Numbered from the stretch's first letter, positions 1-64,000 are shown. The stretch is DNA of 64,000 bases from Spirochaetia bacterium (GCA_965140585.1 OZ223270.1:645360-709359); one strand, 5' to 3'. A program made the numbers and translations. The notes: a model not told the origin generated them from the sequence alone.

Positions 1-490
1 CATAATAGGTATTGGTTTTGCATTCGGAAATTCATCTATCAGGTTCCAGCCCGTCGTCATGATTATAGGAGCGACAGCGGCAAGGCGATTCTGCAGGTGA
101 CAGCTCAATGCAGCTGTCATTGCTCCGCCCATGGATACTCCGTGAACATACAGACGCTCGGTGTCCCCGTTTAGTTCACTAATGAAGACGTCAAAGAGTG
201 TGGAAAGTTAATCCACAGCGTCAATGTTTTCAATGCCGAGCTTCTCCGATGTATTACCGTAATAGGTCGTATTTCAGGCGAGGTTGCCATGGGATAGATG
301 ATGATTGTTCCGTCCTGATCCGCTTTGCCGGATATCGTCGTATATGATAAATGAATGTATTCGATTGGTTGGTTGAATCCGTGAAGGATCATCATAATCG
401 GATGCTTTTATGCAGGATTATAACCGTTGGGAGCATACATCATGAATTATCTTGTCATACCGTCGTGCTCAATAGACATTCTTCCGGTAA
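1..490 (-). pseudogene. PHB-depolymerase/LpqP-like alpha/beta esterase pseudogene (runs off window start)
   Basis: The minus strand reads IEHDGMTR*FMMYAPNGYNPA*KHPIMMILHG...KADQDGTIIIYP, then a frameshift, then ENIDAVD*LSTLFD...DTERLYVHGVSMGGAM...LAAVAP. It has a GxSxG nucleophile elbow and in-frame TAA stops at 449-447, 410-408 and 210-208. Confidence 0.75.
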
Positions 491-681
491 TCTTTCTGAA
501 AAGAGACTGGCTAAAAAAAAATTTGATGATATCAGTGAAGTTAGCTGTCGGGAACTCATTATAGAGATAGAATTATCTATTTTAGGTTAAAAAAATCCAA
601 TTAAACCGTAAAAGGAAAACGTATAATCCCTAAAAAGCTATGCTTAAAGTGTTGCTTTTCAGTTGAACATTGGAGATGCTT

Positions 682-2430
682 GTGATTAACCTGGCTGGAA
701 AACCCTTTAATCTGGATGATACTCAAATTGAATGGGTTAAGAAAACTATTTCGGACATGACTACGGAAGAAAAAATCCGGCAATTATTTATACTTCTTGA
801 TTCCCGTCCGAATAAGGATGATGACATCATCCGTGAGACGGTCCGGGATACCGGCCAGGGAGGCTTAAGATGGCAGGGCGGCGATTCAAACGCCGTTTAT
901 GTCCAGAATATCAGCTATCAGAAACATAGCAAGTATCCTTTGCTGATTGCTGCGAACTGCGATGACGGGGGGAGCGGGGCTTTCCCCGACGGTACGTTTA
1001 TTGCGACCGCCGCACAGGCTGCAGCCGGAAGCAGTGATGAAACCGCCTACCATATGGGGCTTGTCGCCGGCCGTGAGGCGGGAAGCGTCGGATGCAACTG
1101 GATGTTTAACCCTGTTGTTGATATCTACCTGAACTGGCGGAATAGTATAGTCAATACACGCTGCTTCGGCGATAATGCTGATACTGTCCTGCGAAACTCC
1201 AGGGCTTTTATCCGGGGCATAAAGGATGCCATGCCGCATATGGCAGTTTGTGCCAAGCATTTTCCAGGAGACGGGGTAGAGGAGCTGGATCATCACCTGG
1301 TTATGGGCGTTAACCATCTTGAAGTTAATGAATGGATGAGCAGTTTCGGCAAGGTCTACAGTGAACTCATACAGGACGGTATTGAAAGTGTGATGATCGG
1401 GCATTTTGCTTTTCCGGCTATGAGCAGGAAATTGAAGCCTGGACTTAAGGATAGTGAAATCCTTCCCGCGACAATATCCCCGGAGATTATAACCGGGTTA
1501 CTGCGTGAAGAGCTCGGGTTTCAGGGTGTCGTTCTTACCGATGCTACTCATATGATAGGTTTATCCGCCGTGGAGTCAAGAGAGAAAGCTTTGCCGCTGG
1601 CCGTTGCTGCAGGTTGTGATATGATTCTTTTTGCGAATGATTTTGAGGAGGATGCAGGATTCATCAGACAGGGACTGCAGCGCGGTGTTGTGTCTGAGCA
1701 GCGGCTGGATGAAGCGGTAACCCGCATACTTGGTCTCAAGGCGAAGGTCAGGGCGACCGAACCTGATGTTTCCCTGCCTCCCGAATCGCTTAAGGTAAAA
1801 TGGGTCGGATGCGATGAACACCGCTTCTATGCCGATAAAGCAGCGGATGAATGCACCACCCTTGTTAAAGACAGCGCGGGATATCTTCCCGTCGATCCTG
1901 CGGAAAAAAAACGGGCCCTGCTTGTATATGTTCCGAATATTCCAAACAGCAAGGCGTATAATGGAGATCCGGTAAAGGATATGCTTGTCGATGAGTTTGA
2001 GCGTGTTGGATTTCAGGTGACGGTATTTAAGAACTTTCATGACCTTGAATTAGAAAATGGTCCGTCGCCGATGAACTTCGTTAAAATGCTGGAGCCGGAA
2101 TCGAGAGCGGATTTCAAGGAAAAATACGATGTGGTTTTTCTTGTAATAAATGTGAAGGGCTACGCGCAGGAAAATAATGTCCGTTTGCGCTGGAGTATCC
2201 ATCACAGCAAGGAGATGCCGTGGTATATACCGGAGGTTCCTACAATAGCCATCAGTCTGAACTATACGAACCATCTTATTGATATTCCTCAGGTTAAAAC
2301 GATGGTAAATGCCTATGCCGCCCAGCCGTCAAATATTCGCGCAGCCGTTGAAAAGATCTGCGGGAAGAGTGGTTTTAAGGGCAAGGCCAGCTCTACCGTT
2401 TTCTGTGACAGATGGGAGACAAGACTGTGA
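682..2430 (+). CDS. GH3 glycoside hydrolase/phosphorylase (NagZ/Nag3-like, His acid/base)
   Basis: Motifs FNPVVD, RCFG, KHFPGDGVEELDHH and VVLTDATHM. Likely start is GTG at 682, after GGAG at 672-675 (ORF track starts at 670). Confidence 0.9.
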   Translation: MINLAGKPFNLDDTQIEWVKKTISDMTTEEKIRQLFILLDSRPNKDDDIIRETVRDTGQGGLRWQGGDSNAVYVQNISYQKHSKYPLLIAANCDDGGSGAFPDGTFIATAAQAAAGSSDETAYHMGLVAGREAGSVGCNWMFNPVVDIYLNWRNSIVNTRCFGDNADTVLRNSRAFIRGIKDAMPHMAVCAKHFPGDGVEELDHHLVMGVNHLEVNEWMSSFGKVYSELIQDGIESVMIGHFAFPAMSRKLKPGLKDSEILPATISPEIITGLLREELGFQGVVLTDATHMIGLSAVESREKALPLAVAAGCDMILFANDFEEDAGFIRQGLQRGVVSEQRLDEAVTRILGLKAKVRATEPDVSLPPESLKVKWVGCDEHRFYADKAADECTTLVKDSAGYLPVDPAEKKRALLVYVPNIPNSKAYNGDPVKDMLVDEFERVGFQVTVFKNFHDLELENGPSPMNFVKMLEPESRADFKEKYDVVFLVINVKGYAQENNVRLRWSIHHSKEMPWYIPEVPTIAISLNYTNHLIDIPQVKTMVNAYAAQPSNIRAAVEKICGKSGFKGKASSTVFCDRWETRL

Positions 2431-3314
2431 GCGATAAAAAAGATCTGCTAAAAAACTTCTCTAAAACACATGATTTCCTGGTTTGTATTGACTCAGACGG
2501 ATGTGCTTTCGACTCTATGGATATAAAACATAAAGAATGCTTTGCTCCGAACTTTATAAATCACTGGGATCTTCAAGCTGTTGCCAGGCAGGCGCGTGAA
2601 GTCTGGGAGTTTGTGAACCTCTATTCCATCTCCAGGGGGATAAACCGTTTTCAGGCCGTGGTTACAGCGCTCGATCTTCTTGCAAGCCGTCCAAGCGTCA
2701 AGGAGCGGGGATATGTGAGTCCTGATCTAACTTCTTTACGAAACTGGATAAATCAAACAAAGGTACTGGCAAACTCGGAACTTGAGAAAGTTGTCGAAGC
2801 AACTTCTGACCCGGTTCTTAAAAAAGCCCTGGATTGGTCTCTCGGAGTCAACCGCTATGTGGAAGAGATCATAAGGGGCGTACCGCCGTTTAACGGTCTT
2901 CTTCCTGCGATGGAAAAAGCCTCGGAATTCGCAGACCTGATGGTTGTTTCAGCAACACCGCTTGAAGCATTGGAGCGGGAGTGGGAAGAGCATGGTTTGG
3001 TTGGATCTGTACAGGTTATTGCCGGACAGGAAATGGGGACGAAGGCTGAACATATAAAGACTGTTATGACCGGACGTTACGATAGGTTGAACGTTATTAA
3101 ACTCGGCGATGCTCTGGGTGATCTCAAATCTGCTAAAGATAACGGAGTGCTGTTTTACCCCATTATACCGGGTAAGGGGGAAGAAAGCTGGGAGCGTTTT
3201 AAAGATGAAGCTCTGGACCTGTTCCTCAAGGGCGCTTACCGAGGCAAATATGAAGACAAGCTGATAGGTGAATTCGAAGATAGTCTCCCTGATACCCCTG
3301 AGTGGACTGATTAA
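2427..3314 (+). CDS. HAD-superfamily phosphatase
   Basis: HAD motif I CIDSDG, motif II VSAT, motif IV GDALGD. The GTG start overlaps the GH3 stop (GTGA), indicating translational coupling. Confidence 0.85.
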   Translation: MSDKKDLLKNFSKTHDFLVCIDSDGCAFDSMDIKHKECFAPNFINHWDLQAVARQAREVWEFVNLYSISRGINRFQAVVTALDLLASRPSVKERGYVSPDLTSLRNWINQTKVLANSELEKVVEATSDPVLKKALDWSLGVNRYVEEIIRGVPPFNGLLPAMEKASEFADLMVVSATPLEALEREWEEHGLVGSVQVIAGQEMGTKAEHIKTVMTGRYDRLNVIKLGDALGDLKSAKDNGVLFYPIIPGKGEESWERFKDEALDLFLKGAYRGKYEDKLIGEFEDSLPDTPEWTD

Positions 3315-3325
3315 CTAACCGCCGG

Positions 3326-4492
3326 TTACATGGGTAGGCTTTTTTTCGTTTCAGCGGTCATGTGGTCACGGTAAACACTGGGAGGTTTACCTACCATTTT
3401 TTTGAAAATACGCGCGAAGTATCCCATGTCGAGAAAGCCAAGTTTAACAGAAATTTCTAAAAGAGTCTCTTTTGTATTTACCAACAGGTACTTTGCTTCT
3501 TCAATCTTTTGAGACCTGATAAACTCACCGACCGACATGTCGTATTCCTTTCGGAATTGACGGGCAAGATATGGGGGCGAGCAGGAAACATGTTTCGCCA
3601 GATCACTCAGGCTCAGTTTTTCATCAAGATGCGTAAGTATATACTCAGCGGTCTTTCGAACTATAAAGCTGTGGTTCGAAAGTGAGAATTTATGTACTGC
3701 CTCACAGTATGTCAGGCACATTTCTTTTCTTAAATTATCTAGCTCTTCCAGGGTTTTAGAGCGCTCAATTCTTCCCGAAAACTCGGATGAGATTCCATGA
3801 ACATGAACAGGAAGCAGACCCCCGCGTTCAGCGCTTAGCCGAAGGATAGTGTTGAGAATAACGCTTCCGTTCTTGGCTTGCCTAAGGGGATTTTGAGGTA
3901 TGCGTCTGATCATAGTCTTTGTAGGCGAGAAAGTCTTAAGAAACTCCCGCATCCCTTCCGTGTTTCCGGTGGATGCGTAACTTCGAATCTTTCTCTCCAT
4001 TTCATACGACCTGTCGATGATCTCCATGTTCATCCTGTTAAGATCCTCATGGGCCGGGTTGTGGGTCGGTTCGGCTTCGGCCTGGGGAATTTCCAATAAA
4101 ACCTTTTCACCCCTTTGATTTCCAGCTAACCGGATCAATTGTCCGATTGCCTGTATCTCCTTCTGGTTTAGAAGGGGGATTAAAAACTGCATGGCGATGT
4201 GGCGTTTTGTATTATCAGGTGGAGAAAATCCCTTTTCAAAGAAAGGCCCGCAGATCATCGTTCCGTTAAGAAATTTCGCATGAAGGTACGAAAGACCGTA
4301 ATTATCACGGTAGAGTAGTGCAGGATCATTCGTTTTATGATTAAGATCCTTGATAGTTGAAATATCCAGTTCCGAATGGATAGCGCTTAAGTCGGTATTA
4401 CCGGGTATGTGTTTCATGGTTTTCCCTTCCATGGAGAAAATCCAGATTTCCAGTCCGGTAAGCGACGAAATAATCGAGGATATAATTTCCAT
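3326..4492 (-). CDS. AraC-family transcriptional regulator
   Basis: C-terminal double HTH (LSLSDLAKHVSCSPPYLARQFRKE...LGFLDMGYFARIFKKMVGKPPSVYR). Divergent from the GH2/ABC operon. Confidence 0.92.
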   Translation of the reverse strand: MEIISSIISSLTGLEIWIFSMEGKTMKHIPGNTDLSAIHSELDISTIKDLNHKTNDPALLYRDNYGLSYLHAKFLNGTMICGPFFEKGFSPPDNTKRHIAMQFLIPLLNQKEIQAIGQLIRLAGNQRGEKVLLEIPQAEAEPTHNPAHEDLNRMNMEIIDRSYEMERKIRSYASTGNTEGMREFLKTFSPTKTMIRRIPQNPLRQAKNGSVILNTILRLSAERGGLLPVHVHGISSEFSGRIERSKTLEELDNLRKEMCLTYCEAVHKFSLSNHSFIVRKTAEYILTHLDEKLSLSDLAKHVSCSPPYLARQFRKEYDMSVGEFIRSQKIEEAKYLLVNTKETLLEISVKLGFLDMGYFARIFKKMVGKPPSVYRDHMTAETKKSLPM

Positions 4493-4607
4493 ATTTGTAC
4501 GTATTATAATATTGGAGGGAAAATGTCAATAATATCCTTTATTGTTAAAAAAAATCCATACAGGAATATGACATTACGTTATATTTGTAAAAGTTAAGGA
4601 GCCCTGA

Positions 4608-6821
4608 ATGAGATCGTATTTTGCTCTGCGTGATAACTGGCGGGTTGCCGCTGCTGAAGCGGCTGGAAATTCTGTACCGGCCTTACCTGATAATGAATAT
4701 AGCCCTGTCATAATTCCAGACGTTTGGAACAAGAATGATCCAGGCGCCGAAGGCCGCCGCTTGTATCGATGTGATTTTTATCTTGATGAAATTTCATCTG
4801 AAGGTTGTGCTTTCATCGAGTTTGCAGCAGTTGCAGGCGTATGTCGCGCATGGCTTAACGGTAAGTATCTTGGCGAGCATCGGGGAGGTTATTCACTTTT
4901 TCGTTTTGACATAAGCAGCAAGTTTCGGCAGGGGGAAAACACCCTCATAGTAAGTGCTGATAACCTTCGATATGATGATGTTTTACCCCTAGGCGGGGAT
5001 TTCAACAATTACGGTGGGATCTACCGGGATGTAAGATTGATCTTTACAGATCGTCTGCATTTTGATCTTATGCATTTCGGAACGCTGGGAGTTGATATCA
5101 AACCCAGGACTAGCGGTGTTGTTGAACTTGAGGTGAGAATTGAGGGTGCTTCTGAAGATGAGTCCGCCCAGATCGAGTTTTTAATCCTTGACGGAGATGA
5201 GATTGTTTGCCGCAGTGTAAATGATATTTCAGACAGCAGTAAAAAGCTTACTGTTCGCGAGCCGAAACTGTGGAACGGAAAGGATTCCCCGTATCTGTAT
5301 TCGGCCTGTTTTCGGATTTTGCGGAATTATGAAATTGTGGATGAAGTGAGTTTGAGCTTCGGCTTTCGAGATATTGCTATATCTCCGGAGCAGGGATTCT
5401 TACTGAATGGTGAAGTGTTCAGGATTAACGGTGTGTCAAAGCACCAGGATTGGGAAGGTGCGGGCTCATGTCCGACTGAAGGCCAGCTTGATACGGATCT
5501 GGAGCTGATACTTGAATCCGGTGCAAACTCCGTCAGGCTTTCGCATTATCAGCATCCGCAGTATTTTTATGATCTCTGTGACCGCGCCGGCCTCGTTGTC
5601 TGGGCTGAAATCCCATTGCTTAGTATGCCGGACGGTAATGATGGAGTCAGAAAAAACGCGTCATCCCAGCTTAAGGAATTAATACTACAGTGCAAACATC
5701 ACCCGGCTATCTGTTTCTGGGGGCTTCAGAATGAGATAGCTCTAGCGGGAGAAAGCCTGGAGATGTACAGGGGGATGGAAGAGCTTCAGGCTCTTGCTAA
5801 GGAGCTGGATGACACCAGAATTACTGCCGGCGCAAACCTGTACACGGTTAAGAATAACAGTCCTCTCAACCGTGTAACCGATATGATCGGATATAATATC
5901 TATTTCGGCTGGTATTACGGCGAGACGCCGGATTTTGCTGATTTTATTGATAAGTTCCGCAAAGACAACCCGGATATCCCCCTGGGTATCTCTGAATATG
6001 GTGTAGACTGTAATACTGCTCTCCATTCCGCTTCTCCAAAGAGAAAGGATTACTCCGAGGAATTCCAGGCCTTGTACCATGAGACTGTTTATCCCTTTAT
6101 AAAGGTCCGAGAATATCTCTGGGGTAGCTTCGTTTGGAATATGTTCGATTTCGGCAGTGTCCGACGGAAGGAAGGACGCCTTGAAGGGCTTAACGGAAAA
6201 GGGCTTGTCACTTTTGATAGGAAAACAAAAAAGGACAGTTTCTTCTACTATAAAGCGCAGTGGTCTAACGAGCCCTTTGTACATATTGCGTCAAGACGCT
6301 TTAAAATACGTACCGAAGAAAGTGTAAGCATTAAGGTATATTCGAATTTAAAGAGTGTTGTACTATCAGTAGATGGTTCAACGTGGCGGAAAAAAAGCAT
6401 TACGGGTGTTTTTATTTTTAATGATATTCCGATGCGGATGGGCTCCAATACTATTTCGGCGGTTTCCGGAAAAGTTTCGGATAGTATTGTTATCATCCGC
6501 CGGGAATCGGTAGAAGAGAGCTATGTTTATAATGATCCCAATCCGGAAATCAATGTTAAAAACTGGTTCACACTGGCAGAAGGTGAGAACGAGCTTTTTC
6601 CGGAAGACCGGTATTCCATAATGGATTCGATAATTGATCTGAAATCTAATCCTGAAGTCTGGCAGATGCTAAAACAAGAGATCCCGAAAATTACTGATAA
6701 TGAAAGAACGCAGGCTATGCCTGCAATCAGTCTATTTAGAGTTTTTAATTACATGAGTAAATACTTCTCGGAAGAACAGGTGAAATCGATCAATAATAAG
6801 CTAAGGAACTTTAAAAAATAA
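4608..6821 (+). CDS. GH2 beta-galactosidase/beta-glucuronidase-family glycosidase
   Basis: Motifs HRGGYSLF, YGGIYRDV, NSVRLSHY, WGLQNE (acid/base), ISEYG (nucleophile) and WNMFDF. RBS AGGAG. Confidence 0.92.
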   Translation: MRSYFALRDNWRVAAAEAAGNSVPALPDNEYSPVIIPDVWNKNDPGAEGRRLYRCDFYLDEISSEGCAFIEFAAVAGVCRAWLNGKYLGEHRGGYSLFRFDISSKFRQGENTLIVSADNLRYDDVLPLGGDFNNYGGIYRDVRLIFTDRLHFDLMHFGTLGVDIKPRTSGVVELEVRIEGASEDESAQIEFLILDGDEIVCRSVNDISDSSKKLTVREPKLWNGKDSPYLYSACFRILRNYEIVDEVSLSFGFRDIAISPEQGFLLNGEVFRINGVSKHQDWEGAGSCPTEGQLDTDLELILESGANSVRLSHYQHPQYFYDLCDRAGLVVWAEIPLLSMPDGNDGVRKNASSQLKELILQCKHHPAICFWGLQNEIALAGESLEMYRGMEELQALAKELDDTRITAGANLYTVKNNSPLNRVTDMIGYNIYFGWYYGETPDFADFIDKFRKDNPDIPLGISEYGVDCNTALHSASPKRKDYSEEFQALYHETVYPFIKVREYLWGSFVWNMFDFGSVRRKEGRLEGLNGKGLVTFDRKTKKDSFFYYKAQWSNEPFVHIASRRFKIRTEESVSIKVYSNLKSVVLSVDGSTWRKKSITGVFIFNDIPMRMGSNTISAVSGKVSDSIVIIRRESVEESYVYNDPNPEINVKNWFTLAEGENELFPEDRYSIMDSIIDLKSNPEVWQMLKQEIPKITDNERTQAMPAISLFRVFNYMSKYFSEEQVKSINNKLRNFKK

Positions 6822-6897
6822 TGATTCTGGTTCGTATTATCCTTTTGGGTTAAAGAATGTCCTAATATAAGGAGATCTAATTATTTACTATTCAACT

Positions 6898-8403
6898 ATG
6901 AGTACGAATGATTCCGTCTATATTGAGTTTAAAAATATCACCAAACGTTTCGGCGCAACTACTGCGCTGGACAACGTCTCTTTTTCTATTGGTAAAGGCC
7001 GGGTTTGCGGCCTTGTTGGAGAGAACGGCAGCGGCAAATCCACGCTTTCACTCATACTCGCCGGAATAACGGCATCGACCGACGGTAAAATTTATTTTGA
7101 TGGAAAGAATTGGTCTCCCTCTAATGTCCTTGACGCCCAGAAAAACGGGGTTGCAATGATTGTGCAGGAAATGGGAACAATTTCGAATGTGAGTGTTGCT
7201 GAAAATATATTTCTCGGCCAGGAGCTTATATTTGGAAGAGGTCCGTTTATAAACCGAACCAATATGTTTCGAGAAGCTCAGAAGCTTCTTGCAGAACTTG
7301 AAATAACCGATTTCCAGGCGGAAACACCAACATCCCGACTGGATGCTCAGGAAAGAAAGCTTCTAGAAATTGCTAAAGCTATGTACTGGGAACCGAACGT
7401 ATTTATTATTGACGAAACGACAACGGCTTTATCCCATACGGGCAGGGAGCTGTTGTACCGGCTTATTAATAAAATGAAGGAGCAGGGAAACACTGTTCTT
7501 TTTATCAGCCATGACCTCGATGAGATGATGTCTCATTGTGATGAGCTTAATATTCTGCGTGACGGTCGTTTTATCGGTAAACTTGAAAAAGAAGCTTTCG
7601 ATGAAGCTACGATCAAACAGATGATGGTCGGTCGTGAATTGTCCGGTAATTTCTACCGGAACGATACTGAAGGTTACGCCGAAGAAGTTGTCCTGACGGC
7701 CGACTGTATAACAACCCTCAATGATTTGCTCTGCTTTGATCTTGAGTTGCATAAGGGGGAAATCCTCGGAATCGGGGGATTGTCTAACTGCGGGATGCAT
7801 ACACTTGGAAAGGCGCTGTTTGGTATTGAAAAGGTTCTTGACGGTGAAGTGCGTACCGGTGATGGAACTTTAATCAAAAAGACTAAAACAGCGATAGACT
7901 GCGGAGTGGGTTATCTCTCCAAGGATCGTGATACAGAATCACTCGGGCTCCTCGGCACAATCCGTGAGAATATTCAAAGCACAGGCTACAAAATCAATCG
8001 GGGGCTCGGTCCATTTATTTCATTCGGAAAGGAAGCAGTTTATGTTAGGAATCAGGTATCGGGGTTATCAATCAAGATAGCTTCAGAAAACCATTTGGTT
8101 CAGACACTTTCAGGCGGAAACAAGCAGAAGGTAGTGTTCGGGAAATGGATGGCCGCTGATTCCAATATTCTGATTATGGACTGCCCGACGAGAGGTGTTG
8201 ATGTCGGTGTAAAAGCCGCTATGTACAAACTCATGTATGATATGAAAAAAGCCGGCAAGTCCATCATTCTTATCAGCGAAGAATTACCGGAATTGATCGG
8301 AATGAGTGACCGGATTCTCATTATGAAAGACGGGGCTATCTCCTGCGAGGTTATGAGGAAAGACTTGGTTGGAGAGCAGGAGCTTATTGAGGCTATGATT
8401 TAG
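6898..8403 (+). CDS. Sugar ABC transporter ATP-binding protein (two fused ABC domains, RbsA/MglA type)
   Basis: Walker A GENGSGKST, LSGGNKQKV, PTRGVDVG, ISEELPEL. Confidence 0.95.
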   Translation: MSTNDSVYIEFKNITKRFGATTALDNVSFSIGKGRVCGLVGENGSGKSTLSLILAGITASTDGKIYFDGKNWSPSNVLDAQKNGVAMIVQEMGTISNVSVAENIFLGQELIFGRGPFINRTNMFREAQKLLAELEITDFQAETPTSRLDAQERKLLEIAKAMYWEPNVFIIDETTTALSHTGRELLYRLINKMKEQGNTVLFISHDLDEMMSHCDELNILRDGRFIGKLEKEAFDEATIKQMMVGRELSGNFYRNDTEGYAEEVVLTADCITTLNDLLCFDLELHKGEILGIGGLSNCGMHTLGKALFGIEKVLDGEVRTGDGTLIKKTKTAIDCGVGYLSKDRDTESLGLLGTIRENIQSTGYKINRGLGPFISFGKEAVYVRNQVSGLSIKIASENHLVQTLSGGNKQKVVFGKWMAADSNILIMDCPTRGVDVGVKAAMYKLMYDMKKAGKSIILISEELPELIGMSDRILIMKDGAISCEVMRKDLVGEQELIEAMI

Positions 8404-8418
8404 GGAGATGAATGGATA

Positions 8419-9378
8419 ATGAAGAAAAAATTGATGCAGATACGTGAAAGTCTCTTGTTTTCCCGGTTAATGCCTGTATTTGTTCTCCTGCTGATCGCCG
8501 GATTCTTTGCCGTGACAGTGGGCAGCCGGTTTATGAGTTTTAGAAACTTCAAGCTTCTATTCAACCAGGCTCTTATAACCGGTACGGTAGCAACCGGAGC
8601 GGTTTATATCTTCGCAACTAATAACGTGAATATTGCCATGGGCGCCAGTGTTGCCCTGGTGTCTACCCTTGCGACTATGGTTTACCTGTCCACTGAATCG
8701 ATAATTCTTATGATGGTTGTCTCCATTATTCTCGGTGTTCTTCTGATGATGCTTATGTCCGTTTTGAGTACGGTCCTGAAAGTGAGCGTTATGTTCGTTT
8801 CAATAGTCATGATGATGCTTTTAGCAGCAGTACAGCAGACTATTCTTGGAGCCAGTACATTGACCCTACCTTTTCAAATGACGATGGCTCTGTCGCAGGC
8901 TAACTTCACTCCAATTGCTTTTTCCGTCTTTTTTATTATCGCTGCAATAATCTTCCACTCTACGGCGGTAGGAAGGGCGATTCGTTTTATCGGGACCAAT
9001 AAGGTTTGTGCTTCTCAGACGGGACTTTACGAAAGCAAATATCTGCTCTGGGCATTCTTTATTACCGGTATAGGTGTCGGCCTGGCTTCCATTATGACGA
9101 TTATCAGGAGCGGAACCATCAGCGTCAACACCGCCGTAAGTCTTAATATGGATGTTGTGCTGTCTATTGTCCTAGGGGGGATGTCCATTTTTGGAGGAAC
9201 CAGGTCATTCATATACGCCGGATTTCTCGGCGCTATAACCGTTACGGTATTAAATAACGGGTTATTGATGCTGGGCGTCAGCCCCATGATTTTACAGATG
9301 GTACGTGGAATTATTTTTTTGACCTTGATATTTATTGGTCAGAAGCGGCCGGATAGGCTACCTTCTCCAAAAATATAA
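8419..9378 (+). CDS. Sugar ABC transporter permease (RbsC type)
   Basis: Multi-TM hydrophobic protein with GRAIRFIG and SIVLGGMSIFGG motifs. Sits within the ABC operon. Confidence 0.9.
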   Translation: MKKKLMQIRESLLFSRLMPVFVLLLIAGFFAVTVGSRFMSFRNFKLLFNQALITGTVATGAVYIFATNNVNIAMGASVALVSTLATMVYLSTESIILMMVVSIILGVLLMMLMSVLSTVLKVSVMFVSIVMMMLLAAVQQTILGASTLTLPFQMTMALSQANFTPIAFSVFFIIAAIIFHSTAVGRAIRFIGTNKVCASQTGLYESKYLLWAFFITGIGVGLASIMTIIRSGTISVNTAVSLNMDVVLSIVLGGMSIFGGTRSFIYAGFLGAITVTVLNNGLLMLGVSPMILQMVRGIIFLTLIFIGQKRPDRLPSPKI

Positions 9379-9400
9379 TAAATTAAATGGAGGGATTAGA

Positions 9401-10624
9401 ATGAATCTAAAGAAAGGATTTTCTGTAGCTGTTTTGTTCCTGATGGTTCTCGGTGCTATGTTTGCCGGCGGCCAGCAGGAAGCAGGCGCTGAAACTCAGG
9501 AAACGTATACCATAGCAGTAGGTTGGTATGTCATCGATGCAAATACCCAGACGCGAATGAAATATCTGACGGAAGAGCTGGGGCCGGGCCTTGGACTGGA
9601 ATTTATCTTCTCAGACGTAATTGATGACATAGGGGAAATGATTACCTTTATTGAAAACTCCTATTCTGCAGGTGCGGATGCTGTATACAGCACTATTACC
9701 GATTCGGAACAGATTGCGGCAAAATGTAATGAGCTTGGTCTTTATCTGACAACTACAACCTCACGATACGCGGAAGATATTGCCACTATGCCCTATAACC
9801 TTGGAATCACTGGCGTAGACTTGAAGAAAGTAAGCTCTGCATATGAAGAACTACTTAAGGCAAAACTGGATCCTTCCGAGCCGAAGAACTTCCTGATTAT
9901 TTCGGGCGGAGCAGGTCTTGGTGTTACCTCTCATATTGAGGCTACCTCAACCATGCTCGCTCAGATTGAAAAGATCTACGGACTGAATTACAGTGAAGAA
10001 ATTTCAGCTCTTACGAGATCCAGAGCCATTACAGATGTCGATACCGGTTCCGACATAAAGGTTACCATTGCCCCGGGGTTCCCCAATATGGACGGTTACG
10101 TACAGGGTATATCCAGCCTGCTTCAGTCTGGAGAATATGATGTAATGCTTTCTGTTTATCAGACAACAAATACCTTCGCTACCGCTGTAGAAGAGGTAGA
10201 GAAGGCTCTGAACAAGAACATTATAATCATGGGTACGGCATCGTTTGGACCGCAGACAAAGACAGCATTTGAAACCCTAGATCCCTCCGGTAATCCTTCT
10301 TTCGACGGGGCTGTTATCTCCGCACTCACAGCCCAGGACGCTTTCAGCATCATGATGCTCTATAATGCCCTGACCGGTCATGTCGATCTTATCAAGCCGG
10401 ACGGCCGTGCAGCTATCTTCGGTGCCGGAATGCTGGTTGTTAAAAACCTGGAAGAATATCAGAAACTCGAGATGCTCGATACAGGCGCAGGAACCTGGAC
10501 TTACACAGCCGACGAAATAAAGCAGCTTTGTGCTGAGTATAATCCTTCGGTTGAAACTGCTGACATCATCGCCGTTCTTGACCGTTTTTCAACTGAAGAC
10601 CTGATCGAACGTCGCGGTTTCTAA
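9401..10624 (+). CDS. ABC transporter solute-binding protein
   Basis: ATG at 9401 after GGAGG. Signal peptide ending AMFAGGQQE. Lies between two permeases. Confidence 0.8.
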   Translation: MNLKKGFSVAVLFLMVLGAMFAGGQQEAGAETQETYTIAVGWYVIDANTQTRMKYLTEELGPGLGLEFIFSDVIDDIGEMITFIENSYSAGADAVYSTITDSEQIAAKCNELGLYLTTTTSRYAEDIATMPYNLGITGVDLKKVSSAYEELLKAKLDPSEPKNFLIISGGAGLGVTSHIEATSTMLAQIEKIYGLNYSEEISALTRSRAITDVDTGSDIKVTIAPGFPNMDGYVQGISSLLQSGEYDVMLSVYQTTNTFATAVEEVEKALNKNIIIMGTASFGPQTKTAFETLDPSGNPSFDGAVISALTAQDAFSIMMLYNALTGHVDLIKPDGRAAIFGAGMLVVKNLEEYQKLEMLDTGAGTWTYTADEIKQLCAEYNPSVETADIIAVLDRFSTEDLIERRGF

Positions 10625-10654
10625 CAAATATTATCGAATAAGGTGGATGAATAG

Positions 10655-11683
10655 ATGGAAAAAATGAAACAGCTTAAAGCAAAGATAAGAAACATTGTAT
10701 TTGTGCTTTCCATCCCGGCAGCTGTGTATATTGTCATGGAAATGATTGTGTATTTCGGCGCCGACACCCACTTGCTAAACTCGGTCCTGGATGTGAGAAA
10801 TCTCCTCCGGGACTTGGGTATTTCAACGTCAATAGCTTTTGGTCTTTCGCTCAATCTGGCGAGCGGTCGATTTGATCTCTCGTTGGGAGCCCAGCGATTG
10901 GTCGGTACAATCATCGGGGGCAATATAGCCGTGATGCTCGGTTTTAACGGAGTTCTTTTGCTGGTGATTTCAATGCTCTCCGGCCTGGTGTTCGGATTTA
11001 TTGTGGGAATGGTATTTATCACCTTCCGTGTGCCGCCGGTTGTGCTTGGGATCGGCATGGCTCTTATCTATGAGAGTCTTGCCTTTGCGGCGTCCTCCGG
11101 GCAGGGGCTTCAGTTATTCGGCGTACCGAATATGGGAATACTGGTAAACCCGGCTTTTACCCTGGTTGTTCTTGGTCTCATTATGGTCGGTATGTATGTG
11201 CTCTTTTCATGGACAAAATTCAGGTATGAACTGAATGCTGTTCAGGGCTCCCAGAAGATCGCACACGAATCAGGTGTGAATATATTTCGTCATGTTGTAA
11301 TCTGCTACACACTCGCCGGCGCACTGGTTTCAGTTTCAGGTGTTTTCAACGCGGCTTTTACAGGGTCAATGACTCCCACAATCGGTCTTACCAGTAACGG
11401 AGCGGTTGTCGCCATGTGCTTTCCCATGTTTATCGGAAATTACCTGGCCAGGAGATCAAACATGGCCGTTGGAATCCTTATGGGAACCCTTGCTCTGAAG
11501 TTTTTTGTCCTCGGTTTAACGGCCCTGAAACTGCCGTCGGCGCTGCAGTTAGCACTGAATATGTTTGCATTCATCGGGTTTCTGGTTTTCCTCGCCAATC
11601 AGGATGTCTTCAAAATTCGTCGTGCAAGGCACGCAAGAATAAAGGAAGCTGCTGCAATGAAACTAAGCTTGGGCAGGGCCTAG
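10655..11683 (+). CDS. Sugar ABC transporter permease (RbsC type)
   Basis: GRFDLSLGA and FRVPPVVLGIG motifs, multi-TM. Confidence 0.9.
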   Translation: MEKMKQLKAKIRNIVFVLSIPAAVYIVMEMIVYFGADTHLLNSVLDVRNLLRDLGISTSIAFGLSLNLASGRFDLSLGAQRLVGTIIGGNIAVMLGFNGVLLLVISMLSGLVFGFIVGMVFITFRVPPVVLGIGMALIYESLAFAASSGQGLQLFGVPNMGILVNPAFTLVVLGLIMVGMYVLFSWTKFRYELNAVQGSQKIAHESGVNIFRHVVICYTLAGALVSVSGVFNAAFTGSMTPTIGLTSNGAVVAMCFPMFIGNYLARRSNMAVGILMGTLALKFFVLGLTALKLPSALQLALNMFAFIGFLVFLANQDVFKIRRARHARIKEAAAMKLSLGRA

Positions 11684-11721
11684 AAACGTTTTAACTCTTT
11701 GTTAAATACGGAGCAGAATAA

Positions 11722-12408
11722 ATGTAGCCGAATATACTCATTTTTAATCCTGACCAGATGAGGCGTGATGCACTCGGCCATCTTGGAAGCGATGCAGCGA
11801 TAATCCCTCATATTGATAAATTTGCTTCAGAAGATGCTGTTTCTTTCAGCAGCGCTTATAGTCAAAACCCGGTTTGTGTGCCCAGCCGCTGCAGTTTCCT
11901 TAGCGGTTTATATCCTCATGTCCGAGGGCATCGAACATTGAGTCACATGCTTCATCAGGATGAATCTTCTCTCTTTAAAGAATTGTTAGACGACGGTTAT
12001 TATGTATGGATGAATCCCCGGAACGATTTTCTTCCTGCACAGAATGAAGGTGTTTTTGATGATACCTCTATATATGTATTAAGTGATCATGGTGATTATA
12101 TAGGAGATTATGGGATTGCTGAGAAGATACAAAATACCTTTGAAGAATGCCTGGTAAATGTGCCGTTTATGATTAAACCTCAGAAATATGAGATTGCGCA
12201 TACTAAAGCAACAATGATACGTTTAGAAAACTTTAAATATATTCGTCGTCTTTATGAGCAGGACAAAAGATTCAATTTTGAAATGATTAGGAACAGGGTG
12301 AAAAGATTATGTCCTGAACAACTGGTAGAGGAAGTACAGTCTGATATCAGGAATGGTGCAGATTTATTTCAGCTTTTACAGCGATTAAGGCAGATGAAAT
12401 CTACATGA
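11722..12408 (+). pseudogene. Sulfatase pseudogene (stop at codon 2, large internal deletions)
   Basis: ATG-TAG at 11722-11727 precedes PNILIFNPDQMRRD. The CVPSR formylglycine motif and SDHGD motif are retained but only ~65 aa apart, and the total is ~230 aa, well short of a typical sulfatase. Confidence 0.8.
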
Positions 12409-12873
12409 TAATTAAGAATATATAGATTTTAGATCCTGATAGTTAGTTGGGTTGAACCCTTGCCCGTATGGGACCCTATGATACCGAAAGCATCGCAAGC
12501 CCGAAGTAGCCGTGGAAAGGGGCGGAGAACTGCCAGGAAATCGGCAAAATCTTTCATGTGAGACCTCCATATATTTTTTACTTTTAGTCAAAAATATCCT
12601 CATCTATTTATAGAAATCCCTGTATCCCCTTCCTCCGGGTTTACAATTATTCTCGTAAAGAGAATGTATTATCTGTTGAATGAAAACCGGCAGGTCACTT
12701 GCGGAATTTCTATCGGCGAGAACCTGTTGGAAATTTATCAAAATTCGACAGAGAACATGGTTCTACCATACGTGTGGAAACCAGCGTTTGATGCAAAGCA
12801 AAACTAAATAGTGCTTCAGATTCCCCGGTATCTGGCCGGTGGGATCATGAAATAAAAAAACGGAGGAAAAAGA

Positions 12874-14490
12874 ATGAAGAAATCTGTAAAAATTATGTTT
12901 TTCATTACTCTCGTGGCTATCGCCACACTTGTTATGTCATGCGTCAGTTCATCTGGTTCGGAACAAGCAGCCACCCAACATATGGATTCAGAATCTATAT
13001 TGGTAGATGGTGGAAGTATTAGTGGAATTTATTCTGCTGATGGTAAAGTTAAAATTTTTAAGGGCATTCCTTTCGCGGCGCCACCGGTCGGTGATCTGCG
13101 ATGGAAAGCTCCACAGCCTGTAATAGCATGGGATGGGGTCAAAGAGTGTAATGATTATTCAAATTATGCTTTTCAGAATCCTTTGGCTCCCTATGGACCT
13201 TATACGGCGGAATTTAAACCTGACTCGGAGAAAGTTCCCTCTGAAGACTGTCTTTATTTGAATGTCTGGACTAAAAATGAAAAAATGTCTGAAAAACTTC
13301 CCGTTGTAGTTTTCATTCATGGAGGCGGTAATACTTCGGGTACATCGGGTAGCTTTGTCTATGAAGGGGAGAATCTTGCCCGAAAAGATGTTGTTTTTGT
13401 AAGTATCAACTACAGATTGGGTCTTTTCGGTTTTCTTGCGCATCCGGAGTTATCAGCAGAATCCGAGGATGGTGTATCAGGGAATTACGCCATTCTGGAT
13501 CAGATTGCTGCATTAAACTGGATTCAGAACAATATCGAAAAATTCGGGGGAGATCCGGATAATGTGACTCTCGTAGGGCAGTCTGCCGGTTCCATGGATA
13601 TTCAGTACCTTATTTCTTCACCCATGGCCAAGGGCCTTTTTGATAATGCGGTTACCATGAGTGCTAACGTGATATTGGACTCCCTGCCGCCTTTAGCCGT
13701 AAAGGAAGAAGAAACAGTAAATTTGTTGAGTGGAAAAACTATTGATGAATTGAGGGCTATGGAACCGGAGGAATTGTTAAAGATCCGGTATAACGCCGTA
13801 CCGGTTCTTGATGGTAAAGTTTTAGATAGAGATTTACTTGATTCTTACACAGAAGGCTCTGCCGGTGATGTTAATCTCATGACGGGTATGGTTACTCAGG
13901 ACTCTGTACTGTTTCCTTTTCTCCCGAAAATTGGAGTCAAAAAGTTCTGGCTTCCGATGACAAGTATTTCCAAAGAAGATTACATATCTGTTGTTGAACA
14001 AACTCTTGGCCCATTGGCTGAAGAGGCTCTTGCTTTATACGCACCGAAATCATCTGAATGCATTGATCAGTATAATGAAATGAATCAGGATTATACGATG
14101 GCTTTACAGTCTTTTGTGGGAACTGTAAGAGAGATCAAGTATAAAAAATCAACATACATATATAAATTTACTCAGCTGATGCCTGGCCCTGAGGCGTCGC
14201 TTAATGGTGTTTTCCATACATCCGATGTTCCATACTGGTTGAATAATTTCTCACCTGTAAAAGCAGATTACTGGGCAGGTATCGATTATAAGATTGGCGA
14301 TATTATGTCATCATATTTGGTGAATTTCGCTAAAACAGGAAATCCGAATGGCGCCGGACTTCCCGAGTGGGATTCTTTTAATCGTGAAGAGATATCCTAT
14401 TTGAAAATTGGAGATCCGATTACGACTGTCAAATTCAGTACCGAAAAGTATAATTTCTGGAAAGAATATCTTTCAACTGCAGGATTGTAA
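12874..14490 (+). CDS. Type-B carboxylesterase, lipoprotein
   Basis: Lipobox LVMSC. Motifs FKGIPFAAPPVGDLRW, SEDCLYLNVW, HGGG, GQSAG and FHTSD. Confidence 0.93.
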   Translation: MKKSVKIMFFITLVAIATLVMSCVSSSGSEQAATQHMDSESILVDGGSISGIYSADGKVKIFKGIPFAAPPVGDLRWKAPQPVIAWDGVKECNDYSNYAFQNPLAPYGPYTAEFKPDSEKVPSEDCLYLNVWTKNEKMSEKLPVVVFIHGGGNTSGTSGSFVYEGENLARKDVVFVSINYRLGLFGFLAHPELSAESEDGVSGNYAILDQIAALNWIQNNIEKFGGDPDNVTLVGQSAGSMDIQYLISSPMAKGLFDNAVTMSANVILDSLPPLAVKEEETVNLLSGKTIDELRAMEPEELLKIRYNAVPVLDGKVLDRDLLDSYTEGSAGDVNLMTGMVTQDSVLFPFLPKIGVKKFWLPMTSISKEDYISVVEQTLGPLAEEALALYAPKSSECIDQYNEMNQDYTMALQSFVGTVREIKYKKSTYIYKFTQLMPGPEASLNGVFHTSDVPYWLNNFSPVKADYWAGIDYKIGDIMSSYLVNFAKTGNPNGAGLPEWDSFNREEISYLKIGDPITTVKFSTEKYNFWKEYLSTAGL

Positions 14491-14500
14491 ATTCAGTATT

Positions 14501-14535
14501 GTCCCGGCATTTATATTTTAAATAAATGCCGGGAC
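14501..14535. terminator. Probable bidirectional terminator hairpin
   Basis: GTCCCGGCATTTAT / ATAAATGCCGGGAC inverted repeat between convergent genes. Confidence 0.75.
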
Positions 14536-14597
14536 TAAATATTTTCTATTTTAAACAGCTTTTAGCGTGTGAATGTAAAAAGATAACCATCGGTCTT

Positions 14598-15845
14598 TTA
14601 TATAACTCTGGGCAGGGTTGAACCCCCATACGGCATCACTATAATAGAAGCGTTCTTCCCAAGCCTTTCAAGTGCATCATCCAGAGCTTTTCCAACACTA
14701 TTAAAAGGTTTCATAAAAATTGATTTTACAAGATCATCGTTTAACTCTGAAACAAGATAGATATCAGCATCTTCAAGAACCAGGGCAATAGCAGCTGCTT
14801 TATGTCCTCCTAATTGAAAATTCGATTTGATCCTTTTTATAAGTGACTGTGAATCCGGTGCAGAAAGCAGCCATTCTTCAAAAACATCCTCACCAAAACC
14901 TTCAGCACAGGAGCCGACCAATATAATTATCCCGCCTTTTCTTACAGCATGTTTTGCATTATCCAGAGCTTTTTGGGTTTGATATAAATTAAGATCTTTC
15001 GGTGCTCCGCCCTGTGAAACTATTACGATATCTGCACGAGACTTGATATTTTTCAGATAGAGTTTATCGAGAAAGTCACACCCTCTACGGTGAGCCTTGA
15101 TGAAATCTCCGGCTACCGCAAATATAACCTTTTTATGTGCATCAAGTACCACATTAACAATAAAGTCTATAGGACATATCCGCCCGGCCTCTTCAATATC
15201 ATCCCGGACAGGATTTCCTTCCAGCCGGCCGGCAATTGCTTCGGGCTGTATCATTTTACTGTGATTTGACTGTATTGCTCTTCGGGTAGATACGCCAGGC
15301 ATGATTGCTTTTGCGCCTCCGCTGTATCCTGCAAAATAATGGTACTCAATATTTCCAAGACATATTCTTCTATCTGCTTCAGCTACTCTCCTAGTAATCT
15401 CCACAGGGGTTCCGCCCGATGTGACCCCCATTGTTATGATATCATTGGGATTTGAATCTACACAGTATATTTCCTTGACAATCTCTGAACCGGCAAGTTT
15501 CTCAAATTCCTGAATAGTATGATTCCGATGAATTCCAAGAGCGAAAACAACCGTTATATCCTCTTTTGCTATACCTGCAGATAATAATTCATCCAGTAAA
15601 ACAGGCAATACAATAGAGGTCGGAAACGGTCTGGTAATATCACTTGTAATAATTACAATTTTCTCCCCCGGTTTTATAATGTTACTTATTCGTTCTGTAC
15701 CTATAGGATTACGAATGGCCCGCAACACTTCCTCTTTACCGGAAGATAATATCTCTACGTCATTTGGTTCCAGTATATCAAGAATATTTTCCTCAGGAAT
15801 CTCTACTTCCTGAGGGCTTTTTCCAAATCCTAGTGACAACTTCAT
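14598..15845 (-). CDS. larA: LarA-family nickel-pincer 2-hydroxyacid racemase/epimerase
   Basis: Motifs SDITRP, ALGIHR, HYFAGYSGGAK, DLNLYQTQKAL and CAEGFG. Confidence 0.88.
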   Translation of the reverse strand: MKLSLGFGKSPQEVEIPEENILDILEPNDVEILSSGKEEVLRAIRNPIGTERISNIIKPGEKIVIITSDITRPFPTSIVLPVLLDELLSAGIAKEDITVVFALGIHRNHTIQEFEKLAGSEIVKEIYCVDSNPNDIITMGVTSGGTPVEITRRVAEADRRICLGNIEYHYFAGYSGGAKAIMPGVSTRRAIQSNHSKMIQPEAIAGRLEGNPVRDDIEEAGRICPIDFIVNVVLDAHKKVIFAVAGDFIKAHRRGCDFLDKLYLKNIKSRADIVIVSQGGAPKDLNLYQTQKALDNAKHAVRKGGIIILVGSCAEGFGEDVFEEWLLSAPDSQSLIKRIKSNFQLGGHKAAAIALVLEDADIYLVSELNDDLVKSIFMKPFNSVGKALDDALERLGKNASIIVMPYGGSTLPRVI

Positions 15846-15847
15846 AA

Positions 15848-17026
15848 TCAGATCCTCATTCTTGCAACACCGCTTTCACGGGCAGCTTCAATTACTGCGC
15901 TCGAAACAGAGTCCTTAACCCTTGATTCAAATGCCTTTGGAATTATATATTCCGGACAAAGTTCAGAATCACTAACAAGCCCTGCCAGCGCATACGCAGC
16001 AGCTATCTTCATTTCATCATTTATATCAGAAGCCCTAACGTCAAGCGCACCACGGAAAATCCCCGGAAACGCCAAAACATTATTTATCTGATTGGGAAAA
16101 TCACTTCTTCCGGTACCTACTACTGCAGCACCTGCGACCAGCGCCTGTTCAGGCATAATTTCAGGGGTAGGATTTGCCATAGGAAAGAGAATAGGCTCTT
16201 CTGCCATCGATTTCACCATTTCTGCAGTCACAGTACCCGGTGCTGATACTCCAATAAAAACATCTGCTCCCTTTATCACCTCTGTAAGGCTGCCTTTTTC
16301 TTTATTTTTATTAGTTATTAAAGATAACTCATCTTTTTCCGTATTAAGTCCTGACCGGCCGGTATAGATAGCGCCTTGCCTGTCGCACATAGTTACATTC
16401 TCAAGACCTAATGAGATAAGAAGTTTTATTATTGCTACACCCGCGGCACCAGCCCCGCTTGTTACGACCTTAATCTTTTTCAGTTCTTTCCCTGTTAGCT
16501 TCAATGCATTTATCATAGCAGCCAGAACAACGACAGCGGTTCCATGCTGATCATCATGAAAAATTGGAATATCACAGCGCTCTTTTAATTTTCGTTCTAT
16601 CTCAAAGCAGCGAGGTGCTGATATATCTTCAAGGTTTATTCCGCCGAAACTACCCGCCAAAAGAGCGCAGGTTTCTACTATAGTATCAACCTCTTTGGAA
16701 CGAATACATAGCGGAACAGCATCTACATTACCAAAACTTTTAAAAAGAACACATTTCCCTTCCATTACCGGCATTGCAGCTTCCGGTCCGATATCACCCA
16801 AGCCTAAAACTGCCGTACCGTCGGTAACTACAGCAACCGTATTCCATCGTCCCGTCAACTCATAACTTTTATCAGGATCTTTCTGTATTTCCAGACAAGG
16901 CTGGGCTACACCAGGAGTATAAGCAAGAGATAAATCTTCTTTTGTTGATACTTTCATTTTGGGAACAATCTCAAATTTTCCTCTCCATTCGGCGTGAAGC
17001 TTAAGAGATTCCTTTGCATAATCCAT
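15848..17026 (-). CDS. NAD(P)-dependent malic enzyme
   Basis: Motifs AYTPGVA, VTDGTAVLGLG, FHDDQHGTA, GAGAAG and GRSDFPNQINNVLAFPG. Confidence 0.96.
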   Translation of the reverse strand: MDYAKESLKLHAEWRGKFEIVPKMKVSTKEDLSLAYTPGVAQPCLEIQKDPDKSYELTGRWNTVAVVTDGTAVLGLGDIGPEAAMPVMEGKCVLFKSFGNVDAVPLCIRSKEVDTIVETCALLAGSFGGINLEDISAPRCFEIERKLKERCDIPIFHDDQHGTAVVVLAAMINALKLTGKELKKIKVVTSGAGAAGVAIIKLLISLGLENVTMCDRQGAIYTGRSGLNTEKDELSLITNKNKEKGSLTEVIKGADVFIGVSAPGTVTAEMVKSMAEEPILFPMANPTPEIMPEQALVAGAAVVGTGRSDFPNQINNVLAFPGIFRGALDVRASDINDEMKIAAAYALAGLVSDSELCPEYIIPKAFESRVKDSVSSAVIEAARESGVARMRI

Positions 17027-17126
17027 AATAACCCTCCAGGTATTTTTCTACTTAACTTATATTGAGAATATTGAATTTTGATCATTCCTTTAGGGAAGAT
17101 TCACTAATAATAAAAACGTCATAGTA

Positions 17127-17163
17127 ATCAGGGAATGCCTTCATCGTTTTGACATTCCCTGAT
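17127..17163 (-). terminator. Stem-loop downstream of DASS transporter
   Basis: ATCAGGGAATG / CATTCCCTGAT inverted repeat in the intergenic region. Confidence 0.55.
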
Positions 17164-17195
17164 AGTAACTGTGAATATGGGGGTAATTAAACTAA

Positions 17196-18467
17196 TTAAT
17201 AAAAAGGATATAAAATGGGTAAGAAAAGAATACTGAATATTGCTACTATGACAACTAAGGGTAATCCAGCTTTAAAATAATCAATAAGCTTATAACCTCC
17301 TGGACCCATTATCAAAGCCTGTGGAGGACTGGCCATTGGAGTTAATATTGATGTACAGCCGGCAATTAAAACTCCCATAACAAGAGCCCTGGGATCAACA
17401 CCAATTTTTACACCAGCCACTGATACAAGTGGAATAAAAATCATAATTGTAGCGATATTTGACATAACCTGTGTCATTACTAATGGGACAAGGAAAAAAA
17501 CAGCCATAATAATATATGGACTGGATGTATTTCCTAACATCAGGATTAGTTTCTCTGCGACCAAATCACCTGCGCCTGTTACTTTAATTGCATTAGATAA
17601 TGGCAGTACACCTGCAAATAAAAATACTGTCGGCATATGAATGGAGGATAAAGCCTCATTTTCAGTTAAGACTCCAAAGATCACCAGAGCAACAGCACCA
17701 AAGGAGGCAAGTATAAACATATCTATTCCAAGCCGTTTGGAAAACAGCATTGAAACAATAGTTGCAATGATAATTATTATAGCAATCTTTTCCTTAGCAG
17801 GGCTTAAAGCCTGTGTTTTCTTTAATTTTATATTATCTTCAAAACTTTCATTTGGAATTTCGGGCAATAACTTCCATCCGATAAAAGACATATAAACAAG
17901 TGCAATCACCATAACAGGCAATCTGGCAATTGTAAAATCCCAGATGCCAAAAGGAACTGTTCCGCCAGCTTTCATCATGATATCACTGAAAGCCAGATTG
18001 CTTGCTCCCTGACCAAGGAATGTCATACCAGCTCCAACATTGGCAACACACATTGCAGGATAAAGCAGTCGGCTGCGGCTGGTTCCAATCTCATTCGCTA
18101 TTCCAATTAATAGTGGCATCATTATCGCACCGGCGGCTGTCGCACTAGTTAAAACAGCAAGCAGTCCTGCTACAACACATGCAATCAATATCAAAGTTTT
18201 AGGTTTTTCTTTATAACTTATTACAATTGATTGCGTTCGGTCCAGGATGCTTGTTCTGGTTAACCCGGCACCTATAACAAACATTGCAACAAACATAACT
18301 ACATTCTTGTTTACAAATCCTGATAAAGCTTCTGCCGGTGTTGAAACTTTTGTTAATATCAATGCCAGAATTATACCTGTTGAGATAACTGAAAAACGGA
18401 TTTTACCTGAAATGAAAGCTGCTATTGTACACAGTAAAATAACAACTGTAATTTGTAATGGACTCAT
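17196..18467 (-). CDS. SLC13/DASS-family di/tricarboxylate transporter
   Basis: About 12 TM segments. Motifs MTQVMSNIAT and LTPMASPPQALIMGPGGYK. Confidence 0.88.
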   Translation of the reverse strand: MSPLQITVVILLCTIAAFISGKIRFSVISTGIILALILTKVSTPAEALSGFVNKNVVMFVAMFVIGAGLTRTSILDRTQSIVISYKEKPKTLILIACVVAGLLAVLTSATAAGAIMMPLLIGIANEIGTSRSRLLYPAMCVANVGAGMTFLGQGASNLAFSDIMMKAGGTVPFGIWDFTIARLPVMVIALVYMSFIGWKLLPEIPNESFEDNIKLKKTQALSPAKEKIAIIIIIATIVSMLFSKRLGIDMFILASFGAVALVIFGVLTENEALSSIHMPTVFLFAGVLPLSNAIKVTGAGDLVAEKLILMLGNTSSPYIIMAVFFLVPLVMTQVMSNIATIMIFIPLVSVAGVKIGVDPRALVMGVLIAGCTSILTPMASPPQALIMGPGGYKLIDYFKAGLPLVVIVAIFSILFLPILYPFY

Positions 18468-18485
18468 ATTTTCAACCTCTTATTT

Positions 18486-19337
18486 TTACAACTTATTAAT
18501 GCTTACACCTATATCATACCAGGCCCATGGTTCCGGAAGAAGAAAAGCTGCACCTGAAGATAATTTTTTAATGTTAACTGCAACTTCTTTGAAATATTCT
18601 TCCGTCTTCTCTTTCCCCCATCTTCTATATATAACATCCATATGAAATGGTATGATAAGTTGCGCATGATATTTTACAAATAATTCTGCCAGTTCTTCAG
18701 GAGTAACCTGGCCATCACCAAAAAGATCCGCTCCTCCTTTTCGTACTCCAGCCTGTCGGATGACAACATTTGGAGCATTCTGAAAACACCAGTCAAATAT
18801 GCCATTGGAATAAGTCTGACCTGAAACGGTTAAGATCTTAAAGCTATTTTTTGTTGTAATCATATAATCCGTTGATTCAATATTTCCCCAGTCATCACAT
18901 TCTTTATGTCCTGGAATTCCGAGTTCTTTCATTGCTATATCATTATCATCTGAATATAAGCGGGAACCTGTTGGATTATGTTTTGCCTGTAGTATATTTA
19001 ATTTGAAATCATCTGTAACAATCTCTTGACCGGGATATACCGGAAAAATATTGTCATAGGAAATTTTATGAAATTTTAATATCGGAACAGTCGAATTACT
19101 GCCGGCAAAAACCTTGGAATTAAATTTTCTGACTAAGTCACCAAGATTGATATCATGATCAAAATGTGCATGTGTAAGCAGAATATAATCAGCACCTGTT
19201 ATTTCATCAATCGAGTGCCCTTCCATATGAGGCCCTGTAAAGAATGGATCAATTATTATTACTTTTCCATTTTCGAGAACGATTTCATGCGCACATCCTG
19301 CATTAAATGTTCTTAGCTTAATACTTCTTGAAAACAC
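18486..19337 (-). CDS. MBL-fold metallo-hydrolase (UlaG-like)
   Basis: Motifs IIIDPF, THAHFDHD and IPFHMD. GTG start after AGGAGG. Confidence 0.85.
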   Translation of the reverse strand: MFSRSIKLRTFNAGCAHEIVLENGKVIIIDPFFTGPHMEGHSIDEITGADYILLTHAHFDHDINLGDLVRKFNSKVFAGSNSTVPILKFHKISYDNIFPVYPGQEIVTDDFKLNILQAKHNPTGSRLYSDDNDIAMKELGIPGHKECDDWGNIESTDYMITTKNSFKILTVSGQTYSNGIFDWCFQNAPNVVIRQAGVRKGGADLFGDGQVTPEELAELFVKYHAQLIIPFHMDVIYRRWGKEKTEEYFKEVAVNIKKLSSGAAFLLPEPWAWYDIGVSINKL

Positions 19338-19360
19338 CTGTTTCTCCTCCTAAATTGAAG

Positions 19361-19419
19361 TTGAATAAGTGTATTTCAAGAAATATCGTGCGTCAAATTC
19401 AATTTTTTCAAGAAATATC
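19361..19419. promoter_or_regulatory. Candidate LysR operator region
   Basis: 14-bp direct repeat TTTCAAGAAATATC at 19374-19387 and 19406-19419 (32-bp period), plus TTGAA-N9-TTCAA palindrome at 19361-19379, upstream of the MBL gene. Confidence 0.45.
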
Positions 19420-19448
19420 AACTTTTAGTCATCATTATCTGAAAAAAA

Positions 19449-20363
19449 TTATTTTGAATATTTATCTATGAAAATATCCATTAAAATTTTTACATGATCG
19501 ATTGAATGGTTCCGATTCCAAACCAGACATAATTCCCGTCTTTCCGGCTTTTCTCCAAAAGACAATGGAATAATTTTATCAATAAATTTTTCCGAAACTA
19601 TTGGTTTATCCAGAGTAATCGTTATACCGAGATTATTTGCTACACATAAAAGTGACAAATCGACTGTTGGAACCTGAATATCTGTCTTTGGTTTAATATC
19701 ATAACTTTGAAATACGTAATCAGAAAACTTCTTAATTTTTTGCTGAGGATACAGCATTATGAAATTTTCTTGCTCAAACAGCTTAATATCTACCCAGGGA
19801 TATCTGAATTCTTTCTTAGTAACTGCTTTTTTGATCAATGGATGATTGGCGGGAACTGCTAAAACGAATTCCTCAAATGAAAGTTTTTGATATAGAAATT
19901 TATCCACACGGTTTTCAACCGTCATGATTGCAAAATCCAAGCGGCTGTCTTCAATCATTTTAAGTAGTTTAACTGTCGTGTTTCCAAAAAAAATAATATC
20001 TATTTCCGGATACTTTGATTTAAATTCAGGCATTATTTCTGAAATGATATTTTCAGACTGAATCAAAGGAAACCCAAAATGAATTCTTCCTGAGCGATGT
20101 TCAGCAATATCAATCATCTCATTATGCATTTTCTTCTGTAGGATTGAAATTTTTCTTGCACATTCAATATACCGTGTTCCAGCATATGTCAAATCAAATT
20201 TCTTTCCCACTCTGTCAAATAATGTAACGCCTAATTCCTGCTCTTTATTTTTTACAAACTTGCTTAATGCCGAAGGAGTGATACATAATTTTTCTGCAGC
20301 TCTGATAATACTTTTGTATTTTGCAACTTCAATTATATAATCGGTATTTCTATCCATAATCAA
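19449..20363 (-). CDS. LysR-family transcriptional regulator
   Basis: N-terminal HTH SIIRAAEKLCITPSALSKFVKNKEQELGVTLFDR...LTYAG, 304 aa. Confidence 0.95.
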   Translation of the reverse strand: MIMDRNTDYIIEVAKYKSIIRAAEKLCITPSALSKFVKNKEQELGVTLFDRVGKKFDLTYAGTRYIECARKISILQKKMHNEMIDIAEHRSGRIHFGFPLIQSENIISEIMPEFKSKYPEIDIIFFGNTTVKLLKMIEDSRLDFAIMTVENRVDKFLYQKLSFEEFVLAVPANHPLIKKAVTKKEFRYPWVDIKLFEQENFIMLYPQQKIKKFSDYVFQSYDIKPKTDIQVPTVDLSLLCVANNLGITITLDKPIVSEKFIDKIIPLSFGEKPERRELCLVWNRNHSIDHVKILMDIFIDKYSK

Positions 20364-20445
20364 TCCTTGTTTTACGAATCCATAAAATAAGTTTTTTTAA
20401 AACATATAATATCATAGTGCCTTCAAATTTTATATTTGATTTTTC

Positions 20446-20918
20446 ATCAATCCCCTGATGTGGTCGTTGATGATTATAATAATCAACTTACGATTTGAAG
20501 ATTCTCCGAATCTGTTTCTTTGAGAAAAGCAGAAAATGCTCCAGCGCTTCTCTTCCAATAGTTTCATTGACTTGCTCTACAAATGCATTCATATTTTGTG
20601 AAGCCAGAGAGATGTCAACATGCGGCTGAATAAGTCACTGCTTCCTGAATACTATTTACTGTTGTGTAATGAATATCAATGTGATTTTCTTCAGCTCATT
20701 ATCAATCTTTTTATAATCTCAGAGATAGTTTTCCTTCTTCAAGAGCAACATTGTTAAAATAATGCTTTTCCTTTTTCTGAAAAATTTATTGAAAATTGAT
20801 ATGAGCAGAAAACATAAGAAGCTGAACATGATTTGATTATAACCAGGAGTTGTAATGTGGTAAATTTACCTAATAAAAACAGTCGAATGTCCCGGATGTA
20901 AAAAAAATAAACCACAGG
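20446..20918 (-). mobile_element. Degraded IS remnant (rve/integrase-core transposase, IS3/IS481-like), left end plus internally deleted transposase
   Basis: The minus strand gives an N-terminus MFSFLCFLLISIFNKFFRKRKSIILTMLLLKKEN and a core fragment QNMNAFVEQVNETIGREALEHFLLFSKKQIRRIFKS*VDYYNHQRPHQGID. Terminal sequence CCTGTGGTTTATTTTTTTTACATCC. Confidence 0.75.
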
Positions 20919-21123
20919 TTCTTTTCCAAAATGAGTCTGGAAATTCAAATTGTAGTGTAATCCTTACAGAACACTTCGGTATAAGCTACATAAACTTCCC
21001 CAATCCTGACATTCGATTTCTAACCCCATCCACTAAACTTTTAGAAGAGAAATGAGGGGTATTATGCCTGTGCGGATAATCTATGAAAATAAAGCATGAT
21101 TTCTTATCGGAATGTTGGTTGCC

Positions 21124-21371
21124 ACATTGGTCTGTCATTCCGTCCCGGAATCGGTTACGGAGGGATGCTCCACATCAGCGAGTATGACCCGGGCTTAGGT
21201 TCTGCCTTTGGATTGTTCTATGACAGCCTGGTTAGCCTGTCGGTCTTTACTACCTATGCCCTGAATCCTGAACTGGAAATATATGTTAACCCCGAATTCC
21301 TCATGGTATTCGGCGCAGACGCCATGAATATGGTTATACCTCTGGGCATCGGCCTCCAGTTCAATCTGTAG
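21124..21371 (+). pseudogene. 5'-truncated copy of the small outer-membrane beta-barrel gene
   Basis: Nearly identical to the C-terminal ~80 aa of 25707..26267, but lacks the signal peptide and N-terminal half. Adjacent to the IS remnant. Confidence 0.85.
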
Positions 21372-21493
21372 AAAGGAGATTACTGTGAAACAATTCAATT
21401 CAATATCAAAGCAAGCGGTTCTATTTTTTGTTGTCGTGCTGGTGCTGAGCCTGGTAACAGCATCCTGCTCAGATTTTTTCACTCTGATGACGG
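21124..21493 (+). repeat. 370-bp direct repeat, copy 1 (copy 2 at 26020-26389)
   Basis: Ungapped manual alignment at offset 4896 with about 11 mismatches (~97%). It covers the 3' part of the beta-barrel gene, the RBS, and the lipoprotein signal peptide through SCSDFFTLMT. Confidence 0.97.
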
Positions 21494-23781
21494 TTGAAGA
21501 GGGAGTAGTATTAGAAGATGTCTACGCTTTCGAGCTATCCTCAGAGCATTACAACTATGGCGCTGCTGATAAGAATGGCAATCTGGTCTTATACAACATT
21601 GACGGGGATACTCCTCTCAGTGCTTCCATTATAACTCAGGACAACAGCACTCTAACAGTAGCATTCAATAATGACGGTTATCCTTCACGTATAATAACCG
21701 ATGAATACATACTGCTTATGGACGGATGGGGTGACGGAACAGCAGACTTTGCAGTAATTAATGTGGCCGATGAATCCGTGGCGTACTACCCAAATACTCC
21801 AGTGGACTATACTCCCGAATCCAGCACTGATTCTTCAGCACGTCAGATCAATACCAGAGGATTGTTTGGTGATATAGGAAAGGGACTGAGAAATATCGGT
21901 AATGCCCTCAGGTCTGTTGCAACCGCAATTGCAGACTTCCCTATTCCCAACAATCCAATCACCACTATAATTACCGGTACCGTTAACACCTTGGCGAAGG
22001 TTGCCGATGTAACAGCCGACGGGCTGGTGGCAGTAGATGAGGTGCCATTTGAGAATTTCTTTGAAGACCCCATCGGCATAGCTTCTGAAGTGGTGACTAT
22101 TGCAGCGGACACTGTTGCCGAAGTAGCTACCCTTGTAGCCGATACTGCGGTGGACCTCGTAAATGTATTTTTTGAAGTCGATACAGCTCCACCTGATCCG
22201 GTTACTGATCTTGCTGTTTCCAAACCTGAGGATGGAACCATTCGATTGAGCTGGACCCCGCCGGCTTCGGATTACGATCATGCAACAGTCTGGTATGGTG
22301 AAGGGACTGAAGCCAGTGCAGCTACCACTCAATTCACCGGCACAATAGATGCAGGCGGAGCTACCATTTCCGGACTGACAAACTACACAGATTATGTATT
22401 TGTGGTAAAAGCCCTGGACTATTTTGAGAATGAGAGCGAACCGGCGAGTATAAGCGACCATCCCTTCGACAGAACCCCTCCCGCGGAAGTCAGCGATGTG
22501 GTTGTAGCTCTATACGACAATACCTTCCGAATATTCTGGTCAGACCCGACAGATGCTGATTTCGACAGTATCAAGATCTATTATGGCCCCGGGAACACGG
22601 CGGACGATGCAACTACAGAATATACCGGAATCATAGATACCAGTTATCAGGATCCCGATATGGCCAGAAGTACTTTTACCGGTCTTTCAGAGGGCCAATA
22701 CGCCATTGTCATCAAAACAGTTGATGATAAAGCCGTTCTGAACGGTAGTGCCAATGTCTCCGACGGATATCTTGTGACCCCATGGATGGTTTCCACCACC
22801 CCGACTTTAGCCACTGCATCTCCAGGATATGGAGAGCGGCAAAACTACGAAACCCTGGTATTTGACAACAAGCTTTGGATGATCGGTGGCTCCGGTGGAT
22901 CAGCCCAGAATGAATTGCAAACTAGTGTGTACAGCTCGGTAAACGGGACGGATTGGGTTCTGGTAACGGATCAGCCTGAGTGGTATACCCAGCACCAACC
23001 TCTCGATCTGAACCAGGAAGACACTACCAAGTACGGAAGACAGAAATTTGCCTCAACCGTCTATGACGGAAAAATGTGGGTTATTGGTGGCACCTATGGA
23101 GATAACAGATTATTCGACGATGTGTGGTATTCAACCGACGGGGATACCTGGACTGCAGCCACCCACGAGGCCCCCTGGGGGCCCCAGGCCTATATAGATG
23201 CGCTGGAGTTCGATGGAAAACTATGGCTGTTTATCAATAATGACTCCATCTGGAGTACCAGCGATGGAAATACCTGGACAGAAGAAGCCTCCAGTGTGCC
23301 TTGGCTTACACGGGAACATGAAATTGTAGAATTCCAAGGGAAGCTTTGGCTCCTGGGCGGAGGTTATGATAACGGTCCAAGTCAACCGCTGTACTACAAG
23401 ACCAATGATGTCTGGGTCTCTGAAGATGCTGTTACCTGGACTCAGGTAACCACAGATGGTTATTTTACCGAAGGTTCGGCTAACTATCACTATTGGGGGG
23501 CGGATATCTGGGAAGATCGGGCTGAATTTGCAGCTGCCGTTGCCTATGTCAGAATCTGGGTTATCGCCGGGCACCCCGCCAGCAACAGCCTGAAAGACAT
23601 ATGGAGCTCTGATGACGGCATTCACTGGGTCAATCTGGATGCTTCAAATGAAGCCACTTGGTACGACCGGGATGCACATACAGCCGAGTTTTTCGATGGA
23701 AAGCTCTTCTTCTTCGACGGCTATTCATTGAATTCGCTGATAGCAAACGACTCGACACCGGGAGATATCTGGTACTACTGA
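21385..23781 (+). CDS. Surface lipoprotein with Fn3-like domains and a C-terminal kelch-like beta-propeller
   Basis: Lipobox VTASC. Fn3-type segments DTAPPDPVTDL..IRLSWTPP and DRTPPAEVSD..IFWSDP. Repeats of (F/Y)DGK(L/M)W(M/V/L)IGG...DVWxSxDGxxW. Confidence 0.8.
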   Translation: MKQFNSISKQAVLFFVVVLVLSLVTASCSDFFTLMTVEEGVVLEDVYAFELSSEHYNYGAADKNGNLVLYNIDGDTPLSASIITQDNSTLTVAFNNDGYPSRIITDEYILLMDGWGDGTADFAVINVADESVAYYPNTPVDYTPESSTDSSARQINTRGLFGDIGKGLRNIGNALRSVATAIADFPIPNNPITTIITGTVNTLAKVADVTADGLVAVDEVPFENFFEDPIGIASEVVTIAADTVAEVATLVADTAVDLVNVFFEVDTAPPDPVTDLAVSKPEDGTIRLSWTPPASDYDHATVWYGEGTEASAATTQFTGTIDAGGATISGLTNYTDYVFVVKALDYFENESEPASISDHPFDRTPPAEVSDVVVALYDNTFRIFWSDPTDADFDSIKIYYGPGNTADDATTEYTGIIDTSYQDPDMARSTFTGLSEGQYAIVIKTVDDKAVLNGSANVSDGYLVTPWMVSTTPTLATASPGYGERQNYETLVFDNKLWMIGGSGGSAQNELQTSVYSSVNGTDWVLVTDQPEWYTQHQPLDLNQEDTTKYGRQKFASTVYDGKMWVIGGTYGDNRLFDDVWYSTDGDTWTAATHEAPWGPQAYIDALEFDGKLWLFINNDSIWSTSDGNTWTEEASSVPWLTREHEIVEFQGKLWLLGGGYDNGPSQPLYYKTNDVWVSEDAVTWTQVTTDGYFTEGSANYHYWGADIWEDRAEFAAAVAYVRIWVIAGHPASNSLKDIWSSDDGIHWVNLDASNEATWYDRDAHTAEFFDGKLFFFDGYSLNSLIANDSTPGDIWYY

Positions 23782-23865
23782 TGTTGTGCCGCCGGGTTGG
23801 CATAAACAATTAGAATTGCCAATGGCCCAAAACGAAAGGGTAAATAAATTATAGGAGAATAAATA

Positions 23866-24786
23866 ATGAAAGAAAAGCGAAACATTTTTATCGGAATATT
23901 GGTTGCAGCATTGGTATTGTTTGCTATCGGATGTGAAATACCGGGAACAGACGGAGACGGCAGTGACGGAGAAATTGCGGTTACCTTTGAAAGCGCAGTA
24001 CAAACCGGTGGAACCGATGGCACAGCCGATTCAACAAGTCTGACGCTGACCTTCAGCGCCGATCCCGACACATTGGCAGCAAGCGATATCACGCTAACGG
24101 GAGCGACCAAGGGTACGCTTAGCGGTACAGGAACAACCAGGACACTAGCTATTTCAGCTATTACAGTGGGAAATGGGGAGACATTATCGATAGAGATAGC
24201 AGACCCAAGCGGGTACACCATAAGCGGCTCACCGCAAACTGCGGTGGTGTATAGAGATGTAACTTATGAGCTTGGAGACACTGGCCCAAGCGGAGTGGGG
24301 ATTGTTTTTTATATAACAGATGGCGGACTGCATGGAATGGAAATTGCGCCTGAAGATCAGGGAAGCTCTGTAGCATGGAGCAATATAGACAATGCTTTTG
24401 TTAATGGTGTTGATTCATTACCTGCTGACATAGGTACAGGAGCTTCAAACACCGATGCAATAATTGCCCAGACTGGTCATACGGCCAGTGCAGCGCAGTT
24501 GTGTCATGATTATGCCGGCGGCGGTTTAACTGACTGGTATCTTCCATCGGAAAATGAACTACTCGAGCTTTATAAAATTTCTATGGGCGATCCTGCTGAA
24601 AATGAACATATATCGAATATTCCTGAACTAGATTATCGAAACCTTGGCATCTCTGTATGGTACTGGACATCTACCGAAAGTTCTTCTGATTCAGCCGAGC
24701 GCCTTCAGTTTGAATGGTCCGGTTCAGGTTCCAATTTAAAATGGAAAACCGTATCCATGAAAGTTCGTGCAGTACGAAGTTTTTAA
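23866..24786 (+). CDS. Lipoprotein, Ig-like domain plus DUF1566/Lcl (C-type-lectin-like) domain
   Basis: Lipobox AIGC. Motifs YELGDTGPSG.GIVFY, DWYLPSENEL, YWTSTE and C-terminal VRAVRSF. Confidence 0.8.
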   Translation: MKEKRNIFIGILVAALVLFAIGCEIPGTDGDGSDGEIAVTFESAVQTGGTDGTADSTSLTLTFSADPDTLAASDITLTGATKGTLSGTGTTRTLAISAITVGNGETLSIEIADPSGYTISGSPQTAVVYRDVTYELGDTGPSGVGIVFYITDGGLHGMEIAPEDQGSSVAWSNIDNAFVNGVDSLPADIGTGASNTDAIIAQTGHTASAAQLCHDYAGGGLTDWYLPSENELLELYKISMGDPAENEHISNIPELDYRNLGISVWYWTSTESSSDSAERLQFEWSGSGSNLKWKTVSMKVRAVRSF

Positions 24787-24808
24787 TGAAGGAGAATTAA
24801 CTATGAAA
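24763..24808 (+). repeat. 46-bp inter-gene junction repeat, copy 1 (copy 2 at 25667-25712)
   Basis: GTTCGTGCAGTACGAAG(T/C)TTTTAATGAAGGAGAATTAA(C/T)TATGAAA with 2 mismatches. It spans the VRAVRSF stop, the RBS and the next start. Confidence 0.9.
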
Positions 24809-25690
24809 TCAAAACGAAACATTTTTATCGGAATGTTGGTTGCAGCATTGGTATTGTTTGCAATTGGATGTGAAATGCCGGGAACAGGTGGTGACGGAGG
24901 GGTCTCTCCAACAGCCGTCACCTTCGAGAGCGCGGTCCAAACCGGCGGTACGTCAGAAACTGCAGATTCTACAGGCTTAATACTGACATTCAGTGTTGAC
25001 CCGACGACATTATCAGCAGATGACATTACGTTAACGGGAGCGACAAAGGGTGAGTTGACCGGTACCGGAACAACCAGAACACTGGCTATTTCAGCTATTA
25101 CAGTGGGAAATGGGAAAACAGTATCTGTGGCAATCGCAGATCCAAGCGGATACACCATAAGCAGCTCACCGCAAACTGCGGTGGTGTATAGAGAAATAAC
25201 CATCGGCATTGTTCATCAAGGTGGGGTTGTTGCTTATATTCTACAGGATGGCGACTCGGGATATGTAGCCGGTGAAATTCACGGTCTAATTGCATCAATG
25301 GCTGACTTGAGTGATGCCATTAAATGGAACAACGGAAGTAACATAGATACAACAGCAACAGGAACAGCAATCGGTACAGGGCAGGCTAACACTACTGCGA
25401 TTGTAACTGCACAGGGGGCCGGAAGTTATGCGGCACAATTATGTGATGATTATATAAATACCGATACCGGGACAGGGGTTTACGACGATTGGTACTTGCC
25501 TGCGCGGTTTGAATTAGGTGTACTCCGAGAAAACCAAGCAGCTATCGGCGGCTTCACCTCCGATGGGGGGTATTGGTCCTCTTCAGAAATCAATAGTGTA
25601 ACTGCATTTTCGGCAGATTTTGACTCAATGTCGTATTCTGGTACTTCGAAGGAAACCGATAAAATGGTTCGTGCAGTACGAAGCTTTTAA
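24803..25690 (+). CDS. Lipoprotein, Ig-like domain plus DUF1566/Lcl domain (paralogue)
   Basis: ATG at 24803 after AAGGAG. Signal peptide and Ig-like domain are highly similar to 23866..24786 up to TAVVYR. The C-terminal domain differs (DDWYLPARFEL, YWSSSE, VRAVRSF). Confidence 0.8.
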   Translation: MKSKRNIFIGMLVAALVLFAIGCEMPGTGGDGGVSPTAVTFESAVQTGGTSETADSTGLILTFSVDPTTLSADDITLTGATKGELTGTGTTRTLAISAITVGNGKTVSVAIADPSGYTISSSPQTAVVYREITIGIVHQGGVVAYILQDGDSGYVAGEIHGLIASMADLSDAIKWNNGSNIDTTATGTAIGTGQANTTAIVTAQGAGSYAAQLCDDYINTDTGTGVYDDWYLPARFELGVLRENQAAIGGFTSDGGYWSSSEINSVTAFSADFDSMSYSGTSKETDKMVRAVRSF

Positions 25691-25706
25691 TGAAGGAGAA
25701 TTAATT

Positions 25707-26267
25707 ATGAAAGAAAAGCGAAGAAGAGTAACACTTCTAGTAGTAATCTTCATTGCTGCTGCATCTGCGCTGGGAGCGCAAAGCCTCTCAGACGTTTACG
25801 TTGGCGCATCGGGCAGCATCCCTCTGGGGGATTACCGCAGCATATACAGCGTTGGGGCAGGAGCCCAGGCGGGAGTTACCGTCGAAGTTCCATTTCTTCC
25901 CGGATTGGGAGCAGGCGCTCAGTTAAGCGGATCCTACCAGTTCCCCGCCGGCTCGCAGATCAGTCTGCTCATCGATACAATTTGGCAGATAACGGCTAAC
26001 TACGAAATCAGTCTGGATGACATTGGTCTGTCATTCCGTCCCGGAATCGGTTACGGAGGGATGCTACACATCAGCGAGTATGACCCGGGCTCAGGTTCTA
26101 CTTTTGGATTGTTCTATGACAGCCTGGTTAGCCTGTCGGTCTTTACTACCTATGCCCTGAATCCTGATCTGGAAATATATGTTAACCCCGAATTCCTCAT
26201 GGTATTCGGAGCAGACGCCATGAATATGGTTATACCTCTGGGTATTGGCCTCCAGTTCAATCTGTAG
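25707..26267 (+). CDS. Small outer-membrane beta-barrel protein (probably 8-stranded)
   Basis: ATG at 25707. Signal peptide ending ASALGA-Q, alternating amphipathic strands, and C-terminal GIGLQFNL. 186 aa. Confidence 0.7.
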   Translation: MKEKRRRVTLLVVIFIAAASALGAQSLSDVYVGASGSIPLGDYRSIYSVGAGAQAGVTVEVPFLPGLGAGAQLSGSYQFPAGSQISLLIDTIWQITANYEISLDDIGLSFRPGIGYGGMLHISEYDPGSGSTFGLFYDSLVSLSVFTTYALNPDLEIYVNPEFLMVFGADAMNMVIPLGIGLQFNL

Positions 26268-26389
26268 AAAGGAGATTACAGTGAAACAATTCAATTTAAT
26301 ATCAAAGCACGCGGTTCTATTTTTTGTTGTCGTGCTGGTGCTGAGCCTGGTAACAGCATCCTGCTCAGATTTTTTCACTCTGATGACGG
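26020..26389 (+). repeat. 370-bp direct repeat, copy 2
   Basis: Matches 21124-21493 (see copy 1). Confidence 0.97.
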
Positions 26390-27171
26390 GGACAGATTCG
26401 GAAGGGCAAGCTACAGATGCTGAGATAGTTGCAGACGATAAGGCTGCCCTTGATATTACATTTTCAGGGACTGATACGCTAACTTCAGTAACAGGCAATC
26501 TAACTTTACCGACATCCGGATCAGCCGGCTCCACTATCACATGGGCAAGTGATACAGAGACGGTAGTTGCAGCAGATGGAACAGTTACAAGACCTGCTTT
26601 TTCTGATGGTGATGCAACTGTGGTAATGACAGCTACGATTACTAATGGAACGGTGAGTGAAACAAAAACTTTTACTCTGACTGTAATTAAAGCAGATCCG
26701 ATTACTTACTCTATCGGTGACATAGGTCCCAGCGGTGTAGGAATAGTCGTTTATATAAGCGATGGCGGGCTGCATGGACTGGAAGTAGCATCGGAAGATC
26801 AGGCAACTAGTGCAGCATGGAGCGATGTCACTGCTACTTTGATTGGAACAACACATACCGCTTCCGGAACCGGGTCTGCTAATACAGATGCCATTATAGG
26901 GCAGGATGGGCATACTGCCAGTGCGGCACAGATATGCAGAGATTACCATGGAGGAGGATTAACTGATTGGTATCTGCCATCTCAAGTTGAACTCATAAAC
27001 CTAATTCCATCAAAGGATACAATTGGTATGGGAAGTGGCAATTATTGGAGTTCTTCCGAGGTCGATGAGGATGAGGCTTACGCAATACAGATGTGGAATC
27101 CATCGCAAACGGTGATTGATCCCTTTAAAAGTGCAACCGCTTTTAGAGTTCGAGCCATGCGGAGTTTCTGA
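26281..27171 (+). CDS. Lipoprotein, bacterial Ig-like domain plus DUF1566/Lcl domain
   Basis: GTG at 26281. Signal peptide nearly identical to that of 21385. Ig-like segment LTLPTSGSAGSTITWAS...DGTVTRP...KTFTLTV, then YSIGDIGPSG, DWYLPS, YWSSSE and VRAMRSF. Confidence 0.8.
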   Translation: MKQFNLISKHAVLFFVVVLVLSLVTASCSDFFTLMTGTDSEGQATDAEIVADDKAALDITFSGTDTLTSVTGNLTLPTSGSAGSTITWASDTETVVAADGTVTRPAFSDGDATVVMTATITNGTVSETKTFTLTVIKADPITYSIGDIGPSGVGIVVYISDGGLHGLEVASEDQATSAAWSDVTATLIGTTHTASGTGSANTDAIIGQDGHTASAAQICRDYHGGGLTDWYLPSQVELINLIPSKDTIGMGSGNYWSSSEVDEDEAYAIQMWNPSQTVIDPFKSATAFRVRAMRSF

Positions 27172-27180
27172 AAATACGGC

Positions 27181-27206
27181 AATTGGGGGCGAAAGCCCCC
27201 AATTTT
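27181..27206 (+). terminator. Rho-independent terminator ending the lipoprotein array
   Basis: AATTGGGGGC-GAAA-GCCCCCAATT followed by TT. Confidence 0.8.
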
Positions 27207-27273
27207 GTCGTTAAAAGGATTCAGCTGCCCTGGGGATTTTACAGATGAATAATAACAGAGTATAGTTGACTAT

Positions 27274-28623
27274 ATGAATATCCATTTCCCCAGTATCGGT
27301 TTTGCCTCTTTTGTGTTTTCGATTCTATCCGCATTGCTTATGATAATTGTTCGAAAAATAAATAAATCAGTGCCTGGAACCGGCCTATGGACTTTAGCCG
27401 CAGTTGTAAATGCAGTAATGTGGACACTTGTTATTGCTATCCGATCGGATAATTGGGAAATGGCAAATTTACTGCAGGGATCTTTAGTGCCTTTTCGTGA
27501 TCTTCTGATTCTTGAAGGAGTTATTCTTTTTCGCGGAATTGGAAATTTCAGTAAACTCCGCTATTATCAGGTGATTGCAGCTGTTATTGTACTTTTCACA
27601 CCGCTTGTCATTTTGGATATGGAGCTGGCAAGTTTTCTTTTCAGAGATTTTATATTATTCATCATTAGAGCGGGCATTGCGTCTATCCTCCTCTTCAGAG
27701 CGCGAAAAAGAGAATTCTGGATTCACGGGCTGACAGCCGTACCTGCATTCGTCCTTGCAATCGGTTCGTTGGTACGTTTTCTGGTTGTTCTTTCAGGAGA
27801 TCCTCTATGGAGCAATCCTGAACATCCGGTGATGATAGTTCTGTTCTTTATTTCTTTTATATGGAATATGGAGTGGATTTTCGGTTTAACCATGGCCGTC
27901 AATCTGCGGGTCAGAAATGAATTGTCTGAGTTAAACAGACTCAAAGACCGTCTTTTTCAGGTGATTTCTCATGACCTTCGGGTGCCGATCAATAATTTCC
28001 GCAATCTTCTCACAGTCATTAACAATAATTCTGCAAAGATACCTGAAGAGGAGAAAAAGAAATACTACCAGGCCCTCGATCTTAATATTGATTCAGCAGA
28101 TATGCTGATGGAAAATCTATTGGCTTTAGGTAATAAATATTCCGAAACCTCCGGCTGTAAAAAGGAAATTGCATCAATGCATGCTCTGATAAATGAAGCT
28201 GTAGGTTTTGTTAAAGCAGAAGCCGATAGGAAAGGGGTGGTTCTTGACCTGAAAGAAAATGAGGATATTACCGTTTTTATCGATCCTCACATGATTTCCG
28301 CGGTCATCAGAAATCTGCTCGCTAACGCCATTAAGTTTACCCATGCCGCAGGTACTGTGTCCGTTGGTTTTTCTATACTGGCGGATACTGTAGAAGTTGA
28401 GGTAGCAGACAACGGAATCGGAATATCAGAAGAGATCCTCGGGACAATTCGGGACGGGGCAGCTGAGTTTTCATCCTACGGTACTGAAGGGGAGTCGGGA
28501 ACGGGAATCGGGTTGATGGTGTGCCGGTATTTTCTCGATAAACACGGATCAAGATTATCAATCTGTTCTGCTCCCGGGGAAGGTACCATTGTCACGTTCC
28601 ATCTGGAGAGATACAAAAAATGA
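27274..28623 (+). CDS. Membrane sensor histidine kinase (~7 TM)
   Basis: H-box ISHDLRVP, N-box RNLLANAIKFT, G boxes DNGIGI and GTGIGL. Confidence 0.93.
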   Translation: MNIHFPSIGFASFVFSILSALLMIIVRKINKSVPGTGLWTLAAVVNAVMWTLVIAIRSDNWEMANLLQGSLVPFRDLLILEGVILFRGIGNFSKLRYYQVIAAVIVLFTPLVILDMELASFLFRDFILFIIRAGIASILLFRARKREFWIHGLTAVPAFVLAIGSLVRFLVVLSGDPLWSNPEHPVMIVLFFISFIWNMEWIFGLTMAVNLRVRNELSELNRLKDRLFQVISHDLRVPINNFRNLLTVINNNSAKIPEEEKKKYYQALDLNIDSADMLMENLLALGNKYSETSGCKKEIASMHALINEAVGFVKAEADRKGVVLDLKENEDITVFIDPHMISAVIRNLLANAIKFTHAAGTVSVGFSILADTVEVEVADNGIGISEEILGTIRDGAAEFSSYGTEGESGTGIGLMVCRYFLDKHGSRLSICSAPGEGTIVTFHLERYKK

Positions 28624-29258
28624 AGAAGATAATAATAGTTGATGATCATGTTCTGGTCCGGGCAGGTATGCGGACCATGCTCGAAGAGACGCGCAAATAT
28701 AAGGTAATTGCCGACTATTCTGACGGCAATACTTTTTTGGCAGATGCTTCCGGGAGCGACGCAGATCTTGTACTCCTGGATATCTCAATGCCGGGCAGGA
28801 ACGGTTTGGAAATCATTCATGAAATCAGAAAAAAGAACCAAAAGTTGCCAATCATAATCGTATCGATGTACAGTGAAAAAGAGTTTGCCGTAAAATCTAT
28901 TAAGGCTGGTGCCAACGGGTATATCTCAAAGCGCAGCAGCAAGGATGAAATATTGACGGCTGTAGACGCTGTTTTTAAAGGCGGCATATACCTGACCGGT
29001 GACGGGCTGCACATGCTGCAGTCGCATTTCTCCGGCAGTGATCCCGACTATGGTGCTGATATGATTGAGTCTCTTTCCCCGAGGGAACAGGAAGTGTTTC
29101 GGCTGCTTTGTGAAGGGAAGGCAATAAAAGAGATTGCATATGATCTTACCCTATCCGACAGAACCGTCAGCACTTATAAAGCACGCATCATGGAAAAAAC
29201 AGAAACGGAAAACCTCGTAGATCTAATCAAATTCGGCATCGAGCATGGGCTGGTGTAG
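28620..29258 (+). CDS. NarL/UvrY-family response regulator
   Basis: VDDH, LLDISMPG, and LuxR HTH LSPREQEV...LSDRTVSTYKARI. Overlaps the kinase stop. Confidence 0.95.
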   Translation: MKKIIIVDDHVLVRAGMRTMLEETRKYKVIADYSDGNTFLADASGSDADLVLLDISMPGRNGLEIIHEIRKKNQKLPIIIVSMYSEKEFAVKSIKAGANGYISKRSSKDEILTAVDAVFKGGIYLTGDGLHMLQSHFSGSDPDYGADMIESLSPREQEVFRLLCEGKAIKEIAYDLTLSDRTVSTYKARIMEKTETENLVDLIKFGIEHGLV

Positions 29259-29587
29259 TTTTATTCTATCGGTTTGGTTTTTAAGCACTGCTTCTGTAAT
29301 AGTAATAGTGATGATGCAAACCGGACGATACCGGCAGTCTTTAATATGGAAGAATTTCTACATTAGTTGAAAAAACTATAGTATGCCTGGATATAGGTTT
29401 CCTTCTTTATTTCAAGAATTAGATTTTTTATGTCATTTGTTACAGATTTTCTGACAGCTTAGTAGAGTTATTTGATTGTGTTTGCCGGTGATTTTTATCA
29501 GAAATTATTAGATTAGTTGTACCATGACGGGAGCAGCATACTGCTAATAAATCAGCAGTATTAGCACGCTGCCGTATGATACATGTT

Positions 29588-29613
29588 GATTCCCTAAATC
29601 ATTGTAGGGAATC
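29588..29613 (-). terminator. Hairpin downstream of MCP
   Basis: GATTCCCTA / TAGGGAATC inverted repeat. Confidence 0.5.
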
Positions 29614-29638
29614 GTTATATAACATCGATTAAACGGAT

Positions 29639-31459
29639 CTAACTTTTCTGTTCGATCTGCAGGATCTTATGATTTTTTGAGAAGTATGATATAGCCTCCT
29701 TCATCTTTTCTGCCTGGGTTTCTAGCTCGTTTGAGGTTGCAGCCATCTCTTCTGCTGCTGCAGCGTTATCCTGAATAACCTGATCGAGCTGAGTGATTGA
29801 TGTGCTTATCTGCTCGACACCGGTATACTGCTCCTTACTCGATGCACTTATCTCCTGTACCATCGCCGCGGTTTTACTGATATTCGGAACCATCTCTTTC
29901 AGCATATTGCCGGCCTTTTCAGCACTCGTGGAGGTTGTAGAGGCAAGGGCGGTTATTTCTCCGGCTGCTTCTTGGCTTCGCTGTGCAAGTTTGCCGACTT
30001 CAGCAGCTACAACCGCAAAGCCTTTTCCGTGCTCTCCTGCACGGGCGGCCTCTATCGCTGCATTAAGAGCAAGCATATTTGTCTGCCGGGCTATCTCATC
30101 GATGACCATTATCTTATCTGTTATGTCCTGCATAGCTGTTACTGCGTCGTCTACGGCAGCCCCGCTTTCCTTGGCAATGCGCTCTGATTCCCTGGCCAGT
30201 TTTTCTGTCTCAGCCGCATTCTCGGTACTGGACTGGATATTTGACCGCATTTCTTCCATGGAAGCGGAGACTTCTTCAGCGGATGAGGCCTGAATAGAAT
30301 TCCCTTCACTGACCTTTTCCGCACCCGAGTTTATCTGCAGACTTGTTGTACTGACGCTGTCGGCGGCTTCTCTTACCTCACTGATAACCTCGGAGAGCTT
30401 TGCTCTCATCTCCTCCATTGACATCATAACAGTACCGATCTCATCCAGCCTTGTAACTCTGAATTCAACATCAAGATCACCGTCTTTCATTTTGTCCGAG
30501 GCAATTATTGCAGCGTCGAGGGGTTTGAAAACATATCTGAGGGCCAATATCACAATTACCGCAGCAATGACTGCGCCGATCACTCCAACAATGATAATAA
30601 TAAAAAGAACCGATAAGGCTTGATCCTGAATCTCGGAAGAATCAAGTGTATTACAGATTATAAAATTAAAATCCTCGCTTCTATAGATTGCGGTAAATTT
30701 ATGAACACCGCCCCAAGTATATTCTATTACATCTCCGTTATCCGCGGCCAGAATCTGTTTACCCCAATCATATGTCGGAAGATTGTTGTCGAAAATCTGG
30801 TTCTCGTCAGGATGTATGAATATAAGTCCTTCTTTTGTTATTAGAAACGGATACCCGTTTTTCCCGATGTGAATATTGCTTACAATTCCCTGCCCCATTC
30901 TACCTGCTTCAAGAGCATACCCGAGTATTCCAATTACAGAGCTGCCGTCGGTTACAGGCACTGTAATCAATTGAACTAGTCTGCCGCTTGTAGGCGAAAG
31001 TGCCGGCGCTGAAATAGTCTCCTCTCCGCGCAAGGCATTATCAATATTATCTTTATAGGAATCATTTCTGAACGTTTGTCCTACGGACTTTCCGCCAACA
31101 CTGTCGACAAGTATTATGGAATCTTTCTCCGCACTGGATATAAACATGTTTTCAATATAACCGTTGGCATTATGAAAGGCGCTGAAAAAGCGGCTTATTT
31201 TGTCATATTCTCCGTTTTTAAAATATTCCATATAGGAATCGGCAAAGGTTTCCGCATATCTACTCGATTCCCTGTAATACTGTTCAAATCGCGATCCAAC
31301 CTCCGTCTGAATATTAACCATTTGATTTAAATAAGATGCTTTAATTGTGCTATCTACTCTGGTAAATGTAAATAATCCCGATAATCCGACTAAGGCAACG
31401 ATTACAGCGCATACTGATACAGTTAAAAACATTTTAGAATTACTTTTGCGTAGTCCCAC
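29639..31459 (-). CDS. Methyl-accepting chemotaxis protein (dCache sensor, HAMP)
   Basis: Two TM segments flanking a Cache-like domain ([18 protein letters not shown]). Signalling tip [33 protein letters not shown]. Confidence 0.95.
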
Positions 31460-31599
31460 TAGTATCCTCCTGAAATATTATGAAATATCTTATTAATATT
31501 CTTATAATTAATATTCTATTTATTTTATTGCCCCGTTCAAGCAAATCAGTAAAAAAAGATTTTTTTTATGGGAATTGAGGAATTCTGCATAATATGGTG

Positions 31600-31730
31600 T
31601 TAAATATTGAACCGAGTAGGGAGCATATGAAGCTGAATATGATTTGATTATCACCTGGAATTTTAAAGTCGTAAAATTACCATATAAGAGCTGTTTAAAG
31701 TGCCGGTTTAGAAAACTAACCCACGAGGTT
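31600..31730 (-). mobile_element. Second IS left-end remnant (same family as 20446-20918)
   Basis: Aligns with ~20790-20918 (e.g. GAAGCTGAA(C/T)ATGATTTGATTAT...TTACC...CCGG). The minus strand reads IFSFICSLL versus MFSFLCFLL. Confidence 0.65.
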
Positions 31731-31869
31731 TAATGAGGTAAGATGTCCCTATTAGTGTTAATAAAGCCATAGCACGAGACTCGTGATTTTATTCTTAGAT
31801 ATATATTAATTTTAGTTTTTTTTATCTTTTATATTAATGTTATGATATATATTATGAAAATAAGGTAAA

Positions 31870-33849
31870 ATGCATAAAAACAAAACCAATACATCTGCTA
31901 ATTTATCTGCCAAACTGGTTGTCTTTCAGAGAATCAATACAGTAAGAGAAGTGTCGATAATTGTCGGTCTAGTACTTTTGATTGCGACAGGAATCAATGA
32001 GGTTGTATTTAGTAACACAATGACGCTAAGAGAACTTGGCATAATGCTTTTGGCAATAATTCCTTTCTTTACAGCAGCCTTCATCAACGCATCACATCCT
32101 TTTAATAGCCGGATAAACTATCCTTTCTTGGGCATTCTTCCCTTTGTTGCTGTAGGTGCCAGCGCATTTTGCGGAAACCGACCCTTTACCGTTATGAATT
32201 CGATTCTTTGGCTCTATGTATGTTCGGGAATTTCATATAAACGTGCTTTTTTTCTTAATATTCTTTTACTTATATTCTATCTTGTTCTCGATTATTTTAT
32301 CTCACACTTTACCGCTGAAATGCGCATCTATAGCAATATCTATCTTAACGGAGGCTCCGTATTCGGATTTATATCTGCCTATAATCAGCAGAATATTCAA
32401 GAGGAGCTTAAACATCAGCACAAACTTGCCGTAACATCAGCACAGGAACTTGAGGACAAGCTTAACTATAAAACCGAACTGTATACCGGGCTTGCACATG
32501 AAGTAAAAACACCGTTAACGATTATCAGACATTACTTTTCTAAATACAGAAAAAATAATAATGATTCAAGAGAACTGCAAATTCTTCAGGATAATCTGGA
32601 TAAACTGGAAAGACAGATTGTTAATTTTCTCAAATATGAAAGAGAACATATCCTCTCAAGTGATTCTGAGAAAAATGAGGGACACGGGTACTGTGGCCTC
32701 AGCTCTCTCATCCAAAAGAATATTCCGCTTCTGCAATTATATTTCGAACGTAAAAATGTTAAGCTGTCTGCTGATATTGAACCTAATATTATCGTCGGCA
32801 TAACCCAGATTGACTGCGAACACATCTTTCTAAACCTGATAGAGAACGCACTTAGATACACCCCCACAGGCGGCACTGTTTCCATCTTGCTCAACAAAGA
32901 GGGAGAACGCGCTTTATTAAAGATATCCGACACCGGAATCGGTATTGAACCTGAATACATCGACAAGATCTTTGAACCCCATATCCAGATAAAAGACATC
33001 AGTTCTTCGAAACAAGGATTTGGAATGGGTCTTTTTATTGTGAAGACTATTATAACGCGTGTAAACGGAAATATTAAGGTAGATTCAATACCGGGAGAGG
33101 GCTCACTGTTTACCGTAGCTCTTCCTGTAGAAGATTCAGTGGATGATGGTGGAACAGTATCAGACCTGATCCTCCCCATCAATTTCACAGGGGTTACGAA
33201 AGCAGAGAAAAAGATTAAATGCTACAACACTGAAGGCGAAGCACAAAAACTGATGATTGTTGAAGACAATGATGATCTTAGAGATTTTCTTGAAGAGTAT
33301 CTTTCAGATGAATATGATGTGCTTTCCTTTAGAAACGGACAGCACGCATTATTCAATATAGATCAAGGCAATATACCCGATATAATTATCTCGGATATAT
33401 ACATGGATGAAATGGACGGACTGACCCTTTTGGACAACTTTAACGAACGCTTTCCAAAATCATCCGTTCCTTTTGTATTCATCTCTGCGGATGATACCGA
33501 AAGAATGCGTCTAACAGGACTCGGAAAGGGGGCCGTTGATTATATTGTAAAACCGTTTAGCCCTGAAGAATTGAGAATGAAGATTGCATTATGGCTGTCT
33601 CTTTTTTCTCCTCAAAAAGATGAAGAACTGGAAAGAATCAATAAGCTTTCAAATAAATACGGACTGACGGCTAAAGAAAATCAGATAGTCCTGATGATAA
33701 CACAGGGACATTCAAGGAAGAAAATATCAGAAAAGCTTTTTATAAGTCTTAACACAGTCAAAACCCATATTACTTCAATCTATCAAAAATGCAATGTAAG
33801 CAGTAGAGATGAATTAATAGAATTCATCCGAAATATTCAAACAAAATAA
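31870..33849 (+). CDS. Single-chain hybrid regulator: TM sensor-HisKA-HATPase-REC-LuxR HTH
   Basis: About 5-6 TM segments. Motifs AHEVKTPL, NLIENALRYT, DTGIGI, GFGMGL, IVEDND..ISDIYMD..KPF, and LTAKENQIV..LFISLNTVKTHITSIYQK. Confidence 0.9.
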   Translation: MHKNKTNTSANLSAKLVVFQRINTVREVSIIVGLVLLIATGINEVVFSNTMTLRELGIMLLAIIPFFTAAFINASHPFNSRINYPFLGILPFVAVGASAFCGNRPFTVMNSILWLYVCSGISYKRAFFLNILLLIFYLVLDYFISHFTAEMRIYSNIYLNGGSVFGFISAYNQQNIQEELKHQHKLAVTSAQELEDKLNYKTELYTGLAHEVKTPLTIIRHYFSKYRKNNNDSRELQILQDNLDKLERQIVNFLKYEREHILSSDSEKNEGHGYCGLSSLIQKNIPLLQLYFERKNVKLSADIEPNIIVGITQIDCEHIFLNLIENALRYTPTGGTVSILLNKEGERALLKISDTGIGIEPEYIDKIFEPHIQIKDISSSKQGFGMGLFIVKTIITRVNGNIKVDSIPGEGSLFTVALPVEDSVDDGGTVSDLILPINFTGVTKAEKKIKCYNTEGEAQKLMIVEDNDDLRDFLEEYLSDEYDVLSFRNGQHALFNIDQGNIPDIIISDIYMDEMDGLTLLDNFNERFPKSSVPFVFISADDTERMRLTGLGKGAVDYIVKPFSPEELRMKIALWLSLFSPQKDEELERINKLSNKYGLTAKENQIVLMITQGHSRKKISEKLFISLNTVKTHITSIYQKCNVSSRDELIEFIRNIQTK

Positions 33850-33877
33850 CTGAAAAGATGCATACTATATTATATAG

Positions 33878-36517
33878 ATGATTGAAGAAGTCATTGCAAC
33901 AAAGCTTTATCGACCGCATATAAAACAGAAGATCGTAAAGCGAAAAAGACTGATAAAAAAACTTAATAGTGGGTTTGACGGAAGTGTAATACTGGTTTCC
34001 GCACCGGCAGGCTTTGGAAAAACCACCGTGATTAGCGGCTGGATTGAGGACTGCCGACAGGCGGCGGCTTGGCTCTCAATCGACAAAGCCGATAATGATC
34101 CTGCGGTATTTCTGATTTATCTTGTTTCTGCCTTGCGAACAATCGACAGAAGAATCGGCGATACTCTACTTTCAACTCTTCAAGCCTCAGATTCTCCGGA
34201 TGTCAGAAATGTGCTTGCGCGGATTATAAATGATCTATCCGCTGTGGAAGATGATGTGCTTCTGGTTATTGATGATTATCATTTAATTACATCGGCAAAG
34301 ATCCATGATATCCTCATGTTTCTTATCGATCATATGCCCTCCAATATGTACTTAGTTATTTCGACAAGAGAAGATCCTCCTCTGAATCTTGTTCGCCTGC
34401 GCGGGGCAGGACAACTTTTAGAGCTGCGGGCAAAGGATTTGCGTTTTACTCTGCCGGAGATCGAGGAGTTTTTTTGCACGATTATGAATACAAACATTGC
34501 CAAAAACCAGCTCGAGGTGATAGAACAGCAGAGCGAGGGATGGATTGCCGGGCTCAAGCTTGCGGCTATATCCATGAAGGAAAGTAACGACCAAGAATCT
34601 TTAAATGATTTTTTTCAGGCAAGCAATCCTTATATAATGGATTACCTTGTGCAGGAAGTCTTAAAAAGGCAGCCTGAGGATATTCAGAATTTCCTCCTGG
34701 GGATATCGGTTCTGGACAGGTTTTGTGCGCCTCTGTGCGATGCAGTCTTGCGTCCCCTTTCTCTCGCCAGTCAAAGAACCCTTGAGCAGATCCAACAGAA
34801 AAATCTGTTCGTAATACCGGTCGATGATCAAGGTAAATGGTATAGATATCATCATCTTTTTAAGGCCGCCCTGTATAAAAAACTACAAAAACTCCATGCA
34901 GACTCGGAACCGGGAATCGAAGAATTTCATAAACGGGCTTCCGTGTGGTTTGAGGATAATCAGTTATATCCGGAAGCCCTTAATCACGCCGCAATGGCTA
35001 AGGATTACGATTCTGTCGTCAGATTAATATCAGACAGCAAGATACATATTCACAAAAAAACCGTTATGAGCAATGTCCTGAATATTTTAAACTCGCTGCC
35101 CCGGACAGTCTTTTCCGCATATCCGATACTTCAGATTGAAATCGCGACTGTGACGCTCGCAACCGGAAAAACCGATGGCGTAGAGGAAAACTTAGATGAA
35201 GCGGAAGATATTCTGCAGAAAAGTCCTGCAACAAAAACCAACCTCGATCTACAGGGGCGTATTGCCGCGGCAAGATCTACACTGGCGTTTACCAGTTATC
35301 AGTTTAACGAGATTATAAAGCAGTCCGAACTGGCATTGGAATTACTTGATAAACAAAGTCAAAGCCACCGGGCTACAGCTTTTTGGACAAAGGCGAATGC
35401 TCTCGAGTTGAGCGGGCGGGTTGAGGAGGCTGCGGCATTCTATGATAAAGCTTACGGCCTCAGCAGAAAGATCGGAAATACCTTTCTTCTCGGTCTTAGC
35501 CTGATAGGCAGGGCAAGGATTTGTGAATACAAGAATGATCTGCACGGAGCGGAAAAATTATTCAGTGAGGTAATAAAGTTGTTCAAGAACCATCTTATTC
35601 CCGTAGTCGGCGAGGCGTATATGGGGCTTGCACGTGTTCTATACCAATGGAATAGACTTGATGCAGCCTATGAAATAGTAAATAAAAGCCTTGAACTTAC
35701 TAAGCTCTATGAAGAAAAGATGGATCGCTATATTGTATCCGAGGTTCTTATGGCTACCGTTTTACTTGCCATGAATGAAACGGATGATGCCGTTGAGATG
35801 CTGGAAAAGACTGCACTTGTTGTACGTCAAAAAAATTTCAGCATCAGATTTTCAGAAGTTGCTGCAGCCAGAACTCTTGCCTATCTTAGACAGGGACGCA
35901 TTGATGAAGCAGAGAGTGCTGCCGACAGTACCGAGTTTCCTCTTCCGTCAGTTAAAGTTCTTATAGCCAAGGGACATTCGAAACAAGCTTTGATTTTGCT
36001 GGACGCATATAAAAAAGAGCTGTTAGAAAAGGGCTTTGAATTTGAATTGCTGAAAATAAATATACTTGAGGCCGAGGCCCTGAGTATTAATGGAAACAAT
36101 GAGCAGTCGCTTCAGAATTTATCGGAAGCGCTGACAGTTGCCGAACACGGCGGTTTTATACGTCTTTTTGTCGATGAAGGCGATGTGATCAAAGAATTAC
36201 TAATTGAACTCCGAACCCGACGGTTTAAATCGGGATATATAGACAGCATCCTTGACTCTTTCAATGAAGAAGCAAAGAGGCCGAATGCCTTAGCGAGCAC
36301 AACTGTCGGGATTCTGGTTGAACCGTTAACACCCCGTGAGTTGGAAATACTGAATCTTATTGCTGAAGGACTTTCCAATCATCAGATTGCATCGAGTTTA
36401 AATCTTGCGCTTGATACCGTTAAAGGACATAACAGGAATATTTTCAGCAAGCTTCAAGCCGGCAGACGAACTGAGGCCGTTGCCAGGGCGAGAGCCATCG
36501 GACTTTTTAAAAAATAA
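33878..36517 (+). CDS. MalT-like (STAND ATPase-TPR-LuxR) transcriptional regulator
   Basis: IATKLYRP, Walker A APAGFGKTT, Walker B LVIDDYH, EGWIAGL, WYRYHHLF, and C-terminal LTPRELEIL..LALDTVKGHNRNIFSKL. Confidence 0.93.
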   Translation: MIEEVIATKLYRPHIKQKIVKRKRLIKKLNSGFDGSVILVSAPAGFGKTTVISGWIEDCRQAAAWLSIDKADNDPAVFLIYLVSALRTIDRRIGDTLLSTLQASDSPDVRNVLARIINDLSAVEDDVLLVIDDYHLITSAKIHDILMFLIDHMPSNMYLVISTREDPPLNLVRLRGAGQLLELRAKDLRFTLPEIEEFFCTIMNTNIAKNQLEVIEQQSEGWIAGLKLAAISMKESNDQESLNDFFQASNPYIMDYLVQEVLKRQPEDIQNFLLGISVLDRFCAPLCDAVLRPLSLASQRTLEQIQQKNLFVIPVDDQGKWYRYHHLFKAALYKKLQKLHADSEPGIEEFHKRASVWFEDNQLYPEALNHAAMAKDYDSVVRLISDSKIHIHKKTVMSNVLNILNSLPRTVFSAYPILQIEIATVTLATGKTDGVEENLDEAEDILQKSPATKTNLDLQGRIAAARSTLAFTSYQFNEIIKQSELALELLDKQSQSHRATAFWTKANALELSGRVEEAAAFYDKAYGLSRKIGNTFLLGLSLIGRARICEYKNDLHGAEKLFSEVIKLFKNHLIPVVGEAYMGLARVLYQWNRLDAAYEIVNKSLELTKLYEEKMDRYIVSEVLMATVLLAMNETDDAVEMLEKTALVVRQKNFSIRFSEVAAARTLAYLRQGRIDEAESAADSTEFPLPSVKVLIAKGHSKQALILLDAYKKELLEKGFEFELLKINILEAEALSINGNNEQSLQNLSEALTVAEHGGFIRLFVDEGDVIKELLIELRTRRFKSGYIDSILDSFNEEAKRPNALASTTVGILVEPLTPRELEILNLIAEGLSNHQIASSLNLALDTVKGHNRNIFSKLQAGRRTEAVARARAIGLFKK

Positions 36518-36524
36518 AAAATCA

Positions 36525-36536
36525 ACACTTTAGTGT
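36525..36536 (+). promoter_or_regulatory. Palindromic operator ACAC-TTTA-GTGT (candidate MalT-like regulator site)
   Basis: Immediately after the regulator stop codon, 22 nt upstream of a TACTAT -10-like hexamer (36559-36564), in front of the DUF6326-like gene. Confidence 0.55.
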
Positions 36537-36604
36537 CATCACAAAACCTCCTCATTATTACTATCTTAAAAGCCAAAATACTATATTGCTTTCGAGGTGT
36601 TTAT

Positions 36605-36979
36605 ATGGAAAAACGGAAAATTGTTCTTTCAAGCCTATGGATTTTTGTATTAATAAACATGATTTATGCGGATATTCTATCCCTTATGGATCCTTCCTCA
36701 CCAATACGGAGCATAATGACAGGAGAGCCTGTTCCGACAGGCGGATTATTAGCCGGAGCTATACTAATGGAAACGGCTGTAGTAATGATTATTCTTTCAC
36801 TGGTATTGAGGTATAAGGCAAACCGGTGGGTAACTTCTGTTATGTGTGTGATTAACACCTTTGCTGTTATTACAGGAGGCCATGGCAGTTATTATTTATT
36901 TTTTGCATCGGCAGAAGTATTATGTTTGGGTATAATTTTCTGGATGGCATGGACGAAGCCGAAACAAGAAGATGGCTGA
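36605..36979 (+). CDS. Small 4-TM membrane protein (DUF6326-like)
   Basis: ATG at 36605 after GAGGTG. Pattern LSSLWIFVLINMIYADI..ME..MIILS..KANRW..YYLFFASAEV. Confidence 0.7.
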   Translation: MEKRKIVLSSLWIFVLINMIYADILSLMDPSSPIRSIMTGEPVPTGGLLAGAILMETAVVMIILSLVLRYKANRWVTSVMCVINTFAVITGGHGSYYLFFASAEVLCLGIIFWMAWTKPKQEDG

Positions 36980-37015
36980 TTAGATTTCTTGATAGAGATA
37001 TCATATAATTTTAAT

Positions 37016-38989
37016 ATGAAAACTGATTTTCAAGATGAAAAGTTAAATATCATAGGCAAGCTGGATACTCTCCGGAAACTGTCGGTAATTATCGGGTTTA
37101 TTCTACTTTTAACTACATCATTCCTGGAATATTTTTTTTCCGATACAAGAACAACAGTACAATTCATTTTTATTCTTTTTGTTTCGATCCCCGTGTTTTC
37201 AGCTGGTTTGTATAATATATATCATCCGTTTAAGGGTAGGATACCCTATCCTTTCCTGGCCGTAATAGCTCCGCTTGCTGCAATTCTTGGGCTTATCGGC
37301 GGAAGCCTTCAATATACATATCCGCTTGGAATAGCCTTTGTGATTCTTTGGCTGTATGTAGGTATAGGCAGCTCTTATTGGCTCAGCCTTCTGCTTAATA
37401 TCCTGATAATAGTATCCTATATTGTTGCGGATGTTTTCTATATTAAATATTCTATTGAATACAGGGCCTTTATTCTTATCTTTATCTTTGGAATCTCGCT
37501 AATAGGTTTTCTTGCGTCTTATATTCTGCAGAGTGTTCAGGAAGAACTTAATAAGCAGCATAAGATTGCTGTTTCATCTGCCAAAGATTTGGAGAAGGAG
37601 CTTCAGCGTAAGAGTGATATCTACACCACCCTGGCTCATGAAGTTAAAACGCCGCTTACGATAATAAGGCATTATTTTTCAAAGTATCGACAGAACAATG
37701 TTGATTCTGTTGAACTTAGAATCCTTCAGGATAATCTGGACAAACTAGAGCGTCAGATGGTCAGTTTGTTGAAATTTGAGCGTGAATTATTGAATTCGGA
37801 AAATGAAAATACGTCTATCAGTACAGGTGAGTGTAATATTGGCAATCTTGTTGAAAAGAATCTGCCTCTTCTAAGATCCTATTTTGCCAGAAAAGAAATA
37901 TCGCTGGATGTTGAGCTTGAAGATGGGATGTTAATAAAGCTTTCTCAAATTGACGCTGAGCATGTACTGCTTAATCTATTGGAAAACGCTTTAAGATATA
38001 CGGAATCTAAGGGCCGGGTTCGGCTTGAGATTAGATCCACAGATGAGTATCAGGTGTTATTGAGCATTTCTGATAACGGAATAGGTATAGATAAGACGTT
38101 AAGGGAGAGCATTTTTGAACCGTATGTCCAGATTGATGGAATCAAATCTTCAAAACAGGGCCTTGGTTTAGGCCTGGTTATTGTCAAGAAGATAGTCGAG
38201 CGCTGCGGCGGAAGTATCAGCGTCGAATCTGAACCCGGAGAAGGAACTGAGTTCCGGGTTTTGCTGCCAAAATCTGAAAAAATCGACTATGAACCTGCTT
38301 CGGCCTTTATTATTCCCTTTAATGCTGCCGGATATGATAAAGATGCTGTTGAGACTATAAAATCAAAAAACGGGAACTCCGGCAACAAGATTTTTATTGT
38401 TGAGGATAATGATGATCTTCGAAATTTTCTAACAGAGTATCTGTCCTCTGCCTTCCAAATAACTGCATTTTCTAATGGACAGCAGGCTCTTTCAGGAATG
38501 AGCAATGGAGATCTTCCTGAACTGATAGTTTCCGATGTTTATATGGATGAGATGGACGGACTTACTCTTTTAGATAATATAGAATCAAGATTCCATGATG
38601 CACATATTCCTTTTATTTTTATTTCAGCAGATGATACTGAACAAATGCGCTTAACCGGTTTGGGAAAGGGTGCTGTAGACTACATCGTAAAACCTTTCAA
38701 TCCACAGGAACTCAAAACAAAAATCTCGACATGGATTTGTCTTTTGTCGGGTATGAAGGAATATGAAAAAGAAGTCATCAATATATTGGAATCAGAATAC
38801 GGTCTAAGTCCGAGAGAAAATCAGGTAGCCGCAATGCTTATTCAAGGATTGTCCCGGAAAATGATCTCAGAAAGGCTTTTTATCAGTATGAATACCGTAA
38901 AAACCCATATCGCTTCGATATATCTAAAATGTATGGTTTCTAATAAAGAAGAGTTCATATTAAAATTCGAACAACCTTCGCCGGCATAA
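37016..38989 (+). CDS. Second single-chain hybrid regulator: TM sensor-HisKA-HATPase-REC-LuxR HTH
   Basis: Paralogue of 31870..33849, with identical LAHEVKTPLTIIRHYFSKYR and LQDNLDKLERQ, and HTH LFISMNTVKTHIASIYLK. Start could alternatively be 36989. Confidence 0.9.
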   Translation: MKTDFQDEKLNIIGKLDTLRKLSVIIGFILLLTTSFLEYFFSDTRTTVQFIFILFVSIPVFSAGLYNIYHPFKGRIPYPFLAVIAPLAAILGLIGGSLQYTYPLGIAFVILWLYVGIGSSYWLSLLLNILIIVSYIVADVFYIKYSIEYRAFILIFIFGISLIGFLASYILQSVQEELNKQHKIAVSSAKDLEKELQRKSDIYTTLAHEVKTPLTIIRHYFSKYRQNNVDSVELRILQDNLDKLERQMVSLLKFERELLNSENENTSISTGECNIGNLVEKNLPLLRSYFARKEISLDVELEDGMLIKLSQIDAEHVLLNLLENALRYTESKGRVRLEIRSTDEYQVLLSISDNGIGIDKTLRESIFEPYVQIDGIKSSKQGLGLGLVIVKKIVERCGGSISVESEPGEGTEFRVLLPKSEKIDYEPASAFIIPFNAAGYDKDAVETIKSKNGNSGNKIFIVEDNDDLRNFLTEYLSSAFQITAFSNGQQALSGMSNGDLPELIVSDVYMDEMDGLTLLDNIESRFHDAHIPFIFISADDTEQMRLTGLGKGAVDYIVKPFNPQELKTKISTWICLLSGMKEYEKEVINILESEYGLSPRENQVAAMLIQGLSRKMISERLFISMNTVKTHIASIYLKCMVSNKEEFILKFEQPSPA

Positions 38990-39017
38990 ATAAAATAATA
39001 GACTGAAAATATCAAAT

Positions 39018-39034
39018 TCACCTTTTTTGGGTGA
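39018..39034 (+). promoter_or_regulatory. TCACC-N7-GGTGA operator, copy 1
   Basis: TCACCTTTTTTGGGTGA, 22 nt before TAATTT (39057-39062), upstream of the lipoprotein operon. Confidence 0.7.
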
Positions 39035-39092
39035 TGTGAAACCAATTGAGAGATGCTAATTTACTCTGCGTTATTAACTTCAGGAGAATAAT

Positions 39093-40529
39093 ATGAAAAG
39101 AGTTTTTGTTCCTATTGGGGTCCTCATGATTATAACATGCGGCTTTTTTCTGTCTTGTCAGCAGGATCAGTATATTGGTCAGAAAGGAACACCTATTGGC
39201 TCGGTTGATATAGACGGCGACGGAACTTCCGACGGTACTGCAATCGATGTTAACGGTGACGGCGCGGCGGATGGTGTTGATACCAATGGAGATGGAACAA
39301 TCGATGATTCATGGTCGGATGAGTATAAGATTATCGACAATGCAAATGATACAGATACAACAGCTCCGGGAGATATCATTGACCTGAAGATGACATCTGT
39401 TGGATCTAAGGATTCTTCGCAACAGGCCATATTCAGTTGGAATGATCCTTCCGACAGCGATTTTTCTACTGTATCTGTTACCGTCTTTGACTGGACTACC
39501 GGTGATAATTGGACAGATTCCGTCAAGAAAGATGTAGAAACCTACAAACTCAGCAGCATTAATGACTTTGACCGATGTACTCTTACTTTTAAGACTGGGG
39601 ACACTGCAGGCAATCTTTCATCAGGAAAGAGCTTTGATGTTTACTATCATGCAGATACTGCGGTTACCCCCACATATATTACCAGCGGAACAGATCTGCA
39701 TACAAGCCTGACCAGTAATTTAAACGGTTACTACATCCTTGATGCCGATGTTGATCTTAACGGGGTAAGCTGGGCCCCTGTAGGACCTTTCACGGGAGTG
39801 CTGGACGGTAACGGCCATACAATTTCCAACCTGAACACTCTTGATATCTCTGATACCAATTTACATGACCTGGGGCTTTTCGGTGTGATTGAGTCAAACG
39901 CAATGGTTATGAACCTTAGATTGAAAGACCTCGCAATAGATATCAGCTCAAGTAATATTTACCGCGGCGGTAGTTTAGCCGGAATTAATGAAGGGAATAT
40001 TGCAAATTGCAGCGCAACCGGAAGTATTGCGGCTACATCCAATACTCAGCTTGGAGGATTTCTTGGTAATAATAGCGGTGGTGCTATTGATAGATGTTAT
40101 GCTTCTGTTAAGGTAACGACAGCGTCTATTTATGCCGGAGGGTTTGTTGCGCAAAACAATATATACGGTACAATCAAAAACTCATATGCCACCGGAGACG
40201 TCAGCAGCACTGCCGACTATTTGGGCGGCTTTGCCGGCGAATCCGGCGGAAGTTTTTCATATTGCTATTCATCCGGTCCGGTAAGTACAACACTTTCAAA
40301 TCCATCATATAGGGGCGGATTTTGCGGATCATATACAAACTCTGCAACTTCCTATCGGATTTATTTTAATTCTAACTCAGATTCGACGCTTGTAGATAAA
40401 CACGCTGTCGATATTGATCTCACAAATAAAGATTCTTTTACAGGTTTTTTTGATCTTATTCCCAACGCATGGTCAATCAGCAGCTCAGTTAACGGTGGTA
40501 TGCCTTATATTACCAATCTTCAACCGTAG
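39093..40529 (+). CDS. GLUG-repeat surface lipoprotein with N-terminal DxDGDG loops (paralogue 1)
   Basis: Lipobox FLSC. Three DxD/NGDG loops, an Fn3-like domain, FTGVLDGNGHTISNL, GG(L/F)AG repeats, and C-terminal WSISSSVNGGMPYITNLQP. Confidence 0.8.
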   Translation: MKRVFVPIGVLMIITCGFFLSCQQDQYIGQKGTPIGSVDIDGDGTSDGTAIDVNGDGAADGVDTNGDGTIDDSWSDEYKIIDNANDTDTTAPGDIIDLKMTSVGSKDSSQQAIFSWNDPSDSDFSTVSVTVFDWTTGDNWTDSVKKDVETYKLSSINDFDRCTLTFKTGDTAGNLSSGKSFDVYYHADTAVTPTYITSGTDLHTSLTSNLNGYYILDADVDLNGVSWAPVGPFTGVLDGNGHTISNLNTLDISDTNLHDLGLFGVIESNAMVMNLRLKDLAIDISSSNIYRGGSLAGINEGNIANCSATGSIAATSNTQLGGFLGNNSGGAIDRCYASVKVTTASIYAGGFVAQNNIYGTIKNSYATGDVSSTADYLGGFAGESGGSFSYCYSSGPVSTTLSNPSYRGGFCGSYTNSATSYRIYFNSNSDSTLVDKHAVDIDLTNKDSFTGFFDLIPNAWSISSSVNGGMPYITNLQP

Positions 40530-40569
40530 TTGGTCAAAAGGTATTTAAATTTTTTCAAGGAGTTTTGTA

Positions 40570-41838
40570 ATGAAAATCAAAAACATCTTTATTGTATTTA
40601 TTATTCTGTTTGGTCTGCTACTATGCAGTTGTCCGACGGGACCCGGAGATGAACTTCTGCCGGACAGCGGAACAACAAATACTGATCCGGATCCAACAGA
40701 AGATACCGGCTCACTTGACGGCAAGACTTTTTATTTTTCAGGCGTCAACGGTAGTGAACCCGGATACTGGACAGGTTCGAGCTGGACCGGGCTTAAATTT
40801 ACAGATCCGGATGATACGGATTCGAATGTTGCAGATCCAGTTGCCCACAGCATTTTTATCAAGGATACTGATATCTATGTAACGGGTGATTATGAAAAGA
40901 CAGACTGGAGCAGCACAACCGTAGAAGCTCGCCGGGGCGGATACTGGAAAAACAGCAACTTCACTGAGCTTCCTTCATATTTGGAGAATGAGAACCCTGC
41001 CGTTTTCGACTATCACAAGTGGGTTTATGCCTGGGACATTTTTGTCGGAGAAAAAACTTTCGTGATTGGAAAATCAAAAATGAGCAACAGCAATGCTGTT
41101 TTTCCCACTTCCAGCTATTGGCTGGACGACACAATAGGTAAATATAATGAAGAGAGCGATTACTGTACCAATCTTTCTGTCTACACGGATTCGGCAAGAA
41201 CTCTCGATATTCTTACGGCAGGAGGATATTATGCAAATACGGCGACTGATCTCCGTCCCTGTGTTTGGATTTTCGACATTATTGATTCCGGTACAACCTC
41301 ATTATCTCCTGATAAAGTTTCTCTGAAAGATTCGGAGGGGAATTACAAAGGGGGCGAGGTTAACAGCGTTGTTCTTGTTGATGTTGTTTATTATGATTCT
41401 TCAACTGACATCGTAGTAGGTTATGAATTATATGCTGGAGGAAGCTGCGACTCACAGGCCAGCGTCTGGCATGTAGAAATTGATGCGACAACTCTTCCGG
41501 AAAAAATAACACAAACAATTACCGTTCTTGATACCTCTGCGTCCATGGTGCATGAGGTTGTTAAAACCGAAAATAATCTCTACGCCGGCGGATACATCAC
41601 CAACAACAGCGTAAAGGTCGCCGGTTACTGGAAGAACAGTGTATGGAACGCTCTGGGCAGCGGAACGGCCGACAGCGAGGTTATAAGCCTTGATGTCGCG
41701 GGCAGCGATGTCCTGGCTGGAGGTTACATCACTAACGGCAACGGAAAGGTAGCCGGTTACTGGTACAACGGAACATGGAACGCTTTGGGTGACGGCTCTC
41801 AAGCCTCCTATATAACGGATTCATGTGTAGCAGAATAG
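40570..41838 (+). CDS. Lipoprotein with AGGY...AGYWxN beta-propeller-like repeats
   Basis: Lipobox LCSC. Two similar 44-aa repeats at ~41581 and ~41713 (AGGYITN..KVAGYW.N..WNALG). Confidence 0.7.
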   Translation: MKIKNIFIVFIILFGLLLCSCPTGPGDELLPDSGTTNTDPDPTEDTGSLDGKTFYFSGVNGSEPGYWTGSSWTGLKFTDPDDTDSNVADPVAHSIFIKDTDIYVTGDYEKTDWSSTTVEARRGGYWKNSNFTELPSYLENENPAVFDYHKWVYAWDIFVGEKTFVIGKSKMSNSNAVFPTSSYWLDDTIGKYNEESDYCTNLSVYTDSARTLDILTAGGYYANTATDLRPCVWIFDIIDSGTTSLSPDKVSLKDSEGNYKGGEVNSVVLVDVVYYDSSTDIVVGYELYAGGSCDSQASVWHVEIDATTLPEKITQTITVLDTSASMVHEVVKTENNLYAGGYITNNSVKVAGYWKNSVWNALGSGTADSEVISLDVAGSDVLAGGYITNGNGKVAGYWYNGTWNALGDGSQASYITDSCVAE

Positions 41839-41862
41839 ATCACGGATATAACAGGAGTTTTT

Positions 41863-43314
41863 ATGAAAATAGCTAAACGAATGATGATCTTGAATATAAT
41901 ATTGGTGGCGGGACTTTTTACGGCCTGCAATACGGATCCGCTTATCGGTTCCACCGGAACGGCCCTGGGGGCCGTAGATGTTGACGGTGACGGAAATTTT
42001 AACGACGGAACGGCAATCGATGCAGACGGCGATGGAATCGCTGACGGTGTAGATTCCAGCGGCGACGGTGCAATAGATCTGCCCTGGTCTGATGATTATA
42101 AGATTGATCCTGCTGACGACGGAGGTTCAACAGCCCCTGATACAACCGCTCCCGGGGAGGTTGTGAATTTGAAGGCAACAAAGATGATTGATGAGGGATG
42201 GGGCAGTGAGGTCGTATTTACCTGGGATGATCCATCCGATAGTGATCTAGCGTATGTTATAATTACCTATGACACTATTAATAAAGATGGTGATTTCTCT
42301 TACATTCCCAAGGGTAAACTCACAACAACTTGCTGGTCTCAAAAGCCCAATACAATATCAAGTTATACTTTTCAGACTAAGGATAAAACCGGGAATTTAT
42401 CCGAAGGTGTTACTGTAGAATTATTTGTGCCTACGGCACGAAATCTGGATATTACCTACGTCGACAACAATGATAACCTCAATACTTTGCTGAAGACTAC
42501 CGGCTACTACATCCTCGAAGAAGATATAGTATTGAGTAATGACAGCAATCCAAACTGGACTCCGGTAGAAAAATTCAATGGAATCTTGTGGGGAAATGGA
42601 CACAGTATTTCCAATGTTACAATCAATACTTCTGGCAGCTACGTCGGTTTCTTTTCCAGTTTCATGTATTCCGACTCAAATGCAGTCATCATTAGAGATC
42701 TTGTTCTTGATAATATTGAAGTTGAAACAGACAACGGCTATGCGGGGGCGCTTGTCGGTTTTGTCAGCAGTTCTGCAAGAATAATCAATTGCGGAGCAAA
42801 GGGTACTGTAACATCAACAGCAGATAAGGTAGGAGGCTTGTTGGGTTTTGCTGACTCAAATCCGGAAATCCGAAAATGTTATGCCGATGTCAATGTTACA
42901 GGAGCTGGAGTTGTGGGAGGTTTCGCCGGTTCCATCAATACTGCCACAGATTGTTATGCAGTCGGCACGGTGGATAAACCATCGTCGTCCGGCAGCGTCG
43001 GCGGCTTTGCCGGAGCGGTTACCGGTTCGGTTAAACAATGCTATGCAGCAGGGGAAGTAACCGGTACTTCGGGGAATGTATATGGTTTTGCCGGTAGTAT
43101 CGGTAGTAGCGGTAGTATCACCAATTGTTACTATAATTCTGATTTAGCAGGGGTAAGCGTTACCGACGGAGATTCGGCTAAAAGTTCCAAATCCATTAAT
43201 CTTACCAATAAATCCCTGTTTACCGGGTTTGACTTTACTTCGGATAACCCTGTGTGGTCTACCAATAGTTCGGTCAACAATGGAATGCCCTACCTGACGA
43301 GTTTGAAACCCTAG
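41863..43314 (+). CDS. GLUG-repeat surface lipoprotein with DxDGDG loops (paralogue 2)
   Basis: Lipobox FTAC. Same architecture as paralogue 1. Ends WSTNSSVNNGMPYLTSLKP. Confidence 0.8.
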   Translation: MKIAKRMMILNIILVAGLFTACNTDPLIGSTGTALGAVDVDGDGNFNDGTAIDADGDGIADGVDSSGDGAIDLPWSDDYKIDPADDGGSTAPDTTAPGEVVNLKATKMIDEGWGSEVVFTWDDPSDSDLAYVIITYDTINKDGDFSYIPKGKLTTTCWSQKPNTISSYTFQTKDKTGNLSEGVTVELFVPTARNLDITYVDNNDNLNTLLKTTGYYILEEDIVLSNDSNPNWTPVEKFNGILWGNGHSISNVTINTSGSYVGFFSSFMYSDSNAVIIRDLVLDNIEVETDNGYAGALVGFVSSSARIINCGAKGTVTSTADKVGGLLGFADSNPEIRKCYADVNVTGAGVVGGFAGSINTATDCYAVGTVDKPSSSGSVGGFAGAVTGSVKQCYAAGEVTGTSGNVYGFAGSIGSSGSITNCYYNSDLAGVSVTDGDSAKSSKSINLTNKSLFTGFDFTSDNPVWSTNSSVNNGMPYLTSLKP

Positions 43315-43322
43315 TAATAGTC

Positions 43323-43363
43323 AGTCCCCTTCCAGAGCAGTATCTCTGCCTGGAGAGGGGGCT
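43323..43363 (+). terminator. Stem-loop after lipoprotein operon
   Basis: AGTCCCCT-TCCAG...CTGGAG-AGGGGGCT imperfect inverted repeat. Confidence 0.55.
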
Positions 43364-43615
43364 ATGTTATGCCCGTAATTGGAAGCGCCGATGGGCTTAG
43401 ACCCGAATGCAGGCGGTAAACTCGAGAAGGTCGAATACAACTCAGTAATGCTTTATAAAATTCCCCTATAAGAAGTAATTACCCCGGTTTTATCAAGTCC
43501 TCAAAGATCATGAATACCTCTATTGGAAAAATGGGACTGAATAAACTGTTCTTGATGCTGCGGGTATGAAGTTCAGTACGGCATAATTGCGTGTTTTATA
43601 TCTGTCAATGAATAA

Positions 43616-43632
43616 TCACCCGTTACGGGTGA
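43616..43632 (+). promoter_or_regulatory. TCACC-N7-GGTGA operator, copy 2
   Basis: TCACCCGTTACGGGTGA (7-bp arms), 22 nt before TATATT (43655-43660). Confidence 0.72.
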
Positions 43633-43717
43633 GTTCTAAGCATGCTTTTAAGAATATATTTAATCTCAAGAGATATATAAAAATATAAAAACCTAAAATC
43701 AGCAACAGGAGATATAG

Positions 43718-45166
43718 ATGAAAAAAATGACATGGTTTTTAATTACAGTTATAATTATTGGCGGACTGCTTGCTTCATGTTCACCGGTTATCGGAGGAAG
43801 CGGAATCTCGATTGGTTCTGTAGATCTGGACGGAGACGGCATTGCCGATGCAACAGCAATAGATTTGGACGGCGACGATTTGCCTGACGGTGTTGATTCC
43901 GACGGCGACGGTACAATAGATCTGCCATGGTCTGATGATTTTAAGATAATTCCGACCGACGACGGAGATTCATCCGGGCCCGGTACAACAGACCCCGGTA
44001 CAACAGACTCCGGAGAAGTGGTGAACCTGAAGGCAACTAAGATTACCAACGGAAACGGCTGTGCAGTCACGTTTACCTGGGAGGATCCCTCCGATAGTGA
44101 TTTTATGTATGTTAGAGTTACTTACGATATCACTACGGGTAGTACTATGGAATGGGCAGACAAGGGTGACCTCACAGTAACTTTAGATAAACAAAAAACC
44201 AATTCAATATCAACCTACACGTTTCAAACGGTGGACGAAAACTGGAATTTCTCTGAAGGTATTACTTTAGAAGTATTTATACCTGCAGCAGGAGATTGGG
44301 ATATTACCTACATTGACAACAAGGATAATCTGAATACTTTGCTGAACACTCCCGGCTACTACATCCTCGAAGAGGATATCATTCTAAATAATGACGGCAA
44401 CCCAAACTGGACACCGGTAGAAAATTTCACGGGAATTTTGTGCGGAAATGGTCACAGCATCTCTAATGTTACGATTACTGACAAGGGAAGCAGCTCGTAT
44501 TTTGGTTTTTTCTCCAATACAGGAGACGGCTCGGTTGTGAGAGACCTTGTCCTGAAAAACATCAATGTAACATCGAATAATGAAAGGTCGGGAACTCTGG
44601 CCGGATATGTTGGGACCGGCAGCCGTATAATCAATTGCGGAGCAAGCGGTACTGTAACATCAACGGCAAAATACACAGGCGGCTTGTTGGGATGGGTTGA
44701 AGAACAGTCGGTGATCCAATACTGTTATGCTGATGCCGATGTTGTAGGATCCAGATTTGTGGGCGGGTTTGCAGGTCAAATCTACAAAGCCAATGACTGT
44801 TATGCTCTTGGTAATGTGGAAGGTACATCCGAGGATAATCCAACCGGCAACGACGGAGACTGCGTCGGCGGCTTTGCCGGATATGTTCGCAATTCGGTTG
44901 AAAACTGCTATTCCGCCGGGGCGGTAAAAGGTGTTTTGTGGAATGTTCATGGTTTTGCTGGAATTTTCTATGAGATTAACAATTGTTACTTTAATTCAGA
45001 GCGTGCAGGTGTTATGAAAGGGGATGGGAGCTCAGATTCCAAATCGATTGTTCTTACTGATTTTACCAAGTTTGCCGGCTTTGACTTTACTTCGAAGAAC
45101 CCTGTCTGGTCTATTGATAGTTCAATTAACGGTGGAATGCCCTATCTAACGAGTTTGAAACCATAG
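43718..45166 (+). CDS. GLUG-repeat surface lipoprotein with DxDGDG loops (paralogue 3)
   Basis: Lipobox LASC. Close to paralogue 2 in patches. Contains a 15-bp tandem duplication CCCGGTACAACAGAC x2 at 43979-44008. Ends WSIDSSINGGMPYLTSLKP. Confidence 0.8.
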   Translation: MKKMTWFLITVIIIGGLLASCSPVIGGSGISIGSVDLDGDGIADATAIDLDGDDLPDGVDSDGDGTIDLPWSDDFKIIPTDDGDSSGPGTTDPGTTDSGEVVNLKATKITNGNGCAVTFTWEDPSDSDFMYVRVTYDITTGSTMEWADKGDLTVTLDKQKTNSISTYTFQTVDENWNFSEGITLEVFIPAAGDWDITYIDNKDNLNTLLNTPGYYILEEDIILNNDGNPNWTPVENFTGILCGNGHSISNVTITDKGSSSYFGFFSNTGDGSVVRDLVLKNINVTSNNERSGTLAGYVGTGSRIINCGASGTVTSTAKYTGGLLGWVEEQSVIQYCYADADVVGSRFVGGFAGQIYKANDCYALGNVEGTSEDNPTGNDGDCVGGFAGYVRNSVENCYSAGAVKGVLWNVHGFAGIFYEINNCYFNSERAGVMKGDGSSDSKSIVLTDFTKFAGFDFTSKNPVWSIDSSINGGMPYLTSLKP

Positions 45167-45172
45167 TGATAT

Positions 45173-45217
45173 AGATCCCCTCTATGGTAATACATGTCTG
45201 CTTATAGATGGGGATTT
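45173..45217 (+). terminator. Stem-loop after paralogue 3
   Basis: AGATCCCC-TCTAT...ATAGAT-GGGGATTT, followed by a T-rich stretch. Confidence 0.5.
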
Positions 45218-45599
45218 GTCTTTTTGGGGATCGGAAATAATAAGTTTTGTGGATCAGATTTATCACTATAACCGATTGAATCGATTCTTTCTTTATTAAA
45301 GTTGAATTATGATGAAAATAAATCCAATGTGATTTTTAGAACTTTGACCAAGAGCCATTTGGTTGATTTTCGCCTATGTAATTCTATCGCAAGAAAACTA
45401 TTAATCACAAGGAGATCCGATTAAAAGTTTTCTTGCTGAATCAGTAACTGCGTTAATCTTTGATGCCATGCTTGTTTTCTTTTCAATATCATAATCCGTA
45501 ATGTAATGTACATCAAACAGTTTTTCCGTTTTATAGCCAGGGCGTAGAAAATTCAACCTCCCGAGACAACGACTCCATCCATCGAGCCAGATTGAGAGT

Positions 45600-46110
45600 A
45601 ATTCTTTTCTTATATCTGTAACGTATATCACATTCGAGAGTTCTGCGAATTCCGGATATATCGCCTAAAATATTTTTTGAGCAGGTCAGTACGGCTTCAT
45701 TAAACACCTCCTTTTCATTACATTATCAGGATATAGCGGAAAGTATTTTATAGAAGCCTCAATGAGATTCTGGAAGAAATGGGTTCCGAAAGAAACTTCG
45801 GGAACATAACCTCCCTTTTTTCTGGCAATTTCGATTAGCATGACGGTATTGTTAATATCAGAGTAGTTCCCCTTATTGAGTTTCCCTACTGCTTTTCGCC
45901 TACATCCATTGGGATAGGCGGTGGAGCACTATCCCGATACCCGGCCTGCGGTCTGCACTGGAGAAGATAAAGCCTGTTGTTGCTGTACGCAAACTCTACA
46001 TCTACAATATTGTTCAGGCGTTCATTTAATTCATCTATTATTCTTTTTAATTTTGTGATAATTGATGTGTTTACTATAAATGATTCGAGTGTGAAAAACG
46101 AAGTCATCTG
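45600..46110 (-). pseudogene. Fragment of PEP/pyruvate-binding-domain (PPDK_N-like) protein
   Basis: The minus strand reads VDVEFAY..LYLLQCRPQ and, after a deletion, YSDINNTVMLIEIARKKGGYVPEVSFGTHFFQNLIEASIKYFPLYPD. Confidence 0.7.
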
Positions 46111-46297
46111 TTTCGGGATCGTTTTGATAGCGGTTTTTAATCTTTAATATATCGTCTTCAAATATCGAGTACAAATTCTTTATATCAGGAAAATAAACCG
46201 AACAACTACAGGTTGACAAGAAAAGTCGTTTGGGGTTTGGATTTATCCTCTAACGCAATAACGTACACGTACGATATTTAATAACTTAGGAGAAAAA

Positions 46298-46500
46298 ATG
46301 AAAGGCTCCTTTTGGCTGGTTGTATCCATGATTGTCATCATGATCGGGGTGTTAGGTTTAAATCTCATCCAGTCTTCTGGTGGAAATGTGAAGATCAAGG
46401 AGATTAAGCTTATTTCCACAGGTGGGAGACAACATAATGCAAAAAATTTATATTCCTAAAGTATAATCAGCAGATAATAAATTACCCCTGATTGGGGTGT
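46298..46500 (+). pseudogene. N-terminal remnant of a membrane-anchored alpha/beta hydrolase
   Basis: GGAG RBS, then MKGSFWLVVSMIVIMIG..IQSSGGNVKIKEI, a frameshift, and LYIPKV*SADNKLP. Confidence 0.45.
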
Positions 46501-46955
46501 AATTGCTGGAAAATATGATGAATATTTTTTCAGACAACCTGATGTTTGGAATGATCCTGTAAGAATTCTTGAAAGCAAAGCAGCCTTGGAATTTATTAAG
46601 CAAGTTGATAAAAAGGCAACATGCAACAGGGCCTGTTGAGGATGGAAATAAATATAAAAGCGAAATAAACGGCAATTAATTTTTACGTGTTTATTATCAA
46701 GATCCGGAAATTCACCCACAGAATGTCTTTTCCAGAAAGACAGCCGCCAATGCTATTGACTTTTTCTTTCTAAACATTTTATTGAATATAGAATTATAAA
46801 GATGCATATGTATAAGTTTAAATGAGCTAAATTCAGATAAAAGTTTTTCGATGTTTTTAGTCTTAAAACTTATAAATTATTAAGAAATTTCTGTTCATAA
46901 TATGAAAATTTCTTTATTGTATATTCAATAGAATAATTCTTATTTAGGAAGCATC

Positions 46956-48323
46956 ATGTATAAAGTTAGAGTCGTATTTTTTTTACTACTGTTTCTGAGC
47001 CTTACTTTCAATACCAATGCTCAGAAACAAGATAATGATATTTATAAAGCTGATTATATTGAAGCATGCACGCTTATAGCTAAAAACTATATTTATTTAG
47101 AACCTAAATTGAACGTTTCCAGAGAGCAATTTCTGGCGGATCATCTTAAACATGCTGATGAAGTTAACTGGAACAACAATAAAACGATTTTTATTAAGGA
47201 AATGCAAAATCTCCGAATGCTTTTTCCCGATGGTCATTTCGGGATTGAGTTTAGTAATACTGTTTCTCCTATTAGGAAAGGAAAATTTTTAGGCTTCACT
47301 TGTTCTCTTAGTGATGATGGAAACATATATGTAGGAAGGATTTACCCTTTTTTTAGCAGTGTGCTTTCAAAAGGAGATATAATACTTGAATGGAACGATA
47401 TAAGTATACATACTGAGATAGAACGTCTTGCTGAATTGGATCCTCAATCAACAGATTTTGCATCTTTAGAAAAAGCAGCAAGAATCTTAACGCTTGATTA
47501 TCCATTTTATCCGCTTAGGTCCGACTATGATCCAGTAAAAATCAAATACTTGGAAAAAGACAGTGGGAAAATCAGAGAATGCACATTTATATGGGCTGAT
47601 TGTTCAGCAACTACAGATTGGAAAAATGTAAGTGAAAATGAGATATTAGTTAACCCTAGCGGCATTCCTTCTCTTGAGACATTGCCTGCAGATTCTTTGT
47701 GGGTCAATGACAGATTGATTTATTATATAAGGAAATTAGATGACGAAGTCCTTGCTGTTCTTCATCCGAGGTCTTTTAATAGGTGGACTTTGGATGATCT
47801 GGATGAAACTTTCAAACGAATTAAAGAAGAATCTCCAACAATGCTTCTTCTAGACCTAAAAGACTCAGCAGGTGGATATTTTGACCAGGTGCTTTATTTA
47901 TCGCATGCTCTAAATGTCAATAAACCGTTTCTGTTTAACTACGATGTGATAAATGAAAACACGGGATTCAGATCACAGGGAATTGATGATTTTTACGAAA
48001 TCTCCTCAAAAATTCATCTTGAAAATATTTGGAAGGGTAGAACATATATAAGAATAAACCCTATAACTAAAAGTGCAGGGGATTTCTTTTCTCGTTGGAT
48101 GCAGCTTAACCAACGTGCCGTTTTTATCGGTTCTCCAACTGCAGGAGCCGGTGGCGGAACTGATGAATTTATCCTCCAAAATACTAAAACAAGTATTTAT
48201 TTTCCGCTAAGAGATAGAACTATTCAATCTGATGCATTCGGGATTGAAGGGCATTCAGTTCTGCCGGATGTCGACAAGAGTCTTGAATCGATAAAAATCA
48301 TTGAAATGTTTGAAAACCAGTAA
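46956..48323 (+). CDS. Secreted S41-family (tail-specific-like) peptidase with PDZ-like segment
   Basis: Signal peptide. Motifs PDGH, KGDIILEWND, LLLDLKDSAGG, KSAGD, FIGSPTAG and IEGHSVLPD. Confidence 0.75.
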   Translation: MYKVRVVFFLLLFLSLTFNTNAQKQDNDIYKADYIEACTLIAKNYIYLEPKLNVSREQFLADHLKHADEVNWNNNKTIFIKEMQNLRMLFPDGHFGIEFSNTVSPIRKGKFLGFTCSLSDDGNIYVGRIYPFFSSVLSKGDIILEWNDISIHTEIERLAELDPQSTDFASLEKAARILTLDYPFYPLRSDYDPVKIKYLEKDSGKIRECTFIWADCSATTDWKNVSENEILVNPSGIPSLETLPADSLWVNDRLIYYIRKLDDEVLAVLHPRSFNRWTLDDLDETFKRIKEESPTMLLLDLKDSAGGYFDQVLYLSHALNVNKPFLFNYDVINENTGFRSQGIDDFYEISSKIHLENIWKGRTYIRINPITKSAGDFFSRWMQLNQRAVFIGSPTAGAGGGTDEFILQNTKTSIYFPLRDRTIQSDAFGIEGHSVLPDVDKSLESIKIIEMFENQ

Positions 48324-48349
48324 TATTCAGTTATTTTACTGGAAATTTT

Positions 48350-48676
48350 TTATACATGAGCGGGAAGGATAATGTTGAAAACGGCACCTGCCTCGTCATT
48401 ATTTGCTGCATAAAGATTCTCTCCGATTTTTCTTAGAGCATTCATTGAAAGAGACAATCCGGTTCCGGTATGCTCTTCTTCCTTCCCTGCCGCAATGCCC
48501 GATCCTCTATCGGTTATGCGGATTCTTATTTCCCGTGCGGCGGAGCAGGATTCAATTGTGATTAATCCGCCATGGGGAGAGAAAACAATGGCATTGTTAA
48601 TGATCTGTTCGCAGGCATAATGAAGAGGAACCTGAAAGCCTGTCCATTTAAAGGCAGGGCCTGATTTTGTGAGCAT
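48350..48676 (-). pseudogene. Isolated HATPase_c fragment of a histidine kinase
   Basis: QIINNAIVFSPHGG..ITDRGSGI..HTGTGL, with an apparent lid deletion and no HisKA domain. Confidence 0.65.
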
Positions 48677-49206
48677 AATGCTTACACCTTTCTTCTGTTA
48701 AAGGCAAATATAGTTCTGAACGGTTCTCTCTAAAAAGCTGTTTATATGGACTGTTTCGGGAAGCGGTCCTGTGGCGAATAATTCCAAAGCAGGACTATGG
48801 ACTCTGATGAATTTGTCAATTCGCAAAAGGTTCTTCTTGATAATCCGGGAAAAGATAGTTCTTTTTCCGCATTTTTCCCATCCCTAAGCACCTGAGCTCC
48901 AAAATGATGAGTAAAAAGAGTCTCCCGATGTCTCTTTAAGACCATTCATCAGGAACCAGTCGGTTGAATGAGATCTTGCCTCCTGAAAGTCCAATTATTC
49001 ACATAAGGAACTATAAATAACCGGATGTTTATTATATCTACTCATTTGGGAATATATTTATATAAAAACTTGAAATCCGCCTGCTACTTTCATAAAATTA
49101 AATAAATTATTGAGTTGATAATACTTAAAGGATTTTGCATCTTACAAAGAATCATCATTGCTGATGTATTAAATTCAACAAGGGAAATCAACAGGAGGAT
49201 TAGTTT

Positions 49207-50400
49207 ATGAAAAATAACAGGTTTCTTTTGTTACTTTTGATCGGCATAATAGTCATTATCGCAGTGACTATTTTTATGGTCTTGATGATTGAGCGGGATG
49301 TTATAGAACCGATTATTGCAATGATAGTGATTCCTGCTGCGACAATTATTCAGGGAGTATTCATTTTTAATAACTATCGAGAGACTCGAAATTGGTATAA
49401 TCAATTGCTAGATCTTATCCCTCAGCCTATTTCAGTTACCGACATGAAGATGAGATGGACCTTTATAAACAAGCCTGTTGAAGACATGCTCCAGTTGAAG
49501 AGGGGAAAGGTCCTTGGAAAACATTGTTCAAATTGGGGAGCAAAGATCTGTAACACCGAGGATTGTGGTATTCATTGTCTTAGAAACGGCAACTCAAAAA
49601 CAAGCTTTGATCAGCTGGGTATGAATTTCAAGGTTGATACAAATTATTTATACAACACCAGGGGCAAGAAATCAGGCCATATTGAAGTAGTCGGAGAGGT
49701 TACCGAAAAGGTACAGTTGGATCAGTTGAAAGTGAGACTCCGTACCGATGTAAACGAATTAGTTGATAATTTAACAAACGGTTCTTCAAAACTTGCTGCA
49801 TCCTCTGAAGAGGTAAGTGCTTCTATTGAGGAAATATCAGCATCTCTCAATCAAAACTCTGAAAACTCTTCAAGCACAGAGCAAAAAGCGAGGGCTGTAG
49901 CGGGTGAGGCTGAAACCTCTGGAACCGCTCTGGAACAGTCGATACAGGCAGTTAACGAAATTGTAGAGAAGAATACAATAATTCAGGAAATAGCGAGACA
50001 GACAAATCTTCTTGCATTAAACGCGGCAATTGAGGCGGCACGAGCCGGTGAGGCCGGAAAGGGCTTTGCCGTTGTAGCCGGAGAAGTAAAGAAACTGGCA
50101 GAAAGAAGTCAACTTGCAGCCAATGAAATAGAAGGCCTTATCAAGTCTACAAGGGATATTACAAACAACGCTGGTGAGAGCATAAGGATGCTGATACCCA
50201 ATGTTAAAGAAACAGCCGAGTTGGTTAAAGAGATAAACCAAACGACCCAGGAACAGAGATCAAGCATGGAACAAATTTCGATAGCGATTCAATCAGTTAG
50301 TAATTTTGCGATGGAATCAAATTCTATATCTGAGCAATTACAGAGCATGTTTAGTGAACTTGAGAATTTCGGAGAGCAGAAAATGATTGAAGAACTTTAA
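49207..50400 (+). CDS. Methyl-accepting chemotaxis protein with cytoplasmic Cys-rich PAS domain
   Basis: Two closely spaced TM segments. PAS segment [37 protein letters not shown]. Tip [20 protein letters not shown]. Confidence 0.9.
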
Positions 50401-50432
50401 TAAGAGGATGATGTGAAATATACCGATATGGT

Positions 50433-50590
50433 CCGTGCGTTTTTTTTATACATCCTTAAGCACTTGAGCAGTAGTAATGATGGTGTACCCCGGACAATAT
50501 CTTCATTTTCTTGATTATACCAGAACATTCTTGTATATCAGCATCAGGCATCTTATTGATGCCCCGATGCATCCTCTGATTGTTATACAA
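50433..50590 (-). mobile_element. Third IS remnant: transposase C-terminus and right end (same family)
   Basis: The minus strand reads YNNQRMHRGINKMPD..IKKMKILSGVHHHYYCSSA*. The terminal CCGTGCGTTTTTTTTATACATCC (50433-50455, plus strand) resembles the left-end sequence at ~20894-20918 in inverted orientation. Confidence 0.7.
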
Positions 50591-50754
50591 ATACCCGACA
50601 CACTACAGCCAAAAACACAACCTTCTCAAAACAGCTGGAATATCCCCGGCATTCTGGTTCTGGAAAGATGTTTTCGATCTATTAACATATTAAAAAGGCG
50701 GGGTTTCATTCTACAGATGTTCCCAGCCTGGAAGAGAAAATAAATCCGAATCAT

Positions 50755-50945
50755 TTGTCACAAAAGTTTATTGTATACATCAGACAACCCTCCCAATTCC
50801 AGGTGCAGAATAACCTTGAAAGCCGGCGGCTTCAGTACAAAATAAAGAAAAGGATAGTGGATTTAAGATGGAATAATGTTGAAGTCATAGACGATGAGTT
50901 TGGTCAATCCGCTTCTGGGACCGTTTTGCGTACAGGAGATTTGAA
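50755..50945 (+). pseudogene. N-terminal fragment of a large serine recombinase
   Basis: IVYIRQPSQFQVQNNLESRRLQY..VEVIDDEFGQSASGT..RTG matches the YxRQS..Q..ES..RQY..IDED.G.S pattern, and is truncated. Confidence 0.7.
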
Positions 50946-50978
50946 AGGATGGTATCTGAACTCCATCGGGAAAATTTA

Positions 50979-51344
50979 TCAGCAATTGGTCCTTTGGTGA
51001 AAAATTGCCTTCCACTTTTCATTCTTCATTTTCCATATCGAGCTGCAATTTATCATTGACCTGGAGTTCTTTTTGACTTTTGCAGCAATATAAATTAATA
51101 ATTTACAATCTTCAGAAAGGTTGATTAATTGAGGTTCGTCACTTGTGATATATAAAATTCCGTCGATTTCTTTAAGTATCTGTCCGACCTGATAAATACT
51201 CTGGACTCCGGTCTCACTGATCTCAATACAATTATTTTCAGTTAATTCCATTATCATTTTGGCGTCATTTCTAATTTCATTTCTCATTAGTTTTTCTTCG
51301 TTATACAGAATCTCTTTTTTTATTTGTTTCTCATTCAATTCCAT
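50979..51344 (-). CDS. NTF2-like/DUF4440 family protein
   Basis: EEKL..EIRND..EISETG...CSSIWK..KWKAIFHQRT pattern. Confidence 0.65.
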   Translation of the reverse strand: MELNEKQIKKEILYNEEKLMRNEIRNDAKMIMELTENNCIEISETGVQSIYQVGQILKEIDGILYITSDEPQLINLSEDCKLLIYIAAKVKKNSRSMINCSSIWKMKNEKWKAIFHQRTNC

Positions 51345-51465
51345 ATTATGCCCTTTGCTTAGATACAATGTTAATCAGTTCACACCGTGTAAATGAAATC
51401 TTCCGATGCAAATTTGGAACTCCCTGAATACTTGATTCAGGAAGTTTGAGAGACCTGATATTTTG

Positions 51466-51726
51466 TTATTCTGACTCAAATTTTTCCGAATTCTCTACAT
51501 CTGGTTTACGTGTGTCTCTATGGATGGAAAATTGAATGAAACCCCAGATAAGCCCTGCGGCAATTAAGGATAGGACGCCGATCCACGGAACTATTCCCAA
51601 TAAGTATAAAATCAAACTGGATAAGCCGAATATGATGCCTGTCAACCCCAAATAGACCAGGAGCCAGACCCATAGTTTCTTGTTTTCTAAAGATTTCAGT
51701 AATCTTTTTCCCATTACACTGTTCAT
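51466..51726 (-). CDS. Small 2-TM membrane protein (paralogue of 58793..59047)
   Basis: GGAG RBS. L.NK.(L/I)W...Y..L.G..FG...W......G.IWG pattern shared with 58793..59047. Confidence 0.6.
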   Translation of the reverse strand: MNSVMGKRLLKSLENKKLWVWLLVYLGLTGIIFGLSSLILYLLGIVPWIGVLSLIAAGLIWGFIQFSIHRDTRKPDVENSEKFESE

Positions 51727-51845
51727 AAAAATCTCCAAATACTTGTATGGTATTTAAACAGGTTTTAATCAATAATTTAAGCAGCTCACACAGAATAGAA
51801 AAACTTTGTTAACTCATAATGTGTACAAGCTCTCAGTTTTGATAC

Positions 51846-52097
51846 CTAATTTCTGTCTTTAGCTGCATTGACCTTTATTTCACGGCCTGAAACTTCCTTT
51901 CCGTTTAATGCTTTAGTTGCCTCTTCAGCGGATGAATCTTTCAGCATTTCTACAAATGCAAACCCCTTGGATCGGTTTGTCATTTTATCAGTTATGATAT
52001 TTACTGCATTCACTTCCCCGTACTCTGAGAAAAGGTCTTTCAGTTCAGACTCCTTAACTGTAAAATCGAGGTTTCCTACATAAAGTTTTTTCGACAT
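51846..52097 (-). CDS. RRM RNA-binding protein
   Basis: RNP2 LYVGNL and RNP1 KGFAFVEM. Confidence 0.95.
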   Translation of the reverse strand: MSKKLYVGNLDFTVKESELKDLFSEYGEVNAVNIITDKMTNRSKGFAFVEMLKDSSAEEATKALNGKEVSGREIKVNAAKDRN

Positions 52098-52356
52098 AAT
52101 TACTCCTGCCCCGAATCTGTTCGGGAATACGTTAATTAACCAGTGAGACAGATGATTCTTGGTTATTCTCGCTGATTAGTAAAAGATTATAAAAAGGCAG
52201 GATAGAAAGGATCTATATGCTTCTTTAAAAAAGAAAAACATTTCAACTATAATAAGAAAGATACCTATATGTGGTTCTAATTGATAGTATAACAACGATG
52301 GAATAAAATCAAGTTGGCAACTCTTCAATCAAAATTGTATGTCAGTTGTTGTTCAA

Positions 52357-53421
52357 TCAGTTTTCAAACCACAACATATTTTTTGTGCCGTTTACGGAAC
52401 TTATGGAAAATGTGCCGTGTAACTGTTTGGTCATTGCTTTTATAAGCATAAGTCCGAAGCCATTGGACTTATTAATATCAAATCCGGCCGGTAACCCAAT
52501 TCCGTCGTCCTTTATAATTAAATTTATTAATGATTTATCTCGTTTCAATGAAATATCTATTTTACCTTTTTGGTCGTTATTGAATGCATATTTAAAGGAA
52601 TTCGAGATCATTTCATTTACAATTGCGCCAAGAGGAAAAATCTTTTTTATATCAAGAATAAAATCATCAACTTCAACACTAATTGTAATTTTATGATTTT
52701 CCGGAATGATTTTCAGAATTGAATCAATCAAATCTTCAATATAATGTTTAACGGACAGTTCGCCGTAGCCGTCACCGGGCAGAAGTTTGTCATATACTTG
52801 GTACATGGCCTCTACCCGGTTTATCGTCTCATAAAGTATATTTTTTGCCTCGATATTGGAAACCCGATAGGCTTCAAGAAGCAAACTGCTCTTAATAGAA
52901 TTAATATTATTCTTTATTCTGTGATGTACTTCTTTCAGGATGGTTGTCTTTTCATCAAGTTTATTCTGAGTCAAATCTATTGCTGATTTACGGGTCGTGA
53001 TATCTTCCATTGCGATAAGTATTAGATTCTGTTCTCCTATAATTTTTTGAGCGTTTAGAAGCATTGTTTTTTTACCGGCTAGATCGATTTCTATTTCATA
53101 ATCTTTAATCATCACTCTTTCAGGAAGGATATTCTCGACAAGTGTTTTCAGTTCCGGGATATTCCATAGTCCATAACCTATTTTGTAGAGAGATTCACCG
53201 ATTATTTCATGGGGAATAAGCTTAAAAGTTGAATAGAAGGATTGGTTTACATATAGGATGTGAATATTCATATCAAGAATTATCAGAGGTTCCCGTATAG
53301 TATTTATGATATTCTCGAAGTGGATTAATACTGTTTTATCATTTTCAAGGGCATAAGAAGAGAATTTAGTGATTTTATTCACCTGATATTCATCCAAACA
53401 ATTATTTTCCCCTACTTGCAT
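52357..53421 (-). CDS. Soluble PAS histidine kinase (HisKA_2 type)
   Basis: KEVHHRIKNN H-box, NEMISNSFKYAF, DDGIGLP and GFGL. Confidence 0.9.
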   Translation of the reverse strand: MQVGENNCLDEYQVNKITKFSSYALENDKTVLIHFENIINTIREPLIILDMNIHILYVNQSFYSTFKLIPHEIIGESLYKIGYGLWNIPELKTLVENILPERVMIKDYEIEIDLAGKKTMLLNAQKIIGEQNLILIAMEDITTRKSAIDLTQNKLDEKTTILKEVHHRIKNNINSIKSSLLLEAYRVSNIEAKNILYETINRVEAMYQVYDKLLPGDGYGELSVKHYIEDLIDSILKIIPENHKITISVEVDDFILDIKKIFPLGAIVNEMISNSFKYAFNNDQKGKIDISLKRDKSLINLIIKDDGIGLPAGFDINKSNGFGLMLIKAMTKQLHGTFSISSVNGTKNMLWFEN

Positions 53422-53568
53422 TATACACTATGTATATAGATCTGGGAATTGGGCTATAGATGTTAAGGGTACATTATAACAGGTAGTTTACTAACATTTG
53501 TTATCAGGTTGCATAAATGAAGTTTATAGCTTAGGCTTACAGTCGTAAAGAGGTTGCAAAAAATCATA

Positions 53569-55032
53569 ATGGCCATAGCCGTAAACAGAAAAAGTAATAA
53601 ATTCTATCCGGACTCCAAGCGGGTCATCGCGCGTTTTTATATGCCGGGAGGCGACGGCAGGGCTGAGTTTATTATAAAAAAGGTAATGTCACTCGATGAA
53701 GAAGAGGTTAAAATTACTTTCTCGGGCATTCTAAGAGATTTTACACATCGGCACAGAAATATTACCAAGGTTTTTGACAAACATTTTAATAATATTATAC
53801 ACATTCTTCGTGATTTAAAGATTGAGCCCGAATCACTTTCTTTAAATCGCCAGTTATTAATCGGCGCCTATTTTTCTCATGAATATTCCATCGAATCTGC
53901 TGCTTTTTTCAACCCGTCAATTGTAGAAGATCCGGATCAATCAAATCTTGAGGAAGGAGAGAGGAGGATTATTGTAAGTTTTCGTGCTACAGGAGAAGGT
54001 CATGTTTCATCGATTGTATTCAGAAGTGGAATTATAAATAAGTATAATGAATTGATATTTAAACCGGTGAATCTATTTGTTGAACAGCCGGAAATTATAA
54101 AAACACCGCAATATGACAAGGTAACCTTTCTGTTGAAGCTGGATGAAATGAATATTCATAAAGACATTGTTGAACTGATAATGGACAGGCTTGCAGATCA
54201 GTTTTCTTATGAGGAGTTACAGAAAGCTATTCATAATTGTGCAATGAAAGTTGAATTATCGTACTCTCAAAAAAAAGTAATTCAGTCAATAGTCTGGTTA
54301 GCTGAGGCAAATTATGAAATAAATTTTTCTTTGTATACCTCAATTGCCGAAAGGGTAATTTTTCCCGTTTCAGCCTTTGAAAAAAACGGGATTGAGGACG
54401 CCAGGTTCGTCAGATTTACCGAAGATAACAAAAAAGTGATGTATTACGCTACTTTCACTGCATATAATGGGTTTGCAATCCTGCCTAAGCTGTTGGAAAC
54501 CGAAGATTTTTATCACTTCAAAGTCTATCCTATATTGGGAGCCTGTGCTCAGAATAAGGGAATGGCCCTTTTTCCCAGAAAAATAAACGGGCAATATGCA
54601 ATGATCTCCCGTGTCGACGGGTTCAGAAACTATATAATGTATTCGGATGATATTCAGGAATGGCAGCAGGCTGAAGTAATTGAAGAACCGGAGAATCCCT
54701 GGGAATTTGTACAGATTGGAAACTGCGGATCGCCGGTTGAAACGCAAAATGGATGGCTGTTGGTTACCCATGGGGTCGGCCCGATGCGTAAATACTGCCT
54801 GGGGATCACCTTGCTTGATTTGAATAATCCAGCCAAAGTTATATGTCATCTTGATGAACCGTTGTTGATACCCAATGATGAAGAGCGTGAGGGATATGTT
54901 CCGAATGTAGTATATTCCTGCGGGGCAATAATTCATAATAATGAATTGATTGTTCCCTATGCAATGTCTGATTCGCTTTCTTCCTTCTTCTCGGTATCTC
55001 TGGATGTACTTTTTACCAAATTACTCAAGTAA
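53569..55032 (+). CDS. GH130-family glycosidase/phosphorylase
   Basis: Motifs SAAFFNPS, GIEDARFV, YTA-like FTAYNG, NKGMALFPRKING, GNCGSP and GYVPNVVYSCG. Confidence 0.88.
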   Translation: MAIAVNRKSNKFYPDSKRVIARFYMPGGDGRAEFIIKKVMSLDEEEVKITFSGILRDFTHRHRNITKVFDKHFNNIIHILRDLKIEPESLSLNRQLLIGAYFSHEYSIESAAFFNPSIVEDPDQSNLEEGERRIIVSFRATGEGHVSSIVFRSGIINKYNELIFKPVNLFVEQPEIIKTPQYDKVTFLLKLDEMNIHKDIVELIMDRLADQFSYEELQKAIHNCAMKVELSYSQKKVIQSIVWLAEANYEINFSLYTSIAERVIFPVSAFEKNGIEDARFVRFTEDNKKVMYYATFTAYNGFAILPKLLETEDFYHFKVYPILGACAQNKGMALFPRKINGQYAMISRVDGFRNYIMYSDDIQEWQQAEVIEEPENPWEFVQIGNCGSPVETQNGWLLVTHGVGPMRKYCLGITLLDLNNPAKVICHLDEPLLIPNDEEREGYVPNVVYSCGAIIHNNELIVPYAMSDSLSSFFSVSLDVLFTKLLK

Positions 55033-56029
55033 GGATAGTTTCATAAAGTTTTATATACGACCGTATCATCTTTTCCCGGGAGAAATTTTGTTTGGCCCAG
55101 TTCATACAGAATATTCTGTCAATCTTGCCGACATCTCCAAGTGCTCTTACGGCTTCATCTATTGAACCCACAAGAAAACCGCATTTTTGGTCTACTATCA
55201 ATTCAGGCATAGATCCCTTGTTAAAGGCAACAACCGGAGTTCCGCATAACAATGATTCAGCAACGCTCATGCCGAAGGGTTCATTAAAACTGATGGGATG
55301 AAGCAGGGCGTATGCCCCGCCAAGAAGTTCATTCCTTTTTTCAGGCCCGGAGTTACCGGTAAAAACAATGTCTTCGCGTAAAAAGGGCTCTACACATTTT
55401 TTAAAATATTCCCGGTCCTGAATAATACCGGAAATAATTAGTTTCATGCCGAATTTTTCCGCTATTTTTATAGCTTCGTAAGTGCCTTTATCCGGGTGAA
55501 TCCTGCCGAAATAAAGCAAATAGTCTCCGGCTTTCTCACTGAATGAGAAATCATCCGTTTTTATTCCATTATATACTGTCGCAAGATAATCAAGTTCAGG
55601 GCTTCTGTCTGAATTGCTTATCGATACATAAAAATTAGAATCGTTGTATTTTTTGTAGACAGGAATAATCCTCGGAGAAGAAAAGCCGTGAATAGTTGTA
55701 ATCATCGGTGTATTTATCAGCCTGGAGTATGATAACGGTAAAAAATCATAATTATTATGTATGATGTCAAATTCTCCGGCATGTTCCATCAGGTTTGCGA
55801 TGTGGAGGCATTCCCACACCTTCGGATCAATGGTTTTATCTTCTTCATACGGCCGTTCGCAAACAGATGACAGCTTGCCGGATGTTATGGAATCTCCGGT
55901 TGCAAAGAGAGTAACATCATGGCCCTCTTTCATAAGTCCTTCGGCGATATTCGACGCGACCTGTTCCCAGGGACCGTAATGCCTGGGCGGGGTTCTCCAG
56001 CAGATTGGGGCCAGAACGGCGATTCTCAC
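55025..56029 (-). CDS. GT4 glycosyltransferase
   Basis: Motifs PPRHYGPWE, GRIHPDKG and EPFGMSVAESLLCGTPV. Confidence 0.92.
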   Translation of the reverse strand: MRIAVLAPICWRTPPRHYGPWEQVASNIAEGLMKEGHDVTLFATGDSITSGKLSSVCERPYEEDKTIDPKVWECLHIANLMEHAGEFDIIHNNYDFLPLSYSRLINTPMITTIHGFSSPRIIPVYKKYNDSNFYVSISNSDRSPELDYLATVYNGIKTDDFSFSEKAGDYLLYFGRIHPDKGTYEAIKIAEKFGMKLIISGIIQDREYFKKCVEPFLREDIVFTGNSGPEKRNELLGGAYALLHPISFNEPFGMSVAESLLCGTPVVAFNKGSMPELIVDQKCGFLVGSIDEAVRALGDVGKIDRIFCMNWAKQNFSREKMIRSYIKLYETILT

Positions 56030-58252
56030 AGTCTAGTGCCTGAAAGAATCGTCAGGTGGGCAATTAAAAATGCGAGAATACTCTCGGCTCCCTGATTCCT
56101 GTTAACTCCGTTGCTTTTCAGTCCGTCGTTGCAACCGTGGGTTTCAAAATCATATATAGGAATGCGAAGATCGTTTTCGCCTAAAAACCACATGAATGAA
56201 TCAAACATTTTTCTTAAATATTGATTGTCCAGAGTAACTTCAAAGGCCTGAGAGTACATTAATACCATAGCCATTGCATCAATAGGCTGTTGATCATATT
56301 TTGATCTGATGCCGCCGATATTATACCATCCTTCCGATCCTACAAGAGACAGGTAACCTTCCTTGAAAACGACCTCTTCCAGAAAGTTCATTGTATCCAT
56401 TGCGACACTTAAAACCTTTTCATTTCCGGTTATTCTGAAAGAATGAAATAATGCAAAAGGAATAATTCCGTTATCATAGGATAAACCTGGCTCGAACCAG
56501 AGCCAGTCCCCGGTCTTTTCTGTTTCGTACCTGGTAACAATTTTGGCCGTCAGAGAGTTGAGTATTTCAGTCATATCTTCATCCCAGGGAAATCTGTTCA
56601 TCCACGCGCAGATCCCGACGAGAGTATTCGCGATTCCCCTTATTGAAGTTAATTTTTTAAAACCTGATGAAGCTTTCATGAACATTTCTTTACCCAATTC
56701 AAAATAAGCTTCATTCGGAGGATTTTTTACAAGCTCCCCGATTGCCCATATCGTACGTCCGAAAGAATCCTCGGAACCTTTTTCATCAAGAAAGCTTCTT
56801 TCGAAACTCAAAAAATTTCTGAAAGTGCCGTCCTCATTCTGCATATATTGAATATAACTTAAATAATTCGACATTAAATCCAGAACTTCAATCTCTTTCA
56901 TCTGGTTATAAACCATAATTGCCATCAGCAAAGCCCGTGCATTATCATCAAGACAATATCCGTCTCTGAATCTGGGAATATTGTAGAGCGAATGTTGAAG
57001 AATGCCGATTCTGTCGGTCAATTTATTTACATGCCCGAGGTTAAACTTCGGAAGCAGCAAAGGATTAATTATTAATTCCTGCTGATCTGCTATTCTGGAA
57101 TAAGATTCTATTGCTTTTGCTGTCAGGTGCAGATACGTTTTCCCTATTTCGGACCAGACGGTATTTTTCCCGTAAAGATAGGCACATTTTCTTAACGTCG
57201 CAAGATATTCAGGATTTTCAATAAGTTTGTTGAGTATTTCCGTCAATTTATCGGAGTCGTTGAAATCGAATAATATACCGCGTTTATCCGCTAATAATTC
57301 TTTGGCGTGCCAATATGGAGTCGAAACAACTGCGGCACCCGCTCCTACTGCGTATGACAGAGTCCCGCTTGTTATCTGGACTTCATTTAAATATGGTGTA
57401 ATGTAAATATCGGACGCCGTAAGGTAGCCAAGCAATTCTTCAGTACTTACAAATCGATCATCGAAATATACATGATCTGTAAGGTTGTTTTTTCGAACCA
57501 GGAGTTTGAGATAATTTCTGTATTCTTCTCCGGAGGATTTAACAACAGCCGGATGGGTTTTTCCCAGTATCATATATAAAACTTCCGGATGTCTTTTTAC
57601 TACTTCAGGAAGTGCATTAATTACAGTTTCTATTCCTTTGTTTCGACTCAATAGGCCGAATGTCAGAAGAGTTTTCCTATCTTCAAGATGTAATTTTTTT
57701 TTATAATAATTGTTCTGTGTAAAATCAAAATCAGGGACACCGTGTTCAATTACATCAATTTTTTCAAGAGGTATTTCATAAATATTTGTCAAAAACTCGA
57801 CAGCCAGCCTGCTCATTACGACTATTTTTTCCGCGCGTTTTCCAATCTCGTGGACAATATTTTTTTCATTGTAGGAGGGATCTCTCAGTACGGTATGGAA
57901 TATCACAATCAGGGGAATATCCAGTCTGTAAATTAGAGGCAGGATAAAAACTCCGCTGTTCCCTCCGAATATTCCGAATTCATGCTGCAGAACACAAACA
58001 TCTGCATCACTGAAGTTAATATACTTAACAGCTTCAAGATAATCTTTAGCATGATTTTTATTTATTACATACTTAACCTCTTCAGGGTATACATACTCCT
58101 GATCATTTATTGCAATTACAAAGGCTTCCGCCTGAATGTTCTTTTCTTTCTTGTTTTTAATTAGAGATGTGATAAAGTCTTTGGTGAACGATGCAATTCC
58201 GCATTGCCGCGGAGGATAATTACCTATGCAGGCTATTCTAATTTTTTTTCAT
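56026..58252 (-). CDS. GT4 glycosyltransferase fused to six-hairpin-glycosidase-like domain (apparent +1 frameshift in A8 right after the ATG)
   Basis: ATG(58252)-A8-TTAG. Removing one A gives MKKIRIACIGNYPPRQCGIASFT, and the frame stays open through QHEFGIFGG into the ORF 57906..56026 (QITSGTL, YCLDDNARAL, DQQP, NQGAES). Confidence 0.85.
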
Positions 58253-58348
58253 AGATCTGATGATACCTCTGTCAGTGATGATAAACAAGACGGCAGTACT
58301 GTTGCGTAATTAGTTTGGAGCAATCTCTCTTCTGTTTTTTAACCATTA

Positions 58349-58546
58349 TTATGAAACTTGGTTGAGACGCCTAACAAGTAATCCAAGAATAAACCCTCCC
58401 GCCCCGGTTAAGACCAAAAGAAGAATTACCGGCGCCTCACCGGAAAACCAGAGAAAACGAGTTTGGACAGGGGTTGTGTTTTGTATAACTATCAATAACA
58501 GGGCGAGGCTCACCCCAAATATTAACACCAATTTAATTTTACGCAT
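58349..58546 (-). CDS. LapA/DUF1049-like small membrane protein
   Basis: IVIQNTTPV..FLWF...P.ILL...GFILG pattern. Confidence 0.65.
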   Translation of the reverse strand: MRKIKLVLIFGVSLALLLIVIQNTTPVQTRFLWFSGEAPVILLLVLTGAGGFILGLLVRRLNQVS

Positions 58547-58570
58547 CTTTGTTTCCTCCAAGCCGGTTCT

Positions 58571-58765
58571 TTATATTTTGATAATTGCTATTCTAGAAGC
58601 AGTTCCAAAAACCCCGAAAGCATTCAGAAAAAATAAAATAGCTATGACTACAATAAATATATTCAGGATCTTCCTGACTTTTAAATGCATCGGATTATAG
58701 TTATTGTTCAGCCAAAGAACCACTCCACCAACAACCATTATTATTAATAACTCCAACAGCAGCAT
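58571..58765 (-). CDS. Thivi_2564-like small membrane protein
   Basis: AAGGAGG RBS. VGGVVLWL.N.Y.PM...RKILNI..V....L..L..FG pattern. Confidence 0.65.
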   Translation of the reverse strand: MLLLELLIIMVVGGVVLWLNNNYNPMHLKVRKILNIFIVVIAILFFLNAFGVFGTASRIAIIKI

Positions 58766-58792
58766 ATGCTTACCTCCTTATTCACACGATAT

Positions 58793-59047
58793 TTACTCTT
58801 TCTCTTCAAGCTTTTTTTCTTTCGGCACCTTCGGATATGCTAAAGTTCCCCAAATTATACCGATAGCTATGATTACTATGATAGGTATCCACCATAGCTG
58901 AGACATGAGATACATTGCGGTATAAAATATGCCGAATAGAACCCCACTCAGAATTATATACGCGATCCAGAACGCCCATATCGGTTTGTTCGATAAAAAC
59001 GAGCTGAAACCCTTCTGTGCCGTTTTGCCCGCTTCGTTGATTTCCAT
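58793..59047 (-). CDS. Small 2-TM membrane protein
   Basis: AAGGAG RBS, two hydrophobic helices, paralogue of 51466..51726. Confidence 0.65.
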   Translation of the reverse strand: MEINEAGKTAQKGFSSFLSNKPIWAFWIAYIILSGVLFGIFYTAMYLMSQLWWIPIIVIIAIGIIWGTLAYPKVPKEKKLEEKE

Positions 59048-59101
59048 ATAAAACTCCTTTCATTTCTGTATAAATACAAGTTATTCCTTTTCCCGGCCAT
59101 A

Positions 59102-59123
59102 GTCTGTTCGGTAGCGCACAGAC
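59102..59123. promoter_or_regulatory. CRP/FNR-type palindrome GTCTGT-TCG-N4-CGC-ACAGAC
   Basis: Located between divergent genes. Its centre is ~30 nt upstream of TATATT (59142-59147), i.e. about -41.5 for the atpD promoter. Confidence 0.6.
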
Positions 59124-59135
59124 GAAAAAAATTGA

Positions 59136-60569
<1,434 letters not shown>

Positions 60570-60588
<19 letters not shown>

Positions 60589-60981
60589 TGAATCTTAAAA
60601 TTCTGATGCCTTTCGGTGTCTTCGCGACAGAAAACGGGGGTCACCCGTATCGTCGCTGATACGGGGGGGGGGATCGTATGGAATTCTACCCCGTAGAATG
60701 GACTGCGTAGCCGCACTTATTCCGGGGATCCTCGAATATGAAATTGGTGATGACGGTGAGACATTCCTCGCTGTCGATAGTGGAATATTGATTAAGACTG
60801 GTTTTTAATGTACTTGTTTCCGTGCGTAATGCTATCGGAGGATTGGACCTTCAACAGCTGCAGGAGACCGTTGAACAGGATTTCATGGTCCTTAACGAAC
60901 GCGAACAAAACGTCCGCTTGGTGATGTCCAAAATGGAGAGCGCTTTTCATCCACCGTATTGCCGCATTCGACCATGGATAA
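60570..60981 (+). CDS. atpC: N-ATPase epsilon subunit (several homopolymer frameshifts)
   Basis: MNLKILMPFGVF, GSYGILPRRMDCVAALIPGIL and VSVRNAIGG are recovered after correcting the G5, G10, T5 and T4 runs. Confidence 0.8.
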
Positions 60982-60983
60982 GC

Positions 60984-61286
60984 ATGAAAAAAAACTCACT
61001 TGCCCGGATAATCCGCGCCAAGGCATTGCGCAAGATCAGGGCTAAGCATAGAGGTGTACATGGCGTCTGGTACGGTTTGGGGATGATGGGTCTTATAGGT
61101 TGGTCCGTGACTGTACCGACTCTACTCGGTGCATCTCTCGGTTTCTGGATCGATAAGCGCTTTCCTGGAAGTATTTCATGGACCTTGACGATTTTAATTC
61201 TTGGTCTGATTGCCGGTTGCGCCAATGCCTGGCACTGGGTACGGAAGGAAAGCGCGGAAATGGATGGGGAGGATATTGATGATTGA
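60984..61286 (+). CDS. atpQ: N-ATPase AtpQ (AtpI/AtpZ-like)
   Basis: WYGLGMMGLIGWSVTVPTLLG..G.WID..SWTL..GC.NAW.WV. The true start may be 60974 if the A8 run is an error. Confidence 0.8.
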   Translation: MKKNSLARIIRAKALRKIRAKHRGVHGVWYGLGMMGLIGWSVTVPTLLGASLGFWIDKRFPGSISWTLTILILGLIAGCANAWHWVRKESAEMDGEDIDD

Positions 61287-61591
61287 CATTGTTAGGATGC
61301 TATCGGTTTTTTCTTGCGGGTCTTTTGCTGGGCGGTTTCTTTTTCGCCGGTCTTTTTTGGACGATCAGGCAAGGACTCTTAGCAAACCATCCTGCGTTCT
61401 GGTTTATTGGAAGCTCTTTTGTGCGCATTGCAGTCGTTCTGGGCGGTTTCTACTTGATCTCAGCCGGACAATGGCAGCGGTTGGTGGTCTGCACTGCGGG
61501 ATTCTTTATCGCTCGCGTTGTCATGATTAGATTAACCCGCATGCCGACAAAGCCAAGTTCGACCAAGCAGGAGGTCGGAGATGCGCCTTAG
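61279..61591 (+). CDS. atpR: N-ATPase AtpR (F1F0 subunit 2; +1 frameshift in T-run near 61310)
   Basis: GLLLGGFFFAGLFWT...P..WF.GS..VR...GF..AR, with the conserved Arg pair. Located between atpQ and atpB. Confidence 0.78.
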
Positions 61592-62272
61592 TCCAGACGA
61601 ACTCATATTTTGGGAATACGGCTTCGTCAAACTCAACGCCACCATAGTTTTCACCTGGGGCTTGATGCTTGTCCTGGTGGTCGTATCAATAATCATCACG
61701 CGGAAATTATCGGTTACCAAAAAAAGATCCCGCGCTCAGAATCTTCTGGAAATCATTGTAACAGGAATCGAAAAAACAAATTGAAGAGGTCGGCCTTCCC
61801 CATCCGCGAAAATACATGATTTTTCTGGGTACGCTTTTTTCTTTTCATTGCGTCTGCCAGTCTCTTCACGATAATTCCGGGTTACGAACCGCCGACGGGA
61901 TCTCTTTCGACTACGGTAACACTGGCCACAGGCGTATTCATAGCAGTCCCCTATTTCGGTATCTCGGAACAGGGCTTGGGGAATTACCTCAAAACCTACA
62001 TAAAACCGACATTCATCATGCTACCGTTCAATATCATCAGCGAGCTTTCGAGAACGCTGGCTCTGGCAGTGCGTTTATTCGGAAACATGATGAGCGGCGC
62101 GATGATCATCGCTATTCTGCTTACCATTTCACCCTTCATATTTCCCATCATCATGACGCTTCTGGGCTTGCTCACCGGAATGGTACAAGCCTACATTTTC
62201 AGCATTTTGGCAGCGGTGTATATCGTCGCCGCGACACGGATCCGCAAACCAAAAACGGAAACCGTTAAATAA
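61581..62272 (+). CDS. atpB: N-ATPase a subunit (homopolymer frameshifts)
   Basis: MRLSPDELIFW..LNATIVFTW, PGYEPPTGSLSTT (in an alternate frame), and ELSRTLALAVRLFGNMMSG..GMVQAYIF. Confidence 0.88.
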
Positions 62273-62289
62273 TAAAGGAGGAGTTACGT

Positions 62290-62568
62290 ATGGACAGAAT
62301 GACCATTATCGCCGTTGCGTCGATCATCATCGCAGGCATCACTACCGGTTTCGGAACCATGGGACCCGCACTGGCGGAAGGAAGGGCCGTTGCGAAAGCA
62401 TTGAGTTCTCTTGCTCAGCAACCCGACGCTTCCTCAACCATTACCCGGACATTATTCGTCGGCCTCGCGATGATCGAATCGACCGCGATTTACTGCTTCG
62501 TGGTATCAATGATTCTTATATTCGCCAATCCCTTCTGGAATCATGTCATTGCCGTCGTAGCGAAGTAG
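62290..62568 (+). CDS. atpE: N-ATPase c subunit (Na+-type motif)
   Basis: PALAEG in helix 1, QQPD loop, and ESTAIY in helix 2. Intact. Confidence 0.95.
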   Translation: MDRMTIIAVASIIIAGITTGFGTMGPALAEGRAVAKALSSLAQQPDASSTITRTLFVGLAMIESTAIYCFVVSMILIFANPFWNHVIAVVAK

Positions 62569-62572
62569 CGCC

Positions 62573-63338
62573 ATGAACATAGATTGGTTCACAGTCGTCG
62601 CGCAGGCAGTCAACCTCATCATCCTTCTTTTGTTGATGAAGCGCTTCCTTTATAAACCTATCCTCCATGCTATCGATGAGCGGGAAAAGCGGATTGCCGA
62701 AAAAATTGGATTACGCTGAAACGAAAAAAAACTCGGCACAGAAACAGAAGGAAGAGTATGACCGGAAGACCGAGGATCTAAATCGGCAAAGCGCTGTTTT
62801 TCTTAAAAAAGCTCAGGATGAAGGACAGGCAGAGAGGCTGCGGCTTCTGAAAGAAGCTCGGGAAGCGGCGGAAGATTTGAGCACAAAACGGCGTGAAGCG
62901 TTGGTCACGGAAGAAAAAACCTTGCGCAAAGAGGTCAGTCGACGGATTCAGAACGAGGTACTTGCAATCGCACGAAAGGTATTGACGGACCTTGCAGGAG
63001 CGAGCCTGGAAGAACAGATGGTGGGAGCTTTCACCAAGCGCTTGTGTAATCAGGATGATGTGAAAATAAAGACTCTGACTTCCTCTTTGAAAGCACAGCC
63101 AGGAAAGATTACCCTTCGTACAGCCTTCGATATTTCTCCGGAACTGCGGACCTCTACCGAGGCGTCGATCAAGGAGATCGTCGGAACGAAACAGGAGGTT
63201 ACCTTTGAGACTGCCTCCGAATTGATAAACGGTATAGAACTCAGCGTCAACGGACAGAAAATTGCCTGGAGTGTTGCCGACTATCTATCTTCGGTATCGG
63301 AAGGTTTTGAAGATCTTTTGAAAGAGCAAAGCCGATGA
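62573..63338 (+). CDS. atpF: N-ATPase b(-delta) subunit (+1 frameshift in A-run at ~62700)
   Basis: MNIDWFTVVAQAVN..L.KRFLYKPILHAIDERE, with C-terminal delta-like LINGIELSVNGQKIAWS. Confidence 0.88.
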
Positions 63339-64000
63339 TCTCGGAAACAAAGAGCCTTCAGGGCGATTACGATAATGCGTTCTCGGGAATGGATCAAATG
63401 CGTAAAGCGTTCGTACCGCAGCTTGAACTCAAGGAAGTGGGGAAGATCACGGAAGTCTCGACCGGTATAGCCAAAGTTTCGGGACTCCCCGGCGTCGGCT
63501 TGGAGGAGCTAATCCGCTTCCCCGGCGATGTGCTCGGTATCGCGTTCAATGTTGACGCTGAAGAAATAGGAGTTGTCATGCTCGGAGAATACTCTCACCT
63601 GCACGCGGGGGATGAAGTCCGGCGTACAGGCCGGGTCATGGACGTCGTAGTAGGCGATGAATTGCTCGGCAGGGTCATAGATCCTCTGGGACGTCCGCTT
63701 GACGGAAGCGGTACGGTAGCTTCAAGCGCCAGACTTCCCGTTGAGCGGCCCGCCGCGCATATCATGGACCGCGCTCCCGTCACAGAGCCGCTTTCAACAG
63801 GACTCAAAGTCATCGATGCGCTCATTCCCATCGGCCGCGGACAGCGCGAGCTGATCCTTGGCGACCGGCAAACTGGCAAGACAGCTATTGCGATCGACGC
63901 TATCCTCAACCAGAGGGACCGTGGAGTTTTGTGTGTGTATTGTGCGATAGGCCAACGTGCATCGGCTGTTGCGAAAACCGTCGCGACTCTTCGGGAGAAA
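63335..64000 (+). CDS. atpA: N-ATPase F1 alpha subunit (partial, runs off window)
   Basis: ATG overlaps the atpF stop. Motifs EVGKITEVSTGIA, LLGRVIDPLGRPLDG and IPIGRGQRELILGDRQTGKT. Confidence 0.93.
   Translation, partial: MISETKSLQGDYDNAFSGMDQMRKAFVPQLELKEVGKITEVSTGIAKVSGLPGVGLEELIRFPGDVLGIAFNVDAEEIGVVMLGEYSHLHAGDEVRRTGRVMDVVVGDELLGRVIDPLGRPLDGSGTVASSARLPVERPAAHIMDRAPVTEPLSTGLKVIDALIPIGRGQRELILGDRQTGKTAIAIDAILNQRDRGVLCVYCAIGQRASAVAKTVATLREK

Follow-up and report, generated by a model that had tools for sequence, protein, structure and literature searches.

Organisation of the lipoprotein block

The window analysed here is a 64,000-nucleotide stretch of the genome of a member of the Spirochaetia. 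Within it, positions 21084-27204 are predicted to form one operon-like unit encoding four putative lipoproteins (A, B, C and D) and a small barrel protein (O), with the following features:

21385..23781, + strand: gene A, 798 aa, GTG start; SP2 leader, fn3, kelch beta-propeller
23866..24786, + strand: gene B, 306 aa; SP1 leader, Ig-like N domain, Lcl_C (DUF1566) of subfamily I
24803..25690, + strand: gene C, 295 aa; SP1 leader, Ig-like N domain, Lcl_C of subfamily II
25707..26267, + strand: gene O, 186 aa; signal peptide and predicted 8-stranded outer-membrane beta-barrel
26281..27171, + strand: gene D, 296 aa; SP2 leader, tether SDFFTLMT, aBig_2, Lcl_C of subfamily I
24763..24818, + strand, and again 25667-25722: conserved gene junction of VRAVRSF codons, stop, GAAGGAGAA spacer and MK.KR first codons; 91% over 56 nt
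27181..27204, + strand: terminator-like hairpin directly 3' of D; 10 pairs, 6 of them G-C, by consensus match only

The spacers A/B, B/C, C/O and O/D measure 84, 16, 16 and 13 nt, respectively, and the hairpin at 27181-27204 is likely to mark the end of the operon. A second, short junction pair (23853-23881 and 25694-25722) was 93% identical over 29 nt. A start codon, ribosome-binding site and leader are present in all four lipoprotein genes, the GTG start of D, homologous to that of A, having been assigned by alignment to A. A signal peptide, lipobox and cysteine were read in all four sequences, ending in ...LVTAS-C in A and D and in ...FAIG-C in B and C, from which lipidation is predicted. 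The block contains two unrelated lipoprotein classes, class 1 consisting of B and C and class 2 of A and D. The G+C content of the array (0.447-0.498 in 1-kb windows, 21000 to 26999) was above that of both flanks (about 0.32 in the 2 kb upstream; 0.416-0.456 in 1-kb windows downstream, up to 30999), and it is therefore possible that parts of the array were acquired horizontally.

Genes B and C belong to a large Spirochaetia family

B and C share a stretch (23853-24257 and 24790-25194) that is 80% identical at the nucleotide level and 79% identical in amino acids across the N domain. It comprises the common SP1 leader and Ig-like domain that the earlier note on this DNA had described, and homology ends directly past the VVYR codons, beyond which the two genes diverge. 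Identity within it is patchy, at about 92% in the leader, about 70% in the first half of the N domain and about 90% in the second. The N domain of B in its AlphaFold2 model matched Ig-like/S-layer beta-sandwiches, so that the label 'Ig-like' is fair. The N domains of B and C are 82-87% identical to those of outsiders as against 79% to each other, and the SP1 leader, MKEKKNIFLGLLIAA..GC, recurs in homologues of other organisms. B was matched by 355 proteins at E<=1e-5, the named ones being annotated as 'DUF1566 domain-containing protein' from Spirochaetes/Spirochaetia metagenome-assembled genomes, and both B and C are full-length family members with 40-58% identity over 100% of their length to many proteins. 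Among the 120 matches listed of these 355, together with three paralogues from the genome itself, 75 had one N domain and Lcl_C, 27 had two or three N domains and Lcl_C, 15 had Lcl_C alone and six had N domains without Lcl_C; in P0012, P0048 and P0103 the N domain was paired with PF03781. Class 1 belongs to a large Spirochaetia family in which the leader is conserved, the number of Ig-like N domains ranges from one to five and the C-terminal domain varies, being Lcl_C (with two deep subfamilies) in some members and an FGE-sulfatase domain in others.

Chimeric origin of gene B

B belongs to the Lcl_C family (PF07603), scoring 39.3 bits where the Pfam cut-off is 34.9; the score was 32.3 bits for C (E 1.4e-7) and 26.6 bits for D (E 8.1e-6), both below this cut-off with the whole domain aligned. 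The AlphaFold2 model of B (pLDDT 82.7), the only one of B, C and D that was folded, had as its best PDB match the C-terminal domain of Legionella Lcl (8q4e_A; E 1.1e-4, TM by target 0.72), giving a predicted C-type-lectin-like fold. The DUF1566 domain of B had been noted as closer to that of D than to that of C, and pairwise identities agree, with 48% over 177 aa for B and D compared with 31-33% for B and C (C and D, 35%). B and D also have two nucleotide-level matches, one of 98 nt at 78.6% and one of 76 nt at 76%.

Per-domain trees, proposed earlier as a check, were incongruent. A clade of B and C was rejected for Lcl_C (lnL 106.9 lower, p-AU 7.9e-6) in a careful tree of 27 rows, which were best hits of B, C and D chosen from 118; the rejection arises only there, as a quick tree of all 118 rows was 47 lnL units worse with the clade enforced and did not reject it (p-AU 0.164). 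For the N domain the enforced clade was not rejected (p 0.764) and improved on the free quick tree by 44 lnL units; B and C were not sisters in the free N-domain tree, where their common node comprised 29 of 145 tips with weak support. Since the clade was rejected for Lcl_C but not for the N domain, B is, on sequence grounds, a true chimera relative to C. In the Lcl_C tree B grouped with P0010 (75%) and P0022 (69%) of other organisms with support 100/99, and no donor for its Lcl_C was found in its own genome. B would have arisen, as demonstrated in part, by enclosing an Lcl_C core of another subfamily between copies of the 5' part and the 3' junction of C, and the donor of this core would lie outside this genome. 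D was also considered as the source of B's Lcl_C; sisterhood of B and D was rejected in the 27-row tree (p 0.0095).

Gene O encodes a predicted outer-membrane barrel

The AlphaFold2 model of O (pLDDT 92.9) consists of one N-terminal helix and 8 long strands. A Foldseek search returned 47 PDB matches at E<=0.001, headed by NspA (1p4t), the OmpA transmembrane domain (1bxw) and Ail (3qra) and including OmpX. On its predicted structure O is thus a small 8-stranded outer-membrane barrel of the OmpA transmembrane domain/OmpX/NspA/Ail type. Zero matches above cut-off were obtained for O in Pfam and NCBIfam; it fell outside both OMP_b-brl (PF13505; 11.7 bits against 28.7) and DUF2715 (PF10895), and among 19 members of its family six touched OMP_b-brl (best E 4e-5) and two touched DUF2715 (best E 0.029). 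O is a member of an unclassified barrel family, whose profile matched 52 of 401 genomes of the class; the other 349 genomes searched were without a barrel match, and G001, the sole genome from the same genus, was among them.

A direct repeat and a deletion scar

The repeated and truncated sequences at the 5' end of the block and in the O/D region are:

21124..21493, + strand: repeat copy 1, barrel 3' end, spacer with ribosome-binding site, and leader, Cys and tether of A
26020..26389, + strand: repeat copy 2, 3' part of O, spacer, and leader, Cys and tether of D
21124..21371, + strand: truncated barrel pseudogene, 82 codons with 95% aa identity to O residues 105-186 (tblastn), without its own start or signal peptide
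21084..21131, + strand: SP1-type leader remnant, ATG at 21084, 1-nt indel relative to C's leader, fused to mid-barrel at CATTGGT

The two copies of this 370-nt direct repeat are 97.0% identical, with 11 mismatches and a start-to-start distance of 4896, a length and similarity far beyond chance. Each copy runs from the last 82 codons of the barrel gene through the stop codon and a 13-nt spacer containing AAAGGAG into the first 37 codons of A or D, which encode the leader, the lipobox Cys and SDFFTLMT. Identity between A and D stops sharply past ...CTGATGACGG. The SP2 leader that A and D had been said to share is thus part of a 97% block followed by different passengers, fn3 and kelch in one case and aBig_2 and Lcl_C in the other, and homology does break at domain borders, as had been claimed, with sharp edges past both VVYR and the tether. 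The barrel fragment at 21124-21371 matched the O-family profile (E 6.1e-23), and 21099-21131 resembles the leaders of C (91%) and B (88%).

These remnants show that two barrel-plus-class-2 units once existed, and that in the upstream unit a deletion at the microhomology CATTGGT (7 nt) removed all sequence between an SP1 leader and the middle of the barrel gene. In a metagenome relative the SP1 leader at the scar appears to be intact (joint 21090->24866, one side only 31 nt; metagenome joints were placed at 85% likeness and may come from other organisms). The residual homology of both units, from the barrel 3' half to the tether, would reflect either gene conversion or a recent duplication, which fit equally; this stretch ends at the passenger, where homology between the units ends. 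Recombination between the 370-nt copies would delete A, B, C and the 5' part of O and would not shuffle domains.

A repeat of this kind and chimeric genes could also be strain mis-joins in a metagenome-assembled genome. The genome consists of 10 contigs with 2.88% contamination, the source run contains other organisms and has loose ends absent from the assembly, and Logan contigs end at the repeat borders. Such an artefact is nevertheless extremely improbable. In run X1 the contigs covering the block are 100% identical to it, pieces 19449-21153 and 21464-24256 span both outer borders of copy 1, and the 11 copy-specific differences between the repeat copies are kept. An independent metagenome contig (L014) has the same junction between the end of A and an SP1 gene, and in a separate study runs X3/X4 cover the greater part of the array at about 90%.

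A widespread pairing of barrel and lipoprotein genes

Beyond the shared junction A and D carry different passengers. In A the lipobox ...TASC is followed by the tether SDFFTLMT, about 230 aa without assignment, an fn3 region (39 bits, cut-off 25) and a propeller at about residues 474-797 that belongs to Kelch_1 (34 bits, cut-off 20.1; Pfam), larger kelch-domain models scoring below their cut-offs. Relatives of the propeller with about 30% identity were found in 40 metagenome loci, and one 75% relative in L014. In D, residues 50-137 form an aBig_2 domain (PF20578; 114.3 bits, cut-off 27) ahead of Lcl_C; of 201 genomes from the class, 63 had D-like domains, the open frames that carry them being 108-1247 aa long.

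The junction itself recurs beside the barrel family. In 25 of 30 O-family loci retrieved the next gene downstream encodes a motif lipoprotein, with gaps of -23 to +89 nt. When a motif scan was included, 28 of the 30 adjoined a lipoprotein starting C-S-[DN]-hydrophobic-hydrophobic as in A and D, a proportion that overstates independence, as the 30 loci come from related genomes and the window itself is one of them. The loci added by the scan have the partner downstream (L105), divergent (L112) or upstream (L113); the remaining two loci, L101 and L111, end at the barrel. The scan gave 15 background hits in the 4.85 Mb of the genome itself, against 28 of 30 loci totalling 96.5 kb. The variant C-S-[DNEG]-hydrophobic-hydrophobic was found in only 4 of 257 crude lipoprotein candidates of the genome, three of which (A, D and C1:353867) adjoin a barrel gene or fragment; one motif lipoprotein (C3:85625) has no barrel beside it. 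A decayed further pair, the fourth in the genome, lies at C6:966533-968097, and tandem duplicates of the pair occur in other genomes (G169, C51 and C10; G045, C1). The passengers of 27 partners were YDG (6), LRR_5 (5), Flg_new (5), aBig_2 (4), PKD-type (3), Big_12 (2) and DUF285, fn3, Lcl_C and FG-GAP_2 (one each), with none in two.

Class 2 belongs to the lipoproteins whose genes adjoin an O-family barrel; these all have S-[DN]-hydrophobic-hydrophobic-x-x-L/M directly behind the lipidated Cys and then freely varying surface-type passengers, and the shared junction of A and D marks a widespread barrel-plus-lipoprotein gene pair. The constant junction probably represents a barrel-coupled tether. 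The barrel would hold the neighbouring lipoprotein, or aid its export, via this tether, and the passengers would be shown on the cell surface as lectin or adhesin modules. Having lost its own barrel, A would use O, and we propose that the tethers of A and D are identical because A relies on O. Tentatively, O and the first eight or so mature residues (C-S-[DN]-hydrophobic-hydrophobic-x-x-L/M) may constitute a dedicated, undescribed surface-display module of Spirochaetia, in which the barrel binds or exports a lipoprotein with any adhesin-type passenger (LRR, aBig_2, YDG, PKD, kelch, Lcl_C and others) and A and D share one barrel. If so, 'constant junction, swapped passengers' would be a real design principle over evolutionary time.

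It seems unlikely that the block is instead a plain paralogue array without barrel partnership, the motif being a general sorting or Lol-related signal or an inherited trait and the adjacency conserved synteny. All loci do come from kin within one class, the motif lipoprotein at C3:85625 has no barrel neighbour, and gene order differs in L112 and L113. However, barrel and tether persist while the passengers are unrelated across loci, which is hard to explain by descent of the whole pair alone, and both the rarity of the motif among lipoprotein candidates, with three of its four carriers beside the barrel family, and the tandem duplication of pairs in G169 and G045 argue for a partnership of barrel and lipoprotein.

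Probable old domain shuffling rather than programmed switching

The earlier note had described four lipoproteins built from shared parts, which the repeats, domains and junctions bear out, and had inferred a recombination-driven mix-and-match system. Of this inference the genuine mosaics, the incongruent trees and a relative with another gene order stand; a working system of swapping within the array does not. Contigs of source run X1 contained no alternative joint (contigs drop rare variants), and a relative of about 90% identity from a microbial-mat metagenome differs, one SP1 gene replacing B and C (joint 23940->24938).

An active system, with leaders and junctions as recombination sites and passengers exchanged at appreciable frequency, would yield cells with differing surface lipoproteins. 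The sharp homology borders at domain edges, the direct repeat, which would be usable by RecA, the patchy identity of B and C, resembling conversion tracts, and the gene order of the metagenome relative are all in keeping with it. We nevertheless regard such a system as very unlikely. Every gene has its own start, ribosome-binding site and leader, and silent promoterless donor copies are absent, the only partial copy being the barrel 3' fragment with its leader scrap; in this the block departs from a cassette-type antigenic variation locus of the vls, tprK or pilS type. No inverted repeats were found in 19000-30000 and no tandem simple repeats of note in the block. Among the 35 ORFs scanned in the window there was no intact recombinase or reverse transcriptase, in line with the earlier observation that no dedicated recombinase is in view; the sole trace is a decayed rve_3 fragment (20416-20628), interrupted by an internal stop. 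An invertase/shufflon or diversity-generating retroelement is not indicated, with inverted repeats, recombinase and reverse transcriptase all lacking nearby. Apart from the 370-nt block, the shared segments have diverged by 20-50%, the closest relatives of B's Lcl_C are found in other organisms and not in D, the SP1 leader and N domain are conserved in homologues elsewhere, and the SP2 junction recurs across the class as a motif of lipoproteins linked to barrels. Recombination at the repeat would remove genes, and the source-run contigs lack alternative joints, a weak argument as rare variants drop out. The shared parts derive from old domain shuffling, one duplication and one deletion, and not from an active cassette-swapping machine; the mosaicism is evolutionary and not a programmed switching device.

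Taken as a whole, the reading of the block as an operon with two lipoprotein classes, the history and barrel function proposed here and non-programmed mosaicism is, in our judgement, reasonably probable.

Comparison with known systems

In vls of Borrelia and tprK of Treponema pallidum, one expression site is supplied by numerous silent donors that lack promoters, and the variation stays within a single protein scaffold. The present block resembles them in that spirochaete surface proteins are diversified by recombination between related blocks, but every copy in it is a complete gene, and what has been exchanged are entire, unrelated domains that diverged long ago.

Slam proteins combine a larger DUF560 barrel with a periplasmic domain, and their cargo signal lies in a C-terminal barrel-like domain. 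O, in contrast, is a 186-aa, 8-stranded barrel without a Pfam match and not a DUF560-type barrel with a periplasmic repeat domain, and the element conserved in its putative cargo consists of the first eight or so mature residues. The likeness is one of gene arrangement only: in Type 11 secretion an outer-membrane protein gene adjoins a surface-lipoprotein gene and cargo types vary (PMC12282271). In Escherichia coli the N-terminal linker of the lipoprotein RcsF associates with OmpA, OmpC or OmpF and is partly surface-reaching (PMC7553776, PMC9907809). Unlike A and D with O, RcsF is a stress sensor whose gene is not adjacent to barrel genes, and there is no common sequence motif; lumen threading would be a hypothetical mode for the 8-stranded O.

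B, C and D end in the same domain as Legionella Lcl (PF07603), whose C-terminal domain, the best match of the B model (8q4e), is described in PMC11162425 as C-type-lectin-like, trimeric and binding sulphated glycosaminoglycans. They differ in lacking a collagen-like stalk or N-terminal helix and in having the domain preceded by an Ig-like or aBig_2 domain and attached to a lipoprotein leader, and the NCBIfam Lcl equivalog model gave 16-36 bits here against a cut-off of 500. The spirochaete DUF1566 lipoprotein families, which have also been reported in Leptospira, share the conserved leader and N domain and elsewhere form tandem Lcl_C arrays (for example, G018 C3 and G054 C1), whereas here they are predicted to share an operon with the gene of a barrel and those of two lipoproteins linked to it.

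Organization of the lipoprotein locus

The window (positions 645360-709359 of contig C7 in a genome, G000, of 4.85 Mb and 10 contigs) contains an operon-like block, 21084-27204, of four lipoprotein genes (A-D) and a gene, O, encoding a predicted outer-membrane barrel. A and D share one leader (SP2), followed by a Cys and the tether SDFFTLMT, and B and C share another (SP1), followed by an Ig-like domain (N domain). Named homologs from the homolog search were proteins of Spirochaetes/Spirochaetia metagenome-assembled genomes.

Features of the array and its flanks
19449-20363, divergent: LysR gene, left flank
21084-21131: remnant of an SP1-type leader, matching those of B and C at 88-91% identity
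21385-23781, plus strand: A, with fn3 and kelch domains
23866-24786, plus strand: B, with Lcl_C (DUF1566) domain
24803-25690, plus strand: C, with Lcl_C domain
25707-26267, plus strand: O, barrel gene, no family
26281-27171, plus strand: D, with aBig_2 and Lcl_C domains
27181-27204: terminator-like hairpin, 3' of D
27274-29258: histidine kinase/response regulator pair, right flank

The spacers between A, B, C, O and D are, in order, 84, 16, 16 and 13 nt. The G+C fraction was 0.447-0.498 in the 1-kb windows of the array (21000-26999), about 0.32 in the 2 kb upstream and 0.416-0.456 in the downstream 1-kb windows to 30999; the raised value could reflect amino-acid composition (rich in Gly, Thr, Ala and Asp) or foreign origin. 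A promoter scan gave 15 sites against 14.2 expected, and an Rfam scan of 19000-33000 gave no match. The one same-genus genome in the comparison had no DNA match to 19449-28623, and its matches to two flanking genes were of 26-30% identity only. A pattern scan of public genomes for the barrel and B/C found no relative.

Two further features of the window were recorded. An intergenic element, conserved and about 120-200 nt long, occupies 20700-20920 and recurs at 31624-31730, at C7:604031 of the same genome and at two loci of relatives (L002 in genome G007, L005 in G005); its copies, including those across the relatives' genomes, are 72-82% identical and had no Rfam match, and it may represent the end of an insertion sequence, a regulatory element or a small RNA. 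At 39093-45166 there is a second tandem array, made up of four lipoprotein-like genes; three of them carry GLUG motifs and are mutually 38-56% identical, and LuxR-type hybrid kinases and a MalT-like regulator sit before it.

Shared blocks and the origin of B

Self-comparison bore out the earlier observation that the four genes are built from shared parts, with swapped passengers and breakpoints at domain borders. It identified a direct repeat of 370 nt (21124-21493 and 26020-26389, 97.0% identity), a repeat of 405 nt at 80% (23853-24257 and 24790-25194), two short nucleotide matches (78.6% and 76%) linking the Lcl_C region of B with that of D, and gene junctions conserved as short repeats (91% and 93%). 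The N domains of B and C share 79% of amino acids and, as had been noted, this likeness extends up to (TA)VVYR, homology ending directly past the VVYR codons. The Lcl_C domain of B is indeed nearer to that of D (48% identity) than to that of C (31-33%), with C and D at 35%. In the structural model of B (pLDDT 82.7) the best match among solved structures was the C-terminal domain of Legionella Lcl, and the N domain matched Ig-like sandwiches. Lcl_C in Legionella Lcl is C-type-lectin-like, forms trimers and binds glycosaminoglycan (PMC11162425).

The search with B returned 355 relatives at E<=1e-5. Leaders nearly identical to SP1 occur in outsiders, those of B and C being far more alike than the outsiders' leaders, and outsider N domains are 82-87% identical to that of B or C, above the identity between B and C. 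Among 120 listed relatives and three paralogs from the same genome, 75 had one N domain plus Lcl_C, 27 had two or three N domains plus Lcl_C, 15 had Lcl_C alone and 6 had N without Lcl_C; three relatives carry an FGE-sulfatase domain in the place of Lcl_C. Both the SP1 leader and the N domain are characteristic of the family.

A careful Lcl_C tree, built on 27 of 118 rows picked as best hits of B, C and D, resolved two deep subfamilies (split support 100/100), one with B and D, the other with C and a paralog on contig C4. B grouped with two proteins of other organisms, P0010 and P0022 (support 100/99; 75% and 69% identity). In this tree a B+D sister relationship was rejected (p-AU 0.0095), as was a B+C clade (p 7.9e-6). 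A quick tree of all 118 rows likewise placed B with P0022 and P0010 (SH-aLRT 100), in a set of 33 rows that also holds D (99); on this tree a B+C clade was not rejected by the AU test (lnL 47 lower, p 0.164). For the N domain, constraining B and C together gave a tree whose lnL exceeded that of the free quick tree by 44 (p 0.764). The per-domain trees thus disagree, a B+C clade being rejected for Lcl_C (in the 27-row tree) and not for the N domain. On this evidence B is a true chimera. It resembles C in its 5' part and in its last 24 coding nt and the spacer, around an Lcl_C core that belongs to the other subfamily; no donor of this core was found in the genome. Identity between B and C is uneven (about 92% in the leader, about 70% and about 90% in the first and second halves of the N domain), and some gene conversion between them is plausible.

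The 370-nt repeat and a deletion scar

Copy 2 of the 370-nt repeat takes in the 3' portion of O, the AAAGGAG-bearing spacer and codons 1-37 of D. Copy 1 has equivalent content ahead of A, its barrel part lacking the 5' half. No cassette junction marks the left edge of the repeat; the right edge is the exact end of A/D homology, past C-SDFFTLMT. Upstream of A, the scrap of SP1-type leader joins barrel sequence at a common heptamer, CATTGGT, which is the mark left by a deletion running from an SP1 lipoprotein gene into the middle of a barrel gene. The repeat is the remnant of a duplication, bearing this deletion scar; the scar implies that there were formerly two units of SP1 gene, barrel and SP2 gene.

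Metagenome contigs from another study (runs X3/X4, microbial mat, about 90% alike) agree, with caution, with this deletion history. In one joint 21090 is connected to a C-like leader piece, a side of only 31 nt; in another contig the upstream region and leader of B are joined to the body of C (23940 to 24938, 42 letters between), which may, with caution, represent a single SP1 gene in place of B and C. Both joints were mapped in a metagenome at a likeness of 85%, and other organisms may be their source. A word-based homolog search with A retrieved only A itself. A metagenome scan yielded one near relative, L014, on a separate contig of 1013 nt, where the end of A (75% amino-acid identity) is followed by an SP1-type gene; the other 40 loci matched the kelch propeller only, at about 30%.

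Absence of signs of active switching

The earlier note had proposed a recombination-driven mix-and-match system, a reading that found support in part only. The mosaicism is real but evolutionary, the parts having mostly not been exchanged within the array. There were no inverted repeats in 19000-30000, and no simple-sequence repeats fit for phase variation were found. As had been stated, no dedicated recombinase is in view among the 35 ORFs of the window, the single trace being a broken rve_3 fragment. This decayed transposase fragment (20416-20628, minus strand; rve_3 integrase core, E 3.5e-9, internal stop) sits upstream of the deletion scar, at a distance of about 450 nt, and related DNA occurs at C7:569528 and C7:573151.

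Contigs from the source sequencing run (X1), which covered the block at 100% and are blind to rare variants, contained no alternative joint and none for a 4,896-bp deletion or circle. Three strings at loose ends of X1 contigs were missing from the assembly and therefore come from other members of the sampled community. Duplication, domain replacement, deletion and, plausibly, gene conversion produced the array, which is ordinary in this respect though instructive. For tandem lipoprotein genes, common leaders and junctions can be explained by family-wide conservation, duplication and a deletion scar, and need not point to switching.

The predicted barrel O and its neighboring lipoproteins

O is a predicted 8-stranded outer-membrane barrel (model pLDDT 92.9), best matched by NspA, the OmpA transmembrane domain, Ail and OmpX. 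Its family is unclassified, with no hit for O in Pfam or NCBIfam and only faint touches of OMP_b-brl and DUF2715 among its members. It is also small, with 22 representatives at E<=0.001 among 1.84 billion proteins; a word-based search with the barrel profile returned two proteins only, and the family profile matched 52 of the 401 class genomes searched. At five loci (L109 on contig C14 of genome G004, L105, L110, L112 and L113) the barrel forms the C-terminal part of a 529-572-aa frame, the N-terminal part of the G004 frame being OmpA-like by eye; the partners at these loci are PKD-type or FG-GAP lipoproteins.

Gene neighborhoods were studied at the 30 best barrel loci, the window among them. 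At 25 of these the next downstream gene (-23 to +89 nt) encodes a lipoprotein in which the Cys is followed by S-[DN]-[MFL]-[MILF]. A motif scan added L105 (downstream), L112 (divergent) and L113 (upstream), giving 28/30, which are not independent counts as the loci come from related genomes; the remaining two loci end at the barrel. By way of background, the motif has 15 places in the 4.85-Mb genome, against these 28 of 30 loci totalling 96.5 kb. A crude screen of this genome gave 257 lipoprotein candidates, four with the motif: A, D and one gene each on contigs C1 and C3. The C1 gene (aBig_2 and LRR-like) sits after a 188-aa barrel paralog, and the C3 gene is without a barrel. A fourth barrel-lipoprotein pair, decayed, was located at C6:966533-968097, with the barrel gene split over two frames and the lipoprotein gene (IGC-FDMISTL) split too.

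The passengers of 27 partners are mutually unrelated and of surface type (LRR_5, Flg_new, YDG/MBG_2, aBig_2, PKD, Big_12, DUF285, fn3, Lcl_C and FG-GAP_2). The constant junction of A and D, with its swapped passengers, is therefore a class-wide design at barrel loci. From gene neighborhood, the tether may couple each lipoprotein with its barrel and thereby serve in anchoring or export, and A, whose own barrel is truncated, would rely on O, which fits the identical tethers of A and D. Complex prediction with O residues 25-186 and a 45-residue tether alignment scored 0.01 and 0.04 against a mark of 0.32, run without controls, and has no bearing on binding in either direction. Further work is best directed at the barrel-plus-tether module.

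Relation to known systems

Little is understood of lipoprotein delivery to the surface in spirochetes other than Borrelia, for which no sorting signal is known. The barrel-plus-tether pair, kept across many genera before very different adhesin-type domains, is a concrete and testable candidate for surface delivery of lipoproteins and would help to predict surface-exposed proteins from sequence. No description of it was found in the open-access literature searched. In type 11 secretion, outer-membrane protein genes are paired with genes for surface-lipoprotein cargo (PMC12282271), and RcsF is a lipoprotein associated with barrels (PMC7553776, PMC9907809). O falls outside the definition of either family.
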